This document shows positions 1-64,000 of a DNA stretch of 64,000 bases, one piece after another. The stretch is taken from positions 2,607 to 66,606 of the forward strand of contig JALTKX010000061.1 of assembly GCA_027006055.1 (NCBI GenBank), written 5' to 3'. Source of the DNA: Calditrichia bacterium. Lineage in GTDB: Bacteria; Calditrichota; Calditrichia; Calditrichales; J004. The translations under genes were made by a program, and so were the position numbers. The notes beneath the pieces are model-generated. The model saw only the letters and a list, made by a program, of their open reading frames with translations, ran no database searches and was not told where the DNA came from. The first letter of the stretch is position 1. The number at the start of each line of letters is the position of its first letter.

Positions 1-177
1 TCGTTGCGGGCCATGGGCTTTAAATCCGGGGATCAGATATGGACGCCCTCCCCGGATGCGCGTACCATTTGGGACGCCATTCGCGACGTGATGCCGATCT
101 TAACCTTTACGGCCACCGTCTGGACGCTTTACAACACCTATCAGAGAGATCAAATTCTTTTAAGAACCGTTAGATAG
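1..177 (+). CDS. 3' end of a CDS entering from the left edge; possibly the C-terminus of a polysaccharide export (Wza-like) protein
   Basis: Frame 1 is open from base 1 to TAG at 175-177 (...IWDAIRDVMPILTFTATVWTLYNTYQRDQILLRTVR*). It has a hydrophobic C-terminal segment. The function is only a positional guess, because it lies directly upstream of the Wzc-like gene. Confidence 0.3.
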   Translation, partial: SLRAMGFKSGDQIWTPSPDARTIWDAIRDVMPILTFTATVWTLYNTYQRDQILLRTVR

Positions 178-188
178 CCGAGGCTTAT

Positions 189-2531
189 ATGCAGAAAAAT
201 CAAAGATCAAACGCGCCGATGACGACTTCAGACAGTTCGTTTGACATAAAAAAATATATTCGATTGTTTAAACGGAAAAAATGGACGCTTCTTTCGGTTT
301 TTTCCGTCACTTTTATTGTGGTGCTGGCCGCGGCCCTGCATTTTGGCCCCCAGCAACTGTACAGCACCACCGCCTTGTTGCAATTTGATGATAAACGCGC
401 TCTTTCCGGCATGAACGCCCGGGGGCGCCAGGAAAACGACAGCAAGCTGGGCGTGCTGATGAGCCGTTCCTTTTTAAAACGTGTGGTGGCCAATACCGAT
501 TACCAGTTTCAAATTAAGGGTCAGCCCCGTTATTCGGTTATCGATTCCGTGCGCCTGGGTAAAGAGCTGAAGTATGGGAATTACCGGATCGAGAAGCAGG
601 AAAATATTCTTAAACTGTTCTATACCAATCCGCAAAAGACCATCGAAGATAAGGTGGTTCTGGAAACATCCCTACCGGAAAACAATCAGATTTCCTATGG
701 CGGGGCGACGCTCTACATAAAGCCCGGTTACTGGAATACCCATGATGAGCTTGCCTATAAGTTGCTTAAGGAAGCCAAGGCGGTGGAAATATTGAGACTT
801 TCACTTTCGCCTAACTTTAAAAACCGTTTGCGCACACTGATGGAGATTAAGATTACCGGCGCCGATCCCGTTTATATCACGGAAACATTGAATGTGCTGG
901 TGGATCAGTTTGTATTGCAAAATCTGGATTTTAAAAAATACCATACGCGCGAGGTTCTGGGAATTTTAACCACGCAGTTGGAACAGGCCAAGCAGGAACT
1001 GGACGCGGCCACGAACGAGCTGAAGCAGTTCCGGCAAAGGAACCCCTATGTGGGGCTTACCGGAGAAGCCGCGGGAACAGTGACCAATATTTCGGCCATT
1101 GAATCTCAAAAAGTGGATGTACTTAACAAAAAATCGGAACTCCAGGCTCTTATTCAGCGCCTGAACAACTCCCGGGATGACGATAAGTATTCCGTGCTGA
1201 GCGAACTGCTCTCCTGGCTTGCCGCTAACGGGCCGGCCACGGTACCGGCTTTGTCCGCCGAGTTTGCCACCCTGAATGCGGAGCGCGCCCGTCTTGAAAA
1301 CTCCTATGCGCCCGGACATCCGGTTTTGCAGGAGAATAAAAAGAAACTGGACCAACTGGAACAGAAAGTACTGCTGACGGCCGGGAATCTTAGAAAGCAG
1401 TATGACGAGCGTATTGCCGGCATAGACGCCCAGGTGCGCAGCCAGCAGATAAAAATTCAACGCCTGCCCGCCAAGGAACTGGAATATGCCGAGTTGCAAA
1501 GAAAAAGAACCGTGGCCGATCAGGTATACTCTTCCCTGTTGGTGCGCTACAATCAGGCCAAGGTGGCCGACGCCGTTGAAGTGGGCGATATTATTGTGCT
1601 TGACCCCGCCGTTGTGCCGCCCACGGCCGGAAAGCTGGGGCTCTTTTTAAAATATGGCATGATTGCCTTTATCATGGGGCTGGGGCTGAGCGTGGGTTTT
1701 GTTCTGGTCGTAGACTTTTTTGATAAAACCGTGCGCACCACGGATGAACTGGAAAAAGCGGTGCCCATACGCGTGGTGGCCAAAATACCCGTGGTGGGTT
1801 CCGAAAAGGATATCAGCCCGGAACTGTTCGATAAATCCAAAAGGATCGATCCCAAGCTGGTAACCGCGGATTATTCGCCCACGCCCATGGGCGAGGCCTA
1901 TCGCAGTCTGCGTACTCAGCTTTTGTTCAATAACGAGGAAAAGCGCCACCGTTCCCTTTTTGTTACGTCGCTCAACCCCAGTGAAGGTAAGTCCTTAAAT
2001 GCCGGTAACCTGGCCATTACCTTTGCCCAGCAGAAAATCCCCACCCTGTTGGTGGACGCCGATTTGCGGCGCGGGGTTCTGCACAGCTCCTTTGCCTGTA
2101 ATAAAAAACCGGGACTGGCCGATTTTCTGTACAGCAATGCCGATATTACCGATGAAAATATCCGCAAGGTTATTCAACAGACCCATATTCCCAATCTTTA
2201 TCTGATGAGCAGCGGCATGGCCGTTCCCAATCCGTCGGAAATCCTTGGCACGCAGCGCGCGGCCGATGTGTTTAGGTTCATGGGGGAACGTTTCGGCTTT
2301 TTGATTGTGGATACGCCGCCCATCATGGTTACGGCCGATTCGGTTGTGCTTTCCAAGTATGTGGATCAGGGGCTGTTTGTCATCCGCGCGGGTAAGACCA
2401 ATGTGGAAGACGTAAAAGCAAAATTGGCCGAGTATAAGGATTTTCAAAACCATCTGTTTGGCATCATCTTGAATTGTGCCGAACTGGATATGAAAAAAGA
2501 CAACTATAAGTATTCATATTACAACTACTAA
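189..2531 (+). CDS. Polysaccharide co-polymerase fused to bacterial tyrosine autokinase (Wzc/EpsB/GumC type)
   Basis: 780 aa. N-terminal TM helix, long coiled-coil periplasmic region and a second TM. C-terminal P-loop kinase with Walker A 'NPSEGKS', A' 'LLVDADLRRG' and B 'LIVDTPP'. Tyr-rich tail 'DNYKYSYYNY'. Confidence 0.9.
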   Translation: MQKNQRSNAPMTTSDSSFDIKKYIRLFKRKKWTLLSVFSVTFIVVLAAALHFGPQQLYSTTALLQFDDKRALSGMNARGRQENDSKLGVLMSRSFLKRVVANTDYQFQIKGQPRYSVIDSVRLGKELKYGNYRIEKQENILKLFYTNPQKTIEDKVVLETSLPENNQISYGGATLYIKPGYWNTHDELAYKLLKEAKAVEILRLSLSPNFKNRLRTLMEIKITGADPVYITETLNVLVDQFVLQNLDFKKYHTREVLGILTTQLEQAKQELDAATNELKQFRQRNPYVGLTGEAAGTVTNISAIESQKVDVLNKKSELQALIQRLNNSRDDDKYSVLSELLSWLAANGPATVPALSAEFATLNAERARLENSYAPGHPVLQENKKKLDQLEQKVLLTAGNLRKQYDERIAGIDAQVRSQQIKIQRLPAKELEYAELQRKRTVADQVYSSLLVRYNQAKVADAVEVGDIIVLDPAVVPPTAGKLGLFLKYGMIAFIMGLGLSVGFVLVVDFFDKTVRTTDELEKAVPIRVVAKIPVVGSEKDISPELFDKSKRIDPKLVTADYSPTPMGEAYRSLRTQLLFNNEEKRHRSLFVTSLNPSEGKSLNAGNLAITFAQQKIPTLLVDADLRRGVLHSSFACNKKPGLADFLYSNADITDENIRKVIQQTHIPNLYLMSSGMAVPNPSEILGTQRAADVFRFMGERFGFLIVDTPPIMVTADSVVLSKYVDQGLFVIRAGKTNVEDVKAKLAEYKDFQNHLFGIILNCAELDMKKDNYKYSYYNY

Positions 2532-2543
2532 TAGATAAATTTT

Positions 2544-2601
2544 AAGGCTGCCCCGGAGGTGTGATTATGAGATATGACACTGCCGGTACAGCCTTTTTTT
2601 T
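2544..2601 (+). terminator. Long imperfect hairpin followed by T8; intrinsic terminator or attenuator after the Wzc-like gene
   Basis: 'aaggctg' (2544-2550) pairs with 'cagcctt' (2589-2595). Inner stems are ccgg/ccgg and ggtgt/acacu. It is followed by tttttttt (2594-2601) and sits after the double stop TAA-TAG at 2529-2534. Confidence 0.55.
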
Positions 2602-2619
2602 ACTCAAAACCGAAGCATA

Positions 2620-4146
2620 ATGCAGCTTTTACACTCATTTCTCGAAAAATCACGGCAGCAATATCCGGAAAAACCGCTTCTTTTTGCCAAAAAATGGTAC
2701 ACCTACCAGGAAGTGGATGACGCGGCCAATGCCCTGGCCAATTATCTTATCGAAAAGGGCGTGCGGCGCGGCGACCGGGTGGCCTTTTTACTGGAAAACG
2801 GTTTTGAGTATGTGGTTACCTATTATGGCGTGTTAAAGGCCGGCGCCGTGGCGGTGGGGCTTAATACCGAGACCACGGCGGAAACTCTGGACTATCTGTT
2901 GCATAATTCCGGCGCGCGGGTCTTTATCTCCGATAAAAACTTTAAGAAACATTTTAAACCCATTGCCGGAAGGCTGAAAAAGCTGCTGGCCTTTGTGCTG
3001 GCCCGTCCCCTTGCCGGTTTTGATTACGCCGATTTATTTTCCGCGATTGTGGAAACCTATCCCCCGGAAAGACCTTCCGTGCGCATGATAAGCATTGACA
3101 CGGCGGCGATTGTATACACTTCCGGCAGCACCGGCAGACCCAAGGGGGTTACCCTGACCCATCTTAATGTGGTGACCAATACCGAGTCGATTGTTGCCTA
3201 TCTCAGGTTGACGGCCGAGGATCGTATGTTGGTGGTATTGCCGTTCTATTACATCTATGGCCTTTCGCTGCTCAATACCCATGTGGCGGTAGGCGGCAGC
3301 CTGGTTGTCGAAAACCGTTTTGCCTTTCCCAATGTGGCCCTGAACAGCATGGAAGAGCACCGGGTAACGGGATTTGCCGGGGTGCCTTCCACCTTTGCCA
3401 TCCTGATGGCCAAAACAAATATCAGGGAAAGACACTTTCCCGCGCTAAGGTATGTCACCCAGGCCGGCGGGGCCATGGCGCCTACCCTGCAAAAGGAGGT
3501 GGCCCGTACCATTGCCCCCGCCCGTTTAATTATTATGTACGGAGCCACCGAGGCCTCGGCGCGTCTTTCCTATCTGGACCCGGAATACCTTGAAAGCAAG
3601 TGGGGCTCCATCGGCAAGGCCATTCCCAACGTGGACCTTTTTGTGGCCGATGAAAAGGGACGGGCCCTGCCGGCCGGCGAGCGTGGGGAAATCGTGGCCC
3701 GCGGCGCCAACATCATGCAGGGCTATTGGCGGGACAAAAAGGAAACCCGCATGGTTTTGCGTGACGGTCTCTATTTTACCGGCGATTTGGGGGTATGCGA
3801 TGAGGATGGTTTCCTGTTTGTGGTCGGTCGCTCCAAGGATATGATCAAGCAGGGAGCAAACCGCATCAGCGCCAAGGAGATCGAAGAAAAAATACTGGAG
3901 CATGAAAACGTGCTTGAAGTAGCCGTCATTGGTCGGCCGGATGATATCCTGGGTGAAGCCATGGATGCCTGCGTGGTGCTAAAGCGCGGTGACGACAACT
4001 GGCAGGAGGAACTGCGCTCTTTTGTGCAGGGCAAGTTGCCGCCCTTTAAGCAACCCAAGTATTACAGTCTGTTTAACAGCCTGCCCAAAAACAGTTCGGG
4101 TAAAATCATGAAAACAAAAATCAAAGAGATGAAAGGCCTGGCCTGA
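2620..4146 (+). CDS. AMP-forming acyl-CoA/acyl-carrier-protein ligase (ANL superfamily)
   Basis: 508 aa. AMP-binding motif 'YTSGSTGRPKGV', 'YGATE', and hinge region 'GDLG..DEDGFLFVVGRSKDMIKQGANRI'. Confidence 0.9.
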   Translation: MQLLHSFLEKSRQQYPEKPLLFAKKWYTYQEVDDAANALANYLIEKGVRRGDRVAFLLENGFEYVVTYYGVLKAGAVAVGLNTETTAETLDYLLHNSGARVFISDKNFKKHFKPIAGRLKKLLAFVLARPLAGFDYADLFSAIVETYPPERPSVRMISIDTAAIVYTSGSTGRPKGVTLTHLNVVTNTESIVAYLRLTAEDRMLVVLPFYYIYGLSLLNTHVAVGGSLVVENRFAFPNVALNSMEEHRVTGFAGVPSTFAILMAKTNIRERHFPALRYVTQAGGAMAPTLQKEVARTIAPARLIIMYGATEASARLSYLDPEYLESKWGSIGKAIPNVDLFVADEKGRALPAGERGEIVARGANIMQGYWRDKKETRMVLRDGLYFTGDLGVCDEDGFLFVVGRSKDMIKQGANRISAKEIEEKILEHENVLEVAVIGRPDDILGEAMDACVVLKRGDDNWQEELRSFVQGKLPPFKQPKYYSLFNSLPKNSSGKIMKTKIKEMKGLA

Positions 4147-4150
4147 GTTT

Positions 4151-5179
4151 ATGCGTATTACCTATTTCACGGATGATTTTGAACGCTGGGACGCCTATGT
4201 GAAGGCTCATGAGGCCGGTACGATCTATCATACTTCCGCCTGGAAGAGCATCATTGAAAGCCATTTTAAAAAAGAAACCTTTTACATTGCGGCGCTGGAG
4301 GGTGACACACTTGCGGGCCTTTTGCCGCTGACGCATTTTAAATCCGCCTTGTTTGGTAATTTTATCGTTTCCGTTCCCTTTGTGAATTACGGCGGAATTC
4401 TGGCCGACGGCATGGAGGCCATGCGGGCCCTTGCCGAGGAGGCGGAAAAAATCCGCGCGCAATGCGGAGCGGATTTTGTGGAACTGCGCGACGCGCGCCC
4501 CCTGGAATGGGAACTGCCGGTTAAAACGCAAAAGGTTACTTTTTACCTGGACCTTCCGCCAACGGAAGAAGAGCTGATGGCCTCCTTTAAGGCCAAGCTG
4601 CGCAGCCAGATACGCCGGCCGATGAAAGAGGGGATAACCGGAGAGGTGGGCGGCCTGGAATTAGTAGACGCCTTTTACGAGGTTTTCTGCCGCAACATGC
4701 GCGATTTGGGAACGCCGGTCTATTCCAAAAAATTTTTTGAAACCATCCTGCGCCAAACGCCGGAAAACAGCCATATTGTGCTGGTAAAATCCAAAGATGG
4801 CCAAACCATCGGCGGCGCCTTTTTGCACGGCTATAAGGAGCGTATGGAAATCCCCTGGGCGTCCACGCTTAGGGAATTCAACCGCTTTAGCCCCAATATG
4901 CTGCTCTATTGGGAAGTGCTGCGCTTTTCCATAGCCCGGGGATATAAACAGTTTGATTTCGGTCGATGCTCGCGGGACAGCGGTACCTACCGCTTTAAAA
5001 AACAGTGGGGCAGCGTGGAGCACCCGCTCTATTGGTATTACCTGTTGCCCGAGGGGGCGGAAATGCCGCAAATCAATCCTGACAATCCCAAATACAGGCT
5101 GGCGATCAGTATGTGGCAAAAAATGCCCCTGGCGCTTACGCGGATGATAGGTCCCCCCATTGTAAAAAATTTACCATAA
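4151..5179 (+). CDS. FemAB-family (GNAT-fold) acyl/aminoacyl transferase, of the type found in PEP-CTERM/exosortase EPS loci
   Basis: 342 aa. The N-terminus 'W..YV.....T.YHTSAWKSIIE' and its length are typical of FemAB-like proteins. It is 4 nt downstream of the ligase. Confidence 0.65.
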   Translation: MRITYFTDDFERWDAYVKAHEAGTIYHTSAWKSIIESHFKKETFYIAALEGDTLAGLLPLTHFKSALFGNFIVSVPFVNYGGILADGMEAMRALAEEAEKIRAQCGADFVELRDARPLEWELPVKTQKVTFYLDLPPTEEELMASFKAKLRSQIRRPMKEGITGEVGGLELVDAFYEVFCRNMRDLGTPVYSKKFFETILRQTPENSHIVLVKSKDGQTIGGAFLHGYKERMEIPWASTLREFNRFSPNMLLYWEVLRFSIARGYKQFDFGRCSRDSGTYRFKKQWGSVEHPLYWYYLLPEGAEMPQINPDNPKYRLAISMWQKMPLALTRMIGPPIVKNLP

Positions 5180-5190
5180 AGCGGAAGAAA

Positions 5191-6372
5191 ATGAAAAAAA
5201 CACCCGCCGTAGTGCTGGGTAACCTGATGATGGGGCGCTGTTTTACACTGGCGGATATTCCCTACATCGGCATCACCACAAAAAATGATAAACGTCTCTT
5301 CTATTCAAAATCATGTATAGAGGGACATGCGCTGGAAAACCCGGCAAAGGATGAAAGGCGCACGGTTGAGGCTTTGCTGGAGATTGGTAAAAGGCATGGC
5401 GGCGGTTTGCCGCTTTTTTATACCAATGACGCCCAGCTTAAAATGGTCAATAACCATGCGCAGGAACTAAAGGAGTACTTTACCTTCCTTTTGCCGGAAA
5501 AAAGAGTGCTCGATTCCAGCCTGGATAAGCACCTGTTTAACGACATGGTTAAGGAGTACGACCTGCCCGTGCCGCCTACGTTCCATAAGGATGAGGTGAC
5601 GGATGCCGGGACGCTGGACTACCCGGTGATCATTAAACCCACAAGCCGCATTCACTGGTTCAACTCACGGGTTATACGGGAGTTGGGCGCGCAGCAAAAA
5701 ATTCTGTTGGTTAACAATGCCGGGGAGTTTGACGCCTATCGCCGGAAAATTGACAGCGAGGACATTGACTATATTGTGCAAAAATATGTGCCCGGCACGG
5801 AAGCGCAAATTCTCAGCTTCCATGCTTTTTTTGACGATAAGGCGCGGCCGCTGGCTTACTATTGCGGACGCAAAATACGCACCTATCCCAATGATTACGG
5901 CCTGAGCTGTTCGCTGACGTTGATAAAACATCCTGAGATGGCCCGGATGAGCCTGGATGTTTTAAGCCGGTTAAATTTTAAGGGGCCGATAAAAATTGAC
6001 TACAAACTGGATGAAGCCAGCGGCAGGCTCTATTTGCTGGAGCTAAACCCGCGCTACAATATGTGGCACTACATCGGCGCCCGGGCGGGCATAAACCTGC
6101 CCGCGCTGGCTTACAGCCATCTTACCGGCGGCGAAAGCGGAGACGTTAAAACCGAATACGAAACGGACATCACCTGGATCAGCGGTTTTCAGGAATTGCT
6201 TACATTCCGTGATATGAAAAAACGGGGCCTGATCACCACGGGAGAGTGGCTGGCTTCCCTTTCGGGAAAACGCATCTATCAAACCTTCGCCCCCGATGAT
6301 CTGAAGCCGGTCGTTTACGCGGCCATTGATACCTTTAAGGGCGGTTTAAGAAAAATAAAAAAACTGTTCTGA
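5191..6372 (+). CDS. ATP-grasp domain protein (carboxylate-amine ligase type)
   Basis: I chose the ATG at 5191 (MKKTPAVVLGN...) over the ORF-track start at 5113, which overlaps the upstream gene. ATP-grasp signatures: 'YPVIIKPT', 'IVQKYVPG', 'LLELNPR'. Confidence 0.65.
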   Translation: MKKTPAVVLGNLMMGRCFTLADIPYIGITTKNDKRLFYSKSCIEGHALENPAKDERRTVEALLEIGKRHGGGLPLFYTNDAQLKMVNNHAQELKEYFTFLLPEKRVLDSSLDKHLFNDMVKEYDLPVPPTFHKDEVTDAGTLDYPVIIKPTSRIHWFNSRVIRELGAQQKILLVNNAGEFDAYRRKIDSEDIDYIVQKYVPGTEAQILSFHAFFDDKARPLAYYCGRKIRTYPNDYGLSCSLTLIKHPEMARMSLDVLSRLNFKGPIKIDYKLDEASGRLYLLELNPRYNMWHYIGARAGINLPALAYSHLTGGESGDVKTEYETDITWISGFQELLTFRDMKKRGLITTGEWLASLSGKRIYQTFAPDDLKPVVYAAIDTFKGGLRKIKKLF

Positions 6373-7193
6373 TGCGACGCCTTATTTTTTCCGATCTGCA
6401 CGCCAACATTTTTGCCTTTAAAAAAATGCTCCGCCTAGTGGAGGCGCTAAAGGCGGAGGCCCTGTTCTCCCTGGGAGATGTGATCGGTTATAACAGCTAT
6501 CCCGGTGAGTGCCTGGCCCTGATGCGGGAAAACGAAATCCCTTCGCTGACGGGCAATCACGAAGCCATGATCGTGGAGGAGTTGACGCCGGAGAGCTGCA
6601 AAAGCGAGCGCGGACAAAACGCCGTGCGCGTGAGCCGCGAACTTTTAAGCGTGGAAGAAAGGGAAGAAATCCGCCGTTGGCCCCTTAGGTGGGAGTTTAA
6701 TGAAACCTGCCTGGCCTGGCATGCCGCTTTCGATTCGCTGTACCGCACGGTAAATACGGTGGAACGGGCCCGTCCTCAGTTTGAAGAGCTTAGCCGATTA
6801 CAAAAGGATATCTGCTTTTTCGGCCATACCCACCGTCCCGGTCTTTTTATTCAAAACAAGCAGACCGGCGGCGTGGAATATGACGTCACTTTACAAAAAA
6901 GGGCTTTAACGGAAGAAAACCGTTATTTGATTAATCCGGGAACCCTGGGCGAACCGCGCCACGGCCTGCCCATGAGTTTTGTGATGTTTGACGATCGGGC
7001 AATGACCGTTGAGTACCATGTGCTGACTTTGAGTGAAGAAGAAAAACGACAATTAAGAAAAAATAACAGGGATGTTTTTGGTGTTACCAGCCTGTCGCGC
7101 TTACCAAAACAGATCCGGGAGAAGGGACGCCGTTGGTATTACCGTTTGGGCGGGATTAAAGACGCCCTGGCCGGCGCTCCCTCAAAAAGATAA
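6372..7193 (+). CDS. Calcineurin-like metallophosphoesterase
   Basis: 273 aa. Motifs 'SDLHAN', 'GDVIGY', 'GNHE' and 'GHTH'. The start overlaps the upstream stop (TGATG). Confidence 0.8.
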   Translation: MRRLIFSDLHANIFAFKKMLRLVEALKAEALFSLGDVIGYNSYPGECLALMRENEIPSLTGNHEAMIVEELTPESCKSERGQNAVRVSRELLSVEEREEIRRWPLRWEFNETCLAWHAAFDSLYRTVNTVERARPQFEELSRLQKDICFFGHTHRPGLFIQNKQTGGVEYDVTLQKRALTEENRYLINPGTLGEPRHGLPMSFVMFDDRAMTVEYHVLTLSEEEKRQLRKNNRDVFGVTSLSRLPKQIREKGRRWYYRLGGIKDALAGAPSKR

Positions 7194-7214
7194 TAAATCG
7201 GGATTTTGGGCTAC

Positions 7215-8369
7215 ATGATTCTTGAAATGGTTTTCTGGTTTTTGCTGTTCCTGCTGGTTTATATCTACGCGGGCTATCCCGTGCTTTCCATGGTGTTGGC
7301 TAAAATGTTCCCCTCGCGGGAAGCGGCCCCTCCACGGGAATGGCCTTCGCTGACCATGGTTATCTCCGCCTATAATGAGGAAACGGTAATCGCTGAAAAG
7401 CTAAATAACTCCCTTCAACTGGACTATCCCCGGGATCGGTTCCGGATCGTGGTTATTTCCGACGCTTCGGAAGACAAAACCGATGACATCGTAAACAGTC
7501 ATGACGACGGCCGCGTGCGCTTGATCCGCGTGGAAGGGCGCCGGGGTAAAACCCACGGTATTTCGGTTGTGGTGCCGGAGTTGAAAAGCGAACTGGTGGT
7601 TTTTTCCGATGCCAACGCTATTTATAAAAAGGACGCCCTCAAAAAGCTGGTGGCTCATTTTGCCGATGAAAAGGTCGGTTATGTGGTGGGCAACGCGCAA
7701 TATTATAAGGAAAATCAATCCAGCGCCGGCGAGCATGAAAGCACCTATTGGGATATGGAGGTAAAGTTAAAGATGTATGAGTCGCGTCTCAGTTCCGTGG
7801 TGGGGGGCGACGGCGCCATCTATGCCATCCGTACTTCTTTGTTTCTGCCCATGGAGGATGACGATATCAACGATTTTGTCAACCCCCTGCAGATCATTGC
7901 CCAGGGCTATCGCGGCGTGTTTGAGGCGGACGCGGTATGCTATGAACACACGGCGGACAGTTTTGAAAAAGAGATCGGCCGCAAGAGGCGCATTGTGAAC
8001 CGTAGCTGGCGGGGCCTGATGAAGAACAAGAGCGTATTAAACCCCTTTAAAACGGGTTTCCATGCCTTTCAGGTCTTTTCGCACAAAATGCTGCGCTGGC
8101 TTGGCGGAGTTTTTCTGTTGGCCTTTTTTATCGTCAACATTTTTTTATGGCGGGAGCATTGGATATATCAGCTTTCCCTGGCGGCCCAGATTCTGTTTTT
8201 TCTGCTGGCCCTTACCGGGCGCGCTTTGGTGCGCCGCAAAGGTTCCGCGCCCTTTCTGTTTTCCACGCCCTATTATTTTATGGCGGTAAACATCGCCTCG
8301 ATAATGGGTATTATCGATAACTATCTGGGCCGGAAATATACCACCTGGCAAACGATCCGTGAAGCGTAA
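7215..8369 (+). CDS. Membrane-embedded family-2 glycosyltransferase (synthase-like: N-terminal TM, GT2 core, C-terminal TM bundle)
   Basis: I preferred the ATG at 7215 over the TTG at 7206. Motifs 'VISAYNEE', 'VISDASEDKT' and 'FSDAN'. C-terminal hydrophobic helices. The 'NRSWRG' segment sits where processive GT2s carry Q/RxxRW. Confidence 0.8.
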   Translation: MILEMVFWFLLFLLVYIYAGYPVLSMVLAKMFPSREAAPPREWPSLTMVISAYNEETVIAEKLNNSLQLDYPRDRFRIVVISDASEDKTDDIVNSHDDGRVRLIRVEGRRGKTHGISVVVPELKSELVVFSDANAIYKKDALKKLVAHFADEKVGYVVGNAQYYKENQSSAGEHESTYWDMEVKLKMYESRLSSVVGGDGAIYAIRTSLFLPMEDDDINDFVNPLQIIAQGYRGVFEADAVCYEHTADSFEKEIGRKRRIVNRSWRGLMKNKSVLNPFKTGFHAFQVFSHKMLRWLGGVFLLAFFIVNIFLWREHWIYQLSLAAQILFFLLALTGRALVRRKGSAPFLFSTPYYFMAVNIASIMGIIDNYLGRKYTTWQTIREA

Positions 8370-8385
8370 GTAAACGAGGAAATGT

Positions 8386-9453
8386 ATGGGATATACTGTA
8401 AAGGAAGCAGACCTGCAAAAAGAGCGGCATATCATGGTTGCCATTCTGGAGAACAACCGCAATGTGCCGGGTTTTGATTTTAACAAACGTTTTGAATGGA
8501 TCTACCTGAATAATCCGACCGGCCGGGCCCGGGCCTGGATTATCTGGGATGACAGCCACAATGTTCCCGTGGGCTTTACCGGTGTTTTTCCGCGTAAAAT
8601 GTATGTGGAAGGGCGGGAATATACGGCCTGGAACTGTGGAGATTTTTCCATCGAGAAAAAATACCGGACGCTGGGGGTGGCCGTAAAGCTGCGCAAGGCG
8701 GCCCGCGAAGCGGTTAATAATGACGAAGTGCCTTTTTTATATGCCCATCCCAATGAGCGCATGGAACTGATCCATCTGCGTTCGGGGCATAAAAAAATAG
8801 CCCTTATGAAGCGGTATGCCCTGCCTTTTCGCGTAAACCGCGTTCTGCAAAATTATCTGAAAAGCGAGTTGCTGGCCCGCATGGTGGCCAAGCCGATAAA
8901 CTTTGTTCTGTCGCTCAAATACCGCTTTTCCACCTTTTTAGGCCTGTCCGGCAGCTTACATGACCGGGTTCAGGTGGATGAGCGTCATGCCTATCTTTTT
9001 GAATACATGAAAAAGAAGTTCCGGGTAATCGGCGACAGAAGCATTGAATTTATTAACTGGAAGTTTGGCGCCAATCCCAACCGGCATTATGAACAGTTTG
9101 ACATGTATTATAAAAATAATCTGGTGGGCACGGTTTTTTTCACCCGTAAAAATGATGTAATTCACATAATAGATATTTTGATTGACGATTTTGACCGCTT
9201 TGCCGGTCAGTTGTTTCGCATGTTTATCAACGCCATCCGTCCGGCTTACAGGCGGCGTATTGTTTCGCTTTCCTTTATCATGCAGGAATTCAATCCCTTT
9301 ATTCCCGTTTTGGAGAAGCTGGGCTTTAAGTTCCGGGATGACGCGACCTCGGCGGTGATATGCTACACCTCCGGCGAAAAACACCCCGAGTTGGAATCCG
9401 TGCTGTATGAAGGCCGCCATTGGTTTATGACGGTTGGCGACCGTGACGCCTGA
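8386..9453 (+). CDS. GNAT-family acyltransferase (two-lobed)
   Basis: 355 aa. Acetyl-CoA-binding-type motif 'YRTLGVAVKLRKAA'. RBS 'gagga' 6 nt upstream. Confidence 0.55.
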   Translation: MGYTVKEADLQKERHIMVAILENNRNVPGFDFNKRFEWIYLNNPTGRARAWIIWDDSHNVPVGFTGVFPRKMYVEGREYTAWNCGDFSIEKKYRTLGVAVKLRKAAREAVNNDEVPFLYAHPNERMELIHLRSGHKKIALMKRYALPFRVNRVLQNYLKSELLARMVAKPINFVLSLKYRFSTFLGLSGSLHDRVQVDERHAYLFEYMKKKFRVIGDRSIEFINWKFGANPNRHYEQFDMYYKNNLVGTVFFTRKNDVIHIIDILIDDFDRFAGQLFRMFINAIRPAYRRRIVSLSFIMQEFNPFIPVLEKLGFKFRDDATSAVICYTSGEKHPELESVLYEGRHWFMTVGDRDA

Positions 9454-9496
9454 TGAAAAAGATTAATGTAACCCTATCTGTTTTAAGGAGTGAACG

Positions 9497-9733
9497 ATGA
9501 AAGAGAAGATTCTTGAGTTTTTATATGATGAGAGCCTGAAAGATGAATTTGCAGACCTGGATCATGACGATTCCCTGCTGGAACTGGGTATCATAGATTC
9601 CGTGAAAATGATGGAAATGATATCCTTTCTGGAAGAAAATTTTGGCATAGAGGTGGATGACGAGGAGCTGATGCCCGAAAACTTTGATTCCCTCAATGCC
9701 ATTGTCGCCTTTATCGAATCCAAAAAAGGCTGA
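9497..9733 (+). CDS. Acyl carrier protein (stand-alone, D-alanyl/aminoacyl-carrier-like)
   Basis: 78 aa and acidic. Phosphopantetheine attachment-type motif 'LGIIDSVKMMEMISFLE'. RBS 'aaggag' upstream. Confidence 0.8.
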   Translation: MKEKILEFLYDESLKDEFADLDHDDSLLELGIIDSVKMMEMISFLEENFGIEVDDEELMPENFDSLNAIVAFIESKKG

Positions 9734-9734
9734 C

Positions 9735-10940
9735 ATGAAAAATATCCGCCTGCCCTGGGGCGCCTGGTACGGTGACGAGGAGCGCTCTTTTGAGTTGCCG
9801 GAATCCTGGGATGTATCCCTGTTTGAACTGGATGCGCGACGCCGTGTCGGCGAGCAAAGGATCGCCGAGGTGCTGGAGGCCCTTTCCCGTGATATCCGGG
9901 CTAAAAAGCCCTCAAGCGCCATAATCGTGGTGGACGACCTGACCCGGCCGGTGCAGCTGGAAGAGCTGCTGCCTAAGATTGTATCGCGGCTGACGGCCGC
10001 CGCCGTGGCCGAAAAGGATATCCGGGTACTGATCGGCCTGGGCTCGCACGCGCCCCTCTCCGATGGCGATTTGCGTAAAAAGCTGGGCTCACACATTGTT
10101 GACCGCCTGCAATGCATCAATCACAATCCCCGTGAGACGGAAGCCATTGGCATGGAATGGGGAAAAACGGAGATACGCCTGAATCGCCACTATCTGGCGG
10201 CGGACTACAAAATTGTGATCAGCGGATTAACGCCGCACAGCTTTGCCGGTTTTAGCGGCGGGGCCAAGATGCTGGTGCCCGGCATTGCCGATATGGAAAC
10301 CCTGTCCAAAACCCATAAATCCGTGCTGATGGGTTTTATGGGCAAACTGGGAACGGTGGAACAGAATAAGTTCCGCGATACCATAGAAAGCTTTGTGGAG
10401 CGGGCCGGACTGGATTTCTTTTTCGGTCTGGTTATCAATCCCGATCGTTCCATACGCGAGCTTTACGGCGGCCATTTTGTGGAAGCCCATCGCGCCGCCT
10501 CGGCCGAAGCGGCCCGTTTTTGCACCCTTCAGGCGGAGGGCCCCTACGATCTGGTGATCTCCTCGGCCTATCCCAAGGATACGGAATTGTTACAGGCGGA
10601 AAATGCCATGATTCCCCTTAAATCCAAAAAAGAAGGCCTGCTAAGGGAGGGCGGCACGCTGGTGCTGATGTCCGCCTGCAGTCAGGGCGTTGGCCATCAC
10701 GGTTTGTTTGGCGAAGGGGGCAAACTGTACCGGAAACCGCGTCCCCTGCGTTTGCTTAAGCCCTATAATGTGGCCTTTTATGTGGAGAATGTGGATAAAT
10801 CCGGCTTCGCCACTGTTTTTAATGAAGAGTATTTTTTTACGGATCAATGGTCGTCCCTGCTGCGGCATATAGCGCCGCAACTGCCGCCCTCGCCGCGCGT
10901 GGCCGTTTTTCCCTATGGCAGCATGCAACTGGTAGGATAA
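9735..10940 (+). CDS. LarA-family (nickel-pincer-dependent lactate/2-hydroxyacid racemase-like, DUF2088) protein
   Basis: I chose the ATG at 9735, 1 nt after the ACP stop. The track start at 9684 overlaps the ACP. Motifs 'VVDDLTRP', 'GLGSHAP' and 'GLTPHSFAGFSGGAKMLVPG' match LarA N-terminal/catalytic-region patterns as I recall them. Confidence 0.7.
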   Translation: MKNIRLPWGAWYGDEERSFELPESWDVSLFELDARRRVGEQRIAEVLEALSRDIRAKKPSSAIIVVDDLTRPVQLEELLPKIVSRLTAAAVAEKDIRVLIGLGSHAPLSDGDLRKKLGSHIVDRLQCINHNPRETEAIGMEWGKTEIRLNRHYLAADYKIVISGLTPHSFAGFSGGAKMLVPGIADMETLSKTHKSVLMGFMGKLGTVEQNKFRDTIESFVERAGLDFFFGLVINPDRSIRELYGGHFVEAHRAASAEAARFCTLQAEGPYDLVISSAYPKDTELLQAENAMIPLKSKKEGLLREGGTLVLMSACSQGVGHHGLFGEGGKLYRKPRPLRLLKPYNVAFYVENVDKSGFATVFNEEYFFTDQWSSLLRHIAPQLPPSPRVAVFPYGSMQLVG

Positions 10941-10941
10941 T

Positions 10942-12249
10942 ATGTCACCCACAACCCTGATATTCCTGGTGCTCTATTTTTCCGGCATCGTCCTGACCCT
11001 AAAAAAACCGCACTGGGGCGTGGCTCTGTATATTTTTGAATGGCACAACCATCCCCCCTATATGTGGTGGGGCAAGGACCTGCCTGATCTGCGCTGGTCC
11101 CTGCTGGTGTCCGTGGTAACCCTGATCAGCCTGATCATTAACCATCAGAAGATGAAAAAGCTGAAGGACCCCAGCTATAACCTGATCTGGTGGCTGGTGG
11201 GCATGACCCTGTGGATGTATTTTGTAAGCACCTTTGTGGCCATCGTGCCCAAGGACAGTTACAAAAGGGCCGAAAACTTTATGAAAATGACGGTGCAGAT
11301 ATTTTTGATGATGTATCTGATCCGCGATACAAAACAAATGCACCAGGTACTTTGGACCCTGATACTCAGCGTGGCCAACTTCGGGCGCATCGCTTATCAG
11401 CGGGGAGGAAACCGCTACCTGGGGGTGATTGCCCCCAATGCCACGGAGGAAAACGCCATCAGCGCTCACGTGGCCGCCGTAATGCCTTTTTTCGGGCTCT
11501 ATTTTTTAACGGGAAAACGCTGGGAAAAAATCGTCACCTTCCTCTCCATACCCTTTCTGATCAATTTAATAATTCTGGCCAATTCCCGGGCCTCCTTTCT
11601 GGCGGTACTGGTCATCGGCGTTTTAAGTTTCATCTGGATAAAGGGGCGTCTGCGCTGGTATGTTTTGCTGGGAATCCTTGGCGGCGTGCTGCTTGTTTTT
11701 ATGCTGGCCAACGATCAGTTTTGGGAGCGGCAAAACACGATGAAAAACTATCAGGAGGAAGGCTCCGCCGTTAGCCGCATCTATTTGTGGAACGGCGCCA
11801 TCGAAATGTGGAAGGATCATCCCCTGGGGCTTGGCGGCGAAGGCTTTGAGGAACTGGTGATCGACTATGTGCCCGAGCTGGCGGCCAAAATGCAGGAAGA
11901 CGGCGCTAAAACGGTGCACTCCACCTTCTTTCTGATTCTGGTGGAGTGGGGGCCGATAGGTCTGATCATGTTTTTCGGATTTACCATTCATACCCTGATG
12001 ATACTGGGCCGGGTGCGAAAGCGATCCAAATTTACGCCGGGTTACAGATATTATGTGGACGCCATGGCCATACAGATGGGCGTTATTGCCCTGTTTGTGG
12101 CCGGACTGACACACAACCGCCTGTACGCGGAGGTTTATTACTGGTTTGGGGCGTTTGCCGTGGTTTTACGTAATCTGCAAATTACGGAAATGGCCGAGGA
12201 AAAAGAAGCGCTTGAGGAACTGAGGGATGTGGCGGGGGAAGAGGTTTAA
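10942..12249 (+). CDS. O-antigen ligase/polymerase-like (Wzy-type) integral membrane protein
   Basis: 435 aa with about 10-12 hydrophobic helices. There is a large loop after 'ANSRASFLAVLV', as in Wzy_C-type proteins. Confidence 0.7.
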   Translation: MSPTTLIFLVLYFSGIVLTLKKPHWGVALYIFEWHNHPPYMWWGKDLPDLRWSLLVSVVTLISLIINHQKMKKLKDPSYNLIWWLVGMTLWMYFVSTFVAIVPKDSYKRAENFMKMTVQIFLMMYLIRDTKQMHQVLWTLILSVANFGRIAYQRGGNRYLGVIAPNATEENAISAHVAAVMPFFGLYFLTGKRWEKIVTFLSIPFLINLIILANSRASFLAVLVIGVLSFIWIKGRLRWYVLLGILGGVLLVFMLANDQFWERQNTMKNYQEEGSAVSRIYLWNGAIEMWKDHPLGLGGEGFEELVIDYVPELAAKMQEDGAKTVHSTFFLILVEWGPIGLIMFFGFTIHTLMILGRVRKRSKFTPGYRYYVDAMAIQMGVIALFVAGLTHNRLYAEVYYWFGAFAVVLRNLQITEMAEEKEALEELRDVAGEEV

Positions 12250-12300
12250 TCTTTCCGGCCGCGTTACTTTCAAGGTAAACAGAGAAATTGTAAAGGCACC

Positions 12301-13656
12301 ATGAAAAAAATACTGTTTTTAACGTCCAATTTCCCACCGGGAAGAACGGTGGGTACACAACGCGTAACCAAGATATTGAAATACATGGACGATTCCGAGT
12401 TTGAATTTCATGTACTTACCCTGGAAGAAGCGTTTTACGGCGACCGCTACGATAAAAATAAGCCGCTGGAGCAACGCATTCCGGATTCCGTTAGGGTGTA
12501 TCGTACCCCTTTCCGTGATTTGACCAGTGGCTTTACCTATGTGAAATCGCTTATAAGCGGCAAAAAAAAGCCGCCGGCCGTCAACGGGAAAAAAGAGAAC
12601 GGCGCTAAAAAAATTGTGCCCGCGCCGGAGGTAAAACGCTCCCTGCTTTCCCAACTGGCCCATAAAGGAAGGGATTTCTTTTTTTCCATACTGGAATTTC
12701 CCGATAAATACATCGGCTGGTACAGGGACGCCGTCAGGGAAGGGGTGCGTATTGTCAAGGAACAGAATATAGATATTATACTGACCACGGCCCCGCCGCA
12801 TTCCCTGTTTGTGATGGCCACGCGCATAAAAAAACTAACCGGCGTAAAGCTGGTATTGGACTACCGCGATCCCTGGGCCCTTTCCCGCTGGGATAAGGGC
12901 AGCAGAATAAAAACGGCCAGCGAAAGCTATCTGGAAAAAAAGGCCATTAAAGCCGCCGATGCCGCTCTGTTTGTAACCGATAAACTGCAAAAGGAGTATG
13001 CCCGTCACTACAAACAATACAATCCCGGTAAATTTCACGTTTTTTATAACGGTTATGACGCCGATGATTTTGTGGGCAAGCAACATAAGCCCTCGCCGCC
13101 GCCGTTGCGTTTTATTCATTTGGGAACACTGTATAAAAAACGTAACCCGGAAAAACTGTTTGAAGCGGTAAAAGAACTGAAGGATGAAGGGCTGATCTCC
13201 GCGGATCAGGTACGTTTTGAGTTTATTGGTTACGTGGCCCGGGAATTGAATTTTCTTTTTGAAAAATTAAAAGAATACGGTCTGGAAGACCTTATTGAAT
13301 TTAAAGCCAATATCGACTTTGACAGCAGCCTGACCACCATGTACGAGGCTTCGGTATTGATTATCGTGCAACCCTTTACGGATTTGCAGGTACCGGCCAA
13401 GCTGCTGGAATATATGTATACGGAACGCCCCATCTTGGCCCTGTGCGAACCGGGAAGCGCCACGGCGGAAGTTATAGAAAAGGGCTCGCTGGGCCTGGTG
13501 GCCGCCTCGCAGGATGTGGCGGAGATTCGCAAGGCGGTTCTGACGATGATGGAACATCTCGGAGAACCCCGGTTTCAGCCGGACGTCGATTATATCCGCT
13601 CTTTTAACATGAAAAACTATATCAAAAAACTTGAAAATATATTCCGGAGTCTTTAA
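12301..13656 (+). CDS. GT-B glycosyltransferase (GT4-like)
   Basis: 451 aa. N-terminus 'KILFLTSNFPP'. C-terminal nucleotide-sugar-binding-type region 'PAKLLEYMYTERPILAL'. Confidence 0.7.
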   Translation: MKKILFLTSNFPPGRTVGTQRVTKILKYMDDSEFEFHVLTLEEAFYGDRYDKNKPLEQRIPDSVRVYRTPFRDLTSGFTYVKSLISGKKKPPAVNGKKENGAKKIVPAPEVKRSLLSQLAHKGRDFFFSILEFPDKYIGWYRDAVREGVRIVKEQNIDIILTTAPPHSLFVMATRIKKLTGVKLVLDYRDPWALSRWDKGSRIKTASESYLEKKAIKAADAALFVTDKLQKEYARHYKQYNPGKFHVFYNGYDADDFVGKQHKPSPPPLRFIHLGTLYKKRNPEKLFEAVKELKDEGLISADQVRFEFIGYVARELNFLFEKLKEYGLEDLIEFKANIDFDSSLTTMYEASVLIIVQPFTDLQVPAKLLEYMYTERPILALCEPGSATAEVIEKGSLGLVAASQDVAEIRKAVLTMMEHLGEPRFQPDVDYIRSFNMKNYIKKLENIFRSL

Positions 13657-14789
13657 TGCCTGAGCCCATAAAAGTTGCCCATTTGATCAACCATCTGTCG
13701 CCGGCGGGCAAGGAGATGGGCATTGTAAAGCTCCTGAACCGCATGGACCCCCAAAGATTTAAGGGCTATCTGGTTGTTTTTGATAAGGTATGGGATACCC
13801 TGGCCCTGGATGTGGAAAAATCCGAACTGATTGCCATAAACAAAAAAAAGGGCAACGACCCCATTTTACCCTTTAAAGTGGCAAAAATATTGCGCTCGCG
13901 TAAAATCGATATTTTACATACCCATGCCTGGGGGACGTTGGTGGAGGGTATTTTGGGCGCCAAGCTGGCCCGCACTCCGGTGGTTATCCACGGAGAGCAC
14001 GGCACATTTCATAAAACCGGAAAACGTAAAAAAGTACAAAATCTTTTTTGGCGCTGGGCGGATCATCGCCTGTCGGTTTCCGGGATACTGGCGCGGAATC
14101 TGGAAAAAACGATTGAGCTTCCCGAAAATTCGTTTGATACTATCCTGAACGGGGTCGATACGGAGAAATTCCGTCCCGATGCCGGGGACCGGGAGGCCGT
14201 GCGCGCGGAATTGGGTATTTCCGCCGATACCGTGCTTATCGGAACCGTCGGCCGGACGATTAAGGTAAAAAATCATCCCCTGATGATCGAGGCCGCTCAT
14301 TTTTTAAAAGACAAGGGGCTGCCCTTTAAAATGGTCATCGTGGGCGATTCTCCCTTTTACAGCATCCGCGAGGAGATGGAAGAGAAGATCAAAAAGTACA
14401 GGCTAAGCGATTCCATAGAATTTCTGGGCAATCGCAGCGACGTCTCCCGCGTGATGAATGCCTTTGACATTTTCGTGCTGCCTTCCCTAAGCGAGGGCTG
14501 CTCCAATGTAATTCAGGAGGCCATGGCCACGGGACTGCCGGTAATTGCCACCAATGTGGGGGGCAACCCGGAGTTGGTAACCAACAACAAAACGGGATTT
14601 TTATTTACCTCGGAGGACGCCGCCGATTTTGCCGATAAAATGGAAAGGCTGCTTTTGGACGCTGAACTGCGCCGGCAGTTCGGCCGGGCTTCCAGACAGG
14701 ATGCGCTGCAACGCTTTTCCCTTAATGTTATGGTTAAAGCCTATGAGGATTATTATTTAAGGGCACTGGCGGAGAAAAATGGCCGATAA
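13656..14789 (+). CDS. Family-4 glycosyltransferase
   Basis: 377 aa. 'PSLSEGCSNVIQEAMATGLPVIATNVGGNPELV' is the classic GT4 EX7E region. The start overlaps the upstream stop. Confidence 0.85.
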   Translation: MPEPIKVAHLINHLSPAGKEMGIVKLLNRMDPQRFKGYLVVFDKVWDTLALDVEKSELIAINKKKGNDPILPFKVAKILRSRKIDILHTHAWGTLVEGILGAKLARTPVVIHGEHGTFHKTGKRKKVQNLFWRWADHRLSVSGILARNLEKTIELPENSFDTILNGVDTEKFRPDAGDREAVRAELGISADTVLIGTVGRTIKVKNHPLMIEAAHFLKDKGLPFKMVIVGDSPFYSIREEMEEKIKKYRLSDSIEFLGNRSDVSRVMNAFDIFVLPSLSEGCSNVIQEAMATGLPVIATNVGGNPELVTNNKTGFLFTSEDAADFADKMERLLLDAELRRQFGRASRQDALQRFSLNVMVKAYEDYYLRALAEKNGR

Positions 14790-16272
14790 AGAACAAAGCC
14801 TTACGGCTACCGCCCGGCAGGGGGTAATATGGACCATTCTGCGCTCCCTCAGCAGTCAGGGCGCCCGTTTTCTGGCCTCGATTGTACTGGCCCGTATTCT
14901 GTTCCCGGAAGATTTTGGGATTATGGGCATCGTGTTGATCGTAACCCGCTTTGCCACCCGTTTGGGCAGTTTCGGCTTTACCCAGGTGCTGGTGCAAAAA
15001 AAGCTGATAGACGAAAGCCATATCCGCACCACTTTTACCGTAAACCTGATTATCGCCTCGTTGACGACAACCGTGCTCTATCTGTTCGCTCCACATATTG
15101 CCGCGTTCATAATCAGCGAAAACGACATGCAGCGGCTGCCCCTGGTGGTCAATGTTCTGCGGGTGCTTTCGGTTAACTTTATTCTGATTGCCTTTTACAC
15201 CGTACCCAACTCCCTGTTGAAAAGAAAGCTGAAATTCAAGCAGGAATCGATCATCGGTATTTTTGCCGGCGTAACAAAATTCCTTTCACCCATTGTGTTT
15301 GCCCTGCTGGGCTTTGGGGTATGGAGTCTGGTGTTTGGGGCCATCCTCGGTGAATTGATGTATGTGGTCGCCTTTTATCTTTCCACAAAGTGGGTGCCGC
15401 GCTTCGGCATGAACCGCCAGGCCTTGCGCCACATTTTTTCCTTTGGCATGTGGATGAATTTTTACAGCTATATACAATATTTTTATAAAAATATCGACTA
15501 CTTTTTAATCAGTAAATTTTTAGGTTTGGGTTTGCTGGGCAACTATGAGCGGGCCTATAACCTGATGAACACCCCGCGCAAGCGGGTGGGCGATATGATT
15601 AACGGCATCCTGTTTGCCAGCTACTCTAAAATACAGGATGAAGACGAGCGCATGAATAATGCCATGCGCAAGGTGATGGGCACGGTGGCCCTGATCATCT
15701 TCCCGGCCATGACCTGGTTGTATTTCGCCGCGCCCTCGCTGATCCCCCTGGTTTACGGCAATAAATGGGGACTGGTGGTGGAACCCCTGCAAATCATGTC
15801 CATCAGCGGTCTTATCGAGTCGGTTACCATGGTTTTTTATCCCGCCTTTATCGCCAAGGGGTTGGTTAAAAACCGCACGCGCGTGCATTTTATCGTTTTT
15901 CTTTTTCTGGGCTCCGCCTTATACTTTACCGCGCAGATCAGCATTGTTATGGTGGCCTGGACGATAGTGGGCGCTTCCACGCTGGGCTTTTTGCTCAACT
16001 CGGCGGAATATATCCGCAACACCGGCTGGCGCTGGCGCGATACCTTTGCCAGCATACGCCCGGCGGCCATTATCATGGCCCTGATGATTCCGGCTCTTTA
16101 CGGCGTGCAATATGTCGCGGGTATGTGGTTTGCCAACGATTCGCTGCCCATGTTCATCTTTTTGTGTAGCGGCGCTGCCCTTGTTTTTTTCGGAAGTAAT
16201 TTTTTGTTCAGCTTTGCCGAAGTAAAGGAAATACTCGCCCTGGCCAGGGGCAAAAAGCCTAAAAAAGCATAA
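14779..16272 (+). CDS. MOP-superfamily polysaccharide flippase (Wzx), copy 1
   Basis: 497 aa and polytopic. N-terminus 'GVIWTILRSLSSQGARFLASIVLARILFPEDFG' is typical of Wzx/PST proteins. Confidence 0.8.
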   Translation: MADKEQSLTATARQGVIWTILRSLSSQGARFLASIVLARILFPEDFGIMGIVLIVTRFATRLGSFGFTQVLVQKKLIDESHIRTTFTVNLIIASLTTTVLYLFAPHIAAFIISENDMQRLPLVVNVLRVLSVNFILIAFYTVPNSLLKRKLKFKQESIIGIFAGVTKFLSPIVFALLGFGVWSLVFGAILGELMYVVAFYLSTKWVPRFGMNRQALRHIFSFGMWMNFYSYIQYFYKNIDYFLISKFLGLGLLGNYERAYNLMNTPRKRVGDMINGILFASYSKIQDEDERMNNAMRKVMGTVALIIFPAMTWLYFAAPSLIPLVYGNKWGLVVEPLQIMSISGLIESVTMVFYPAFIAKGLVKNRTRVHFIVFLFLGSALYFTAQISIVMVAWTIVGASTLGFLLNSAEYIRNTGWRWRDTFASIRPAAIIMALMIPALYGVQYVAGMWFANDSLPMFIFLCSGAALVFFGSNFLFSFAEVKEILALARGKKPKKA

Positions 16273-16281
16273 GGATGTGCT

Positions 16282-17304
16282 ATGAGGAACAGATTTAAAC
16301 ATTTCTTGTTCAGCGGGCTGGAAATAGGGCAGGTTAATGCCCTTTCCCGGCGGACACGAAAACGATCGCTGCTGATTATCACCTACCACTCGGTTTTACC
16401 CTATTCCGAAAAGTTTAATAACTTTGATTACCGGAATTGTGTGACAAGCGAAAATTTCAGGGAACAGCTGAAATTCCTTAAAAAAAAGTACAATGTCGTC
16501 ACCATGAAGGAAGCCGAAGAACGGCTTAGGGCCGACAGGCTGAGCGGCTACGAGTGCGTGATCACCTTTGATGACGGTTTTCGCAACAATCACGCCCATG
16601 CCATGCCCTTGCTGGTGGAGGCCGGGCTTAGCGCGGTTTTTTATATTTCCACGGCCTTTATCGGCCGGCGGGAGATGCTTTGGACCGAGAAGGTCAACGC
16701 CATCCTGCTTAATGCCGATGTGCCCTCGGTAACCATCCATCTCGGCGGCGAGTACAAACTGCCCCTCGGCAACCGGCTGGAACGGGAGAACGCCTCGGTT
16801 AAGGTACGCACCATTCTGAAATATAAGCCCTGGCAGGTGCAGGAAAACGTGGTGCGTGAACTGATGGAGGAAACCGGCTATGAGCCGCGCATGGTCGACG
16901 CCGACCCGGAACGCTACGCCTTTATGAACTGGGACGAAGTCCGTGAAATGGCTTCCGCCGGCATGGAAATCGGTTCCCATACCCACAACCATTATTTGCT
17001 GAATATGCTCTCCGAGGAGGAATCCTATCGCGAACTGAAGGTCTCGCGGGAACGGATAGAGAAGGAACTGGGAACCTCCTGCACCCTTTTCAGCTATCCC
17101 AACGGAGCGGAAGGCAATTTTTTGCCGGTTCATTTCAGGCAGCTTGAAGAATTGGGGTATAGTAGCGCGGTTACGCAAATACCGGGCGTTAATCATCCCG
17201 GTGATAACATTTACGCCTTAAACCGCACCAACATTTCTGCCCGCATGGATATGGCCGTTTTTAAGTCCTATCTGGCCGGAACACAAAAACTACTTACATT
17301 TTAG
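16282..17304 (+). CDS. Polysaccharide deacetylase (CE4-like)
   Basis: 340 aa. 'ITFDDGFRNN' and 'GSHTHNH' are metal/catalytic motifs of the NodB fold. Confidence 0.75.
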   Translation: MRNRFKHFLFSGLEIGQVNALSRRTRKRSLLIITYHSVLPYSEKFNNFDYRNCVTSENFREQLKFLKKKYNVVTMKEAEERLRADRLSGYECVITFDDGFRNNHAHAMPLLVEAGLSAVFYISTAFIGRREMLWTEKVNAILLNADVPSVTIHLGGEYKLPLGNRLERENASVKVRTILKYKPWQVQENVVRELMEETGYEPRMVDADPERYAFMNWDEVREMASAGMEIGSHTHNHYLLNMLSEEESYRELKVSRERIEKELGTSCTLFSYPNGAEGNFLPVHFRQLEELGYSSAVTQIPGVNHPGDNIYALNRTNISARMDMAVFKSYLAGTQKLLTF

Positions 17305-17312
17305 CAGCATAT

Positions 17313-18326
17313 ATGAACAGCTTTCCCTTTGTCCCCGAGGAAATTATCAAGGACTATGCCGCGCTGGGAAAACGCGAGGCGGTTGAGATAAAAGTACTGA
17401 AAGTTCTTAAGCGTCCGCTTTCGGTGGTGGCGCGCATACATATTGTATTCAGGGATGACCGTCAGGAAACGGTTTATTTAAAATACTACCGCCCCCTGCC
17501 GGATAAGGATATGTCCGAAGTGGTACAGCGTGACTATGACACCTCGCTTTTTTGGTGGGAACGCTTTAAGCAAAGTGAAAAATACAATGTAATCGAACCG
17601 CTTTTTGTGGATGTGGAAAAACATGTAATGCTGACCCGAGAGAGCAGGGGCCATGATATACAGACCTATCTGAATAAAAGCGGTCATCTGTTCGGCAGCT
17701 TCGATGACAGGGATCAAATTATGGAGATGATGCGCCTTTGCGGAGGATGGTTGCGCTATTTTCAGCAAATACCGTTGGAGGGCGATGATAAGGCCGCGGT
17801 TTCGCTGGACTATCTTCTGGAATATATCAAGGTGCGCATGGATCGCATCGTGGAGAAAACCAACATAGGTTTTGACAGGGCCTTGCAGGAAAAGGTGAAC
17901 GACTATCTGAAAAGGCAATGGGCGCGCATGGAGGACGGGGAAAACAAAGTAAGCTATTTGCATTCCGATTTTTCGTTGTCCAATGTTCTTTTTGACGAGC
18001 AGGGTGTTACCGTGCTGGATTTTACCAAAAAGGAAACGGGATCGGTTTATAAGGACTTAACGCGCTTTTTTCATCAGTTGATACTCCTTTCCTACAAGCC
18101 CAATTTTAAAAAGGAATTTATCAATGATATGCAGCGCCATTTTCTTGAAGGGTATGGCGATCCCCTGGTTTATGAAAAACCCATGTTCCGCATATTTTTA
18201 ATGATCCATGTTATCAATCATTTGGGTAAAAGCGCCCGTTTTTGGGAGCAGTCGGCCAAGGGCAGGCTTTATAATCGCTGGGTTGTTTACAATGTTATGA
18301 AACGGATAAAAAAGGTGGTGGCATAG
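17313..18326 (+). CDS. Aminoglycoside-phosphotransferase-like (protein-kinase-fold) small-molecule kinase
   Basis: 337 aa. Catalytic-loop-type 'HSDFSLSNVLF' followed by 'VLDF'. Confidence 0.55.
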   Translation: MNSFPFVPEEIIKDYAALGKREAVEIKVLKVLKRPLSVVARIHIVFRDDRQETVYLKYYRPLPDKDMSEVVQRDYDTSLFWWERFKQSEKYNVIEPLFVDVEKHVMLTRESRGHDIQTYLNKSGHLFGSFDDRDQIMEMMRLCGGWLRYFQQIPLEGDDKAAVSLDYLLEYIKVRMDRIVEKTNIGFDRALQEKVNDYLKRQWARMEDGENKVSYLHSDFSLSNVLFDEQGVTVLDFTKKETGSVYKDLTRFFHQLILLSYKPNFKKEFINDMQRHFLEGYGDPLVYEKPMFRIFLMIHVINHLGKSARFWEQSAKGRLYNRWVVYNVMKRIKKVVA

Positions 18327-18328
18327 CC

Positions 18329-20632
18329 ATGTTGGGAAAGCTGAAAAAAGTATTCCGTATGAGTCCGGGTGAAATCCTTTTTCGCATCGGAGAGCAAATC
18401 CGCATCCGCCGGGAAAAGGCCAATGCCCGCAAGGAATTGAAAGAGGTTAGCAGTCCGGAGTTTAATTTTTTCGAAAAGGGACACGCGGACTGGTTTGAAA
18501 TGTATCGCTCTTCCGGGGTGCTTAAGTTGTGGGAAGATAAAGCGTTTTGCCGTAAGCTGGCCGCGCCCCTTGATGAAGAAAAGAAGGAGCGCTTTTGGCG
18601 GGACTATCGCCGCGAGGCGGAAGAAAGCCTGGCCCGCGCGGATAAATTTTTGGAGCATAAATTTTCGTTCCTGGGCGTTTCCTTTACCCTTCCCGACCCC
18701 ATTCCCTGGCAGTCGGACCCGCTAAGCCTGACGCCTTACCCGCAGGGCTTTTACCGCGACATTGATATCTTTACCAACAAGAATGCCGGGGATATCAAGC
18801 ATGTGTGGGAAGTAAACCGCCTGCAGTTTTTAATAGAACTGGCCAAGGCCGCCTGGCTGAGCGGGGAAGAAAAATATAGCGAAAAGCTGGAGGAGTGGCT
18901 TCTGGACTGGATCGATAAAAACCCCTACAAGCAGGGAGTGGCCTGGGCCAGCGCCCTGGAAGTGGGCGTGCGGGTTACCGCGCTGGTCTGGACACTGGAG
19001 TTTTACCGGGCCACGGAAAAACCGAAGCCCTATGTTATGGCGGCCATGCTTAAGCTGATCTATCTCAGCGGCAGCTATTTATATGAAAATCTTTCCATAT
19101 ACTTTAGCCCGTATAATCATCTGATCGGCGAGGCGGCCGGACTCTTTTTGGCCGGTTATCTGTTCCCCGGATTTCGTGACGCGCGCAAGTGGGAAAAACG
19201 CGCCTGGCAGGTACTGACCGATCAGATCGAAAAACAATTCCACTCCGATGGCGCCTCCGTGGAGCAGGCCTCCTTTTATCATCACTTTACACTGGGCTTT
19301 TATTTACAGGCGGTGGCGGTAAAAAAACTTAACGGTCAGAATGTACCCATCCCTATGACGGACAGGATGGAAAAGGCCCTGGAGTTTGCCATGTATATCC
19401 ACAAGCCGGATGGCGATATGCCGCATCTGGGGGATATCGACGATGCCCGCTCGATATATTTTGGCGATCCCACCCATTGGAATTTTGACGCCTGGCGGGC
19501 CATGGGCGCCGTCTGGTTTAAACGCCCCGATCTGAAATTCGGCCTGTCCCGGCTGCCGGAAGAGGCCTTTTGGCTGCTGGGGGAAGAGGATATACGGGCA
19601 TACCGGGCCCTGCGCGAGGCAACCCCGCAAAACACCGGCGTTTGGCTTAAGGAGAGTGGTTACGCCATTTTCCGAAACCATTATAATGAGGACGGGCACT
19701 ATGTCCATATGGACTGCGGGCCCATTGCCCACGGCGTCTATTATGATGATACCCCCTCGGCGGCGCACGGCCATGCCGATGAACTGGCTTTGGAACTGGC
19801 CTGTTTCGGCGAGTCCCATCTGGTAGACCCCGGCTTTTCCAACTACCGGGGCGACTTTAACTGGCACAGCTATTTCCGTAGCACGGCGTCCCACAACACC
19901 ATTGAAATCAATAATCGTTCACAGGCCCGGCAGGGCGGCATACTGGTTTGGAGCCGCGCGCCGCGCTATAAGCAACTGGCCTTTGTGAACGGAAAACGGC
20001 TAAAGGCTTTTTGCGGGGAACACTATGGCTATCACAGGCAGCCCGGCGCTCCGGTACACAGGCGCTACATGGCCTTTATCGATGACAGCTTTTGGCTGGT
20101 TTGGGATCATATCTATCCCGGGGAAGGGAAGGGACAAACCATTACCATCGCCGATCATTACCATTTTAACAGCGGCTTAAAGGTGGAGACCGGCCGGGAA
20201 GGACGAATTGAAAGCAGCGGCGAGAAATCCCGTCTTACCATCGCTTTGGCCGACGGATTAGAGGAGCCCTTTGACATCTCCCTGAAGGAAGGCGACGATG
20301 GTCCCGACGGCGGCTGGATTTCGCCAACCTACCGTGCCGTGCGCCCCGCGCCGCTGGTATGCGTTAAGCGCGAGATACACCCGCCTTACAATCTGCTTAA
20401 AGTTATGCTTCCCGAAGAAAAGAACGGCGGACGGAAGACACGTGTGGAAAAAGCAGGAACGGGCTTTGACATAGGGATGGGCGACGCCGTGTACCGGGTG
20501 CGTTTAAGCACGGAACCGGCCTTCCGGGTAACCGTGGAGGGCGAGGGCCAAATATTTGAACTGAACAGCGCCTCCGGGGAGGAGCTGATCCGGGAAACAC
20601 GGACGGCAGCCCCGGTCACTGAAACCGAATAA
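18329..20632 (+). CDS. Heparinase II/III-family protein with no visible signal peptide
   Basis: 767 aa. An alpha/alpha-toroid-like N-terminal half and 'HGHADELALEL...SHNT' in the beta-sandwich half, as in heparinase II/III-like proteins. The N-terminus is charged, not hydrophobic. Confidence 0.65.
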   Translation: MLGKLKKVFRMSPGEILFRIGEQIRIRREKANARKELKEVSSPEFNFFEKGHADWFEMYRSSGVLKLWEDKAFCRKLAAPLDEEKKERFWRDYRREAEESLARADKFLEHKFSFLGVSFTLPDPIPWQSDPLSLTPYPQGFYRDIDIFTNKNAGDIKHVWEVNRLQFLIELAKAAWLSGEEKYSEKLEEWLLDWIDKNPYKQGVAWASALEVGVRVTALVWTLEFYRATEKPKPYVMAAMLKLIYLSGSYLYENLSIYFSPYNHLIGEAAGLFLAGYLFPGFRDARKWEKRAWQVLTDQIEKQFHSDGASVEQASFYHHFTLGFYLQAVAVKKLNGQNVPIPMTDRMEKALEFAMYIHKPDGDMPHLGDIDDARSIYFGDPTHWNFDAWRAMGAVWFKRPDLKFGLSRLPEEAFWLLGEEDIRAYRALREATPQNTGVWLKESGYAIFRNHYNEDGHYVHMDCGPIAHGVYYDDTPSAAHGHADELALELACFGESHLVDPGFSNYRGDFNWHSYFRSTASHNTIEINNRSQARQGGILVWSRAPRYKQLAFVNGKRLKAFCGEHYGYHRQPGAPVHRRYMAFIDDSFWLVWDHIYPGEGKGQTITIADHYHFNSGLKVETGREGRIESSGEKSRLTIALADGLEEPFDISLKEGDDGPDGGWISPTYRAVRPAPLVCVKREIHPPYNLLKVMLPEEKNGGRKTRVEKAGTGFDIGMGDAVYRVRLSTEPAFRVTVEGEGQIFELNSASGEELIRETRTAAPVTETE

Positions 20633-20653
20633 TATGAAAGACAGGGAACGATA

Positions 20654-21724
20654 ATGAAGGAAAAACCGACAAAAGTACTCCACATCACCTCCTATCCGCC
20701 GCCGCGCGCGGGTTGGGGCATGCGCGTTTATTTTTTAAAAAAGGAAATGGAAAAAAACGGCGATATCTGCGAAGTGCTTAATATCGGCAAGGGACGTTTT
20801 TTAACGGACAGGGATTTTGTGCCGGTACTGGGCAGCCTGGACTATGTGAAAAAAGTGTTCCGTTTCCGCCTGAAAGGCTATCTGATTCACCACCATCTGA
20901 ACGGAGATTCTCCCAAGGGCTTTGTACTGACCCTGTTGTCGCTGACCATCAGCCTGCTTACCCTGCGCCGTCCGGTGATTACCTTTCATGCCGGGCCCGT
21001 GCAGCTCTATTTCCCCAAACATAAGGGGCCGAAACTCACGCCGGTATATAAATATATTTTTACCGTTGCCAAATACATTGTGTGTAACAACGAGGCGGTC
21101 AAAAAAAATATTATGAGTTACGGCATCCCCGGGGAGAAGATATTTCCCATACAGGCCTTCAGCAGGCAATATATGGAGTATGAAGAGCAGAAACTCGATC
21201 CGGAACTGGAAAGGATTTTTGAACGGCACTTTCCGGTAATCGCCTGCTACGCGGCTTACCGTCCCGAGTTTTTTCTGGAGGATATGGTGGTGGCCTTTGC
21301 CCGTTTTCATCGCAAAAACCCCGATAGCCGCCTGGTGATGCTGGGTCAGACCCTGGGTTCCGAGGCGATAAAGGAACAAATGGAACAAGAGGGCATTCTG
21401 GATGCTGTCTTTTTTGCCGGCGATCTGGATCATGATGAGTTTTTAACCCTGTTGAGCAAGGCGACCCTCTATTTGCGCACGCCGTTTAAAGATGGCGTCA
21501 GCAGCTCCGTTCTGGAGTCCCTGACCCTTAATACGCCCGTGGTGGCCTGTGAAAACGGTTCCCGGCCGGAAGGGGTGATCACCTATGAGAACCGCAATAT
21601 TGACGATATGGTTAATACCCTGCAGGATACGGTGGACCGCATCGATGAGATAAAGGCCGCGCTGAACCCGCCGCCCATCCCGGATACGGTGAGCGTGGAA
21701 ATTGACTTAATCAGAAAAGCATGA
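20654..21724 (+). CDS. GT-B glycosyltransferase (GT4-like)
   Basis: 356 aa. 'VLHITSYPPP' N-terminus. C-terminal 'SSSVLESLTLNTPVVACENG'. Confidence 0.65.
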   Translation: MKEKPTKVLHITSYPPPRAGWGMRVYFLKKEMEKNGDICEVLNIGKGRFLTDRDFVPVLGSLDYVKKVFRFRLKGYLIHHHLNGDSPKGFVLTLLSLTISLLTLRRPVITFHAGPVQLYFPKHKGPKLTPVYKYIFTVAKYIVCNNEAVKKNIMSYGIPGEKIFPIQAFSRQYMEYEEQKLDPELERIFERHFPVIACYAAYRPEFFLEDMVVAFARFHRKNPDSRLVMLGQTLGSEAIKEQMEQEGILDAVFFAGDLDHDEFLTLLSKATLYLRTPFKDGVSSSVLESLTLNTPVVACENGSRPEGVITYENRNIDDMVNTLQDTVDRIDEIKAALNPPPIPDTVSVEIDLIRKA

Positions 21725-22917
21725 GTATAAGGAGCGGGGAACAGCGGATGCGTATTTTATACCACCACCGGACCCTTGGCGACGGCGCCGAAGGGATCCA
21801 CATACAGTCGATCGTAAATTGTCTTAAGGAACTGGGGCATGAGGTAAAAGTGGTTTCCCTGGTCGGGGAAAAAACAGAATTCCGCAGCTCTCAGGTTGCG
21901 CGGGAATCTAAATGGGATAAGATTAAAAACATCATTCCCCGTCCCGTTTACGAACTGGCCGAGATTGCCTATAATATAAAAGGCAAGGCTATGCTGATGA
22001 AAGCCATTGGCGAATTCAAGCCGGATATCATCTATGACCGCTATGCCCATTTTAGTTTTTCCGCCTTGTGGGCGGCTAAAAAAAGCGGCCTGCCTCTTAT
22101 CCTGGAGGTGAACTCGCCCTATTCGATTCAAAAACGGCAATGGGAAAAACTCTATTTTCCCGGATTGTCAAAAATGGGTGAGCGTAAGATTTTTGAGGCG
22201 GCTCCCAAAATTATCGTCGTATCCAGTCCGTTAAAGCAGATTATCGCCGACTATGGCGTGGATGACGGCAAGGTGGTTGTGTTGCCCAACGGCACCGATC
22301 CCGACCGCTTTGACCCCTCTCTGGACGCCTCCGGCTTAAAAAAAGAACTGGGTCTGGAAGGCAAAACCATTTTGGGCTTTGTGGGCATTTTGCGCAGTTG
22401 GCATAATATAGATAAGCTGATCAACATTCTGGAAGAGATCGATCTGGAAAAGAAGAACGCGGCCATGGTCTTTTTAGGCGACGGGCCCAGCTATGAGGAA
22501 CTGCGGGCCTATAACAAGGAAAAAGGCAATGAGAAGGTGATCCGGTTTATGGGACGTATTCCCCATAAGGATATTCAAAAATATGTGGCCATGTTTGACG
22601 TGGCCATCAGTCCCCATGCCACGCCCTATTCCTCGCCGATGAAGATACTGGAATACATGGCCATGGAAAAGGCCATACTGGCGCCCGATATGCCCAATAT
22701 AAAAGATTTGATCCTCGACAACGAAACCGGCGTGCTCTTTACGCCCGACAGCGCGGAATCTCTGCGGGAAAAGCTGCTCACGCTTATCGCGGACGCCGGC
22801 TTGAGGGAACGACTGGGCAAGAAGGCGCGTAAGGAGGTGCTGCGGCGTTTTACCTGGATGGAGAATGCACGCAAAACCGCGGAGATAGCGGAAGGAATGC
22901 TAAAAAAGGCAAAGTGA
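21721..22917 (+). CDS. Family-4 glycosyltransferase
   Basis: 398 aa. An alternative start at 21748 gives MRILYHH.... It has 'ISPHATPYSSPMKILEYMAMEKAILAP' and an ATGA overlap with the upstream gene. Confidence 0.85.
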   Translation: MSIRSGEQRMRILYHHRTLGDGAEGIHIQSIVNCLKELGHEVKVVSLVGEKTEFRSSQVARESKWDKIKNIIPRPVYELAEIAYNIKGKAMLMKAIGEFKPDIIYDRYAHFSFSALWAAKKSGLPLILEVNSPYSIQKRQWEKLYFPGLSKMGERKIFEAAPKIIVVSSPLKQIIADYGVDDGKVVVLPNGTDPDRFDPSLDASGLKKELGLEGKTILGFVGILRSWHNIDKLINILEEIDLEKKNAAMVFLGDGPSYEELRAYNKEKGNEKVIRFMGRIPHKDIQKYVAMFDVAISPHATPYSSPMKILEYMAMEKAILAPDMPNIKDLILDNETGVLFTPDSAESLREKLLTLIADAGLRERLGKKARKEVLRRFTWMENARKTAEIAEGMLKKAK

Positions 22918-23034
22918 GTAAAACATGCACAATGGAAAATAGTGCGTCTAAGGAACCCTGTGTTGTCAGGGGAATTTAATCTGGCATTCCATTTGTAGGA
23001 CATTCCTTCCTTTAGGAGAAAAAAAGGATTTCGT

Positions 23035-25545
23035 ATGAAAAAGTTCAGGCATCTGTTTATCGTTTTATTTTGTTTAACCGCCCCGCTGATGGCGTTGGAC
23101 CCCAAAACGGGCAGTCCGTTGCAAAAAGGGGTGCACCCGAGGCTCTATTTAACGGAGGAGACCATCCCCGAAATTCGTCAGGTGATCGGGGATAACTTCC
23201 GCTCTAATTTTCAGCAATATGTCAACTGGGCGGCCAATGCCAATGATAACGACAGCTATAACATCCTGCACGAGGCGGGGCATGATCCGACGCGGGCGCT
23301 GATGATTCACCAGGCTTTTATCGCCGCCCTGGGGCAGGTACCCGGCATCAGCTATCCCATCTCTTTTGAGGACTATGCCCGCCGGGCCATCAACCGGCTG
23401 ATCAGCAGGCTCAATGCCGGCGATAACCTCTCCTACGCGGCGGCCATGACGGCGGACTGGACATACAACTTTCAAACAAGCAGCGAACGCACGCAAATTG
23501 CCAATCTGATGCTCGACCGGAAAATAACGCACAAGGTGTTTGATCATTCCATTAAAAATCCGCAGATAAACCCGGAACAGATGTTTAGCAGTAAATATTA
23601 CGAGACCAACTATGCCTGGTATCAGGCGCTGGCCTTTTGGGGCGACGGCCGCATTGACGCCGAGGCCGATAATGCCGCGGACACCTTTTATGACGATATG
23701 CTCAACTATGGCTATCTGGACGCAGCCAATTTTGTGGCCGGGGAGTGGGGCGGCTTTTCCGAGTGGATCGGCTATACCAGCTGGCACCCGCGTACCCACA
23801 TGCTCAACCTGGATGGCTGGCATACGGCCACCGGCGAGGATTATGTTTCCACCGAGGGGACAACCGCCGGCAATGCCCTTAAGAACTATCCCAAATTTAT
23901 GCGTTATGCCATGGACCCGCACCGCTATTTTAACGAATTCTATACCTATCTGCGCATGGGCAGCGCCGAGGCCACGGACCCATCCTTCCGCCACCGCTCC
24001 ATGCGTGAACAGATTTATTATCTGGGCGGCGTGCTGCATCGCGCCGGTTTGGATGACGAGGCCGGGCTGATCCGCGATATGATTGAAAAATACAATGTGA
24101 CCTGGCCCAATTATGAGCACCAATGGCTGTATGTTTGGCTGGGGATTTACAAGGCGGTTGCCCCAAAAACCCCGGAAGAGTTAAACTTCCCCCGCTATAT
24201 CTGGAATCAGCATCTGGGGGTTTTTTATGCCCGCACCGGCTTCAACAGCCCGGCCGACGGCGTGTTTGCCGCCATGGACGGACATTATCGTTATGACGGC
24301 CATCAGGGCGCCGAGGACTATTCCGGCTTTATCCTGACCAAGTTTGGCACGCTGGTCAATACCCGGCACGTGGCCCACCGGAACTATGGCAACCTGAACA
24401 ACTATCCCGGCGGCTATGAGGAAAACACCATATTCTTTGAGGGCGGCTACCGCCAGACCTTTCAGACCATGGATACCCCGAAGGAGTTGAAGGACGCCAT
24501 AAACGGCGTGGGCAACTACGACCATGGCGGTTTGGAGCAATTGATCGCCAGGGACGGTTATTTTTACCATATGCGTTCCCGGCGCGACCGCGAGCTTTCT
24601 TCCGGCGCCAAACACACCCGGGAATATGTCTGGCTTCCCGGCAGCGATCCGGAAAATGATTCGGACTTTCTGGTGATTTACGACCGGGCCTCCGCCCCGA
24701 CCAAAGCGCAGTTTGTTTATCACGTTCCATGGAAACCTTCCGTGGCCGCCTACAACAGCGGCCCTCAGGATATCAGCACGGGCAGTGGTGAAAGCGACCG
24801 CATCGGTGACCGTTACAGCGGGGCGAATCTTTTGGTGAAGGCCCTGAACGGCACCGGCGGCGAAAAGGACAGCGAGGGCGGCAAGCAGGACTATGTGGGC
24901 GGCGCCAATGCCCACGGCGTGGCCTTTGTTAAAAACCTGCTTCCCAATGATGTGAATGTGGAAGTGACCCGCGTGGCCCGCTTTGATAGCGATGTGATCA
25001 AAAGACAACATGAACTGGCCATTAAAACCCACCGCTGGCAGGTGGCCGTTATCCCGAGGCAGCTGAATACCGACGAACGCTTTTTGCATGTTTTTCAGAC
25101 GGGAGACGCCAACAAGGTGAACGCCATGACCGCCACCAGCCTTATTGAGGTTGGCAACACGATGCAGGGGGTATTTATAGAAAAGGAAAGCGGCGCCCGT
25201 CCCAATTATGTGGTTCTGTTTAATAAGGCCAACGGCCCCAACACCAATACGGTAACCTATTCGGTTAGCGGCAGCGGCGTTCTGCGTCATGTAATCACCG
25301 GCCTGGAGCCGCGTACCACCTACGAGGTGGAAGACGCTCTGGGATCGGGCACAACCGTTACCAGCGTGGTTACGGAGCCGATGGTGCAAACCTGGGATTA
25401 CAGGGGTGTGGATAGCGTTACCAAAACGGGAACGCTCTATTTTGAAACAACCCTGAACGGAAATCATCGTTTTATTATTACAAAATCCGGCCAGCAGGAC
25501 AATACCCCGCCGGCAAAACCTTCCGGATTTAACATCAAACCCTGA
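23035..25545 (+). CDS. Large secreted protein, possibly a heparinase/alginate-lyase-fold polysaccharide lyase
   Basis: 836 aa. Signal peptide 'MKKFRHLFIVLFCLTAPLMAL'. 'HPRLYLTEETIPEIRQ' resembles the N-terminal motif of heparinase II/III- or DUF4962-type proteins. No T9SS C-terminal domain was recognised. The CDS itself is confident; the function is weak. Confidence 0.45.
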   Translation: MKKFRHLFIVLFCLTAPLMALDPKTGSPLQKGVHPRLYLTEETIPEIRQVIGDNFRSNFQQYVNWAANANDNDSYNILHEAGHDPTRALMIHQAFIAALGQVPGISYPISFEDYARRAINRLISRLNAGDNLSYAAAMTADWTYNFQTSSERTQIANLMLDRKITHKVFDHSIKNPQINPEQMFSSKYYETNYAWYQALAFWGDGRIDAEADNAADTFYDDMLNYGYLDAANFVAGEWGGFSEWIGYTSWHPRTHMLNLDGWHTATGEDYVSTEGTTAGNALKNYPKFMRYAMDPHRYFNEFYTYLRMGSAEATDPSFRHRSMREQIYYLGGVLHRAGLDDEAGLIRDMIEKYNVTWPNYEHQWLYVWLGIYKAVAPKTPEELNFPRYIWNQHLGVFYARTGFNSPADGVFAAMDGHYRYDGHQGAEDYSGFILTKFGTLVNTRHVAHRNYGNLNNYPGGYEENTIFFEGGYRQTFQTMDTPKELKDAINGVGNYDHGGLEQLIARDGYFYHMRSRRDRELSSGAKHTREYVWLPGSDPENDSDFLVIYDRASAPTKAQFVYHVPWKPSVAAYNSGPQDISTGSGESDRIGDRYSGANLLVKALNGTGGEKDSEGGKQDYVGGANAHGVAFVKNLLPNDVNVEVTRVARFDSDVIKRQHELAIKTHRWQVAVIPRQLNTDERFLHVFQTGDANKVNAMTATSLIEVGNTMQGVFIEKESGARPNYVVLFNKANGPNTNTVTYSVSGSGVLRHVITGLEPRTTYEVEDALGSGTTVTSVVTEPMVQTWDYRGVDSVTKTGTLYFETTLNGNHRFIITKSGQQDNTPPAKPSGFNIKP

Positions 25546-25565
25546 AACGATTCCCCGGAAAGCTT

Positions 25566-26534
25566 ATGGATAAGACAATCTATTTTTTGGTAACCATCGA
25601 TACCGAGGAAGAACGGGAATGGGGCAGTGACTATAAAGATCATACCCATTACACGGTGGAAAACATAAAGTGGCTGGATCCCTTGCAGGAACTGTTTAAC
25701 CGCCATGGCGTCCGGCCGACCTATCTTATCGACTATCCCGTGGCCATCAATAACGAGGCCACAACCATCCTGAAGAGGTTTGCCGACGATTTCGGCGCGG
25801 AGATTGGCACGCACCTGCATCCCTGGGTTAATCCCCCTTACCGGGAGGAGCCGGGGGTAAAGAACTCCTTTACGCATAACCTGCCGGTTGAATTGCAATT
25901 TGAAAAAATGAAAGTGCTTACGGAAGCAATTGCCGGGGCCGTGGGCAGCCGCCCGGTAACCTACCGCGCGGGACGCTACGGTTTTGACGCAAGCACCATT
26001 CCCGTTTTGGAAGAGCTGGGCTATACGGTGGATACCAGCGTGGTTCCCTTCCGGCGCGGTAAAAAAAGCTTTGAACCCTCATTCGGTTATCTTCCCGATA
26101 TTGAACCCTATCGCCTGGACTATAAGGATGTTTGCCGCGCGGGTCAGGCCAAATTGCTGGAAGTTCCCTTGACGGTGGGTTTTAATAAAAAAGTGCCGGG
26201 AATTCTTGAGGCAAACTATCTGGATTTGCCCAATATTGGCATTCGCCGCGTTTTAAGCAAAGTGTTCGATGTGGATATGTTCTGGCTGCGTCCATCCTAT
26301 GCCGGCCTGACGGCCATGCTGCAACTTAGCCGCACCATGATTGCCAGGGGACACACCTTTTTAAATATGATGTTTCATTCCAATGAACTGATGCCCGGCG
26401 GTTCCAAATATTGTAAAACCGAAGAGGACGTCGGCAACTATCTTCAGCGGCTTGACCGCTACTTTGATGCTTTGAACCAAGAATTTTCCATTCGTTATGT
26501 TACACTAAGGGAGATGGACGGCCTGTATAAATAG
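25566..26534 (+). CDS. Polysaccharide deacetylase-like (WalW-type beta/alpha-barrel) protein
   Basis: 322 aa. 'FLVTIDTEEEREWG' and 'GTHLHPW' resemble the deacetylase/GH57-like fold family. Recalled similarity only. Confidence 0.45.
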   Translation: MDKTIYFLVTIDTEEEREWGSDYKDHTHYTVENIKWLDPLQELFNRHGVRPTYLIDYPVAINNEATTILKRFADDFGAEIGTHLHPWVNPPYREEPGVKNSFTHNLPVELQFEKMKVLTEAIAGAVGSRPVTYRAGRYGFDASTIPVLEELGYTVDTSVVPFRRGKKSFEPSFGYLPDIEPYRLDYKDVCRAGQAKLLEVPLTVGFNKKVPGILEANYLDLPNIGIRRVLSKVFDVDMFWLRPSYAGLTAMLQLSRTMIARGHTFLNMMFHSNELMPGGSKYCKTEEDVGNYLQRLDRYFDALNQEFSIRYVTLREMDGLYK

Positions 26535-26575
26535 AGCGGCCCGTCCCTTGTTCTCCTTCATACTCCCGGAATCTT

Positions 26576-27523
26576 ATGACTATACTTTTAACCGGTTCGA
26601 ACGGTTTTATCGGCAGTCATTTTTTAAAGGCCCTGCTGCTGCGGGGGCATACGGTCATTGCGCCGGTGCGTCCCTCCTCGGCCCCGGCCCTTAAAAAACG
26701 GAATCTGCCCGGCCTTGTTGTGGTGGAAGGTTTTTTTGGCGACGCCGCTTTTCTGGAAGGCATAAAACAACCGGTGGACGCCATTGTGCATCTGGCGGCC
26801 ATCCGCGGCGCGGGCGCCGGGGCCGCCGATGACTATCAGCGCGTAAATGTGGATGGCACGCGCGCCCTGCTGGCCTGGGCCGTTTCCCGCGGAGTTTCCC
26901 GCTTTATCCATTGCAGTACCGTGGGCGTTTTAGGCACCATACCGGCCCGGCTGCCCGCTTCCGCCGCCGATGAGCCCGCGCCGGACGGGCCTTACCATCA
27001 AAGCAAATTTCAGGCGGAGCAACTGGTGCGGCGCGCCCACTCCTCCAGGATTCAAACCCTTGTTCTGCGGCCCACCATCACCTATGGCGCCGGGGATAAC
27101 GGCTTTGTACCGAGGATGATACGCATGGTGCGCAGGCGCATATTTATACTGCCATCCCGGGATGTACACATGCATTTACTGTCCGTTACCCATTTTGCCG
27201 GTTTATGCGTTTCCATCCTGAACGCGGAGCGTGGCTGGGGCGGGATCTATCATGTGGCCGACCGGGAAAAAGTCTCCCTGAAAAAACTGGTCGATTTAAT
27301 CTCGCAAAAATTAACAAAAAAGCCATATCCCCGATTATTGCAATCGCCCGTCGGGCTATATCACGCCGCCAGCGGATTGCTGGGCGCCGCCGGCCGTTCC
27401 GGGCTGAAGACCAGCATCGAACTTATCAGCCGCGACTGGTATTACGATATCGCCCCGACGGTGGAGATTTTGCAATACAAACCGGGAGATACCCTTGAAG
27501 AAGTGGGAGAAATGTTATCATGA
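26576..27523 (+). CDS. NAD-dependent sugar epimerase/dehydratase (extended SDR)
   Basis: 315 aa. Rossmann motif 'LLTGSNGFIGSH' and catalytic 'YHQSK' (YxxxK). Confidence 0.85.
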   Translation: MTILLTGSNGFIGSHFLKALLLRGHTVIAPVRPSSAPALKKRNLPGLVVVEGFFGDAAFLEGIKQPVDAIVHLAAIRGAGAGAADDYQRVNVDGTRALLAWAVSRGVSRFIHCSTVGVLGTIPARLPASAADEPAPDGPYHQSKFQAEQLVRRAHSSRIQTLVLRPTITYGAGDNGFVPRMIRMVRRRIFILPSRDVHMHLLSVTHFAGLCVSILNAERGWGGIYHVADREKVSLKKLVDLISQKLTKKPYPRLLQSPVGLYHAASGLLGAAGRSGLKTSIELISRDWYYDIAPTVEILQYKPGDTLEEVGEMLS

Positions 27524-28386
27524 GCCAAGCTGAGAACCCTTCAACCCTGCTTAGCGTGCTCGATACCTGGCCAAGCTATTTTGACACCATGGACGAAGGC
27601 ATCGGCACGACCTATGAGCGTTTTATTTTACATCGCTATTTTGAGAACCTGGCCCGCGATTTTGGCGTGGAGTCGGTTTTGGAAGTACCCAGCTTTGGCA
27701 TGACGGGCGTTTCGGGCATTAACAGCCTGTGGTGGTCCCATAAGGGGATTACGCCGGTTGTGCTGGATAACAATGACGAACGCATCGCCCTGTCGCAAAA
27801 GGTTTGGGATGCCATTCCCCTGCCGGTTGATTTTAAAAAGGTGGATAATTTTGAAACGCTGGATTTTGAGGACAAGCGTTTTGATCTCAGCTGGAATTTT
27901 GCCAGCCTGTGGTTTGTCCCGGATATCCCGCGCTTTGTGGCCGAGCTGTGCCGGGTGACGCGCAAGGTGGTGTTTATCTGCGTGCCCAACACCCATGGTT
28001 TTGGCTATCATCTGCGAACCGCCTTTAATAAGGAAGTTATCCCGGATTTCTATCTGGATCATATTCAGCCGAAGAAATTTGTACCCTATTTTGAAGGGCA
28101 CGGCTGGAAAAAAAGAGCCTCCGGCTACCTGGATATTCCGCCCTGGCCGGATATTGCCATGAAAAAGGAAGATATGCTTTCCAAGGTCGGACTGGGATTT
28201 TTGCTGAAAAAAGGCGATCAACAGGACGAAACGCCTTTTGAAAAAAAATGTATTGTTGACTGGTTTAGCGGTAAGAACCCCAATCTGGAGAAAGAGATAT
28301 TAAAATATGATTTTCTGGAAAAAGTACCGGCGCCGGTTAAGCAGGTATGGGGACACCACCGCTGGTTTATTTTTACGCCAAAATGA
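27520..28386 (+). CDS. Putative class-I SAM-dependent methyltransferase (atypical motif I)
   Basis: 288 aa. 'VLEVPSFGMTGVSG' sits at the motif-I position and 'FDLSWNFASLWFVPD' at the motif-II position. ATGA overlap with the upstream gene. Confidence 0.45.
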   Translation: MSQAENPSTLLSVLDTWPSYFDTMDEGIGTTYERFILHRYFENLARDFGVESVLEVPSFGMTGVSGINSLWWSHKGITPVVLDNNDERIALSQKVWDAIPLPVDFKKVDNFETLDFEDKRFDLSWNFASLWFVPDIPRFVAELCRVTRKVVFICVPNTHGFGYHLRTAFNKEVIPDFYLDHIQPKKFVPYFEGHGWKKRASGYLDIPPWPDIAMKKEDMLSKVGLGFLLKKGDQQDETPFEKKCIVDWFSGKNPNLEKEILKYDFLEKVPAPVKQVWGHHRWFIFTPK

Positions 28387-28441
28387 GCATGAGGCCCTAA
28401 TCGTTTATAAATCGGCAAAAAGCCCTCAATAAAGGATATCC

Positions 28442-29341
28442 ATGATCTCGGTAATCTTACCTTCCTATAATTCCGAAAAGACAATCGCTCCGGTACTTAG
28501 CGCCCTGCAAAAACAGACTTTTTCCGAACCCTATGAAATTATTCTGGTGGACAGCTCGGAAGACAAAACGCCGGAGATCGTCCGTTCACAATTCCCGGAG
28601 ATAACCTATATCCATTTACCGCAAAAAACCGATCCCGGCACCGCCCGCAATCTGGGCATAAAGCAAAGTACGGGGGATCCTGTTCTTTTTATTGATTCCG
28701 ATTGCGTGGCCCGGCCGGACTGGATAGAGAAATTTGTTACCATGCACCGCCAAAGCGACTACGCGGCCATTGGTGGCTCGGTGGTTAATGGCAACGACCC
28801 GGAAAACAATGTAGCCTGGGCCGGGTACATGGCGGAGTTTCGCGAGTTTATCCCACAACATCCGCAACGGGAAGTGGATCATATCCCTACCTGCAATATT
28901 TCCTATAAACGTAAATATCTGGAAGAGTTGGGCGGTTTTAACCCCAACTATTATCCGCAAGAAGACCTGGATTTTAATTTCCGTTTGCGGCAAAGCGGCG
29001 GCAAAATATTATTCTATCCCGAGGCGCAGGTGGCCCATAACCACCGCACCACCCTTGCCGACTACGTCCGCCATCAGGCGAATGTGGGCGTTATCACCTC
29101 CAGCATGCTGCATATCCTTCCATTGGAAGGACATCATATCGTCCAAAGCAAGCTGAAAACGGTGTTGGCCGCGCCGCTGCTGCCCCTGGTTAAATGGTAT
29201 CGCACGGTAAGGCTGTTTGCCCGGCTTAACCCGCTTATTCTAAAAGAACACCCCACGTCCGCCCTTATACTGGCTTACGGTTTATTCCCCTGGACCCGGG
29301 GATTCGTGAAGGGCGCTTTTCATCCCAAAACAAAGAAATAG
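28442..29341 (+). CDS. Family-2 glycosyltransferase
   Basis: 299 aa. 'ISVILPSYNSEKTI', 'LVDSSEDKT' and 'FIDSDC'. Confidence 0.85.
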   Translation: MISVILPSYNSEKTIAPVLSALQKQTFSEPYEIILVDSSEDKTPEIVRSQFPEITYIHLPQKTDPGTARNLGIKQSTGDPVLFIDSDCVARPDWIEKFVTMHRQSDYAAIGGSVVNGNDPENNVAWAGYMAEFREFIPQHPQREVDHIPTCNISYKRKYLEELGGFNPNYYPQEDLDFNFRLRQSGGKILFYPEAQVAHNHRTTLADYVRHQANVGVITSSMLHILPLEGHHIVQSKLKTVLAAPLLPLVKWYRTVRLFARLNPLILKEHPTSALILAYGLFPWTRGFVKGAFHPKTKK

Positions 29342-29343
29342 AT

Positions 29344-31044
29344 ATGAAACCTCTCGTTCTTATCCCCACGCTGAACGAAGCACATAATCTCGGCAAGGTA
29401 CTGGATGGCCTGCTGGCCTGTGAAACGCCCCTGGATGTGGCCGTGGTAGACGCCCAATCCACGGACGGTACCCGTGAACTGGTGGCCGCCTATTCACAAA
29501 AACACCCCAATATCCGTCTTCTCGATCAGGAAGGGAAAACCGGTTATGGCGGCGCGCTGAAAACGGGGTTCCGTTACGCGTTGGCGCATGATTATGATCT
29601 GGTTATCACCATGGACGGTGATGGCTCCCATGGTCCGCGTTATATTAAGGACTTTCTGGAAAAAGCCAGAGAGTATGATCTGATTATAGGCAGCCGTTAT
29701 ATCGACGGCGTCCGCGTGGAGGGCTGGCGCTTCCGCAAGCTGCTGGTTAGCAAGCTGGCCAGCATGTATGTTTCCTATCTACTGGTAAAGCCGATCTGGG
29801 ATTTTACCTCGGGCTTCCGTTGCTACCACCGTTCCATTTTGGAGGAAATCGATTTAGACAGCCTGCATAACGCGGCCTATATCATTCAGATTCAGTTGCT
29901 GCATTTTGCCTATCAGCATCGCCGCCGGGTTAAGGAGATACCCTTTGTATACCGCGATACCCTGGATAGCGTCTCCAAGGTGGGTGGCGACAATAAGTGG
30001 CGTACTTTCTTTTACGTGCTCAGATACAGCGCTCCGGTTACGGAAATCTTCCGTCATCTGGTCTACCTGAAAAAAGAATATGAGCGCTTTGTGGAAGAGT
30101 ATGACGATTTGATCAATCCCCCCCGCCTCCGGGAACCGGAACCCCGGAAAAACCCGGAAGGATTTAGCGTCAGCGTGGGCGTTATGGCCTATAATGAGGA
30201 AAAGATCATAGAGCGCTGCATCCGGGCCCTTCAGGCCCAGAAGCTGGGGAAAAACACCCTGGAGCAGATTGTGGTGGTCTCCTCGGGTTCCACCGATGAT
30301 ACCGATAAAATCGTTCGCCGCCTGGCGGAGGAGGATAAGCGCATACAACTGATCGTACAGCCCCGGCGCATGGGCAAGGCCAGCGCCATCAATGAATACC
30401 TGGCCATCGCCCGGGGGGATATCGCCATGATTGAAAGCGCCGATACCATTACCGAACCGGATACCATCCGCGAACTGGTTGAGCCCTTCAATGATCCCGA
30501 AGTGGGCATGTGCGGGGTACATCCCGTTCCGGTAAATGAAAGCCGGAGCTTTGTGGGCTACTCGGTGCATAAGCTGTGGCAACTGCATCATGCCATGGCT
30601 ATGGACAACCCGAAGTGCGGGGAGATGGTGGCCTTTCGCAATATTGTGCCGCGGATTCCCAAATATACCGCCGTGGATGAGGCGGCCATAGAGGGTATGC
30701 TGGTGCAGGGCGGCTATAAACTGGCGTATGCCCCCAAGGCCATACTGCAGAATAAGGGGCCCGAGAACCTGCGGGACTTTATCAAGCAGCGTCGGCGCAT
30801 CGCCTCGGGACACCGGCATCTGGCCGCTTCCATGGGACATGCCGTGTTTACCCAAAAGCCCACCAATATCCTTAAATATGTGATTGAGGATCAAAAGTGG
30901 ACGCCGAAAGCCCTCCTTTTTACCGGATTGTTAATTGCCCTGGAGGGCTATGCCCGTTTTATGGGGATGATCGATTTCTATCTGCGCGATAAAAATCCTT
31001 TCATCTGGGATATTTCTCAATCCACCAAACATATGAATACATGA
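29344..31044 (+). CDS. Tandem GT2 fusion: N-terminal polyprenol-phosphate mannose/glucose synthase-like (Dpm1/Ppm1-like) domain plus a second GT2 domain
   Basis: 566 aa. Domain 1 has 'VLIPTLNEAHNL', 'VVDAQSTDGT' and 'ITMDGDGSH'. Domain 2 has 'VGVMAYNEEKII', 'VSSGSTDDT' and 'IESADT'. Confidence 0.8.
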   Translation: MKPLVLIPTLNEAHNLGKVLDGLLACETPLDVAVVDAQSTDGTRELVAAYSQKHPNIRLLDQEGKTGYGGALKTGFRYALAHDYDLVITMDGDGSHGPRYIKDFLEKAREYDLIIGSRYIDGVRVEGWRFRKLLVSKLASMYVSYLLVKPIWDFTSGFRCYHRSILEEIDLDSLHNAAYIIQIQLLHFAYQHRRRVKEIPFVYRDTLDSVSKVGGDNKWRTFFYVLRYSAPVTEIFRHLVYLKKEYERFVEEYDDLINPPRLREPEPRKNPEGFSVSVGVMAYNEEKIIERCIRALQAQKLGKNTLEQIVVVSSGSTDDTDKIVRRLAEEDKRIQLIVQPRRMGKASAINEYLAIARGDIAMIESADTITEPDTIRELVEPFNDPEVGMCGVHPVPVNESRSFVGYSVHKLWQLHHAMAMDNPKCGEMVAFRNIVPRIPKYTAVDEAAIEGMLVQGGYKLAYAPKAILQNKGPENLRDFIKQRRRIASGHRHLAASMGHAVFTQKPTNILKYVIEDQKWTPKALLFTGLLIALEGYARFMGMIDFYLRDKNPFIWDISQSTKHMNT

Positions 31045-32648
31045 ACGGAAAATCGCTCCGACCTTTAGGGATATTGCTGGGCCTGGCCGTTCTGCTTCGT
31101 CTCTATTTTATAGTCGCTTTTGATTATATCTCCCCCGATGGGGCACAGTATGTCCGTTTGGGCTACAGCATCTGGCACGGCCTTGGTTACAGCAGCGGCG
31201 GGGCCATGTTCCCCGATATCATACAGCCGCCCCTGTATCCTTTTGTGGCAGGCTTTTTTACGCTGTTTATGCCTCCTCTTTTGGCCGGAAAGACCGCTTC
31301 GCTGATAGCGGGCGTTCTTTTGGTGTATGTGGTGTACCGCTTTTTATCCCTGCTTGCCGGAAAAGAAACAGCCCTGATCGGCGGCGGCCTTACCCTTATC
31401 CATCCTGGATTGATCGCCATATCGGCCCAGGCGGCCACGGAAGCCTGGTATATACTTTTTGTGGCTCTGCTGTTTTTTGAGGGATGGCGGTTTTGGGAGT
31501 CACCCGGCCGCGGCCGCGGGCTGCGCCTGGCACTGTGGTTTTCGCTGGGCTTTCTAACCCGTCCCGAGATGCTGGTGGTAATGTTCTTTTATGTGGCCTT
31601 TCTTTTTTCAACGGCTCTGTACGGGAAGATACGCCCGCGCCCGGGGCACGGGTTGGCGCTGTTGCTTCCCTCGGCGGCGACGGTGTTGCTATACGCCGCG
31701 GCCGTTTCCCTGAATCTGGGCTATTTTACCCTGTCGCCGAAAATCAATTTCGTCCGTATACAATCCAAGCTGGCGGCCATAGCCCGGGCCGGGGATGCCG
31801 ACTTTAAGACACTGCCGCCCCGAACCGCCGCCTATCGCGCATTTTACCCCCTTACCCCCGATGGGGGTGAGTTGTTGTCTCATGCCCTGCTGTATAAAAA
31901 GGAACCGGCCATGCGCTGGCTGCGCGAGCATCGAACCACCGGCGCGGGGTTTTCTCCGGCGCGGCTGTTGGGCGGGGTGCTGAAGAACGCCAAAAAGATG
32001 CTGAGTAAAATCGCCGGAGGGAAAGGGCTGCCCTGGTTCCTTGCGTTGACGGCCTTTTTGGGGCTCTTTTATCTGTTTAAAGAAAACAGGGTTTACGGAT
32101 GGTATCTTGTGCTAATGCTCATGCCCTTATCCATCTATTTGTTTGTGCATATCGAAGACCGTTTTTTACTGGGAAGCTGGCCCATGCTGGTGCTACCCGC
32201 GGCCCGGATTTTTGAACGTCTTTATGAAAAGTTTCGCGTCTACTTTTCACCTCTGCTCGCGGGCGCTGTTCCCTTGTTGCTGCTGTTTGTGCTGCTTTTG
32301 GGCGCCTATGGGAAGATGGTTGATGATTTTAAGGCCACCGGCCGCTGGAAGCTTCTTTCGCAAAAGGTGAGGGATGTGGTTGAGCCCGGCGCGCGCCTGA
32401 TGGCCAAACAACCCCAAACCGCTTTTTTCCTGGATGCGGAATACCGCCTTTTACCCTTTGGTTCCGTAGAGAAACTTTTGCTATATTTCCAAAAACAAAA
32501 AGTTGATTATCTGTTGGTGGACGAAGCCGATTTAACGCTTAATCCCGCGTTGGAAGCGTTCGTCGATTCACGCGGGGCAGCGCCGCTGACTCCGCTAAGG
32601 GAAGGTTCCGTGGAGGGCCGCTCCTATTGGTTATTTCACATTAAATGA
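31041..32648 (+). CDS. GT-C fold membrane glycosyltransferase (PMT/ArnT-like, family 39/83 type)
   Basis: 535 aa. About 11 TM helices, then a soluble C-terminal domain. The first-loop 'ISPDGAQYVRLG' acidic motif is typical of lipid-phospho-sugar-dependent GT-C enzymes. ATGA overlap with the upstream gene. Confidence 0.7.
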   Translation: MNGKSLRPLGILLGLAVLLRLYFIVAFDYISPDGAQYVRLGYSIWHGLGYSSGGAMFPDIIQPPLYPFVAGFFTLFMPPLLAGKTASLIAGVLLVYVVYRFLSLLAGKETALIGGGLTLIHPGLIAISAQAATEAWYILFVALLFFEGWRFWESPGRGRGLRLALWFSLGFLTRPEMLVVMFFYVAFLFSTALYGKIRPRPGHGLALLLPSAATVLLYAAAVSLNLGYFTLSPKINFVRIQSKLAAIARAGDADFKTLPPRTAAYRAFYPLTPDGGELLSHALLYKKEPAMRWLREHRTTGAGFSPARLLGGVLKNAKKMLSKIAGGKGLPWFLALTAFLGLFYLFKENRVYGWYLVLMLMPLSIYLFVHIEDRFLLGSWPMLVLPAARIFERLYEKFRVYFSPLLAGAVPLLLLFVLLLGAYGKMVDDFKATGRWKLLSQKVRDVVEPGARLMAKQPQTAFFLDAEYRLLPFGSVEKLLLYFQKQKVDYLLVDEADLTLNPALEAFVDSRGAAPLTPLREGSVEGRSYWLFHIK

Positions 32649-32661
32649 AAAGAAGGTGATT

Positions 32662-33534
32662 ATGGAAAAGAAAATTAACTCCTTTTTGCAGGATATTAAA
32701 AATGTTGTGGACGCGGAAGTGGAAAAGGCTTTGCGTCATGACGTGACCCTGACCGACGGCCTGTACAAATCCGCGGAATATTCGGCCGGCGGCGGCAAGC
32801 GTGTACGGGCGGTGTTTACCATACTGGTGGGCAATCTGTTTGGCGTCGCTCCGGAAAAGCTGTATAAAACCGCCTCGGCCGTGGAGATGATCCATGCCGC
32901 TTCGCTGATTATGGATGACCTGCCCTATATGGATGACTCCCAGTTGCGTCGGGGCAAGCCGGCCAACCATGTGGTGTTTGGCCAGGATGTGGCCCTGTGC
33001 GCCAGTATCGCCCTGCTTTCCCAGGCGTTGATCATGGTGCAGGAAGATGACGCGCTGACCATTGAGCAACGCCATGGCGCCGCCGGCGTGCTTACCCGGG
33101 CCTTTGGTTTTGAGGGTCTGGCCGCGGGTCAGTTTGTCGATCTGAAATTGAAAACAAAAAATGTGGACTACTCCATAATCGAGTTTATCAATGCCAAAAA
33201 AACGGCGGCCCTGTTTACGGCGGCGGGCAAGGCGGCGGCCATGGTGGGCGGCGCCAATGAAGAGCAGATGAAGGCCATCGTCGCCTATTCCGAGAATATC
33301 GGTTTTGCCTTTCAAATTATCGATGATTTGCTGGATGCTTCCGGTAATAAAAATGTGGTGGGTAAGGATCTGGCCCATGACAAAATGAACTTTGTTATGC
33401 TGGTGGGTGAGGAACAGGCCTACAAGGATGCCGAAAAACATACCCGGATGGCCCTGGAAGCCCTGAATATTTTTGGCGATAAAAGCGCTGAGTTGAAAGC
33501 CTTAAGTGATTTTCTGTTAAAAAGGGTTCGTTGA
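32662..33534 (+). CDS. trans-Polyprenyl diphosphate synthase (GGPP-synthase type)
   Basis: First Asp-rich motif 'LIMDDLPYMDD' and second 'FQIIDDLLD'. Small residues precede the first motif. I preferred the ATG at 32662 over the GTG at 32656. Confidence 0.9.
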   Translation: MEKKINSFLQDIKNVVDAEVEKALRHDVTLTDGLYKSAEYSAGGGKRVRAVFTILVGNLFGVAPEKLYKTASAVEMIHAASLIMDDLPYMDDSQLRRGKPANHVVFGQDVALCASIALLSQALIMVQEDDALTIEQRHGAAGVLTRAFGFEGLAAGQFVDLKLKTKNVDYSIIEFINAKKTAALFTAAGKAAAMVGGANEEQMKAIVAYSENIGFAFQIIDDLLDASGNKNVVGKDLAHDKMNFVMLVGEEQAYKDAEKHTRMALEALNIFGDKSAELKALSDFLLKRVR

Positions 33535-33571
33535 TATTTCGTCTTTATTTTTCTGGCTGCTGACGGGAGTT

Positions 33572-34909
33572 TTGGTCGCGCCTCTTTGTGCGCAGCGCGT
33601 CCTTCCCCTGAAAGTGGATGATTTTAATTATGAGCGTTCCTGGTGGGTGTACCACCGTGACGGGACGGTGGCCGCCGATAAGGGCGCCATTGAAAACGGG
33701 CGGGGCTTCCTTAAAATCCGTCTAAAAAACCCGGTGAATAGCGAAGAATGCAATGTCGGCATTTCCGACGCCCAGCCGCTTTACTCCAAGCATCAGCGCT
33801 ATCTGGAAATGGAGGCGCGCATAAAGCTGTTAAGCCCCATGAAGGCGGGCAGCAGGGGCTGGGGATTTTGGAAGACGGCCCGTAACGGCAAGGCGGACTA
33901 TCTGGCCTGGTTTATGCAGCAGTTCCTTCCCGGACATAAAGACTTCAGTTGGAGCCGCGTGGGTACCATCTCCAAGCGGCAGGCCTCCTTTCAGCCCGTC
34001 TCCCTGCAGGAAAACCGCTGGCATACCTACCGGGTTGTCCGCGATCTGGATAGGAAAGAGACCCGCTATTTTGTGGATGACGAGCCGGTAACAACGCCCG
34101 CCCGTCTGGCGCCTTCCGGGAAAATGGCTTTTCATCTGTGGATCGACAATCAGGTATACAGCCGCAGCAGGGGCATACAACGGCAGGGCTGGCAGGGTGA
34201 AAGCGCCATGGTTGTGGATTATGTGACCATCCGTACCCGTCGTTTTATGCCGGATGACGGCAGCTATTTCCCGCATTATCGCCATATAACCTCTCCCCGG
34301 AGCCTGGCCTTTCCCGTGAGGAAAGGAAAAAACGCCCTGCTGCTCTCGGCCGTGCTGGAAGACCCTACCCCCCATGACGTTGCCGACCGTCTTGTCCTTG
34401 AAGCGTCACAGGTATCCCCGGTGTCTTTCGGCCCGTTAAAGGAGGTCAAAAGCGCTCAAACGGCGCCTCTTTCCCTGTTCGCGGAAAAAGATACAACCAT
34501 AACATTAAAAATTGTGCCCCGGGGCGCTCCCTTTTTGGAAAGCATCACTCTGATACCTTACGATACACTCCTTTACTCGGAACGGAATGTCGCCGCGCTT
34601 GAAAAGGAGAAAACTATAGATTTCCATAGCATGGGCGGCGAGGTAACCATTGTGCTTGTCGGCGTAACACGGGAAGCCCCGGGCTGGCATCCCTTTAATA
34701 AAAAGATGGGCACGGCGCGGGCGCAAAGGCTGGATATCAGCCTGGACAAGGGGCAGTACAGGGAAAGCGTGGACGGCATGGAGCAGTTCGGTCTGAGTAA
34801 GACCGTGGTGATGCGGGAACATCTGAAACCCGGCCGCCACACCCTAAGGCTTGTACCCGCAAATAAGCCGGATATCTCTTTTATTTGGATCAGCGAAAAA
34901 CAACCATGA
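33572..34909 (+). CDS. Hypothetical exported protein with a ConA/LamG-like N-terminal domain (paralog of the 35945-38155 N-terminus); start uncertain
   Basis: 445 aa from the TTG at 33572. The frame is open from 33521 and encodes a signal-peptide-like 'SSLFFWLLTGVLVAPLCAQ' upstream of that TTG. It shares 'DDFN.E..WW' and 'SRGWGFWK' with the downstream paralog. Confidence 0.5.
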   Translation: MVAPLCAQRVLPLKVDDFNYERSWWVYHRDGTVAADKGAIENGRGFLKIRLKNPVNSEECNVGISDAQPLYSKHQRYLEMEARIKLLSPMKAGSRGWGFWKTARNGKADYLAWFMQQFLPGHKDFSWSRVGTISKRQASFQPVSLQENRWHTYRVVRDLDRKETRYFVDDEPVTTPARLAPSGKMAFHLWIDNQVYSRSRGIQRQGWQGESAMVVDYVTIRTRRFMPDDGSYFPHYRHITSPRSLAFPVRKGKNALLLSAVLEDPTPHDVADRLVLEASQVSPVSFGPLKEVKSAQTAPLSLFAEKDTTITLKIVPRGAPFLESITLIPYDTLLYSERNVAALEKEKTIDFHSMGGEVTIVLVGVTREAPGWHPFNKKMGTARAQRLDISLDKGQYRESVDGMEQFGLSKTVVMREHLKPGRHTLRLVPANKPDISFIWISEKQP

Positions 34910-35952
34910 CAGGCTTTATCAAAAAATATTTCGGTTGGCGCGACTGGGCGGTGTTGGTTTACAATTCCATTTTTGAGAATGTCTTTATTCTCTTTTATGT
35001 CCTGCTCCGGGAACAGACCATGGGAACGGAGCAGCTTATTCAGACCCTGGTTTTTCTCCTGTTCAGCATGTTCTCCACAACTTACGGCTATCTGATTAAC
35101 GATTACGCCGATATGGAACTGGACAGGGCCCATGGCAAGGCGAACACCTTTTCCGCGGATGGCAAGGGCAAGGCCCTGGCGGTGACTCTGTTGTTTCTGT
35201 TTTTAAGCGTCATCAGCGGCTGGTATTTCAGCGATCATCAGGATTTTTTGCTTATCTGGTTTATCTGGATATTCATCGGCAGTTTCTATTCCCTGCCGCC
35301 GCTGCGTTTTAAGGAACGGGGCAAGCCCGGCCTGCTTTTGGTGGTGCTGGCCCAAAGATTGTTGCCCATTCTTCTTGTATTTACCGCCTTTGGCTTTGAA
35401 CGCACGGCTGAGATCGTTCTTCTGGCGGCCTATGTATTTTTTCGCGGGCTCTCTTCCGACGTCAACCATCAGGTGGAGGATTATGAAAATGATGTGAAAA
35501 CGGAAACGGGAACCTTTGCCGTAAGCACGGGGCTGGGTCTGGCGCAAAAAGTATTGCGCTTTTCACTGGAGATGGAAAAAATATTGCTGGCCGTAATTTT
35601 GGCCATGTTTTTATATGTTTTCGCCTGGTTCGATGTATTACCCCTGATGTTGCTGGTGGCGGCCGTACTGCTCTATTACGGCATCTGGTTCTATTCTATT
35701 TTTTTGTCGTTTAAAAGTCCTGGGTTGGATGTCAACCCCTTTAAAGGGCGGGGGGATGTGTTCCAATTGTTACACCATTCTTATCCCAGCGTTATCTTAA
35801 GCCTTGTATTCAGCCTGATTGTATCTTATTTTAATCTGGCGTTTCTGATAATATTTTTACTAATGGCGCTCATCCGCCGTCTGTTTTCGGTGGAACTGAT
35901 AAAAAGCACATTTATATATAGAACACTAAGTAAGGTGGTGCATCGTGAGTAG
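34906..35952 (+). CDS. UbiA-superfamily aromatic/lipid prenyltransferase
   Basis: The ATG at 34906 overlaps the upstream stop (ATGA). Motifs 'YLINDYADMELD' (NDxxDxxxD) and a second acidic motif 'VEDYENDVKTE'. About 8-9 TM helices. Confidence 0.85.
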   Translation: MTGFIKKYFGWRDWAVLVYNSIFENVFILFYVLLREQTMGTEQLIQTLVFLLFSMFSTTYGYLINDYADMELDRAHGKANTFSADGKGKALAVTLLFLFLSVISGWYFSDHQDFLLIWFIWIFIGSFYSLPPLRFKERGKPGLLLVVLAQRLLPILLVFTAFGFERTAEIVLLAAYVFFRGLSSDVNHQVEDYENDVKTETGTFAVSTGLGLAQKVLRFSLEMEKILLAVILAMFLYVFAWFDVLPLMLLVAAVLLYYGIWFYSIFLSFKSPGLDVNPFKGRGDVFQLLHHSYPSVILSLVFSLIVSYFNLAFLIIFLLMALIRRLFSVELIKSTFIYRTLSKVVHRE

Positions 35953-38155
35953 GTACAGGGAAGTATTTTTAACAGCCGTTTTCCTCATGGCTTCCAATCT
36001 CTTTGCCCAAACATATATTATTCCCGATCTGCAAAGGGATGATTTCAATATGGAAAAAACCTGGTGGATTTTTCAAAATCACGGCGGGCAACCCCTGCCT
36101 GTAACGAAGAATGGCTATCTGTATGCCTACCTGGAAAATGCCCGTAACGGGCAACCTGTGGTGCCGTTGGATAACACCCTTGCTGAAATGGAAAATGTCG
36201 GTATAATGACCGCGGATCAACGGCCGATTTACGGTAAGGATGATATTGTGGATGTGCGTATCCGGGTAAAAACATTGAATCCACTTACACCAGGTAGCAG
36301 GGGATGGGGATTTTGGAAGTCGGAGGGCGTCCCGGTTACTATAAACCAGGCGGTATGGTTTATGGAACAGCAACCCGATGCCAGCCACAGTTGGGCGGCC
36401 AGCGAGGATTGGTGGCGGGCCCGAACCCACCGAACGGTGGACCCCTCTTATGATTTCTCTACCGATCTGGATGGCAGTAACGGTTCTCCCCATAACATAG
36501 ATAATATGCAATGGCATTACTATCGTATTGTACGCAACGGTAGAAATAATTACGATCACTATGTTGACGGTGTTTTAATCCAAAGTATCACCCCCGCTGA
36601 TTTCCCCGACGGAAAAATCCTTAATGAGGATTATTCTTTTAACTGTTGGAATGATAACCTGGTTTATCACAGTACAACCAACGCGCTTTCCGGAAACGAC
36701 ACCATTGAGGTATATGCCAACGGTTGGATTGATACCACCGAATTTGTTGTGGATTTTATTGAAATCCGCAGCGGGAACTATAATCCCTCCAAATCCTATA
36801 CTCCCATCGGCGCCATCGCCCTGCGCGAGGTGGTTAACGAAATAGATAACGGCATCAGCGACGGTAATTTTAAAGGACCCTATTCTTTTAACGCGGTGGC
36901 CGGTAAAACGGTTATTCTGGCCACGGGTAAGGCCGAAGAGCTGGACAGTTACGACGTCGCCGATGAGATGAAGATGATTTTGAACAGTACGGACTTTGGC
37001 TATAACACCTCCCGCAGCTGGGACGGGCTGGTGGATGCCGGCACTCCCAAAACCATCGTGATCGACACCAATCTGACCACCGGCAGTCATACCCTGGAGT
37101 TTCAGTCCATATCCACGCCCATTTTATATGACGCCACCGTGCTCAGCAGCGCCAACGGCAGCATTGTGCTTAATCAGGATGTGAACAGCAGCGCCCCTTC
37201 CGGTAGCAACAACACCCTGTGGCAGTCTTTTAACTTTACCGCCGAGGCCGGGGACGTGATCATCTACATCAGCGGCAGTGCCGACGAGGAGCCGGGCTGG
37301 AATCATCAGAACGCCACTATTGACAGTACCGATGACGATGAACTGCGCCTGGAGCTGGACGGCTACGACTTCGGTTGGGGCTCGGACAGCGCCTCGTTCG
37401 TCGGTAATACATTATTTGGTGATTTTAAAACCATCTGTATCCGCCGTTCGGTTTCTTCCGGAAGCCATACCTTAAACCTGTATGCCAATGAAACACCCTA
37501 CGTAAATAAGGTGTTGATCTATGCCGCCAATGGCGATGTGGCCCTTCCTGTTCAGCTAACATCCTTTTCCGCGGAAAAAGGCGAGAAGGGTACCGTTGTA
37601 CGCTGGCAGGTTGCCTCGGAGATACAAAATGCCGGGTTTAATTTATACCGGGCCGTTGGCGCGCCCGGGGCCGAACCCGGGGAAGGGGATTATATTAAAA
37701 TCAATGATAAGCGCATTCCGGGCAGGGGCACCGCCTCAACCTCCCGGGAATACTCTTTTAAGGATGAATACAGGCCCGCGCCGGGAGAAGTTGTCTGGTA
37801 CAAATTGGAAGATGTCAGCTATGACGGCCGGGTTACCGTGCATGGTCCCATAAGTATTAAAAACACCCTTCTGCCCCAAAGGTTTGAACTGGAACAAAAT
37901 TATCCCAATCCGTTTAACCCTTCCACGTCGATACCTTTTTCGTTGAACAGGGAAGAGACGATTGTTGCTGAAATTTATGATGTGCGCGGCCGCCGCGTGC
38001 GGGTGCTGAGCCGGGAGCGTTATCCCGCGGGTTCGCATATTCTGATATGGAATGGCCTGGATGACCGGGGCGGCTATGTGCCCAGCGGTATCTATTATCT
38101 TAAGATGCAGGCCGGTGATCAAACCCGGGCCATGAAGCTGACCTTTTTGCGTTAA
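35945..38155 (+). CDS. Secreted ConA/LamG-like domain protein with a T9SS C-terminal sorting domain
   Basis: 736 aa. GTG start and signal peptide 'FLTAVFLMASNLFAQ'. C-terminus 'NYPNPFNPSTSIPFSL...IYDVRGRRV...SGIYYLKMQAGDQTRAMKLTFLR' is typical of Por_Secre_tail/FlgD-Ig-like CTDs. Confidence 0.75.
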   Translation: MSRYREVFLTAVFLMASNLFAQTYIIPDLQRDDFNMEKTWWIFQNHGGQPLPVTKNGYLYAYLENARNGQPVVPLDNTLAEMENVGIMTADQRPIYGKDDIVDVRIRVKTLNPLTPGSRGWGFWKSEGVPVTINQAVWFMEQQPDASHSWAASEDWWRARTHRTVDPSYDFSTDLDGSNGSPHNIDNMQWHYYRIVRNGRNNYDHYVDGVLIQSITPADFPDGKILNEDYSFNCWNDNLVYHSTTNALSGNDTIEVYANGWIDTTEFVVDFIEIRSGNYNPSKSYTPIGAIALREVVNEIDNGISDGNFKGPYSFNAVAGKTVILATGKAEELDSYDVADEMKMILNSTDFGYNTSRSWDGLVDAGTPKTIVIDTNLTTGSHTLEFQSISTPILYDATVLSSANGSIVLNQDVNSSAPSGSNNTLWQSFNFTAEAGDVIIYISGSADEEPGWNHQNATIDSTDDDELRLELDGYDFGWGSDSASFVGNTLFGDFKTICIRRSVSSGSHTLNLYANETPYVNKVLIYAANGDVALPVQLTSFSAEKGEKGTVVRWQVASEIQNAGFNLYRAVGAPGAEPGEGDYIKINDKRIPGRGTASTSREYSFKDEYRPAPGEVVWYKLEDVSYDGRVTVHGPISIKNTLLPQRFELEQNYPNPFNPSTSIPFSLNREETIVAEIYDVRGRRVRVLSRERYPAGSHILIWNGLDDRGGYVPSGIYYLKMQAGDQTRAMKLTFLR

Positions 38156-38167
38156 CCGGAATATTTT

Positions 38168-39103
38168 TTGAGCTGTATTTCCAACTTTCATTGGTATTAT
38201 TTCGATCTGCACAGCGCGGATGGCTATGATCTGATCTGTACCATCCATCCCGCGCCCTTTAATTCCGTCTTTGATATTGCGATTGTCGATATCTACCTCT
38301 ACAATGGCGCGGAAACCCTGGTGCATCATTTTTTTGTTATACCGCAAAAGGAGCTGCGTCGTTCGGAAGAACCCTTTGTTCTCTCTTTTGATAAAGATAA
38401 TTTTATCAGGAAGTCGGACGGCCATATTTTAGTGCGGATCAGGGACGGCGAAACGTGCCGGCTTATGCTGGAGCTTAACGATCCGCACCCGCAACAACCG
38501 GTGAGGAGCGATATTCTTCCCGGAGGCAGGGAGGGGGAGTCCTTTGAGTGGGTCGTTCATACGCCCTATGCTCCCGCCGTCGCCGAGCTTACATTCTCCG
38601 GCAAAACCCATATCCTGAATGGTTTGGGCTATCATGATTACAACGGCGGCTCAATCAACCTGAAACAAAGTCTGCGCTACTGGTTTTGGGGGAAGTATTA
38701 TCTGGAAGACAGCCTGATCGTTTACGGCTATATTCAGGATCGTTATAATAATGCCAAAAAACTTTTGTTGCGGGCAGATAAAGAGGGGATGGCCATCGAT
38801 CGCCGGGCGGAAGTTGAGGCGGATAAACACCGTTTGCGTTACAAAGGCCCCCTGGGCGAATATGATTTTAGCGTGGAACCCGCACAGCTTTTGGACCGGG
38901 TGGATTTTTTTATGCCGGCGGTGAAAGCGCCTTTGCTTCTTGTCAAACTCCTGGAAATCGCCGCTCATTTTAGCGGCCGTCTTAAGGTTCTTAAGCCCCT
39001 TAACCGGTTTCTTACCAACTCCGTTTATGAACGTTTCCGTTCCCGGGGCACGGATCAGAAGGGCCGGGCTCTCTCCTGCTTTTATGAAGAAATGCACTTT
39101 TAA
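38168..39103 (+). CDS. Hypothetical protein, candidate CrtC-like (hydroxyneurosporene-synthase family) isoprenoid hydratase
   Basis: 311 aa with a TTG start 12 nt after the upstream stop. 'WYYFDLHSADGYDLICTI...F' and 'GLGYHDYNGG...YWFWGKY' resemble the CrtC/AttH lipocalin-like family patterns as I recall them. Confidence 0.4.
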   Translation: MSCISNFHWYYFDLHSADGYDLICTIHPAPFNSVFDIAIVDIYLYNGAETLVHHFFVIPQKELRRSEEPFVLSFDKDNFIRKSDGHILVRIRDGETCRLMLELNDPHPQQPVRSDILPGGREGESFEWVVHTPYAPAVAELTFSGKTHILNGLGYHDYNGGSINLKQSLRYWFWGKYYLEDSLIVYGYIQDRYNNAKKLLLRADKEGMAIDRRAEVEADKHRLRYKGPLGEYDFSVEPAQLLDRVDFFMPAVKAPLLLVKLLEIAAHFSGRLKVLKPLNRFLTNSVYERFRSRGTDQKGRALSCFYEEMHF

Positions 39104-39109
39104 GGTTTT

Positions 39110-41617
39110 ATGTCCCTGACCATTTTTCATCTCTCCGATTCGGTTCCCCTGACGAAAGTCGGCGCGAAAGCGTATAATCTGAACCGGCTGCATCGCTTTG
39201 GTTTTAACGTTCCCGAAGCCTGGTTTTTACCGGTGGAGGCCATGGAGTTTTTCCTTCGGGAAAATAATATATTACCCCTGCTTTATGCCCTCAGGCAGGA
39301 AGGGAAGGTTTCCCGAGGCAATGCACTGGAAGCGGCCCGGGCCCTGCGGGCGGAAATACTGAAAGCTCCATTGCCCCACGAGCTTTTGGAGTTAATTAAA
39401 GAGCGTGTTTTAAAGGAACCGCGCGGACGTTTTTCCGTGCGTTCCTCCTCCATAAATGAAGACCTGGAGCAGAATTCCTATGCCGGTCAGTATGCTTCGG
39501 TTTTGGATGTGGCGCCTGTTGTGGCCGATCTGGAAAGGGGCATTCGCCGGGTGTGGGCTTCCCAGTGGAGCGAGCCGCTGATTAACTACGCCTTTAAAAA
39601 CAGTTATCCTATCCCGGACCCGGGCATGGGGGTGGTTATTCAGAGAATGGTCGAGCCGGAGATTGCCGGCGTGTTGTTTTCCTACAACCCCTTTACCTTC
39701 AATAAAAACGAAATGGTTCTGGAATATGTGAAGGGTCTGGGCGAGGGACTGGTAAGCGGCGAGAAGACGCCGGAACATTTGATATACAGCCGCGCAACCT
39801 CTGCTTTCAAACAGGCCGGCGATATTCCCAAAAATTATATAAAACCTTTTGACATGCTGATTCAGGGCGCCGGGACGCTGGAAAAGAAAACCGGTCTGGC
39901 CGTGGATATCGAATGGGCCTATGACGGGGAAGCCCTGTATTATCTGCAAATGCGCGCCATAACCACCATGGGCCAGAACCATATCCTGTGGACGGATGAA
40001 AATGTGGGCGAGGTTATACCCGATATCGTTACCCCCTATTCCTGGAGCATTCTTAATCCGATCACCAACGGCGCCTTTAAAAAATTTTTACACGAACTGG
40101 GCACGGATGACTATCCCGAGCATGGACTGTTTGGTCTTTATAAGGGAAAAGTCTATCTCAATCACACCGCGTTTAATGAAACCATGTCCCGTTTTTACCT
40201 ATCCGGCTACAAGCCCGCGGCCGACAGTGCGCTGGCGCTGCCGGTTCAGTGGCTCAGGCTGTTGCTGTTCCCTTTACGCATAGGCCGGGCCCTGTGGCGT
40301 GTCTGGCGCTTGTCTCAAAACATGGAAGGGCGCATGAAACGGCATATCGCTGCCCATGGGGAGCGCCTCAAGGCGATCTCCTTTGAAAAAAAGGAAGACG
40401 CCCCTACCGCCTATAAAAGAGTCGACCGCCTGGTGGAGCTGCATCATGAAACCATGCACCTGCATGTAACCAATACCATACTGGCGGAGTTTTATTTTCA
40501 ACTGTTGAAAAAGATAATCGACGGTTGGGGCCGCGCCGTGCCCGGGGCCGGGGCGGAGGCGGTGCTGGCCGGACTGGGTGAAGCGGAAAGCGCCCGCAGC
40601 GGGAGAGCCCTGTGGAAGATATCCCAAAAAATTAAAAACTATCCCCGGCTGCGAGCCTTGTTTGATACGGAAGATTTGGCGGAATTGGAAAAACAGCTGC
40701 TCGAAGCGGATAAGGAAAAAGTGATCATCCGGGAAATTCGCGCCTTTTTAAGGGAATTCGGCCATGGGGCCTTGCATGAGTTTGAACTGCTTTATCCGCG
40801 CTGGCAGGAGGACCGTTCCTACATCTATGCCAATATTCAAAACTATCTGAACAGTGAGATCGAGGATTTACCGGCACACGATCACAAGCTGGCCGGGATG
40901 CGCTCCGATATGCTCAGGCAGCTCCGGAAAAATATGAATATATTTAAACGACCGGTTTTTAACTATATATACAGCAGGGCGGCCCTGTTTAGCAGTCAGC
41001 GTGAGAATCTGAAGCAATGCCTGCTTAAAGCCCATTTTGAGCTTAAAAAGCATCTGTTGCATATTGGAAGCGTACTTGTGGAAAAAAAGGTTTTAGAGCG
41101 GCCGGGCGATATCCTTTTTTTACAGCACGATGAAATTAAACCTTATCTGGCGGAAAAACTTCCGGTAAAAAAAGTAAACACCCTGATCGCGGAGCGCCGT
41201 AAAAAACGGGCCTCGGATATTAATCAGGAGCATCCGCCCAGGATGATGCAGATTGGAGAATTGTGGCGTCCGCTTATTGAAGAAAGCGGAGACGGCGATG
41301 CCCTGCAGGGCATCGGCTGCAGCGCGGGTGTTGTGGAAGGCCGGGCGCGTATCATCGTAAATGAGCAAAGTTTTAACCGCTTGCAGAAAGGCGATATTCT
41401 GGTGGCCGCTTCCACCAATCCCGGATGGACGCCGCTTTTTATGACGGCGGCGGGCGTGGTAACGGAGATTGGGGGCGCTTTGTCTCATGGCGCCATTATT
41501 GCCCGGGAATACGGCATCCCCATGGTTACGGCGGTAAAAAAAGCAACAAAACTGATCGCGGACGGCGACCGCATCCGTGTTAACGGCTCCAACGGACAGG
41601 TGGAAATTTTAAGCTGA
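39110..41617 (+). CDS. PEP-utilizing phosphotransferase with rifampin-phosphotransferase-like architecture (PPDK_N ATP-grasp, helical middle domain, C-terminal phospho-His swivel domain)
   Basis: 835 aa. 'VRSSSINEDLEQNSYAGQY' (PPDK_N), 'DIEWAYDGEALYYLQMRAIT', and C-terminal 'GGALSHGAIIAREYGIPMV'. Confidence 0.85.
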   Translation: MSLTIFHLSDSVPLTKVGAKAYNLNRLHRFGFNVPEAWFLPVEAMEFFLRENNILPLLYALRQEGKVSRGNALEAARALRAEILKAPLPHELLELIKERVLKEPRGRFSVRSSSINEDLEQNSYAGQYASVLDVAPVVADLERGIRRVWASQWSEPLINYAFKNSYPIPDPGMGVVIQRMVEPEIAGVLFSYNPFTFNKNEMVLEYVKGLGEGLVSGEKTPEHLIYSRATSAFKQAGDIPKNYIKPFDMLIQGAGTLEKKTGLAVDIEWAYDGEALYYLQMRAITTMGQNHILWTDENVGEVIPDIVTPYSWSILNPITNGAFKKFLHELGTDDYPEHGLFGLYKGKVYLNHTAFNETMSRFYLSGYKPAADSALALPVQWLRLLLFPLRIGRALWRVWRLSQNMEGRMKRHIAAHGERLKAISFEKKEDAPTAYKRVDRLVELHHETMHLHVTNTILAEFYFQLLKKIIDGWGRAVPGAGAEAVLAGLGEAESARSGRALWKISQKIKNYPRLRALFDTEDLAELEKQLLEADKEKVIIREIRAFLREFGHGALHEFELLYPRWQEDRSYIYANIQNYLNSEIEDLPAHDHKLAGMRSDMLRQLRKNMNIFKRPVFNYIYSRAALFSSQRENLKQCLLKAHFELKKHLLHIGSVLVEKKVLERPGDILFLQHDEIKPYLAEKLPVKKVNTLIAERRKKRASDINQEHPPRMMQIGELWRPLIEESGDGDALQGIGCSAGVVEGRARIIVNEQSFNRLQKGDILVAASTNPGWTPLFMTAAGVVTEIGGALSHGAIIAREYGIPMVTAVKKATKLIADGDRIRVNGSNGQVEILS

Positions 41618-41678
41618 TTTGAACCGCCGTGCTGTGTATATTTAGGGCTTGTCTTAAGAAAAACGAAAAGCTTTGCCG

Positions 41679-42986
41679 ATGAAAAAAGTATTGTTGTTGC
41701 CCAGTGATCATGGCGGCGGGCGCGGCCATGTCAGCCGTATGCTTTATCTTGCGGAAAAACTGCGCCGTCATGGCTATTTGCCGGGTCTGGTTCTGGAAAA
41801 AAAACACTTTCAATCCGGCCTGGGGGATATGTATGAGCGCTTTCTGCTGGATACCCGTTTTGAACGTCTGGTAAAATATCAGGCACGGCGCCCCTTTAAG
41901 CCGGGGGTTCATTTAAAAACCCGTCTGCGCGAACGTCCTGTTTATACCGCCTTTAACAGCCTGGCCTATCAGATTCCGCGGGACGGTTACTGGACAACCC
42001 GTCTGGTACGTTACCGCTTAAAAAAACTAAGCCGGATTGTGGAGAGCTTTAAGCCGCAAATACTCATCGGCGATACGCACATGCTGACGGCGCTTTTGGG
42101 CAGGATGCACGACCTGCCCGTGGTGCAGGTTACCCGTTTACAGGGATATGCTCCCGCTCCGGAGTTTAACTGGTGGGGCGACAACGAGTCCGCCTATCAG
42201 GCGCCGGATGGTTTAAAGCCCTTTGAGCCTTTGTTGCGGGAGTGGGGCATGGAGGCCGGCCGCGTGGAAGATTTGTTGCGGGGCGCGCGCTACCTGATCC
42301 CGGCCTCGGCCGATGTGGAGCCCCTGTCCGTCAGCCGGCCCGATACGTTTTATTGCGGCCCTTTCAACGTTTCCGACAGGGGGGAACAGGCCATTCCCTT
42401 TTTTGATGAGCCGTCCGATAGTCCCAAAATTTATGTTTCCATCGGTGGCGGGGCGGGGCGTGCCCGGGAAAAACAGTTTTTTGAGTCGTTGATCCGCGTG
42501 TTCGATAAAAGCGAATACCGGGTGCTGGTATCCACGGGAAACCGCCTAAAGGCGCAAAATTTTAACGGACGCTCGGCGAATATGCTGTTTACCAACTGGA
42601 TACATGGAGCCAGCGCCATCGCCAAAAGCGACGCCATTGTGTTTCATGGCGGATACGGGACCATGATGGAGACGCTGACCCTGCGGCGGCCCGCGTTGGT
42701 TTTACCGTCCCACAGCGAGCAATGGGCCAATGGCAAGCGTTTGGAAAGCCTGGCGGTAGGAAGGGTGCTGCCCCTGTGGCAGCGCATGGAAACCCTGGAA
42801 CTGGAGTGGCCCTTCGGTCGCTTTACCCAGGGCGCCGGCCTGGGGTTACAGCTTGACAGAGAGTCCGTTTTGCAGGCCCTGCACGATTTGATTTTTAGCG
42901 ACGCCTATGAACGGCTGGAACGGATCGCCAAACCGCTAAGGGAAAAACAACAGGCGTTTGATCCCCGGCAACTCCTCGATTTTTAA
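41679..42986 (+). CDS. GT-B glycosyltransferase (GT1/MGT/MurG-like, UDP-sugar dependent)
   Basis: ATG at 41679. N-terminus 'DHGGGRGHVSRMLYLAEKLRRHG'. C-terminus 'FHGGYGTMMETLTLRRPALVLPSHSEQWANG'. Confidence 0.75.
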   Translation: MKKVLLLPSDHGGGRGHVSRMLYLAEKLRRHGYLPGLVLEKKHFQSGLGDMYERFLLDTRFERLVKYQARRPFKPGVHLKTRLRERPVYTAFNSLAYQIPRDGYWTTRLVRYRLKKLSRIVESFKPQILIGDTHMLTALLGRMHDLPVVQVTRLQGYAPAPEFNWWGDNESAYQAPDGLKPFEPLLREWGMEAGRVEDLLRGARYLIPASADVEPLSVSRPDTFYCGPFNVSDRGEQAIPFFDEPSDSPKIYVSIGGGAGRAREKQFFESLIRVFDKSEYRVLVSTGNRLKAQNFNGRSANMLFTNWIHGASAIAKSDAIVFHGGYGTMMETLTLRRPALVLPSHSEQWANGKRLESLAVGRVLPLWQRMETLELEWPFGRFTQGAGLGLQLDRESVLQALHDLIFSDAYERLERIAKPLREKQQAFDPRQLLDF

Positions 42987-42999
42987 GAAGACTCTTGTT

Positions 43000-43704
43000 A
43001 TGCATGGAATTTTAGAATTCATTAAAGACCAGCATTATAATATTCAAAGCATGTTGGGAAAAAGCACGCTGTATTATCATCTCTTTGCCCGGAAATTTCC
43101 CTTCAGCCAGATGGCGGTTACAGGCGATACGGAGATTGTCATCGAAGGATTTCCGCGATCGGCGAACTCATATGCCGTTGTGGCCTTTAAGCTGGTCAAT
43201 CCGCGGGCGCCCATCGGTCACCATCTGCATGTGCCGGTTCAACTGATACAGGCCTGTCGTTATAACATACCGGCGGTTTTGGTGCTGCGTGCCCCGGAGG
43301 AGGCGGTGGCCTCGTTCATGGTTTTTCAGGGAAGCCTGAATGCCGATATCTATCTTAAGGCCTATATCCGTTTTCATCGCCTGCTTTTACCCTATCGGGA
43401 AAAGATAATCGTGGCCTCCTTTGAAACGGTAACGTCGGATATGAACCGGGTGATAGAGGCGATAAACAGCCGGTATGACAAGGATTTTTCGTTGATTGAT
43501 TCTCTTCCGGAGCGGGAGGATGAAATCTTTGCAAAATTAAAAGATGTGAATGCCCGCTTTTTTGGCAATGCCTCGAACAAAAGCATGTACCCGGATCGCG
43601 GCCGGGAAAAAATGAAACAACTGGCCCAAAAAAAAGTTTTGCAATCCCCCTGGTTGGTGGAAGCGCGAAACCTCTACTCTCAACTTAACAGGAATGCCCT
43701 ATGA
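43000..43704 (+). CDS. Sulfotransferase-like protein (tentative)
   Basis: I chose the ATG at 43000. 'GFPRSANSY' sits where the 5'-PSB loop would be and 'VLRAPEEAVAS' where the 3'-PB motif would be. Confidence 0.4.
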   Translation: MHGILEFIKDQHYNIQSMLGKSTLYYHLFARKFPFSQMAVTGDTEIVIEGFPRSANSYAVVAFKLVNPRAPIGHHLHVPVQLIQACRYNIPAVLVLRAPEEAVASFMVFQGSLNADIYLKAYIRFHRLLLPYREKIIVASFETVTSDMNRVIEAINSRYDKDFSLIDSLPEREDEIFAKLKDVNARFFGNASNKSMYPDRGREKMKQLAQKKVLQSPWLVEARNLYSQLNRNAL

Positions 43705-44366
43705 GTTCGGAACATGAAGCACGGATAGATAAAAGCCACTATTTTGACGCCCGCTATCTTAAGCGCGAGCGCATGTACTCCTTTGTGGAGCAGATAGAGC
43801 TGATTAAGCAATGCGCAGCCAGGGATGACAGCCTTTTGGAAATAGGCAAGGGCAATGGTTTTGTTGCCGATTTCTGCACGCGTTATTTAGGTTATCAGGT
43901 GCAAACGGTAGATGTAAATGTGGATCTGCAACCCGACATCGTGGATGACATTACCGCTCCCCGGAAGCTAAAGGAGAAGAGCGCCGATGTGGTGGTGTGT
44001 TATGAAGTGCTGGAGCACATGCCCTTTGAAAAATCCATTCGCGCCGTTGAACATATGGCGCGCATTGCCCGTAAGTATGTGCTGATTTCCGTGCCCGATA
44101 TGCGATACTTTATCAGCGGCCGCTTTACGGTGTTTGGTTCGGGCCCCATCTTTTTACAAAAACTGATTTCCACCCGGCGCTTTCGCAAGGCCCGTAAAAA
44201 ATTCGGCGACGATCATCATTGGGAGATCGGTCTTAAAACGGACACGGTAACCTATAGCGCCGACTATGTGCGCCGCACTCTTTTCCAAAATGTCCGTCTC
44301 TTGCGCGACTACCGGGATATCGCCGTGCCCTGGCATCATTATTTTGTAGTTAAAACAGGTACTTAG
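43701..44366 (+). CDS. Class-I SAM-dependent methyltransferase
   Basis: 221 aa. Motif I 'LLEIGKGNGF' and motif II 'VVVCYEVLEHMP'. ATGA overlap with the upstream gene. Ends at TAG 44364-44366. Confidence 0.75.
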   Translation: MSSEHEARIDKSHYFDARYLKRERMYSFVEQIELIKQCAARDDSLLEIGKGNGFVADFCTRYLGYQVQTVDVNVDLQPDIVDDITAPRKLKEKSADVVVCYEVLEHMPFEKSIRAVEHMARIARKYVLISVPDMRYFISGRFTVFGSGPIFLQKLISTRRFRKARKKFGDDHHWEIGLKTDTVTYSADYVRRTLFQNVRLLRDYRDIAVPWHHYFVVKTGT

Positions 44367-44435
44367 ATCATCGAAAACGATACCTCCTCCTCTTCGAGTG
44401 AAATAACCCGCCGATCCGCCCATGGAATCAAATGG

Positions 44436-45851
44436 GTGGGTATGGCCGAGATGGCCATCCGTATTTTGCAGTATGGCACCACGCTTATTCTGGCCCGCCT
44501 TATGGTCGCCCAGGATTTTGGCGTGTGGGCCGTGTTGCTGTTGTTTACGCAACTGGCCTATGTTTTATTTGACTTTGGTTTCAGCTCGGCCCTGATTCAG
44601 CATAAACAGGTGAGCGCCCGGCATTATAATACCACCTTTGTTATCTATCTTTCCTCGGCCCTGGTTTATATAGTGCTTGTCTGGCTTTTGGCCGGTCCCA
44701 TGGCCGGTTTTTTTAAGCATCCGGAGATAAAACCCGCGCTGCGCCTGTTGACGGTCATTTTTATCTTTTATGCCTTTAATGCCATACCGCGTATCCGGCT
44801 ACAGCGGGAGATGCGTTTTAAACGCTTCAGCCTTATTCAGATCTGCGGCGTTTTTACCAACAGCGCCGTTACCTTAACGGCCGCTTTTCAGGGGTTCGGT
44901 TTTTGGAGCTTTGTTTACGGGGTTATAGCCGAACAGGTGGTACTGACCCTGTTTTTTAACATCTTCGGCTGGACCTCCGTGCGCCTGGCTTTTGACCGAA
45001 AAGCCTTTAGGGAACTGTGGGAATATGGCGTTAACGTATTGGCCACGCGGATTGTCGGATATTTGAATAATAACATCCCGGGCTTTCTGATCGGTAAGCT
45101 TATCGGTCTGGACGCCCTCGGTTATTACAACATAGCCTATCAGTTGGTTGAGTTTCCCGTTCAGCGCATATCTAAAAATGTGTTGCGCGTGATGTTCCCG
45201 GCGTTTTCAAAACTGCAGGATCGGTTGAGCGACTACCGTCAGCTCTACCGGCAGGTCGTTTTTTATCTGGGCGCGGTTTTAACGCCCATGTTTGTCGGCC
45301 TGGCCATGGTGGCTCCTTTTTTAGTGCCGGTACTTTACGGCCCGAAATGGACGCCCGTGGTTATGCCCCTGCAATTTTTGGCCCTGGCCGGTTTCTCCAG
45401 GTCGGTATGGACAACCATAAGCGTTGTGTTCCTTTCCATGGGTCAGCCCGATAAGGAGTTGAAGATAAATGTCAGCCTGGCGGTATTTTTAATACCGGCG
45501 GTCTATTTTACGGCGCCCCTGGGGTTAAACGCGGTTGTTCTGGTTGTATCCCTGTTGTTGTTAACCTTTGTCATCATCGGGCAGTTTAAAGCCTTTAGTC
45601 TCATTGGGGCAAGCTGGCCCGGCGTCGTCCGCAAGTTCCTGCCCTCCCTCTCGGGCTCGTTTCTTTTTCTGATTGTTTATGAACTGGCGCTGTATCTGGG
45701 CCTGGGTCGTCTGCATTCTGTTTGGGTGCTTTTACTGACCATTCCGGGCAGTGCGTTAATATATATTGTTTTTATGTTCCGTTATGATCCGCAATTGCTC
45801 AGCCGTTTACGATCCATTTTAAAAGGGGGAAGCGATGCCAAAAACAATTAA
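44436..45851 (+). CDS. MOP-superfamily polysaccharide/lipid-linked-glycan flippase (Wzx), copy 2; start uncertain
   Basis: 471 aa from the GTG at 44436. Polytopic. Conserved Wzx N-terminal homology extends upstream of this GTG (see finding). 'ILARLMVAQDFG' parallels 'VLARILFPEDFG' of copy 1. Confidence 0.8.
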   Translation: MGMAEMAIRILQYGTTLILARLMVAQDFGVWAVLLLFTQLAYVLFDFGFSSALIQHKQVSARHYNTTFVIYLSSALVYIVLVWLLAGPMAGFFKHPEIKPALRLLTVIFIFYAFNAIPRIRLQREMRFKRFSLIQICGVFTNSAVTLTAAFQGFGFWSFVYGVIAEQVVLTLFFNIFGWTSVRLAFDRKAFRELWEYGVNVLATRIVGYLNNNIPGFLIGKLIGLDALGYYNIAYQLVEFPVQRISKNVLRVMFPAFSKLQDRLSDYRQLYRQVVFYLGAVLTPMFVGLAMVAPFLVPVLYGPKWTPVVMPLQFLALAGFSRSVWTTISVVFLSMGQPDKELKINVSLAVFLIPAVYFTAPLGLNAVVLVVSLLLLTFVIIGQFKAFSLIGASWPGVVRKFLPSLSGSFLFLIVYELALYLGLGRLHSVWVLLLTIPGSALIYIVFMFRYDPQLLSRLRSILKGGSDAKNN

Positions 45852-47064
45852 AGTGGATGTGGCCGTTATCGGCGCCGGGCCCGCCGGTTCCGTTGCCGCC
45901 ATCAGTTGCCGGAAAAAAGGCTTAAGCGTTGCCCTGGTGGACAAGGCCGTATTTCCCCGGGATAAGGTTTGCGGCGACGGGATACCGTTAAAGACCTTTA
46001 AACTGTTAGAAGAACTGGGCTTCAGTGAAGAGGAGTTGTTCAAAAACGGTTATAAGATTAATCGGCTTAAGCTTTATGGCCCCGAGGGTCATCTGACGGA
46101 ATTCGGCAGCCTTCAGGCCGATGCCAGCACAAAAAGCGGTTGTATTCCAAGGTCGGAATTTGACTATGCCATTTTCACGCGGGCGGAACAAGAAAGCAAC
46201 CATGTTTTGACGGGCTATAAATTGGTTGCCATACGCAATGGTGATTCACGGCAGTTGCTGGAAGTGAAAAACCTCCGGGACAATCAAAGCCTGCAAATCG
46301 ATGCGGGATTGGTGATTGCCGCCGATGGGGCCAATTCCTACACGGCCCGGCTGTTAAATTTGCTTAAACGTGATCAGGCGCATCACTTTGACGGTTTAAG
46401 ATGGTATTTTAAGGGTAAAAAATTTGACTCTTCGGTTCATCTTTTTTATGATAGCCGAACCCTGCCTGGATATGTATGGGTTTTTCCCGTGGCCCCGGAC
46501 AGAGCCAATGTGGGGATTATGATCGATAAGAAGCAGAAAAGGAATACGGGCAAGAATATCCGCGATCTGTTTCTTGAAGTTATAGAGCACAATCCCTCTT
46601 TAAAAAAAGTGCTTGACGGCGCTCATCCCGAGAATGAAATAAAGGGGGCTCCCCTGCCTTTGGGCACCTTACCCGGTTCGCGGATAAGCGACGGAACCAT
46701 ACTGGTGGGAGACGCGGCGGCTTTTATAAACCCCGTCACCGGCGGCGGTATTTATTTTGCCATTTTAAGCGCCATGAAGGCGGCGGAAGTGGCCGCCCGT
46801 TTAAAAGAGAATAATTTGCCTCCGAGCAGGAAGAATCTGGACGTATACGAACAATGGTGGCAGCGAACGATTTTACCCGGCTTCTTTTATTCGGATTGGT
46901 TAAAAAATAAATTTGATTCGGAAAACTTCAGCGGACGTTTTTTCCGCTGGAGCAGCCGCTTTAAACCGGTGGCTAATTTTTTTATAATGGTCTATGGAAG
47001 ACCGCTGCCAAAGGGTGTGTTTAAAAATCCGCTCTTTTGGTTACGCGTTATATTAATGCGATAA
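45835..47064 (+). CDS. Geranylgeranyl-reductase-family FAD-dependent oxidoreductase, paralog 1
   Basis: 409 aa. 'VAVIGAGPAGSVAA', 'KVCGDGIP' and 'GDAAAFINPVTGGGIYFA'. Overlaps the flippase end by 17 nt. Confidence 0.8.
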   Translation: MPKTIKVDVAVIGAGPAGSVAAISCRKKGLSVALVDKAVFPRDKVCGDGIPLKTFKLLEELGFSEEELFKNGYKINRLKLYGPEGHLTEFGSLQADASTKSGCIPRSEFDYAIFTRAEQESNHVLTGYKLVAIRNGDSRQLLEVKNLRDNQSLQIDAGLVIAADGANSYTARLLNLLKRDQAHHFDGLRWYFKGKKFDSSVHLFYDSRTLPGYVWVFPVAPDRANVGIMIDKKQKRNTGKNIRDLFLEVIEHNPSLKKVLDGAHPENEIKGAPLPLGTLPGSRISDGTILVGDAAAFINPVTGGGIYFAILSAMKAAEVAARLKENNLPPSRKNLDVYEQWWQRTILPGFFYSDWLKNKFDSENFSGRFFRWSSRFKPVANFFIMVYGRPLPKGVFKNPLFWLRVILMR

Positions 47065-47079
47065 ATTGGTATAGGAAAT

Positions 47080-49374
47080 ATGATGTCCCCAATAAAATGG
47101 ATTTTAGGTAGTCTCCTCTTTGCTTCCCTCTTAACGGCACAAACGGTGAGTTGGTCGAAAAATGTCATTTCCACAACCCTGACCGGTGCAAAAAAGAACG
47201 CGGTTGTTAACCTGGATGCCGACGCCTCTGGCTATATGGATATTGTTGTGACCGCCAACCCCGAGGGTAGCGGAGCAGAAGACCCCGCCGCCGTAAATGT
47301 TATGTGGTTTAAAAACGATGGTACACAAACCTTTACAGCCTATAATATCGATTTTTACAATGTGGGCGCCCGGGGCCTTGCGGTTGGGGACGTAACCGGA
47401 AACGGCTATCCCGATGTTGTTGTGGGAAATGGGGCCACAGACAGTAGCCTGGTTTGGTATAAAAATGATGGCACGCCGACAGCAGGAGCTTGGCCCAAAG
47501 TCCATCTTGGCTCTCCCGCTCCATATAACTATATTACTTTACTATATGATATTGATGGTGACGGAGACCTGGATATCGTCGATGGAATGGGAGATGATGC
47601 TGATTTTGGCACTGTTGGCGGCGGAACGATTACAGATAGCTTACGCTGGTTTGAAAATCTGGGTGGAGTTGATACGGCGGTTTTTAGTCCAAGGCTTATA
47701 GCGCAGTACTCATCGCCCTCCGGCATTACCATTGGAGACTATAATGCCGATGGTCGAGTTGATATCTCCGCGGGGGCTTTTGTAGATAACTCCACTTTTA
47801 TTCCGCTAACGGAAGAAGATGTTCGCTGGTGGAGCCAGGGAACTGGAGGCACATGGACACAGGAGCAGGTCATACAACAATCCTATGGAACCAATGGCTT
47901 GGCCACAAAGGATCTGGATCAAAATGGCACCTTGGATATTATAGGTGCGGGGTACAAATTAGGAACAATTGATTGGTGGTCTAATAATGGTACCGGTGTA
48001 TTTTCTTCCATTAATACAATTAAAACCTCGTTTTTAAATACGAGGAATGTTGAGGTAATGGATATTGACGCCGATGGCGATTGGGACATTATAGCGGCAG
48101 CCGATAACAATAACACCATATCCTGGTTTGAAAACGACGGCTCGCAGAATTTTACCGAAAGAGTGGTGACCAACACCTTTAGCTATGCATATTTTGTAAC
48201 CGCCTCCGATTTGGATGGCGATGGGGATGTGGATCTGATCGGTACGGCCCAGAATGCCAACGAGCTTTCCTGGTGGGCCAATAATCTGGCTGAAAAGCAA
48301 TGGATACCCGCTTCCAGCACGGCGACCTACGCCTATAATGGCGGAAAGGTCGACATTACCTTCTCCTCCAAGGATGTCAGTGATTCCACATCGGTGCTTT
48401 ATAATAAAGGGGCCGTATCGGATCGCGCTTCCGTGGATGCCGCCATTGACCATGTGGCCGCCAATGGCTTTTACACCATCGTAACCGCGGCTGGCACCTA
48501 TAATGCCACCATTGATTTTACTTATGCCGGCGTCAGCGAGTGGAGCGCCATCAATAACGAGGCCGATTTACGTATCTGTGTGTGGAACGAGGCCACTTCT
48601 CAATGGGAGATTGCCGGTACCGGCTCCCAAACCATAGACGCCCTGAATGATGTGATCACCGTTAACGGTCTCACCACGGAAATGGCCCGTTTTTCCTTGT
48701 TTACTCTGGGCTCGGTTTCCACGGATAATGCCCTGCCCGTGGAACTGGCCGCCTTTACTCTGACCTCCGCCGCCTCCGGCGTTGAGCTGTTTTGGAGTAC
48801 CGAAAGCGAACGCGACAATCTGGGTTTTGAAGTATGGCGCAAGTCGGCGGTGGAACAGGATTTTGTAAAAATAAGCGACTATAACGACAACGGCGATTTG
48901 GCCGGGCTGGGTACCAGCAGCTACGGGCAGGAATATTATTTGATGGATACGGATGTGCAAACGGGACGCCGCTACAGCTACCAGTTGCGCAGCCGGGATT
49001 ATGACGGCAGCCTTAATGTTTATCCGGCAAAAGATATTGTTTACACCGGTAATACATCTGTTGTAACCGTATCTGGTTTGATTCCGCAAACGACCGAACT
49101 GTCCCAAAACTTTCCCAATCCCTTTAACGGCATAACCCGCATCGATTTTGCCGTTCCCCTTTCCGCCGCGGGTGAGCCTGTTTCGCTGGCCATTTATGAT
49201 CTTCGCGGACGGCTAATCCGCCGCCTGATCGATACCCCTTTGGTGGAAGGGCGCTATTTTGCCGTATGGGACGGACGCAACCAACAGGGCGCGGAAGTGG
49301 CCAGCGGCATGTATGTATATCTGTTGCAGACGGGACGGGAGAGGCTGTCACGCCGCTTAACCCTTTTAAAATAA
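47080..49374 (+). CDS. FG-GAP/VCBS-repeat beta-propeller protein with a T9SS C-terminal sorting domain
   Basis: 764 aa. Signal peptide 'ILGSLLFASLLTAQ'. Repeated 'D.DGDGD.DI' Ca-binding-type loops (DIDGDGDLDIV, DIDADGDWDII, DLDGDGDVDLI). C-terminus 'NFPNPFNGITRIDFAV...IYDLRGRLI...SGMYVYLLQTG..RRLTLLK'. Confidence 0.8.
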   Translation: MMSPIKWILGSLLFASLLTAQTVSWSKNVISTTLTGAKKNAVVNLDADASGYMDIVVTANPEGSGAEDPAAVNVMWFKNDGTQTFTAYNIDFYNVGARGLAVGDVTGNGYPDVVVGNGATDSSLVWYKNDGTPTAGAWPKVHLGSPAPYNYITLLYDIDGDGDLDIVDGMGDDADFGTVGGGTITDSLRWFENLGGVDTAVFSPRLIAQYSSPSGITIGDYNADGRVDISAGAFVDNSTFIPLTEEDVRWWSQGTGGTWTQEQVIQQSYGTNGLATKDLDQNGTLDIIGAGYKLGTIDWWSNNGTGVFSSINTIKTSFLNTRNVEVMDIDADGDWDIIAAADNNNTISWFENDGSQNFTERVVTNTFSYAYFVTASDLDGDGDVDLIGTAQNANELSWWANNLAEKQWIPASSTATYAYNGGKVDITFSSKDVSDSTSVLYNKGAVSDRASVDAAIDHVAANGFYTIVTAAGTYNATIDFTYAGVSEWSAINNEADLRICVWNEATSQWEIAGTGSQTIDALNDVITVNGLTTEMARFSLFTLGSVSTDNALPVELAAFTLTSAASGVELFWSTESERDNLGFEVWRKSAVEQDFVKISDYNDNGDLAGLGTSSYGQEYYLMDTDVQTGRRYSYQLRSRDYDGSLNVYPAKDIVYTGNTSVVTVSGLIPQTTELSQNFPNPFNGITRIDFAVPLSAAGEPVSLAIYDLRGRLIRRLIDTPLVEGRYFAVWDGRNQQGAEVASGMYVYLLQTGRERLSRRLTLLK

Positions 49375-49400
49375 ACATTTTATGACAATATCCATTTCAG

Positions 49401-49434
49401 ACCACTTCCTTTTTTAAGGAAGTGGTTTTTTTTT
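49401..49434 (+). terminator. Rho-independent terminator
   Basis: Perfect 9-bp stem accacttcc/ggaagtggt with an 8-nt loop, followed by a T-run through 49434. It begins 27 nt after the stop at 49374. Confidence 0.8.
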
Positions 49435-49469
49435 CGATAATGCAAGGGATATGAATATAAAAGGATTTT

Positions 49470-50663
49470 ATGGAACAATTTGATGTAGTGATCCTTGGGG
49501 CGGGGCCGGCCGGCAGTGTTCTGGCCCGTTTACTGGCCGAAAAGGCCTTTAAGGTATTGTTGGTGGAAAAAGATGCCTTTGCCGGTAAAACAACGGCCTG
49601 TGGCGGTCTTTTCGATAAGCCCTATTTTGACCGCTATGTGGATGATCCCACAGTGATGGAACAGCATATACGCAGGAATGTGTTTAAAATGCCCTGGGGC
49701 GAGGTGGTATACGATTGTGACCAGGTTACCGTAAAACGGCGTGTTTTTGATCGCTATCTGGCGGAAAAGGCGCGCAATGCCGGCGCGGTTTATCGCACCC
49801 GCACAAAAGCCCTGGACTGGAAACGCATCCGCTCCGGGCAGGTGGAAATCCATTTACACGACCTTGATAAAAAGGAAAAGTATCTTGTCGGGGCCAGAGT
49901 GGTGGCCTTTGCCGACGGGCCGCATACCCTGGCCAAAAAAAATCCGCGCTTTGAGCACGCCCAAAATCGAAAAAACTGGGCCTATGCCTATGCCTACGAG
50001 GTCGACGGCCTGGTTACCGCCCCGGATGAGATGGTCATCTATCTGGACAAGGCGTTATTTCCCTGGGGCTATGGCTGGATTTTCCCCGACAGTGATGTGT
50101 CCAATATCGGAGTGGGCACCATCCAGTCCGAGATGGATAAGGGAATTAAGGTTAAGGAAAAACTGTTTGAGTTTATAAATGAATATCCGGCAACATCCGC
50201 CCTGCTGAAAGGGAGAACGATCAGTGACAAAAAAGGCGGGTTTATCCCCATGTGGCTGATTGATTTTTATTCGGATGACTCCCAACTGGTGTTGGGAGAC
50301 GCCGCCGGCATGGTGAGTCCGCTTTTTGGCGCGGGAATTGATTATGCCATCGACGCCGCGGAAGCGGCCGCCGCCACCCTGGGGGAGGCCCTGACCGCCG
50401 GACGCTACGACGCGGCCACGTTAAAGGCCTACGACGAAAGGCTTAACAAGGGCTTTTTGATTGACCTGCGTAAGCAAATGATGGTGGCGCGCATTATCAT
50501 TAAAAGTTTGAAATTCGGCGCGCAGTGGCCCGTGAAAATTTTGGCCGCGATTGCCTTTGGCGGCAAATATACCCGCTGGAATAAAATAAAAATCATGCTT
50601 TATCCTCTTCTGGGACAGCCGCGAACACTTAAGGAAAACGGCGAAATACTATCACATAAATAG
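49470..50663 (+). CDS. Geranylgeranyl-reductase-family FAD-dependent oxidoreductase, paralog 2
   Basis: 397 aa. 'VVILGAGPAGSVLA', 'TTACGGLF' and 'GDAAGMVSPLFGAGIDYA'. Confidence 0.8.
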   Translation: MEQFDVVILGAGPAGSVLARLLAEKAFKVLLVEKDAFAGKTTACGGLFDKPYFDRYVDDPTVMEQHIRRNVFKMPWGEVVYDCDQVTVKRRVFDRYLAEKARNAGAVYRTRTKALDWKRIRSGQVEIHLHDLDKKEKYLVGARVVAFADGPHTLAKKNPRFEHAQNRKNWAYAYAYEVDGLVTAPDEMVIYLDKALFPWGYGWIFPDSDVSNIGVGTIQSEMDKGIKVKEKLFEFINEYPATSALLKGRTISDKKGGFIPMWLIDFYSDDSQLVLGDAAGMVSPLFGAGIDYAIDAAEAAAATLGEALTAGRYDAATLKAYDERLNKGFLIDLRKQMMVARIIIKSLKFGAQWPVKILAAIAFGGKYTRWNKIKIMLYPLLGQPRTLKENGEILSHK

Positions 50664-50674
50664 CCGGGGAACGA

Positions 50675-51769
50675 ATGAATCCGAAAACAACAAAAAAAAT
50701 ACAGCTTTTATCCCGCATACCCAATTTTCACCGCTACTATCATGCCGCGGTGGGCGGGGCGCCTTATCCGGTTAATGTAACCATAAGCCTGCTATACTCC
50801 TGTAACTCCCGCTGCAGCACATGCAATGTGTATGAAAAACGGGTTGAAAACCTTACGGTGGAGGAGTATAAAAAGATATTCGCCAATTTAGGCCGGGCGC
50901 CCTATTGGTTTACCTTTAGCGGCGGAGAGCCTTTTTTACGCCGGGACATTGTGGAGGTGGTGAAGGCCGCTTATGACTATTGCCGGCCCGGAATTATCAA
51001 CATCCCCACAAACGGCAGCCTGTATAAGGTGATCCCCGGCCGTGTCCGGGAGATGATAGACTACTGCAAGGATTCCGACATCATTATCAATCTCTCCCTG
51101 GATGAAATTGGCGAGGCCCATGACAAGATACGCGGTTTCCCCGGCAACTGGGAACGGGCCATGCACACCTATAAGGCTTTGTATGACTTACGCGAGGCCC
51201 CCAATTTTACCCTGGGCATCCATACGGTGATTTCCAATTTTAACGTGGATCGCTTTCAGCAAATCTACAAAGAACTGATACGCCTTGAGCCGGACTCCTA
51301 CATCACGGAAATTGCCGAGGAGCGCGTGGAACTGGGCACGATGGAAGAACCGATTACGCCCAGCCTGGAAAAATATGCCGGGGCCATAGACTTCCTTGTC
51401 GGTGAAATGAAAAAGAGCAGCCCGCAGGGTGTGGCCCGCATAGCCCAGGCCTTCCGACTGGAGTACTACGCCATGGTCAAAAAATATCTGAGCCGCGGGG
51501 AGCAGATCATTCCCTGTTTTGCCGGGATTACTTCCTGCCAGATTGCCCCGGACGGCGATGTATGGCCCTGCTGTATCCGCGCCGATTCCATGGGTAATTT
51601 GCGGGAGCATGACTATGACTTTAAAAAAATATGGAACAGCAGAAGCGCCGCGAAAATTCGTAAAAGTATTAAAAAACGGGAATGTGCCTGCCCGCTGGCC
51701 AATGCCAGTTACACCAACCTGCTGGTTTCGCCCAAATCCATGACAAAAGTGGTCGGGCGTTTGTTATAA
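50675..51769 (+). CDS. Radical SAM enzyme with a C-terminal SPASM/twitch-type Cys cluster
   Basis: 364 aa. 'CNSRCSTCNV' (CxxxCxxC). C-terminal Cys-rich 'CFAGITSCQIAPDGDVWPCC...ECACPLA'. Confidence 0.85.
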   Translation: MNPKTTKKIQLLSRIPNFHRYYHAAVGGAPYPVNVTISLLYSCNSRCSTCNVYEKRVENLTVEEYKKIFANLGRAPYWFTFSGGEPFLRRDIVEVVKAAYDYCRPGIINIPTNGSLYKVIPGRVREMIDYCKDSDIIINLSLDEIGEAHDKIRGFPGNWERAMHTYKALYDLREAPNFTLGIHTVISNFNVDRFQQIYKELIRLEPDSYITEIAEERVELGTMEEPITPSLEKYAGAIDFLVGEMKKSSPQGVARIAQAFRLEYYAMVKKYLSRGEQIIPCFAGITSCQIAPDGDVWPCCIRADSMGNLREHDYDFKKIWNSRSAAKIRKSIKKRECACPLANASYTNLLVSPKSMTKVVGRLL

Positions 51770-51902
51770 ATTACAGACCGTTTCTGTTTGTACAATTATT
51801 TTACAACAGAAATAATGCACAGGGGGGGATGCTCCCCGGGAATAAGGATATTTCCGCTTGGCACCATTGTTGCTTTTTAAGGCGGAAAAATATGGAAGTG
51901 TT

Positions 51903-53135
51903 ATGATCGTTCGCAGTTTAATAGTCGTTTTGGTTTTGCTCGCATCGTTGGGGGCGCAATCTCCCTCCTCAACCGCCGGTTCCGCCGGGGCTCTTTTTTT
52001 ACGTTCCGGGCTCAGTACGCGGGTGGCGGGTCTGGGCGAAGCCTTTACCGCTGTTTCCGATGACGAAAACGCCCTTTTCTACAATCCCGCCGGACTGGCA
52101 AACATCAAGCGCGGCGCCCTGGCCCTGAACCATACCCAATGGTTTGAGGATATCAAAATGGATAATCTGGTTTTTGGCTATAATTTTGACCGCAAGTTTG
52201 GGGTTGCCGTGAGCGTTTCGCACATGTGGATGCCCTCCCTGATGGGCAAGGACGCCTATGGCAACGCCACCCAGGCCTTTAATGTCTCCTCGAGCATCAT
52301 ACATCTGGGTCTGGGATACCGCGTACATCCCAGCCTGTTTTTGGGGCTTGGCGTAAAATATTTCCAGGATAACCTGGCCGACGTCACCGCATCGGGCATT
52401 GGCATTGACGCGGGGCTCTATATGTACACCTTTATTCCCGGGCTGACCCTGGGGCTGGCGGTGCAAAATTTTGGCAGTGATGTTAAATATGACAGCCAGC
52501 TTGAAAAAATTCCCCTGCAATTCCGCCTGGGACTGGCCTATAAAATCCGCGGCATCCCCTGGCGCATCGCGGTGGACGCCTATAAATCCATTGATACCGA
52601 TGTTTCATTCAATGCCGGCATGGAATATACTTTTTTAAGAACTTTTTCCCTGCGCGTGGGCAATCAGTTTAGAAACGGCCAGGCCTTTCAGCCCGGATAC
52701 GGCGCGGGGTTTAACATCTCCAACCGTTATCTGGTGGACTATACCTATTACAATCTGTCGGACCTGGGTAATACGCACCGGGTGGGCTTTACCTTTCGCT
52801 TTGGGTTGCCCGGCGTTAAAATCCGTAAAAGCAAGCCGCGCTATTCCAACTATCATATCACACGCAGCCGTCCGCCCGTGCATCTGCGCTATCAGCTTAA
52901 AGAGGGACGTTTAATAATAAACTGGGGAGAGGTGCGCGGCGCTCAATATAATGTTTACGCCAAACTGGCCGCGGACGCTCCGTGGAAAAAGATAAACTCA
53001 GCCCTGATCCGGGGAACGCAACATAGCTTTAAGAAACCCGTGCGGGTTAAAGGCCCCATCTTTATCAGTGTTACCGCTGTGGTCAACAGTGTGGAAAGCC
53101 CATTCTCGGAGGAATTAAAAGTTGAGTTACCATAA
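51903..53135 (+). CDS. PorV/PorQ-family outer-membrane beta-barrel (T9SS-associated) with an extra C-terminal FN3-like domain
   Basis: The ATG at 51903 gives signal peptide 'MIVRSLIVVLVLLASLGAQ'. 'AGLGEAFTAVSDDENALFYNPAGLA' is the hallmark N-terminal motif of this barrel family. The last ~90 aa ('LRYQLKEGRLIINWGEVRGAQYNVYAK...') look FN3-like. Confidence 0.65.
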   Translation: MIVRSLIVVLVLLASLGAQSPSSTAGSAGALFLRSGLSTRVAGLGEAFTAVSDDENALFYNPAGLANIKRGALALNHTQWFEDIKMDNLVFGYNFDRKFGVAVSVSHMWMPSLMGKDAYGNATQAFNVSSSIIHLGLGYRVHPSLFLGLGVKYFQDNLADVTASGIGIDAGLYMYTFIPGLTLGLAVQNFGSDVKYDSQLEKIPLQFRLGLAYKIRGIPWRIAVDAYKSIDTDVSFNAGMEYTFLRTFSLRVGNQFRNGQAFQPGYGAGFNISNRYLVDYTYYNLSDLGNTHRVGFTFRFGLPGVKIRKSKPRYSNYHITRSRPPVHLRYQLKEGRLIINWGEVRGAQYNVYAKLAADAPWKKINSALIRGTQHSFKKPVRVKGPIFISVTAVVNSVESPFSEELKVELP

Positions 53136-53139
53136 AATC

Positions 53140-55983
53140 ATGACCAGAATTTTCTTCCTGCTGATCCTGGGGATGACCTTTCTGTCGGCGCAAACAACCC
53201 GTATCAATCTTTCCTGGGATTTGGGCAGCGAGAGTGATCTTTATCTGTATCGTATTTTCCGGGCCACCTCCCCCAACGCCGGCAGTCAACTGGATAGCGT
53301 ACAGGCGCCGCAAAACAGCTACGAAGACGGCAATGTGCAAAAGGGCGTCCTTTATTACTACCGGCTGAAGTCCGTGGACTTTTCCCTGAACAGCAGTGAC
53401 TACAGTAACGAGCTAAGCGCGGCGATCCCTAAAATAAGCGGTCTTAACGGTTCCGAGGTGCTTCCCCCGGATACGACCATACAGATTCCCCTGGATAATC
53501 ATGTTGATGATCCCGATGACGCGGACAATACATTGCTTTGGACGATCACCGGGGCCAACAGGCTTACCGTGAGTATCACAAACCGCGTGGCCTCCATTTC
53601 CACCCCCTCCGACTGGGACGCTCAGGAAACCCTGCTGTTTAGCGTTAAGGATGATCAGGGCTTTGAAGATACCCACAGCATGACCATACGTTCCAGCAGC
53701 TCGCCGACCGCCCAGCCGCCAAAATTTACCGGCGCCATAAGCACAACGGTAAATGAGGATGAACAGGGTACCGTCATTTTAAGTGATTATGTAACCGATC
53801 CCGACAGCAAGGTGGAAGACCTGGTTTTTACCATCACGGAAGTTAATTCCATAGACTTTTCCATTAATAAAAATAAACTAACCATAACCCCGGCCCAGAA
53901 CTGGTACGGGCAGCGGACGGCTACCGTTACGGTTACGGATGAAGCGGGGCTTTCCGACAATACCACGCTGACGGTAACGGTTAAGGCGGTGAATGACGCT
54001 CCGGTTCTTTCCGGCCTGCCCAGCCTGAACCTCTCTCAGGATACCACGGTGAATGTGGATATGCAGCCCTACCTGTTTGATGTGGATAATAATATTGCCG
54101 ATATAGGCTGGTCTTTTTCCAACTACAGTTTCATCTCGCTTGTTTTTGACGATAACAAGGATATTTTAACCATTTCCACGCCGGGAGACTGGGATGGCTT
54201 TGAATATGTCACCGTAACGGTGACCGATCCTTCCGGGGCCACGGATATGGATACCCTGGTGGTGCGGGTTACGCCGGCCGACTTAAAGGCGCCTGTCATC
54301 AGTAACTTTCCCCAAGTAACTTTTGATGAAGACGGCAGTCAGACGGTCGCCCTGAATAATTATGTCTCGGATGATGACGATCCTGTGCAGAATCTGTTTT
54401 GGTTTGCCCGCAATTCACAAAATATCGATGTCAGCATAGATCATAGCGATAACACGGCCCTGTTTAGCGCGGCGGCGGATTGGAACGGCGCCAGCGAAGT
54501 ACGTTTGGTTGTCGCCGATCCCGATGGTAACAAAGATAGTGTGCTGGTTTCGGTAACGGTGAATGCCGTTAATGACGCGCCGGTTTTTAAGGCCCTGCCT
54601 TCGGTCAACCTCTCCGAACAGCTTAGCCGGCAGGTTTCCCTGCCCGCCTATACCAGCGACGTGGATAACCTGAAGGATGACCTGAACTGGAGCGCGGCCA
54701 ATCAGGTTAACGTGGATGTGCGGATTGATGGCGACGGATTGGCTACCTTTTCGGTGGACAGCACTTTCCGCGGCCAGGAAAACATTACCCTATATGTGCG
54801 CGATTTAAACGACGGGCGCGATACCACCACCGTAACCGTCTACCGGCAGGATCAAACACGGGCGCCGAAAATAAGCGCCATCGGGGATCTCTTTTTTCCG
54901 GAAGATACGCAACGTTCCCTTGATCTGCGCTCCTATGTTTCCGATACGGATAATGACGATGCCGAGTTGAAATGGACATACGGCACGCTCGAAAATATCG
55001 ATCTGGAGTTGAGCGAGTCGGATGAGTTGACTTTTATTCCCAATGCCAACTGGTATGGAGAGGAAACTCTTTTTCTGGAAGTCCGCGATCCGGACGGCAA
55101 TGTGGACTTCGATACCGTGCTGGTAACGGTAACCCCGGTAAATGACGCCCCGCGTTCACGCTCCGTATCTTCCATTACATTAACGGAGAACAGTTTTCAA
55201 ACCCTGCCCATAACCGATTTCTTTACCGATCCCGACGGCGTTGACGATCTGGTTTCCATCGACCTCATTACCTCGGGTGAAGGTTTTATCGGTTATTTTA
55301 TAGACGAGACGGCGCATACCATCACCTTTTTCGCTCCCTCGGGCTTTCAGGGGCATGAGATCTTTTTGTTAAAGGTCAGCGATAATGCCGGTTTGCAGGC
55401 CTCAACGGTTTTTACCATCCGCGTGGTCATGCAAAGCGTTTCCGGCGGCGTGCAGGTTGCCTATCTTGGGTCGGGAACCAATGTGGCCCTAAACTGGAAA
55501 ACGGTGGTGCCCACCATTGACTTTATCGAATATGGCCTGACGACGGCGTACGATAAAACCACCAGCGGTGATGCGGACTTTACCCTGGAGCATGATCAGC
55601 AGTTGAGCGCCCTGCAGGAGAACACAACCTATCATTTCCGTGTTGTTTCGCGCAATGAAGCGGGCCAGATCAGCTATTCCGCCGATTCCGTCTTTACGAC
55701 GGCGGAGTCCGGCGAGATAAATGTTTTTCCTCTTCCCTATAAAGCCTCTCTGGACCCCGAGGGCCGCGGCATATTTTTTACCGATCTGCCGCTCATTTCG
55801 GATTTGTCCGTCTATAATATCATCGGCGAGCCGGTTTTTAATCAACGTATCAACGGTCCGTTGTACCGCTGGGGGGTTAAAAACAATGCCGGAAAGGAGA
55901 TCAGTTCCGGGATTTATGTCTATATTATCAAGGATGAGAAGGGCAACAAGCGCGCTTCGGGAAAATTAGTCGTCATTCGTTAG
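53140..55983 (+). CDS. Giant secreted adhesin-like protein: FN3-like domain, ~7 tandem cadherin/Ig-like repeats, second FN3-like domain, T9SS-type C-terminal domain
   Basis: The ATG at 53140 gives signal peptide 'MTRIFFLLILGMTFLSAQ'. Recurrent 'V.V.AVNDAP' and 'D.D......L.W' repeat signatures. C-terminus '...LSVYNIIGEPVF...SGIYVYIIKDEKGNKRASGKLVVIR'. Confidence 0.7.
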   Translation: MTRIFFLLILGMTFLSAQTTRINLSWDLGSESDLYLYRIFRATSPNAGSQLDSVQAPQNSYEDGNVQKGVLYYYRLKSVDFSLNSSDYSNELSAAIPKISGLNGSEVLPPDTTIQIPLDNHVDDPDDADNTLLWTITGANRLTVSITNRVASISTPSDWDAQETLLFSVKDDQGFEDTHSMTIRSSSSPTAQPPKFTGAISTTVNEDEQGTVILSDYVTDPDSKVEDLVFTITEVNSIDFSINKNKLTITPAQNWYGQRTATVTVTDEAGLSDNTTLTVTVKAVNDAPVLSGLPSLNLSQDTTVNVDMQPYLFDVDNNIADIGWSFSNYSFISLVFDDNKDILTISTPGDWDGFEYVTVTVTDPSGATDMDTLVVRVTPADLKAPVISNFPQVTFDEDGSQTVALNNYVSDDDDPVQNLFWFARNSQNIDVSIDHSDNTALFSAAADWNGASEVRLVVADPDGNKDSVLVSVTVNAVNDAPVFKALPSVNLSEQLSRQVSLPAYTSDVDNLKDDLNWSAANQVNVDVRIDGDGLATFSVDSTFRGQENITLYVRDLNDGRDTTTVTVYRQDQTRAPKISAIGDLFFPEDTQRSLDLRSYVSDTDNDDAELKWTYGTLENIDLELSESDELTFIPNANWYGEETLFLEVRDPDGNVDFDTVLVTVTPVNDAPRSRSVSSITLTENSFQTLPITDFFTDPDGVDDLVSIDLITSGEGFIGYFIDETAHTITFFAPSGFQGHEIFLLKVSDNAGLQASTVFTIRVVMQSVSGGVQVAYLGSGTNVALNWKTVVPTIDFIEYGLTTAYDKTTSGDADFTLEHDQQLSALQENTTYHFRVVSRNEAGQISYSADSVFTTAESGEINVFPLPYKASLDPEGRGIFFTDLPLISDLSVYNIIGEPVFNQRINGPLYRWGVKNNAGKEISSGIYVYIIKDEKGNKRASGKLVVIR
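53428..55430 (+). repeat. About seven divergent tandem ~95-aa (~285-bp) domain repeats inside the adhesin-like CDS
   Basis: The 'VNDAP' motif occurs at nt 53989, 54568 and 55138, about 190 codons apart. An alternate boundary type ('APVISNFPQVTFDEDGSQ', 'APKISAIGDLFFPEDTQ', 'PPKFTGAISTTVNEDEQG') sits midway. Boundaries are approximate, and the repeats are diverged at DNA level. Confidence 0.55.
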
Positions 55984-56074
55984 AAAATGATCCCTCATTT
56001 CGTTACATAAGTCACAATACCCCTTGCTTCTTTCCGCTATTATGAGGAAACGTGAATCAAAGGGGATTTGGCTA

Positions 56075-56800
56075 ATGTATAAAGGAATTATTGTCACAAG
56101 GCAAGAGGCGATTATAAAGGAATGCCGGGATATTATAGATCAGGTGGGGGACATTGAGCTTGATGTGTACGAAAATATCCATGATATCCGGTTTGATGAA
56201 CTGTTCAATTTTCTGTTTGTCATCATTACCGAAATCGACCGTCCCGGCCTGGTTATCCTGTCCCGCGTTCAGTCCTACACCCCCGGCCTGGCCGTCATTC
56301 TCTATAACCATTCATTGAATTTTAACGAAATTCCCGATCTGTCGCTTACTTCTAAAGTAAAAATGATCATTGGCGAAAATAGGAAATCGGATTTAATTGA
56401 AATTTTAGGACAGCTTAAGGATAGTTATTGGCGTAAAATACCCTATAAGCAGTTTGGCATAGACTATCCAAGGCTTTCGCCGAGAATGAAGAAGGCCATG
56501 CAGTTTATAGAAAGCGCGCCCATACGGGATTGTAATATTTCCGCTATTTCCGGCTATCTGAATATCAGTCCCGGTTATTTTAGCCAGGAGTTTAAGCGGG
56601 AAACCCATCAGTCCTTTCGCCGGTTTATGCAACAGGTAATCGACTATTATGAAAACCTGATCTTTACGAAAGTTGATTTACCGACTAAGAATATTTCGCA
56701 GATATTGGGTTACAGTGAGTTATCCAGCTTTAGCCGTTCCTTTAAAAATCGTAAGGGGGTTTCCCCCTCGCAATATAAAAAAATGATGAGCACCGCATAA
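56075..56800 (+). CDS. AraC/XylS-family transcriptional regulator with an N-terminal receiver-like (probably non-phosphorylatable) domain
   Basis: C-terminal HTH 'ISAISGYLNISPGYFSQEFK' and 'ISQILGYSELSSFSRSFKNRKGVSPSQY'. Possible starts are ATG 56042 or ATG 56075; the latter has 'aaagggga' upstream. Confidence 0.8.
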   Translation: MYKGIIVTRQEAIIKECRDIIDQVGDIELDVYENIHDIRFDELFNFLFVIITEIDRPGLVILSRVQSYTPGLAVILYNHSLNFNEIPDLSLTSKVKMIIGENRKSDLIEILGQLKDSYWRKIPYKQFGIDYPRLSPRMKKAMQFIESAPIRDCNISAISGYLNISPGYFSQEFKRETHQSFRRFMQQVIDYYENLIFTKVDLPTKNISQILGYSELSSFSRSFKNRKGVSPSQYKKMMSTA

Positions 56801-56804
56801 CTGA

Positions 56805-57629
56805 ATGAAAAATATCATCTCCGTTGACGTGGAAGAATGGTTCCACCCCGAAGCCCTGCAGGAACGTTTCCCCCGCGATACCTGGGACAGCCAGCCGCAA
56901 AGGGTGCGTGGGAATATGGAAAAACTGTTAGAACTTTTTGAGGAAAAAGGGGTCAAGGCCACCTTCTTCACCCTTGGCTGGGTAGCGCAAAAAGACCCTC
57001 AAATTATAAAGGACATCATTTCCGGCGGTCATGAACTGGCCAGCCACGGCAGTTATCATCGCATGGTTACCAAGATGACACCGGAGGAGTTCCGCGAAGA
57101 CCTAAAAACATCCCTGGATATTTTACAGGATATTTCCGGAGAAAAGGTGCTGGGCTTTCGCGCCCCTACTTTTTCCGTGGTTAAGGAAACCTTTTGGAGC
57201 CTGGAAATTATGGCGGAACTGGGCCTGCGCTATGACTCCTCCGTCTATCCCATCTGGCATGACCGCTATGGCGTGCCCGACGCTCCCCGACAGCGCTATG
57301 TGGCCTTCGAAAAAAATGGCCTGAAGCTGGAAGAGTTCCCCATGTCCACCATGCAATGGTTCGGGAAGAACATGCCCTTCGGCGGAGGGGGCTATCTGAG
57401 GATTTTTCCCAATGCCATTACCCGCATGGGCATCCGTAAAATGAACCGGGAAAACCTTCCGGCAATCATGTATATGCATCCCTGGGAGTTTGACGCCGAA
57501 CAGCCCCGGCTGAACCTGGGGCGGCTGCAAAGCTGGCGCCATTACTACAATATTGATAAAAATCTGGAAAAACTGGCGCAATTGCTTGACGCTTTTGAGT
57601 GGGGGCCTTTTCGGGACCATTTAAATTAA
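56805..57629 (+). CDS. Polysaccharide deacetylase of the PEP-CTERM/exosortase-locus subfamily (NodB fold plus DUF3473-like C-terminus)
   Basis: 274 aa. The 'NIISVDVEEWFHPE' N-terminus and 'GSYH' are characteristic of this subfamily as I recall it. Confidence 0.75.
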   Translation: MKNIISVDVEEWFHPEALQERFPRDTWDSQPQRVRGNMEKLLELFEEKGVKATFFTLGWVAQKDPQIIKDIISGGHELASHGSYHRMVTKMTPEEFREDLKTSLDILQDISGEKVLGFRAPTFSVVKETFWSLEIMAELGLRYDSSVYPIWHDRYGVPDAPRQRYVAFEKNGLKLEEFPMSTMQWFGKNMPFGGGGYLRIFPNAITRMGIRKMNRENLPAIMYMHPWEFDAEQPRLNLGRLQSWRHYYNIDKNLEKLAQLLDAFEWGPFRDHLN

Positions 57630-57724
57630 ACCGTTAAAAATCACAGCTAAAATATATAATTATATCTTAAATTCTCGTATATTTTATCCGAAGTTCTTCA
57701 TATCTATCTTTTGCAGGAGAAAAA

Positions 57725-58198
57725 ATGGCTGAGACCCCACATATATTAATAGTCGACGATGAAGAGGATGTAAGGGAAACACTGAAAAGTGTTTTGAAAA
57801 GCATGAACTTTGAGCCCTATACCGCCGCCAATGGCGTTGAGGCCCTGGAAGTTATAAAGAATAACCCGGTGGACGTCGTCCTGTCCGATTTGTATATGCC
57901 GGAAATGGACGGCATTGAATTGTTACGCCGTGTGCGCAGCCAGGACAAGAACATGGTTTTTGTCATGATCACCGCGCACCCCACCATTGAAACCGCCGTG
58001 GAGGCCATAAAAAAAGGCGCTTATGACTACCTGACAAAACCGTTCCATATAGAAGAAGTCAGGCTGAAAATTACGCGCGCCCTGGAAAAACGCGGTCTGT
58101 CAAGTTCCCTGAAAACGGCCAACGGCATTATCTGGGCCCTGCTCATATCCATACCGATCTGGTTGATTTTGGGAATTATCCTGGCGTCCCTTTTGTAG
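57725..58198 (+). CDS. Single-domain CheY-like response-regulator receiver with a C-terminal transmembrane anchor
   Basis: 157 aa. 'ILIVDDEEDVRE', phospho-acceptor context 'VVLSDLYMPEMDG', 'MITAH' and 'YLTKPF'. The final 30 aa 'IIWALLISIPIWLILGIILASLL' are hydrophobic. SD 'aggaga' 5 nt upstream. Confidence 0.85.
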   Translation: MAETPHILIVDDEEDVRETLKSVLKSMNFEPYTAANGVEALEVIKNNPVDVVLSDLYMPEMDGIELLRRVRSQDKNMVFVMITAHPTIETAVEAIKKGAYDYLTKPFHIEEVRLKITRALEKRGLSSSLKTANGIIWALLISIPIWLILGIILASLL

Positions 58199-58207
58199 AG
58201 TTTGACC

Positions 58208-58235
58208 AAGCCCTGTTTTGCGGGGCTTTTTTTTT
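58208..58235 (+). terminator. Rho-independent terminator between convergent genes
   Basis: Stem aagccctg/cggggctt (8 bp including one G-U) with a 5-nt loop, then a T-run 58227-58235. Only the + orientation has a U-tract. Confidence 0.65.
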
Positions 58236-58240
58236 GCCCT

Positions 58241-61225
58241 TTAGCCCAGGCGAATCAAACCCTCGTTGCTGGCGCCGTCCATTTCCGCCACCAGCCTTTC
58301 GGAACTTTGAATATGACAAACGTAATTTAGCTTTTTTACAACTTTTTGCCTGTTGATCCAATCCCAGTTTAGAATATGCTCCTTCCTGCCCGGGGTAATG
58401 GTAAAATAGCCCACGCGGAAGAAACTGATGTTATGGAAAAAATGAGAGGCCTGCGAAGGCTCGATGACCATCTCCTCGATTCCGCTCTCGATGATGACCT
58501 TGGCCTCGGAAATATCTTCCCACTGAACGGGAACCCCCAGCCAGGGGTCGCGGCTGCCCAGGCGGCCGAGGGTAATTAACATATACTTTTTATCCTGCTC
58601 AAAAAACTTTTGATTGAACCAGGCCACCTCCTGGGCGATCTCCCTGGTTTTAGCGCGTTCAAACATGTCCGGATGCACGCAGATGATATCCCGCAGCGTA
58701 TCGACCCGTCCGTTGCCCAGCACCTGATTGCTGTAGCAGAGCACTTTTTTCTTTTCCGGCCTTTTTATTTTATAGTGCATGGCCGAGCTGGCAATGGGTC
58801 TCATTTGCAAAAGGGCAAAGGTGTGAGGCTGTGTACTGTCCTCGCTCAGCCGCACGGCAAACTCCACTTCCACGTCGTTGCCCATGCCCTCCTTGCCCAG
58901 CTTTAAAATCGCCTCCAGCATGGGCGCCAGGGGCATAAGGTTATATTTTAATATGGGGGCCAGGGTAATCAACCGGTAGCCCTCGCGGGAAATACCGTCG
59001 TATATGGCGCGATTTTCCGGGGAATAGGTAGAGGCTATGTATTTCAGGCTGCCGTCCTTTTCCGCCGTTTTCAGGTCATAGGACTCCAGCATTTTGTCCG
59101 GATGACGGAAATCCAGATCCTTATCGGAATAGAGGGGCAGGGCAAAAAAACGCGATTGGTTATTTTGCAGGGTTTGTTCGATGCTGGCAAACTGATGTAT
59201 GTGTTGCGGATATTTGGGGCAAAAATTTACGGCGTTTCCTCCTTCCACCACCATGCGCCCCAGGCCCAGCACCACGCTGGCCAGTCCGTCTTCCGACGTT
59301 TGCGGAGGCAGGCTGTAATGGTTATAGGACTTGGCCACGCCGGAAAGCTCGGGATAAAACCGCCCGTTATGGTTTTTACCTACCAGTACCTGTATAATAA
59401 CGGCCATCTTTTCCTCCTCCAGGCGGAAGGAGGTATGGCGCATATAATTGCGCGCCTTTTGGGAATAGGTAGAGGCAAAAACAATCTTAATACCCATGAT
59501 CAGGTTCTCAAGGCGGTCATGAATGCCGTCTTCCACATTGGGCAGCATCACCGTATCGTAGATGCCGGCAAAGGGAAAGTACTGCGAATCTTCCAGTAAA
59601 CTGGATGAGCGGATGGCCAGCGGCTTTTTTACGATCTCCAGAAAGTGCTTCAGGTCCCGGGAGTAGGCTTCCGGAAAATGGGCCTTTAAAAACAGATCCT
59701 GGATATGGTTCTCATCATCATTATCCAGTACTTCCTGAAAAAGATGATTCTCTTCCATAAAGGCGTCAAAAACATCGGTGCCCAAAATCAGGGCCGCCGG
59801 AACCTGAATCTTTATATTTTTAAAGGAGCTGTGCAGATTGCCGGTGTTGATAAGCTGGTTTAAAAAACTGAGGCCCCGGGCCTTGCCGCCGATGGAGCCT
59901 TCGCCAATGCGGGCAAAGCCGTAGTCGGGATCAAAATTGTTGCGGTCAAAGTCGCTCAGCACGCCGCGCCGTTGGAAATTAAAGTAAAGTTCCAACGCCG
60001 AAATCAGATCATTCCGCAGGGATTCCATATCGGGATAATCGGTGGTGGTGCGCGACTTAAGGTGGTAGGCCAGCCAAAACTCCCGTCGGGCCTTCAGCCA
60101 GTTGGAGAAATGGTTGCGGTCGGCGTGGTATTTTAAAATTTCGGGATGGATGTTTTTCAGGGTCTCCCGCAGTGAAACCAGGTCGTGCGCCCGGGCGACC
60201 TCCTGTCCCCGCGGATCGCGGAAAACAAAATCGCCAAACCCCAGTTCGTCATTTACAAAACGCCTTAAATCCTTTAACAGATGAGGATCATCTTTCTTTA
60301 AAAAGGCCGCGCCCGCTTCATGGGCCAGCTTTTCATTCTCTGCCTCATGGGATTGTAATAAGATGGGGATATCGTGGTGCATGCTTTTGATATACCGGGT
60401 AAGGGCGATACCCGCAAGGGGGTCTCGTTTTCCTTCGCGCATATAGTTGATGTCGGAAATAACACCCAATAGATTGTCTTTGTATTTGTCGGCGATTGCG
60501 CAGGCGTCTTCGTAGTTGGTGGCCAAAAGTATTTTGGGCCGGGCCCGCATGCGCAGATATTTATGATACAGATTGATGCCGTCGGGGATGAGCTTTTGGG
60601 ACTGGCGCAACAGTTCCGTGTAGAGCAGCGGCAGGTAGGAGGAGTAAAAGCGGATATTGTCTTCCACCAGCAGAATAATCTGCACGCCGGCCTTGCGTAC
60701 ATCCTCCTCCACATTCAGGGCGTCTTCCACGGATTTGATTATGGCTATGATGATACGGAAATCGCCGCCCCAGGTAAAAATTCCGTTAAAGGGATTGAGC
60801 GACGGGCTTTCAATGCGGGGGTTAAACTCCGCGTTGTCAAAAACCAGATGGACAAGGGGAGTGCCGGTACGCACTTTTTTCAACTCGTCGGCAAAGGCGC
60901 GCACTTGTTGGCCCACGCTATGGGCCGTGGTGATCACCAGGTCAAAAGAGGGGTTTTGCTTTAAGGCCTGAATGGCTTCCCTGTCTCCGGAAACACGGGT
61001 AATCTCCGGGGAGAAACTCAGGCCCAGGTCAAAATATTCCCGCCGCAATAGTTCGTATACGCGGCCGTCTTCCTCAAACAAAAAAAGATTATAGGGGCTG
61101 GAAACCAGCAATATTTCCCTGATGCGATGCCGCATCAATCCCTGAAAGACCTTAAAACGGTCCCCCGTGGGGAATTCCGTGGCAAAGGCCTCGGATATGG
61201 CCGGAAGTTTCTTCTTAGGAGACAT
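58241..61225 (-). CDS. Pseudo-receiver plus receiver plus PPDK_N (PEP/pyruvate-binding ATP-grasp) protein lacking a phospho-His swivel domain
   Basis: 994 aa. A first REC-like domain without the acidic pocket ('ILLVSSPYNL'). A second REC with 'ILLVEDN', 'GVISDINYM', 'LLQS' and 'FLKK'. 'GGKARGLSFLN' and 'IRSSSLLEDSQYFPFAGIY' (PPDK_N). The C-terminal ~200-aa module is shared with the 62679-64000 protein. Confidence 0.8.
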   Translation of the reverse strand: MSPKKKLPAISEAFATEFPTGDRFKVFQGLMRHRIREILLVSSPYNLFLFEEDGRVYELLRREYFDLGLSFSPEITRVSGDREAIQALKQNPSFDLVITTAHSVGQQVRAFADELKKVRTGTPLVHLVFDNAEFNPRIESPSLNPFNGIFTWGGDFRIIIAIIKSVEDALNVEEDVRKAGVQIILLVEDNIRFYSSYLPLLYTELLRQSQKLIPDGINLYHKYLRMRARPKILLATNYEDACAIADKYKDNLLGVISDINYMREGKRDPLAGIALTRYIKSMHHDIPILLQSHEAENEKLAHEAGAAFLKKDDPHLLKDLRRFVNDELGFGDFVFRDPRGQEVARAHDLVSLRETLKNIHPEILKYHADRNHFSNWLKARREFWLAYHLKSRTTTDYPDMESLRNDLISALELYFNFQRRGVLSDFDRNNFDPDYGFARIGEGSIGGKARGLSFLNQLINTGNLHSSFKNIKIQVPAALILGTDVFDAFMEENHLFQEVLDNDDENHIQDLFLKAHFPEAYSRDLKHFLEIVKKPLAIRSSSLLEDSQYFPFAGIYDTVMLPNVEDGIHDRLENLIMGIKIVFASTYSQKARNYMRHTSFRLEEEKMAVIIQVLVGKNHNGRFYPELSGVAKSYNHYSLPPQTSEDGLASVVLGLGRMVVEGGNAVNFCPKYPQHIHQFASIEQTLQNNQSRFFALPLYSDKDLDFRHPDKMLESYDLKTAEKDGSLKYIASTYSPENRAIYDGISREGYRLITLAPILKYNLMPLAPMLEAILKLGKEGMGNDVEVEFAVRLSEDSTQPHTFALLQMRPIASSAMHYKIKRPEKKKVLCYSNQVLGNGRVDTLRDIICVHPDMFERAKTREIAQEVAWFNQKFFEQDKKYMLITLGRLGSRDPWLGVPVQWEDISEAKVIIESGIEEMVIEPSQASHFFHNISFFRVGYFTITPGRKEHILNWDWINRQKVVKKLNYVCHIQSSERLVAEMDGASNEGLIRLG

Positions 61226-61228
61226 ATT

Positions 61229-61255
61229 AAAAAAGGGCGTCCGAAGACGCCCTTT
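61229..61255 (-). terminator. Rho-independent terminator of gdhA
   Basis: On the - strand: a perfect 10-bp stem aaagggcguc/gacgcccuuu with a UUCG tetraloop. The U-tract ends 3 nt before the ATG of the next gene (61225). Confidence 0.8.
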
Positions 61256-61270
61256 CCTTATTATTACATA

Positions 61271-64000
<2,730 letters not shown>

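Follow-up and report, generated by a model that had tools for sequence, protein, structure and literature searches.

The window, meaning the whole 64,000-nucleotide stretch of DNA analysed here, sits on an 85,384-bp Calditrichota contig, of which positions 1–78085 were covered. Its features are collected in Table 1; Bac_transf, STAS and Poly_export genes lie directly upstream of it, ahead of the Wzc-like gene (seen in L001). The gene order at the head, which holds the FemAB gene, was shared by L003–L006, L008 and L009, with FemAB identities of 63–80%. The tail runs flippase, GGR, FG-GAP CTD protein, GGR, rSAM, barrel, Big_9 CTD protein, AraC, deacetylase and response regulator. This order was kept in two other Calditrichota (L087 and L088) at about 60% identity, and the orthologues of the two CTD proteins retained their CTDs. 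Head and tail are about 50 kb apart on one 4.73-Mb contig of a relative (L089), indicating a single locus; in other Calditrichota, the deacetylase is encoded at the head of the same locus, 4–7 kb from FemAB.

Table 1. Features annotated in the window (positions count from its first letter; > and < compare a score with the model cutoff).
Feature	Position	Strand	Evidence
Wzc-like chain-length determinant/tyrosine autokinase	189..2531	+	TIGR01007 153 bits > 108; TIGR03018 125 < 231; TIGR03007 110 < 279
AMP-forming acyl ligase, ligase_PEP_1-like, below model cutoff	2620..4146	+	PF00501 288 bits; TIGR03098 364.4 < 592.35
FemAB-family transferase, TIGR03019 member, candidate VimA-type step	4151..5179	+	TIGR03019 401.4 bits > 260.35
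ATP-grasp ligase	5191..6372 (ORF from 5113; start per contig gene call)	+	PF15632 37.6 bits, weak
Metallophosphoesterase	6372..7193	+	PF12850 55 bits
Membrane GT2 glycosyltransferase	7215..8369 (or from 7206)	+	PF00535 75 bits
Tandem-GNAT N-acyltransferase, Eis/N-myristoyltransferase-like fold	8386..9453	+	AF2 model and Foldseek
Stand-alone acyl/peptidyl carrier protein	9497..9733	+	PF00550 34.6 bits
LarA-type (Lar_N) putative 2-hydroxyacid racemase/epimerase	9735..10940 (ORF from 9684)	+	PF09861 134 bits; NF052593 208 < 500
Wzy_C/O-antigen-ligase-family polytopic protein with DUF5935 (PEP_O_lig_1-like)	10942..12249	+	PF04932 78 bits; TIGR03097 151.5 < 188.1; ~8 TM segments
Glycan assembly block: GT4, stp2-like GT4, MOP flippase, second CE4 deacetylase (340 aa), APH-like kinase, heparinase II/III-like protein, two more GT4	12301..22917	+	
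Secreted 736-aa protein, T9SS type A C-terminal domain	35945..38155	+	TIGR04183 32.4 > 23; signal peptide
Secreted FG-GAP/VCBS-repeat protein, T9SS-type CTD	47080..49374	+	FG-GAP_3 108 bits; FlgD_ig 32.9 > 27; TIGR04183 22.9 vs 23
PorV/PorQ-family outer-membrane barrel	51903..53135 (or from 51858)	+	NF033709 153.4 > 90; PorQ 113.5 < 220; PorV 54.5 < 250
Secreted Big_9/cadherin-like/FN3 adhesin, T9SS-type CTD	53122..55983	+	Big_9 142 bits; CHU_C 20.5 < 27; TIGR04183 16.6 < 23
AraC-family regulator	56075..56800	+	PF12833 49.5 bits; position kept in L087, L088
CE4 polysaccharide deacetylase with DUF3473, TIGR03006 member, candidate VimE-type step	56805..57629	+	TIGR03006 338.5 > 276.2; PF11959 147 bits
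Single-domain response regulator with C-terminal hydrophobic tail	57725..58198	+	PF00072 112 bits

The preliminary description had listed an AMP-ligase, a FemAB-like protein and a deacetylase with a 'VDVEEWFH' N-terminus, and all three were present. When they were scored against the exosortase-associated TIGRFAM models, FemAB passed TIGR03019 and the deacetylase, whose N-terminus is MKNIISVDVEEWFH, passed TIGR03006, whereas the ligase failed TIGR03098. The ligase aligned to TIGR03098 over the full model length, and ligases from genuine XrtA loci scored 377–415 with this model; its top match was PRK06187 (415.5, below the cutoff of 476). FemX (6snr) was the only PDB relative of the FemAB-like protein by sequence. 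A neighbour-joining (NJ) tree placed the window FemAB in a Calditrichota clade whose sister group is the XrtA-linked FemABs of Gammaproteobacteria; one of the latter, L010, falls within the clade.

The ATP-grasp ligase, also claimed before, was found with weak support; it and the metallophosphoesterase are variable cassette members, both absent in L089. The GT2 comes after FemAB in many phyla, and its cluster (cluster 4) was found in 38 loci. The metallophosphoesterase and GT2 genes lie among those listed in the preliminary description, yet were missed there. The protein called a GNAT was borderline by sequence alone (PF00583, 22.1 bits versus 20.7), but its confident AF2 model (pLDDT 94.2, pTM 0.91) has a tandem-GNAT fold; a Foldseek search of the PDB returned 2ozg (E 3e-15) and NMTs (about 1e-13). 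Comparison by hhalign found no relationship between it and FemAB. Its homologues are mostly 'hypothetical' in databases. The stand-alone carrier protein was present as described and gave weak matches to AmcB, DltC and OlsHI-type ACPs, none reaching cutoff. The ORF ending at 10940 had been read as Wzy-like; this was rejected, as it encodes a LarA/Lar_N protein with 0 predicted TM segments, and the Wzy_C gene is the next one, just beyond the range described. Thus most of the listed genes, the FemAB and deacetylase families, the T9SS tails and the barrel stood, while the Wzy-like call and the ligase family did not.

All three large CTD proteins carry a signal peptide, in agreement with the earlier claim of three secreted proteins with T9SS-type tails. 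TIGR04183 domains have previously been described from Calditrichaeota (PMC5317091). The CTD of the 736-aa protein starts with NYPNPFN and ends with KLTFLR. The CTD of the Big_9 adhesin fell below the type A and type B model thresholds; it still aligned with the two other CTDs. The PorV/PorQ-like barrel that had been noted was recognized by NF033709. Among its ~410-aa homologues (at least 39% identity), every one with a named source organism is from Calditrichota. In three Calditrichota genomes, the deacetylase gene shares its conserved neighbourhood with T9SS-type cargo and a PorV/PorQ-family barrel. Within the window, genes for PorU, PorZ or the translocon were not found.

To look for an exosortase system, we searched with Pfam and NCBIfam, a local exosortase HMM and, for PEP-CTERM tails, a regular expression that detected the positive controls in L030 and L049. 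As the preliminary description had stated, no real gene of the window matched an exosortase and no PEP-CTERM tail was found in it; neither was an exosortase or PEP-CTERM protein encoded just outside it, in contig positions 1–78085 of 85384. We then surveyed 10 kb around FemAB in the 80 closest FemAB loci using the local HMM. An exosortase was found in 24 loci and not in the other 56; by origin, these were 0 of 13 other Calditrichota loci versus 24 of the 67 remaining ones. EpsI, PEP-CTERM tails, TIGR03016 OMP and PEP-type export proteins were likewise not found in the 13 Calditrichota loci or in 78 kb of the contig. In proteobacterial loci, exosortase, EpsI, PEP-CTERM, TIGR03016 OMP and PEP-type export genes cluster tightly with FemAB. 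Geobacter has one FemAB locus with an exosortase within 10 kb and another (L060) without, so local absence is weak evidence. FemAB and the deacetylase (with the ligase) had been regarded as a signature of XrtA loci. This premise was too strong: because most of the 80 closest FemAB loci (56) have no exosortase nearby, and a Cytophagia (Bacteroidota) MAG has an adjacent FemAB/deacetylase pair that passes both cutoffs without an exosortase, the pair is an unreliable signature of XrtA neighbourhoods.

Veith et al. (2020) demonstrated that VimE and VimA of Porphyromonas gingivalis build an aminoacyl linking sugar for T9SS cargo (PMC7468200). In this species and in Tannerella forsythia, T9SS cargo is tied to A-LPS through an N-seryl/N-glycyl linking sugar produced by VimA together with VimE, which is a CE4 deacetylase; VimA matches TIGR03019, and the same trick was proposed for exosortase systems (PMC7468200). 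The idea that the same chemistry is coupled to a different sorting system thus has a precedent, but it is not new, because the VimE/VimA work had been published from the other direction, with the pairing shown experimentally in Porphyromonas (PMC7468200). From the preliminary interpretation, two true members of XrtA-named families, the lack of a local exosortase and the T9SS synteny survived; ligase membership and the signature premise did not.

The Calditrichota locus resembles the Vim/Wbp pathway in combining a CE4 deacetylase, a FemAB/GNAT-type transferase and glycosyltransferases in a Wzy-type glycan pathway, in having surface proteins with T9SS CTDs, and in the PorV/PorQ-family barrels used in cargo handling. 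It differs in phylum (Calditrichota, not Bacteroidota), in the pair being full members of the XrtA-named families rather than distant matches (the VimA match is as given in PMC7468200), in the synteny of cargo, dedicated barrel and deacetylase, and in the extra ligase/ACP/tandem-GNAT/LarA cassette. In addition, no Wbp-pathway genes (UDP-GlcNAc dehydrogenase, DegT aminotransferase) or WbpS/AsnB homologue were found within the window, and covalent attachment is putative here.

The explanation that we consider somewhat probable on balance is that the window holds most of a ~65-kb surface-glycan locus kept across Calditrichota, with a Vim-like pair, an acid cassette and T9SS adhesins serving one matrix. 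The glycan would be made by Wzx/Wzy-type assembly, with the Bac_transf initiator, GT4/GT2 transferases, MOP flippases, the Wzy_C protein, Wzc and Poly_export. By analogy with VimE and VimA of P. gingivalis, the TIGR03006 deacetylase would remove the N-acetyl group from an amino sugar, and the TIGR03019 transferase would then add an amino acid to the freed amine. A probable role of the conserved neighbouring cassette, made up of AMP-ligase, ACP, tandem-GNAT N-acyltransferase and LarA-like epimerase, is to load an activated carboxylic or 2-hydroxy acid onto the carrier protein and pass it to a glycan amine. The C-terminally sorted proteins use T9SS CTDs, one being paired with its own PorV/PorQ-family barrel, and the most likely arrangement is a single surface matrix of glycan plus adhesins. 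The aminoacyl sugar would be a plausible acceptor for T9SS cargo, with a covalent step as in P. gingivalis A-LPS; we put this forward tentatively, as rather doubtful.

A reading with a real, if less than even, chance is that FemAB/deacetylase and the ligase/ACP/GNAT cassette do no more than decorate an EPS or O-antigen with N-acyl or N-aminoacyl groups, and that the T9SS adhesins are co-located or co-regulated matrix parts without a covalent link, at least one of them anchored by its own barrel. VimA/VimE homologues occur in O-antigen clusters of Pseudomonas, Aeromonas and Vibrio without an exosortase (PMC7468200), the 56 FemAB loci above have no sorting enzyme nearby, and capping by the tandem GNAT could block the same amine on which a sortase would depend. 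The barrel gene lies directly upstream of the Big_9 adhesin gene and overlaps its start by 14 nt, resembling cognate anchor pairs of Bacteroidota (PorQ-PorZ; PorP/SprF-like barrels with type B CTD cargo such as SprB), and this large repeat adhesin may be held non-covalently by its own barrel in PorQ-PorZ or SprF-SprB style, not by the glycan. Unlike those pairs, the barrel does not reach the equivalog cutoffs for PorQ, PorV or PorP and is so far Calditrichota-specific among named homologues, and the adhesin CTD is sub-threshold for both types. Against decoration alone, the deacetylase stays beside the barrel and CTD adhesin in relatives at ~60% identity, and the sole experimentally defined role of a VimE/VimA-type pair is making a protein-linking sugar (PMC7468200).

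It is unlikely that the locus belongs to an ordinary XrtA/PEP-CTERM system with exosortase and substrates elsewhere in the genome and T9SS proteins unrelated to the glycan chemistry. Like XrtA/PEP-CTERM EPS loci (Haft et al., 2006, PMC1569441; TIGR03019, TIGR03006, TIGR03098, TIGR03097, TIGR03088), it has a FemAB and deacetylase that pass the XrtA-named equivalog models, an ACP accompanying the ligase, and a ligase, Wzy-like protein, GT4s and Wzc whose best or near-best NCBIfam matches are XrtA-associated models. The sister position of its FemAB clade, with L010 inside, and the Geobacter L060 FemAB, with no exosortase within 10 kb, fit as well. However, all XrtA-associated models other than TIGR03019 and TIGR03006 were below cutoff, the sorted proteins carry T9SS tails, and exosortase, EpsI, PEP-CTERM protein, TIGR03016 OMP, TIGR03027 export protein and TIGR03108 amidotransferase were not found in the Calditrichota locus. 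The empty record of the 13 other Calditrichota loci and 78 kb of contig, and the Bacteroidota MAG with the same pair but no exosortase, also argue against it.

TIGR04183 proteins are numerous in FCB-group genomes (PMC5317091), and only one of the three tails clears the model cutoff, but a chance juxtaposition, with three such proteins in 64 kb meaning nothing, is very improbable, given that two adhesins, barrel and deacetylase keep order and CTDs in two genomes at ~60% identity and that just one further CTD protein was found in the other ~275 kb of Calditrichota loci (tail loci L087/L088 excluded).

Within the surface-glycan locus that we favour, the response regulator is the last gene of the plus-strand array and is followed by a terminator-like hairpin (58208–58228). 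A strong hairpin of this kind at 49399–49428, 3' of the FG-GAP/VCBS-repeat gene, suggests separate transcription of head and tail. The block of 340-aa deacetylase, APH-like, heparinase and GT4 genes was found again in L013, L015 and L042.

Two proteins of the window belong in full to families that are named after the exosortase system XrtA (the coordinates and scores of the principal genes are listed in the table). The FemAB-family protein aligned full-length to TIGR03019 (pepcterm_femAB; residues 12-342 on positions 2-330 of the 330-position model) and scored above its cutoff. The deacetylase likewise passed TIGR03006 (pepcterm_polyde); it contains a CE4 domain (PF01522, 75 bits) and DUF3473 (PF11959, 147 bits), and its N-terminus reads MKNIISVDVEEWFH. 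Both memberships, which the preliminary description had proposed from the sequence, are genuine. The third protein named there as part of the set, the AMP-binding enzyme, is indeed such a ligase, but it fell below the cutoff of TIGR03098 (ligase_PEP_1), and the generic fatty-acid ligase model PRK06187 scored above TIGR03098. The ligases of three XrtA-containing loci (L031, L025 and L039) gave 377-415 bits on TIGR03098, all below 592.35, so the curated cutoff misses the sampled XrtA-linked ligases and fails to separate them from the ligase of the window. The Wzy_C protein was below the cutoff of TIGR03097 (PEP_O_lig_1), and so were the window genes that matched other XrtA-associated models (TIGR03007, 110 < 279; TIGR03018, 125 < 231; TIGR03088, 270 < 409; TIGR04063, 163 < 442). 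No homologues of the AsnB-type TIGR03108, of TIGR03016 or of TIGR03027 were found among the window protein clusters.

Principal genes of the surface-glycan locus, with model scores (bits) against cutoffs
Feature	Coordinates	Strand	Remarks
AMP-binding ligase	2620-4146	+	TIGR03098 364.4 < 592.35
FemAB-family protein	4151-5179	+	TIGR03019 401.4 > 260.35
ATP-grasp	5191-6372	+	weak match
Metallophosphoesterase	6372-7193	+	absent from the preliminary list
Membrane GT2	7215-8369	+	absent from the preliminary list
Tandem-GNAT protein, 355 aa	8386-9453	+	sequence match to GNAT borderline; modelled fold tandem-GNAT
ACP, carrier protein	9497-9733	+	
LarA/Lar_N protein	9735-10940	+	no TM segments
Wzy_C + DUF5935 protein	10942-12249	+	TIGR03097 151.5 < 188.1
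First adhesin	35945-38155	+	TIGR04183 32.4 > 23
Second adhesin	47080-49374	+	TIGR04183 22.9 vs 23, borderline
Third adhesin	53122-55983	+	TIGR04183 16.6 < 23; CHU_C 20.5 < 27
CE4 deacetylase	56805-57629	+	TIGR03006 338.5 > 276.2; DUF3473

The family description of TIGR03019 places its members in EPS loci with exosortase/PEP-CTERM determinants in 'nearly every case'. The FemAB-family protein of the window lies in an EPS locus; the exosortase/PEP-CTERM part of that context was searched for and not found in the window, across 78 kb of its contig or at 13 other Calditrichota loci. The protein was 96% identical to the FemAB protein of a Calditrichia MAG, and it shared 63-80% identity with proteins that carry the label Calditrichaeota or Caldithrix. 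These identities place the source organism in Calditrichota, a phylum of the FCB group.

No window gene matched the exosortase models TIGR03109, TIGR02602 or PF09721 in Pfam and NCBIfam searches; the polytopic proteins were the Wzy_C protein, two MOP flippases, a PMT_2-type GT-C and a UbiA prenyltransferase. We then used exosortases verified in the fetched proteobacterial and Auribacterota loci as references (for instance L010, 332 bits on TIGR03109 with a cutoff of 208, and L037, 155 bits on TIGR02602 with a cutoff of 105). A local HMM built from 23 verified sequences, with the XrtA references taken from clusters 14 and 37, found nothing at E values up to 10 in the window, in its contig flanks or in three loci of other Calditrichota (L087-L089). 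A regular expression for PEP-CTERM tails (PEP motif, TM helix and basic tail) detected none in the window or flanks and clear ones in the control loci L030 and L049. These results showed that exosortase and PEP-CTERM sequences are locally absent, in agreement with the preliminary description. Polytopic genes directly 3' of FemAB in Nitrospira, Geobacter/Geomonas and Pleionea were rejected as exosortases, being GT2, Wzy-like and flippase proteins, and the 445-aa protein at 33572-34909, which has no family match, was rejected as a hidden exosortase for its lack of TM segments. We found no literature report of an exosortase or a T9SS in Calditrichota apart from the occurrence of TIGR04183 domains in the phylum (PMC5317091).

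Three secreted proteins of the locus end in T9SS-type C-terminal domains (CTDs), as first noticed by inspection. All three adhesins have signal peptides, and their CTDs, of about 85 residues, can be aligned with one another, with the TIGR04183 cutoff reached by the first adhesin only. The first and second CTDs open with an NPFN-type motif (NYPNPFN in the first), and each of the three finishes with a hydrophobic K-x-x-[LV]-[LI]-[RK] tail. The barrel encoded alongside (51903-53135) is a member of the PorV/PorQ family, as had been suspected (NF033709, 153.4 bits against a cutoff of 90); the equivalog models were sub-cutoff (PorQ, 113.5 < 220; PorV, 54.5 < 250). The barrel gene and the start of the third adhesin gene share 14 nt. 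No gene was found in the window for the PorU sortase or for PorZ, which in the P. gingivalis type of pathway join cargo to the glycan; matches to the PorU and PorZ models were restricted to CTD regions.

In the window, the genes from 189 to 58198 make up one long array on the + strand. By exact protein matches, the window occupies positions 6861-70860 of an 85,384-bp metagenome scaffold (ENA ERZ23495147, scaffold_266), of which 78 kb were read. On the 5' side of the window are rplM, rpsI, rpsB, tsf, pyrH and frr, then Bac_transf, STAS and Poly_export genes; on its 3' side are PPDK-like genes, GDH, glycerate kinase, Cpn10 and an M14 peptidase. The head of the locus, which starts with Bac_transf and ends with the flippase, includes the AMP-ligase, FemAB, GT2, 355-aa GNAT, ACP, LarA and Wzy genes; its gene order is kept in at least six other contigs of Calditrichota. 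The order of the tail (flippase, GGR, FG-GAP CTD protein, GGR, rSAM/SPASM, barrel, Big_9 CTD protein, AraC, deacetylase and response regulator) was also found in L087 and L088, from two further genomes, with about 60% identity; the orthologous adhesins there retain their CTDs. On a 4.73-Mb Calditrichota contig, the head lies at 2.137-2.158 Mb and the tail at 2.181-2.202 Mb, indicating that they form a single locus there as well. The ATP-grasp and phosphoesterase genes are missing from the locus in that genome, which marks them as accessory. In five other Calditrichota loci (L011, L013, L021, L022 and L028), the deacetylase gene directly follows Bac_transf, 4-7 kb from FemAB, and this spacing supports the two enzymes acting in one pathway. 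Strong terminator-like hairpins, each followed by a T run, were found on the + strand at 49399-49428 (13-bp stem) and 58208-58228 (9-bp stem). The former suggests a separate transcript for the tail, and the two bracket a possible unit from the GGR gene through the barrel, adhesin, AraC and deacetylase genes to the response regulator. An Rfam scan of the window returned no RNA family. Some of the Calditrichota loci carry two FemAB-family paralogues each (L011, 9956-12192; L021, 9953-10999 and 14997-16121); the second copies form a distant branch of the tree, and the pairs may reflect two successive aminoacyl additions.

The combination of ligase, FemAB and deacetylase had been read as the signature of XrtA loci. 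This reading went too far. We scanned the FemAB alignment against GTDB species genomes, and among the best 80 loci only 24 had an exosortase within 10 kb of FemAB. Proteobacteria or Desulfobacterota-type genomes accounted for 22 of these 24, the others being one Nitrospirae and one Auribacterota locus. Within the same distance, none was found in 13 Calditrichota loci, the Nitrospira clade, the KSB3 loci or a Cytophagia MAG of the Bacteroidota. That MAG (CAYWGH010000001.1; L042, 9078-11029) encodes an adjacent deacetylase and FemAB pair above the TIGR03006 and TIGR03019 cutoffs (378 and 395 bits). By neighbour joining, the FemAB proteins of Calditrichota formed one clade, which included one XrtA-linked gammaproteobacterial sequence and was sister to an XrtA-linked gammaproteobacterial group. 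The exosortase link of the two families is, at least locally, limited to a minority of the nearest relatives. Pipeline names of the type 'XrtA/PEP-CTERM system-associated' are an unreliable sign of an exosortase system, given that 24 of the 80 nearest sampled loci have one nearby. After the Cytophagia pair come genes for a GT2, a second deacetylase, an APH-like kinase and a heparinase-like protein; this block also occurs at 16282-21724 of the window.

To our knowledge, the T9SS linking sugar of P. gingivalis is the sole solved case for the FemAB and deacetylase enzyme pair, and the attachment target of exosortase PEP-CTERM substrates has, as far as we know, been an open question since 2006. 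T9SS cargo of P. gingivalis and T. forsythia is joined by a peptide bond to a linking sugar, a 2-N-seryl- or 2-N-glycyl-3-N-acetyl (gluc/mann)uronic acid or amide (Veith et al. 2020, PMC7468200). In that work, the CE4 deacetylase VimE was proposed to strip the 2-N-acetyl group, and cross-species complementation showed that the transferase VimA sets which amino acid is added. VimA matches TIGR03019 in CDD; VimA/VimE homologues adjoin exosortases in Nitrosomonas, Nitrosococcus and Desulfovibrio and also occur in O-antigen clusters of exosortase-free bacteria, and the authors speculated that CTERM-sorting systems employ the same sugar (PMC7468200). The window encodes a FemAB-family and a CE4 enzyme as candidate counterparts of VimA and VimE, the tie to VimA being that published CDD match. 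Counterparts of WbpA/B/E/D and WbpS, which in the P. gingivalis type of pathway produce the di-N-acetyl uronic acid, were not found: the window proteins include neither a UDP-GlcNAc dehydrogenase nor a DegT aminotransferase nor an AsnB-type amidotransferase. The coupling of this glycan chemistry to another sorting system, inferred in the preliminary description, is not conceptually new, being the idea of Veith et al. approached from the other side. New here is that, in a third phylum, proteins belonging fully to XrtA-named families are encoded in synteny with T9SS cargo and a PorV/PorQ-type barrel, and that no exosortase was seen. Through these TIGR03019 and TIGR03006 members, in conserved synteny and apparently without an exosortase, the phylum connects the two systems and would lend support to a de-N-acetylated, aminoacylated sugar as a general handle in C-terminal protein sorting.

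In the mechanism that we consider most likely, the deacetylase would free a sugar amine, which the FemAB protein would aminoacylate, and the cassette of ligase, ACP, tandem-GNAT and LarA proteins would add a further acyl or hydroxyacyl group. The glycan and the T9SS adhesins would form a single surface matrix. A PorU-type sortase joining the cargo covalently to the aminoacyl sugar is a speculative and doubtful step. The third adhesin, whose gene is overlapped by that of the barrel, may instead be held by this cognate barrel. The covalent reading as a whole, that in Calditrichota the acceptor in the attachment of T9SS-sorted matrix adhesins is made by a FemAB and CE4 'linking-sugar' module of the exosortase-A type, we regard as unlikely. 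If it were true, the aminoacyl-sugar adaptor would be a movable component exchanged between exosortase and T9SS sorting systems, glycan-anchored T9SS cargo would occur also outside Bacteroidota, and the 'XrtA-associated' families would be misnamed. Caldithrix abyssi is a cultured host, so the idea can be tested by mass spectrometry.

Gene assignments around FemAB were also revised. The ATP-grasp ligase and stand-alone ACP of the preliminary description were both recovered, the former as a weak match. The reading frame described as Wzy-like is a LarA-type protein, and the real Wzy_C protein is encoded by the next gene. This homologue of LarA (a racemase with a nickel-pincer cofactor) begins 1 nt after the ACP gene, within the EPS locus; the window yielded none of the LarB/C/E cofactor genes. 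For the 355-aa protein, the GNAT assignment was supported by fold and only borderline by sequence. We built an alignment of 35 homologues, and the AlphaFold model was confident (pLDDT 94.2, pTM 0.91), with Eis-like double-GNAT acetyltransferases and N-myristoyltransferases as the best structural matches. It was ruled out as a FemAB paralogue (hhalign probability of about 1%), being a tandem-GNAT protein of another kind. Searching PDB by sequence gave nothing informative for this protein or for the ATP-grasp protein. In databases the 355-aa protein is mostly unnamed or 'hypothetical', with a few sources calling it 'GNAT family N-acetyltransferase'; it is always beside the ACP and occurs also in L031 and L039, two gammaproteobacterial loci that contain XrtA.

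A prenyl-lipid module lies inside the glycan locus (31041-35952, 38168-39103, 45835-47064 and 49470-51769). It encodes a PMT_2/ArnT-like GT-C, a polyprenyl synthase, a UbiA prenyltransferase, a weakly CrtC-hydratase-like protein, two geranylgeranyl-reductase (GGR)-family enzymes and an rSAM/SPASM enzyme. The GGR at 45835-47064 passed TIGR02032 (192 > 159), and its paralogue at 49470-50663 was assigned by Pfam GGR_cat only. The GGR and rSAM genes occupy the same places in L087 and L088, suggesting a saturated polyprenyl carrier or lipid anchor dedicated to this glycan.

Three proteins have PPDK_N domains. The one at 39110-41617 additionally contains a PEP-utilizer mobile domain and is similar to PigC/RedH/rifampicin-phosphotransferase-type enzymes; the others are on the - strand at 58241-61225 and at 62679-64000, the last being fused to a nucleotidyltransferase domain and extending past the window end. 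There are two heparinase II/III-like proteins: a form of cytoplasmic appearance that is found again in the FemAB loci of several phyla (18329-20632), and one that carries a signal peptide, matches HepII_C only faintly and lacks a T9SS tail (23035-25545). The response regulator after the deacetylase gene (57725-58198), whose position is kept in L087 and L088, is a single-domain protein with a hydrophobic, TM-like C-terminal tail (…IWALLISIPIWLILGIILASLL), which is unusual for a receiver-only protein.

Follow-up and report, generated by a model that had tools for sequence, protein, structure and literature searches.

A conserved gene pair for a CrtC/AttH-superfamily protein and a rifampin phosphotransferase-type enzyme in an isoprenoid-lipid cluster of Calditrichota

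The window analysed here, a 64,000-nucleotide stretch of DNA from a Calditrichia bacterium, carries two adjacent genes encoding proteins of 311 and 835 amino acids (Table 1). The end of the first gene (39103) and the start of the second (39110) are separated by 6 nt, confirming the pair of open reading frames described in a sequence-only reading of this DNA. The motifs quoted there were all located, with FHWYYFD (aa 7-13), GYHDYNGG (aa 154-161), and WFWGK (aa 172-176) in the 311-aa protein and SHGAIIAREYGIP (aa 792-804) in the 835-aa protein. Promoter and terminator scans found none between the two genes, and the first strong terminator in the terminator scan was at 49399-49428. Both proteins are soluble, with maximum 19-residue hydropathy values of 1.3 (311-aa protein) and 1.6 (835-aa protein). 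A predicted complex of the 311-aa protein with residues 286-835 of the kinase (the 835-aa protein) had a score of 0.00 without controls and weighs neither way.

Table 1 Genes and domains of the cluster, in coordinates of the window.
Feature	Coordinates	Strand	Start/stop or basis
Short-chain (FPP/GGPP-type) polyprenyl diphosphate synthase	32656..33534	+	
Divergent UbiA-family prenyltransferase	34885..35952	+	Pfam/NCBIfam, locus comparison
311-aa protein gene	38168..39103	+	TTG start; stop 39101-39103
835-aa protein gene	39110..41617	+	ATG start
ATP-grasp (PPDK_N) domain, aa 1-~290	39110..39979	+	Pfam, alignment to RPH-Lm
Substrate-binding domain, aa ~291-725	39980..41284	+	Model, alignment, PF27448
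Swivel phospho-histidine domain (PEP-utilizers), C-terminal	41297..41617	+	Pfam, alignment to RPH-Lm
GT1 (MGT/CrtX-type) glycosyltransferase	41673..42986	+	Pfam/NCBIfam, locus comparison
Remainder of conserved cluster	42958..51769	+	

Of the 35 Calditrichota genomes with either gene, 33 have the 311-aa gene immediately ahead of the kinase gene in the same orientation, and in the remaining two the pair is split by contig ends. Among the paired loci, kinase identity went down to 32%. A search for related loci with alignment A1 matched only Calditrichota records. In Calditrichota, the gene for the GT1 glycosyltransferase always came directly after the kinase gene; in L042 and L043, two further loci, it adjoined the CrtC-like gene. 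Its product probably completes the core module as a third member. The remainder of the cluster encodes a 248-aa protein without assigned function, a SAM methyltransferase, a MOP flippase, two GGR proteins (GGR 1 and GGR 2), an FG-GAP protein with a T9SS tail, and a radical SAM/SPASM protein; no oxygenase is encoded in the cluster. The entire cluster was conserved in 13 loci, and compact versions were found on unrelated metagenome contigs from other lineages, with the gene orders synthase-UbiA-CrtC-like-kinase (L116, where the UbiA gene is directly upstream of the CrtC-like gene) and kinase-flavoprotein-CrtC-like-GT1-FG-GAP (L043). The UbiA prenyltransferase likely makes the prenyl lipid that the pair acts on; an ESM Atlas search with this protein returned generic UbiA clusters only. 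The adjacency and the conservation of the cluster support a conserved functional pair within an isoprenoid-lipid cluster.

Domain searches and modelling indicate that the 835-aa protein is a complete RPH-type phosphotransferase, in which an ATP-grasp domain is followed by a helical substrate domain and, at the C terminus, by a swivel-His domain. Pfam searches found PPDK_N at aa 16-233 (E 3e-46) and PEP-utilizers at aa 759-829 (E 3e-24), and the precomputed annotation PF27448 was present on all relatives. In the AlphaFold2 model (pLDDT 86.8), the substrate domain starts as an alpha/beta segment with the invariant motif W294-TDENVGEVIPD-x-VTP and continues into long helices, aa 377-704 being almost purely helical, as had been anticipated for the middle region. 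The closest solved full-length relative is the Listeria rifampin phosphotransferase RPH-Lm (PDB 5FBS/5HV1; phmmer 2e-65), which Foldseek matched to the model at 1.4e-43 over ~900 columns; HpeI was also among the fold matches.

RPH-Lm and its relatives PigC and RedH share the three-domain order of the 835-aa protein. The critical residues of both half-reactions in RPH-Lm are K22, R117, T136, R666, E667, K670, and H825 (PMC4844700), and all are kept. The counterparts are K20, R111, and S130 in the ATP-grasp domain, the phosphotransfer triad R631-E632...K635 (nt 41000-41014), and the catalytic His793 (nt 41486-41488). Across 38 orthologues these positions did not vary, except that position 130 was either S or T. 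The same stoichiometry is therefore predicted by analogy, in which ATP would be converted to AMP, Pi, and phospho-substrate through phospho-His793. However, identity to RPH-Lm is only about 22%, and the N-terminal half of the substrate domain (aa ~290-495) does not align in sequence with residues 327-520, the rifampin-binding part of RPH-Lm, so the substrate is expected to differ. RPH is moreover a stand-alone resistance gene, whereas the 835-aa gene lies in a lipid-biosynthesis operon.

Source annotations name the 835-aa protein 'phosphoenolpyruvate synthase', and the NCBIfam model RIF_Ptrans_rph (NF041857) matched it at E 2e-85. Both would suit a PEP synthase or a rifamycin-resistance phosphotransferase whose neighbourhood is coincidental, a reading that we consider hardly credible. 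The protein scored 287.6 bits on the Rph model, where the cut-off is 999, and 209.6 bits on the PEP synthase model TIGR01418 (cut-off 739.75), and the Rph, PigC, and RedH cut-offs were all far above its scores. The PEP-utilizers_C TIM barrel (PF02896), which the sequence-only reading had named, together with complementation of a ppsA mutant, as grounds for refuting its proposal, had no Pfam match and was absent from the model, the middle region being all-helical and the chain stopping at aa 835, after the swivel domain. PEP synthase was rejected on these grounds, and a rifamycin-resistance enzyme on its sub-cut-off Rph score, the unrelated rifampin-binding region, and the operon position, which is the same in 33 genomes. 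By its sequence, the 835-aa protein is no orthologue of Rph, PigC, or PpsA. RPH/PigC-type phosphotransferases are known in antibiotic resistance, pigment condensation, and phenol activation; to our knowledge, none is known in membrane-lipid biosynthesis.

The 311-aa protein is more divergent. It had no Pfam match at all, PF07143 (CrtC) being absent even at E<=10, and a plain sequence search of the PDB returned chance matches only. Its sole library match was the NCBIfam CrtC model NF045922 (E 1e-6, aa 130-213 only), at 28.4 bits against a cut-off of 400 and hence below the family threshold. Profile-profile comparison was more sensitive, since hhalign aligned the 311-aa family with a wider 'GYHDHNWG' family, members of which match Pfam CrtC, at 100% probability (E 7e-46). 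The sequence profiles A2 and A4 also matched AttH and kievitone hydratase. The structure model (pLDDT 95.3) has the two-domain AttH/lipocalin-like barrel fold and superposed on AttH (2ICH; Z 19.8, ~250 residues), kievitone hydratase (7A0T; Z 18.7, ~250 residues), and 25-phosphosteroid lyase (25-PSL; Z 17.8, ~260 residues). The best superposition was on the fungal decalin Diels-Alderases Fsa2, Phm7, and CghA (Z about 24, ~270 residues), but identity to these is 6-11%, and they belong to a fungal polyketide-NRPS context, whereas the cluster here has no polyene or dienophile pathway. Profile-profile comparison and fold thus place the 311-aa protein in the CrtC/AttH superfamily as a divergent member. 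It is a soluble, two-barrel protein and represents a Calditrichota-specific subfamily. The likeness to CrtC/AttH claimed earlier therefore stands at the level of the deeper searches and the fold (Z 18-24), and fails at the level of Pfam CrtC.

CrtC and kievitone hydratase (PF07143; PDB 7A0T), the only sequence-detectable relatives with known activity, hydrate a terminal prenyl C=C bond to a tertiary alcohol without a cofactor. Together with the two-barrel fold, the 311-aa protein has their N-terminal W-Y-x-D strand motif and their (F/H)-x-W ... Y-x-D ... W-x-W signature. In contrast to them, its N terminus is about 40-100 residues shorter, it carries an extra amphipathic helical hairpin (aa ~256-282) found in its own subfamily only, and its gene has an obligate kinase partner and no carotenoid or isoflavonoid context. 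Residues W9, Y11, D13, D41, F126, W128, Y155, D157, N159, W172, W174, Y287, R289, and E307 are invariant in the subfamily. The essential residues of CrtC are H239, W241, Y266, and D268 in R. gelatinosus numbering (PMC4717167), and the spacing of the last three is matched by W128, Y155, and D157. By the same spacing, the essential His appears to be replaced by the invariant Phe126, a tentative mapping that relies on spacing and on the HxW-motif relative scoring best on the CrtC model, with no proven CrtC aligned. With the failed Pfam CrtC search and this apparent loss, the 311-aa protein is a candidate hydratase only. The CrtC/AttH fold is common to a phosphate-eliminating lyase and to pericyclases, and so leaves the chemistry unfixed; enzymes of this fold are known as stand-alone hydratases, as pericyclases, and, very recently, as one phosphate lyase.

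The UniRef auto-name of a protein 91% identical to the 311-aa protein is 'Carotenoid 1,2-hydratase'. Combined with the CrtC model being the sole library match, and with some wider-family members adjoining CrtI-like and Caroten_synth genes, this would suit a pathway to carotenoid glycosides in which the protein is a genuine carotenoid 1,2-hydratase and GT1 acts as CrtX does. We regard this as very unlikely. The cluster contains no phytoene synthase or desaturase, the genome itself has no CrtI-family gene above cut-off, and the only SQS_PSY gene it has is surrounded by riboflavin genes. Two further genomes that carry the pair, 100% (G006) and 99% (G050) complete, have no CrtI at E<=1e-20, and carotenoids were therefore rejected as the substrate; the CrtC score far below cut-off also argues against a carotenoid hydratase.

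Folds, conserved catalytic residues, strict gene pairing, and isoprenoid context are all shown by this analysis. As the best explanation, held tentatively and at somewhat below an even chance, we propose that the 311-aa and 835-aa genes form a conserved two-enzyme module with the following GT1 gene, and that this module acts on a prenyl lipid supplied by the polyprenyl synthase and UbiA enzyme of the cluster, modifying one of its isoprene units by hydration and then phosphorylation. We infer the substrate, the order of steps, the hydroxyl phosphorylated, and the final product. First, the cytoplasmic CrtC/AttH-fold protein would protonate a prenyl C=C bond via Asp157 in its Trp/Tyr-lined barrel, most plausibly at the omega-terminal dimethylallyl end, and water would add to give a tertiary alcohol. 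The RPH-type enzyme would then move the ATP beta-phosphate to His793 at the ATP-grasp domain, with release of AMP and Pi; its swivel domain would shift to the helical substrate domain, where the phosphate would be handed, with R631/E632/K635, to a hydroxyl of the same lipid. The remaining steps, completion of the lipid and its export to the envelope, would fall to the GT1, methyltransferase, GGRs, and flippase.

Both the kinase and the GT1 need a hydroxyl acceptor and the cluster encodes no oxygenase, so water addition is the only evident source of one on the prenyl chain. A hydratase step is also favoured by the activity shared by CrtC and kievitone hydratase. Against it are the missing Pfam CrtC match, the 28 of 400 bits on the NCBIfam model, and the Phe tentatively placed at the essential His position. 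Furthermore, tertiary phosphate esters are labile and rich in energy (PMC8449060), which would make one an odd end product. The hydroxyl that receives the phosphate could also be one on the UbiA acceptor or on a sugar, and not the one on the hydrated isoprene unit.

Modification of a prenyl lipid by an as yet undescribed route is the probable role of the pair. The two genes are obligately paired across the phylum, in an isoprenoid-glycolipid export cluster that includes T9SS components, and this points both to a lipid and to an enzymology of unactivated isoprene units in anaerobes that have not been described before. Literature searches found no report of such a lipid from Caldithrix, which counts against the proposal; since Caldithrix abyssi is cultured, a direct search for it is feasible. 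Enzymes for selective terpene hydration or phosphorylation are also of interest for biocatalysis.

A serious rival to hydration first, even if on balance unlikely, is the reverse order, in which the RPH-type enzyme would phosphorylate a (tertiary) prenyl-lipid hydroxyl and the AttH-fold protein would ionise the product and eliminate phosphate, leaving an alkene or a carbocation trapped within the molecule. In PigC and RedH, which belong to the same kinase family, phosphorylation activates the substrate and has no decoration role. Strict adjacency suits consecutive steps via a labile intermediate, and the apparent loss of the CrtC His hints at changed chemistry. The analogous system is that of Sterolibacterium denitrificans, where a kinase (25-HSK, non-homologous to the one here) and AttH-fold 25-PSL (PDB 9FZN/9G4C) act at a terminal isoprenoid carbon through a tertiary alcohol and its phosphate, the lyase removing the phosphate that the kinase added (PMC8449060, PMC11061730). 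This precedent, overlooked in the sequence-only reading, is what makes its proposed order of hydration before phosphorylation contestable. 25-PSL (9fzn, 9g2i, 9g4c) was among the top fold matches of the 311-aa model (Foldseek 3e-9). The transfer potential of the tertiary phosphoester is close to that of ATP (Keq 0.34; PMC8449060), and a kinase forming AMP and Pi would therefore make its formation irreversible. However, the resemblance to 25-PSL is by fold only, and both the A2 profile (a 51-row alignment; E<=10) and the A4 profile (E<=1) missed this lyase. 25-HSK is a 40-kDa, ADP-forming enzyme, annotated as a phosphotransferase, that makes ATP from ADP in reverse (PMC8449060), whereas the kinase here is RPH-type. 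The Sterolibacterium genes are not adjacent, and their pathway is catabolic, serving anaerobic oxidation of the sterol side chain. A biosynthetic cluster that has no oxygenase would, moreover, need a hydratase to provide the alcohol in the first place.

A more elaborate form of the kinase-first order, which we consider improbable, is that the pair is an ATP-driven carbocation generator. An ionised tertiary prenyl phosphate would yield a double bond or a new C-O or C-C bond (a ring, ether, or cross-link) in an isoprenoid glycolipid that is flipped outward as an envelope anchor for the T9SS cargo of the cluster. If true, the pair would be a biosynthetic counterpart of 25-HSK/25-PSL and its product a new lipid class for the FCB group.

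The 311-aa protein may, with a similarly small chance, be a non-catalytic, lipocalin-like binder that extracts the lipid from the membrane and presents it to the kinase, which would phosphorylate a hydroxyl on the phenol, glycerol, or sugar that served as acceptor for UbiA. Phenolic hydroxyls are the targets of other kinases with PPDK-type domains, namely flavonoid phosphate synthetase, phenylphosphate synthase, and HpeHI, and HpeI is a fold match. The superfamily takes in Svf1-type lipocalin domains, with a Pfam Svf1_C match in one relative; both proteins are soluble although the substrate would be a membrane lipid, and the family-specific amphipathic hairpin would fit such a role. However, D13, D41, Y155, D157, N159, R289, and E307 and four Trp residues are invariant across the family and its Pfam-CrtC relatives, a pattern expected of an active site more than of a pocket that merely binds.

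Members of the 311-aa family proper were present in 35 of the 86 Calditrichota genomes, and the same 35 genomes encoded an orthologue of the 835-aa kinase (E < 1e-100). A 36th match, in genome G073, was weak (E 1.5e-7) and was left out of the family count; it is probably a wider-family relative and not a member. In 33 of the 35 genomes the kinase gene was immediately preceded by the 311-aa gene in the same orientation, in two the genes sat at contig ends, and the pairing held at kinase identities as low as 32%. Adjacency in 33 of 35 genomes is far stronger evidence than gene order in one genome could give, and shows that the pair has a joint function. The 6-nt spacing claimed for them by the sequence-only reading was confirmed, and every motif that it had quoted for the two proteins was found. 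A terminator scan of the window showed no terminator-like site between the two genes; they are part of a long, tightly packed plus-strand array, since its first strong plus-strand terminator lies only well downstream (Table). In the distant Calditrichota genome G079 a further CrtC-like copy, itself partial, is located between the UbiA and T9SS paralogue genes, ~3 kb upstream of the main pair.

When 13 loci, drawn from ten further genomes, were searched with the window proteins (tblastn), the entire surrounding cluster proved to be conserved. It comprises, in order, GT2 and GT-C genes; an FPP/GGPP-type polyprenyl synthase; a secreted paralogue pair either side of a divergent UbiA prenyltransferase; the 311-aa gene, the kinase and a GT1 of MGT/CrtX type; a 248-aa protein without assigned function, a methyltransferase and a MOP flippase; a geranylgeranyl reductase, an FG-GAP protein with a T9SS tail and a second reductase; and a radical SAM/SPASM protein, a PorV/PorQ-family outer-membrane protein and a Big_9 T9SS protein. 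The PorV/PorQ-family protein scored 153 bits on NF033709 (cut-off 90), and both it and three proteins with T9SS C-terminal domains are conserved in the cluster, whose lipid may serve to anchor T9SS cargo. In relatives, one to three copies of the paralogues lie between the UbiA and CrtC-like genes; the N-terminal regions of the two window copies matched no Pfam family.

Coordinates of features in the window and in related loci
Feature	Coordinates	Strand	Remark
836-aa ORF	23035-25545		upstream polysaccharide part of array; no Pfam match
Paralogue	33572-34909
Paralogue, T9SS C-terminal domain	35945-38155
311-aa ORF	38168-39103	+	TTG start
835-aa ORF	39110-41617	+
T9SS C-terminal-domain protein	47080-49374
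First strong terminator	49399-49428	+
PorV/PorQ-family protein	51858-53135
T9SS C-terminal-domain protein	53122-55983
994-aa protein	58241-61225	-	PPDK_N domain without swivel domain
Partial CrtC-like copy (L024)	G079:C16:15332-15880
PcrB/GGGPS gene	G030:C1:2131943-2132617
PcrB/GGGPS gene	G034:C4:389422-390090
Compact module, contig L116	147-4109		polyprenyl synthase, UbiA, CrtC-like, PPDK_N kinase
Compact module, contig L043	1-5503		kinase, flavoprotein, CrtC-like, GT1, FG-GAP
Compact module, contig L042			CrtC-like, GT1, FG-GAP

The sole Pfam matches of the 835-aa protein were PPDK_N (aa 16-233) and PEP-utilizers (aa 759-829). Its NCBIfam matches (PRK06241 'PEP synthase' models, PigC, RedH and Rph) all scored three- to four-fold under the curated cut-offs. 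The best solved relative was Listeria rifampin phosphotransferase (RPH-Lm; phmmer 2e-65), which the AlphaFold2 model (pLDDT 86.8) matched across its whole length (Foldseek 1.4e-43), whereas for PEP synthase and PPDK structures the match was confined to the ATP-grasp and swivel regions. The proposed RPH-type layout, as opposed to that of PEP synthase, is thus borne out. The cryptic PEP/pyruvate TIM barrel that would have contradicted it was looked for in Pfam and the model and is absent, since the chain stops just past the swivel domain and helices make up aa 377-704. Residues critical in both active sites of RPH-Lm, taken from a mutational study (PMC4844700), aligned with K20, R111 and S130 in the ATP-grasp domain (K22, R117 and T136 in RPH-Lm) and with R631, E632 and K635 in the second site (R666, E667 and K670); the phosphate carrier H825 corresponds to H793. 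All were invariant in 38 orthologues except position 130, which was S or T throughout. No alignment with RPH was obtained for aa ~290-495, which correspond to the rifampin-binding region. We conclude that the protein functions as an RPH-type phosphotransferase, with a predicted reaction from ATP to AMP, Pi and a phospho-substrate, and that its substrate is not that of RPH; resistance and PEP-synthase readings are minor ones. The 994-aa protein is only a weak paralogue of this kinase (E 1e-5) and has no relation to the lipid cluster.

The 311-aa protein, proposed as a CrtC-like hydratase candidate, had no Pfam match even at E <= 10, so that the expected Pfam CrtC hit was not obtained, and its sole library match was NCBIfam CrtC (28 bits, cut-off 400). 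Its kinship with CrtC/AttH proteins nevertheless stood on profile and fold comparison. A word-indexed search of 5.8 billion proteins returned only 10 relatives, and searching 1.84 billion representatives with a profile gave 47 close family members followed by a long tail of ~350-aa proteins (E 1e-10 to 1e-26). Most of the tail proteins tested matched Pfam CrtC, often together with DA_N, AsqO_C or Svf1_C, and hhalign joined the tail group to the 311-aa family at 100% probability (E 7e-46, 293 columns). The AlphaFold2 model (pLDDT 95.3) has the AttH two-barrel fold, matching fungal decalin Diels-Alderases with a Z score of 24, AttH 2ICH with 19.8, kievitone hydratase with 18.7 and 25-phosphosteroid lyase with 17.8. 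The family retains four Trp, three Tyr and one Asp in an arrangement that is reportedly invariant among CrtCs, and W128, Y155 and D157 share the spacing of the essential CrtC residues W241, Y266 and D268. In contrast to CrtC, an invariant Phe falls by spacing where the essential His239 is expected, a tentative mapping backed by an HxW-motif relative scoring best on the CrtC model. The protein is soluble and, unlike CrtCs, has no N-terminal extension. A helical hairpin (aa ~256-282) is specific to the 311-aa family; it is amphipathic, is inserted in the second barrel, is missing from most wider-family relatives (E263 column gapped in 65 of 88), and could be a membrane-docking or lid element.

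The source annotations are 'hypothetical', 'carotenoid 1,2-hydratase', 'AttH domain-containing' or 'phosphoenolpyruvate synthase', and our literature search found no paper on this cluster. Each component protein falls in a known superfamily; the novelty lies in their obligate pairing, in an RPH-type kinase in a lipid-biosynthetic setting and in a divergent CrtC-fold subfamily.

When metagenomes were scanned with the wider CrtC-like family, only three of 80 loci, counted as L116, L043 and L042, were taken to have the kinase beside the CrtC-like gene. Such loci indicate that the core module recurs in independent lineages, and the compact versions use a more canonical 'GYHDHNWG' CrtC-like protein. 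Contig L042 starts inside its CrtC-like gene, where an upstream kinase would not be visible; contig L041 is listed as a further carrier of a compact version. Other wider-family members adjoin TetR, CrtI-like, Caroten_synth or thiolase/ChsH2-like genes, an arrangement consistent with hydratase-type functions in the metabolism of carotenoids and of steroids or isoprenoids.

To our knowledge, every characterised AttH-fold enzyme acting on isoprenoids works through a tertiary carbocation at a terminal isoprene unit. In CrtC and kievitone hydratase this carbocation is captured by water. In 25-phosphosteroid lyase it arises as phosphate is expelled from a tertiary phosphoester, itself the product of 25-hydroxysteroid kinase (PMC8449060, PMC11061730). 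As hydratase and lyase share this chemistry, two orders of action are open here. We tentatively favour, at somewhat under even confidence, an order in which the 311-aa protein would hydrate a prenyl lipid and the 835-aa enzyme would phosphorylate it afterwards, because the only sequence-detectable relatives with an assigned function are hydratases, because the kinase and the GT1 both require a hydroxyl and the cluster has no oxygenase, and because compact clusters carry ordinary CrtC-like proteins. The reverse order, with the kinase acting before the AttH-fold enzyme as an ATP-driven dehydratase or carbocation generator, seems rather unlikely. In its favour are the new structural precedent of the lyase, the apparent loss of the CrtC His and the lability of tertiary phosphates. 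An AMP-forming kinase would render tertiary phosphoester formation irreversible. That the 311-aa protein is non-catalytic and presents the lipid is improbable.

As the substrate of the pair, a carotenoid is unlikely, and that reading is a minor one, because the cluster contains no phytoene synthase or desaturase and CrtI was not found in three pair-bearing genomes: no CrtI-family gene scored above cut-off in the window's own genome (86% complete), and none was present at E <= 1e-20 in G006 (100% complete) or G050 (99%). The lone SQS_PSY gene of the own genome is located among riboflavin genes. Five of five near-complete Calditrichota relatives have a PcrB/GGGPS-family gene, of which the own genome yielded no copy; the gene hints at a capacity for archaeal-type ether lipids. 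On this basis, one conjecture is that the scaffold is an ether lipid of archaeal type to whose synthesis the UbiA enzyme contributes. In two relatives the PcrB/GGGPS gene lies 45-55 kb from the pair.
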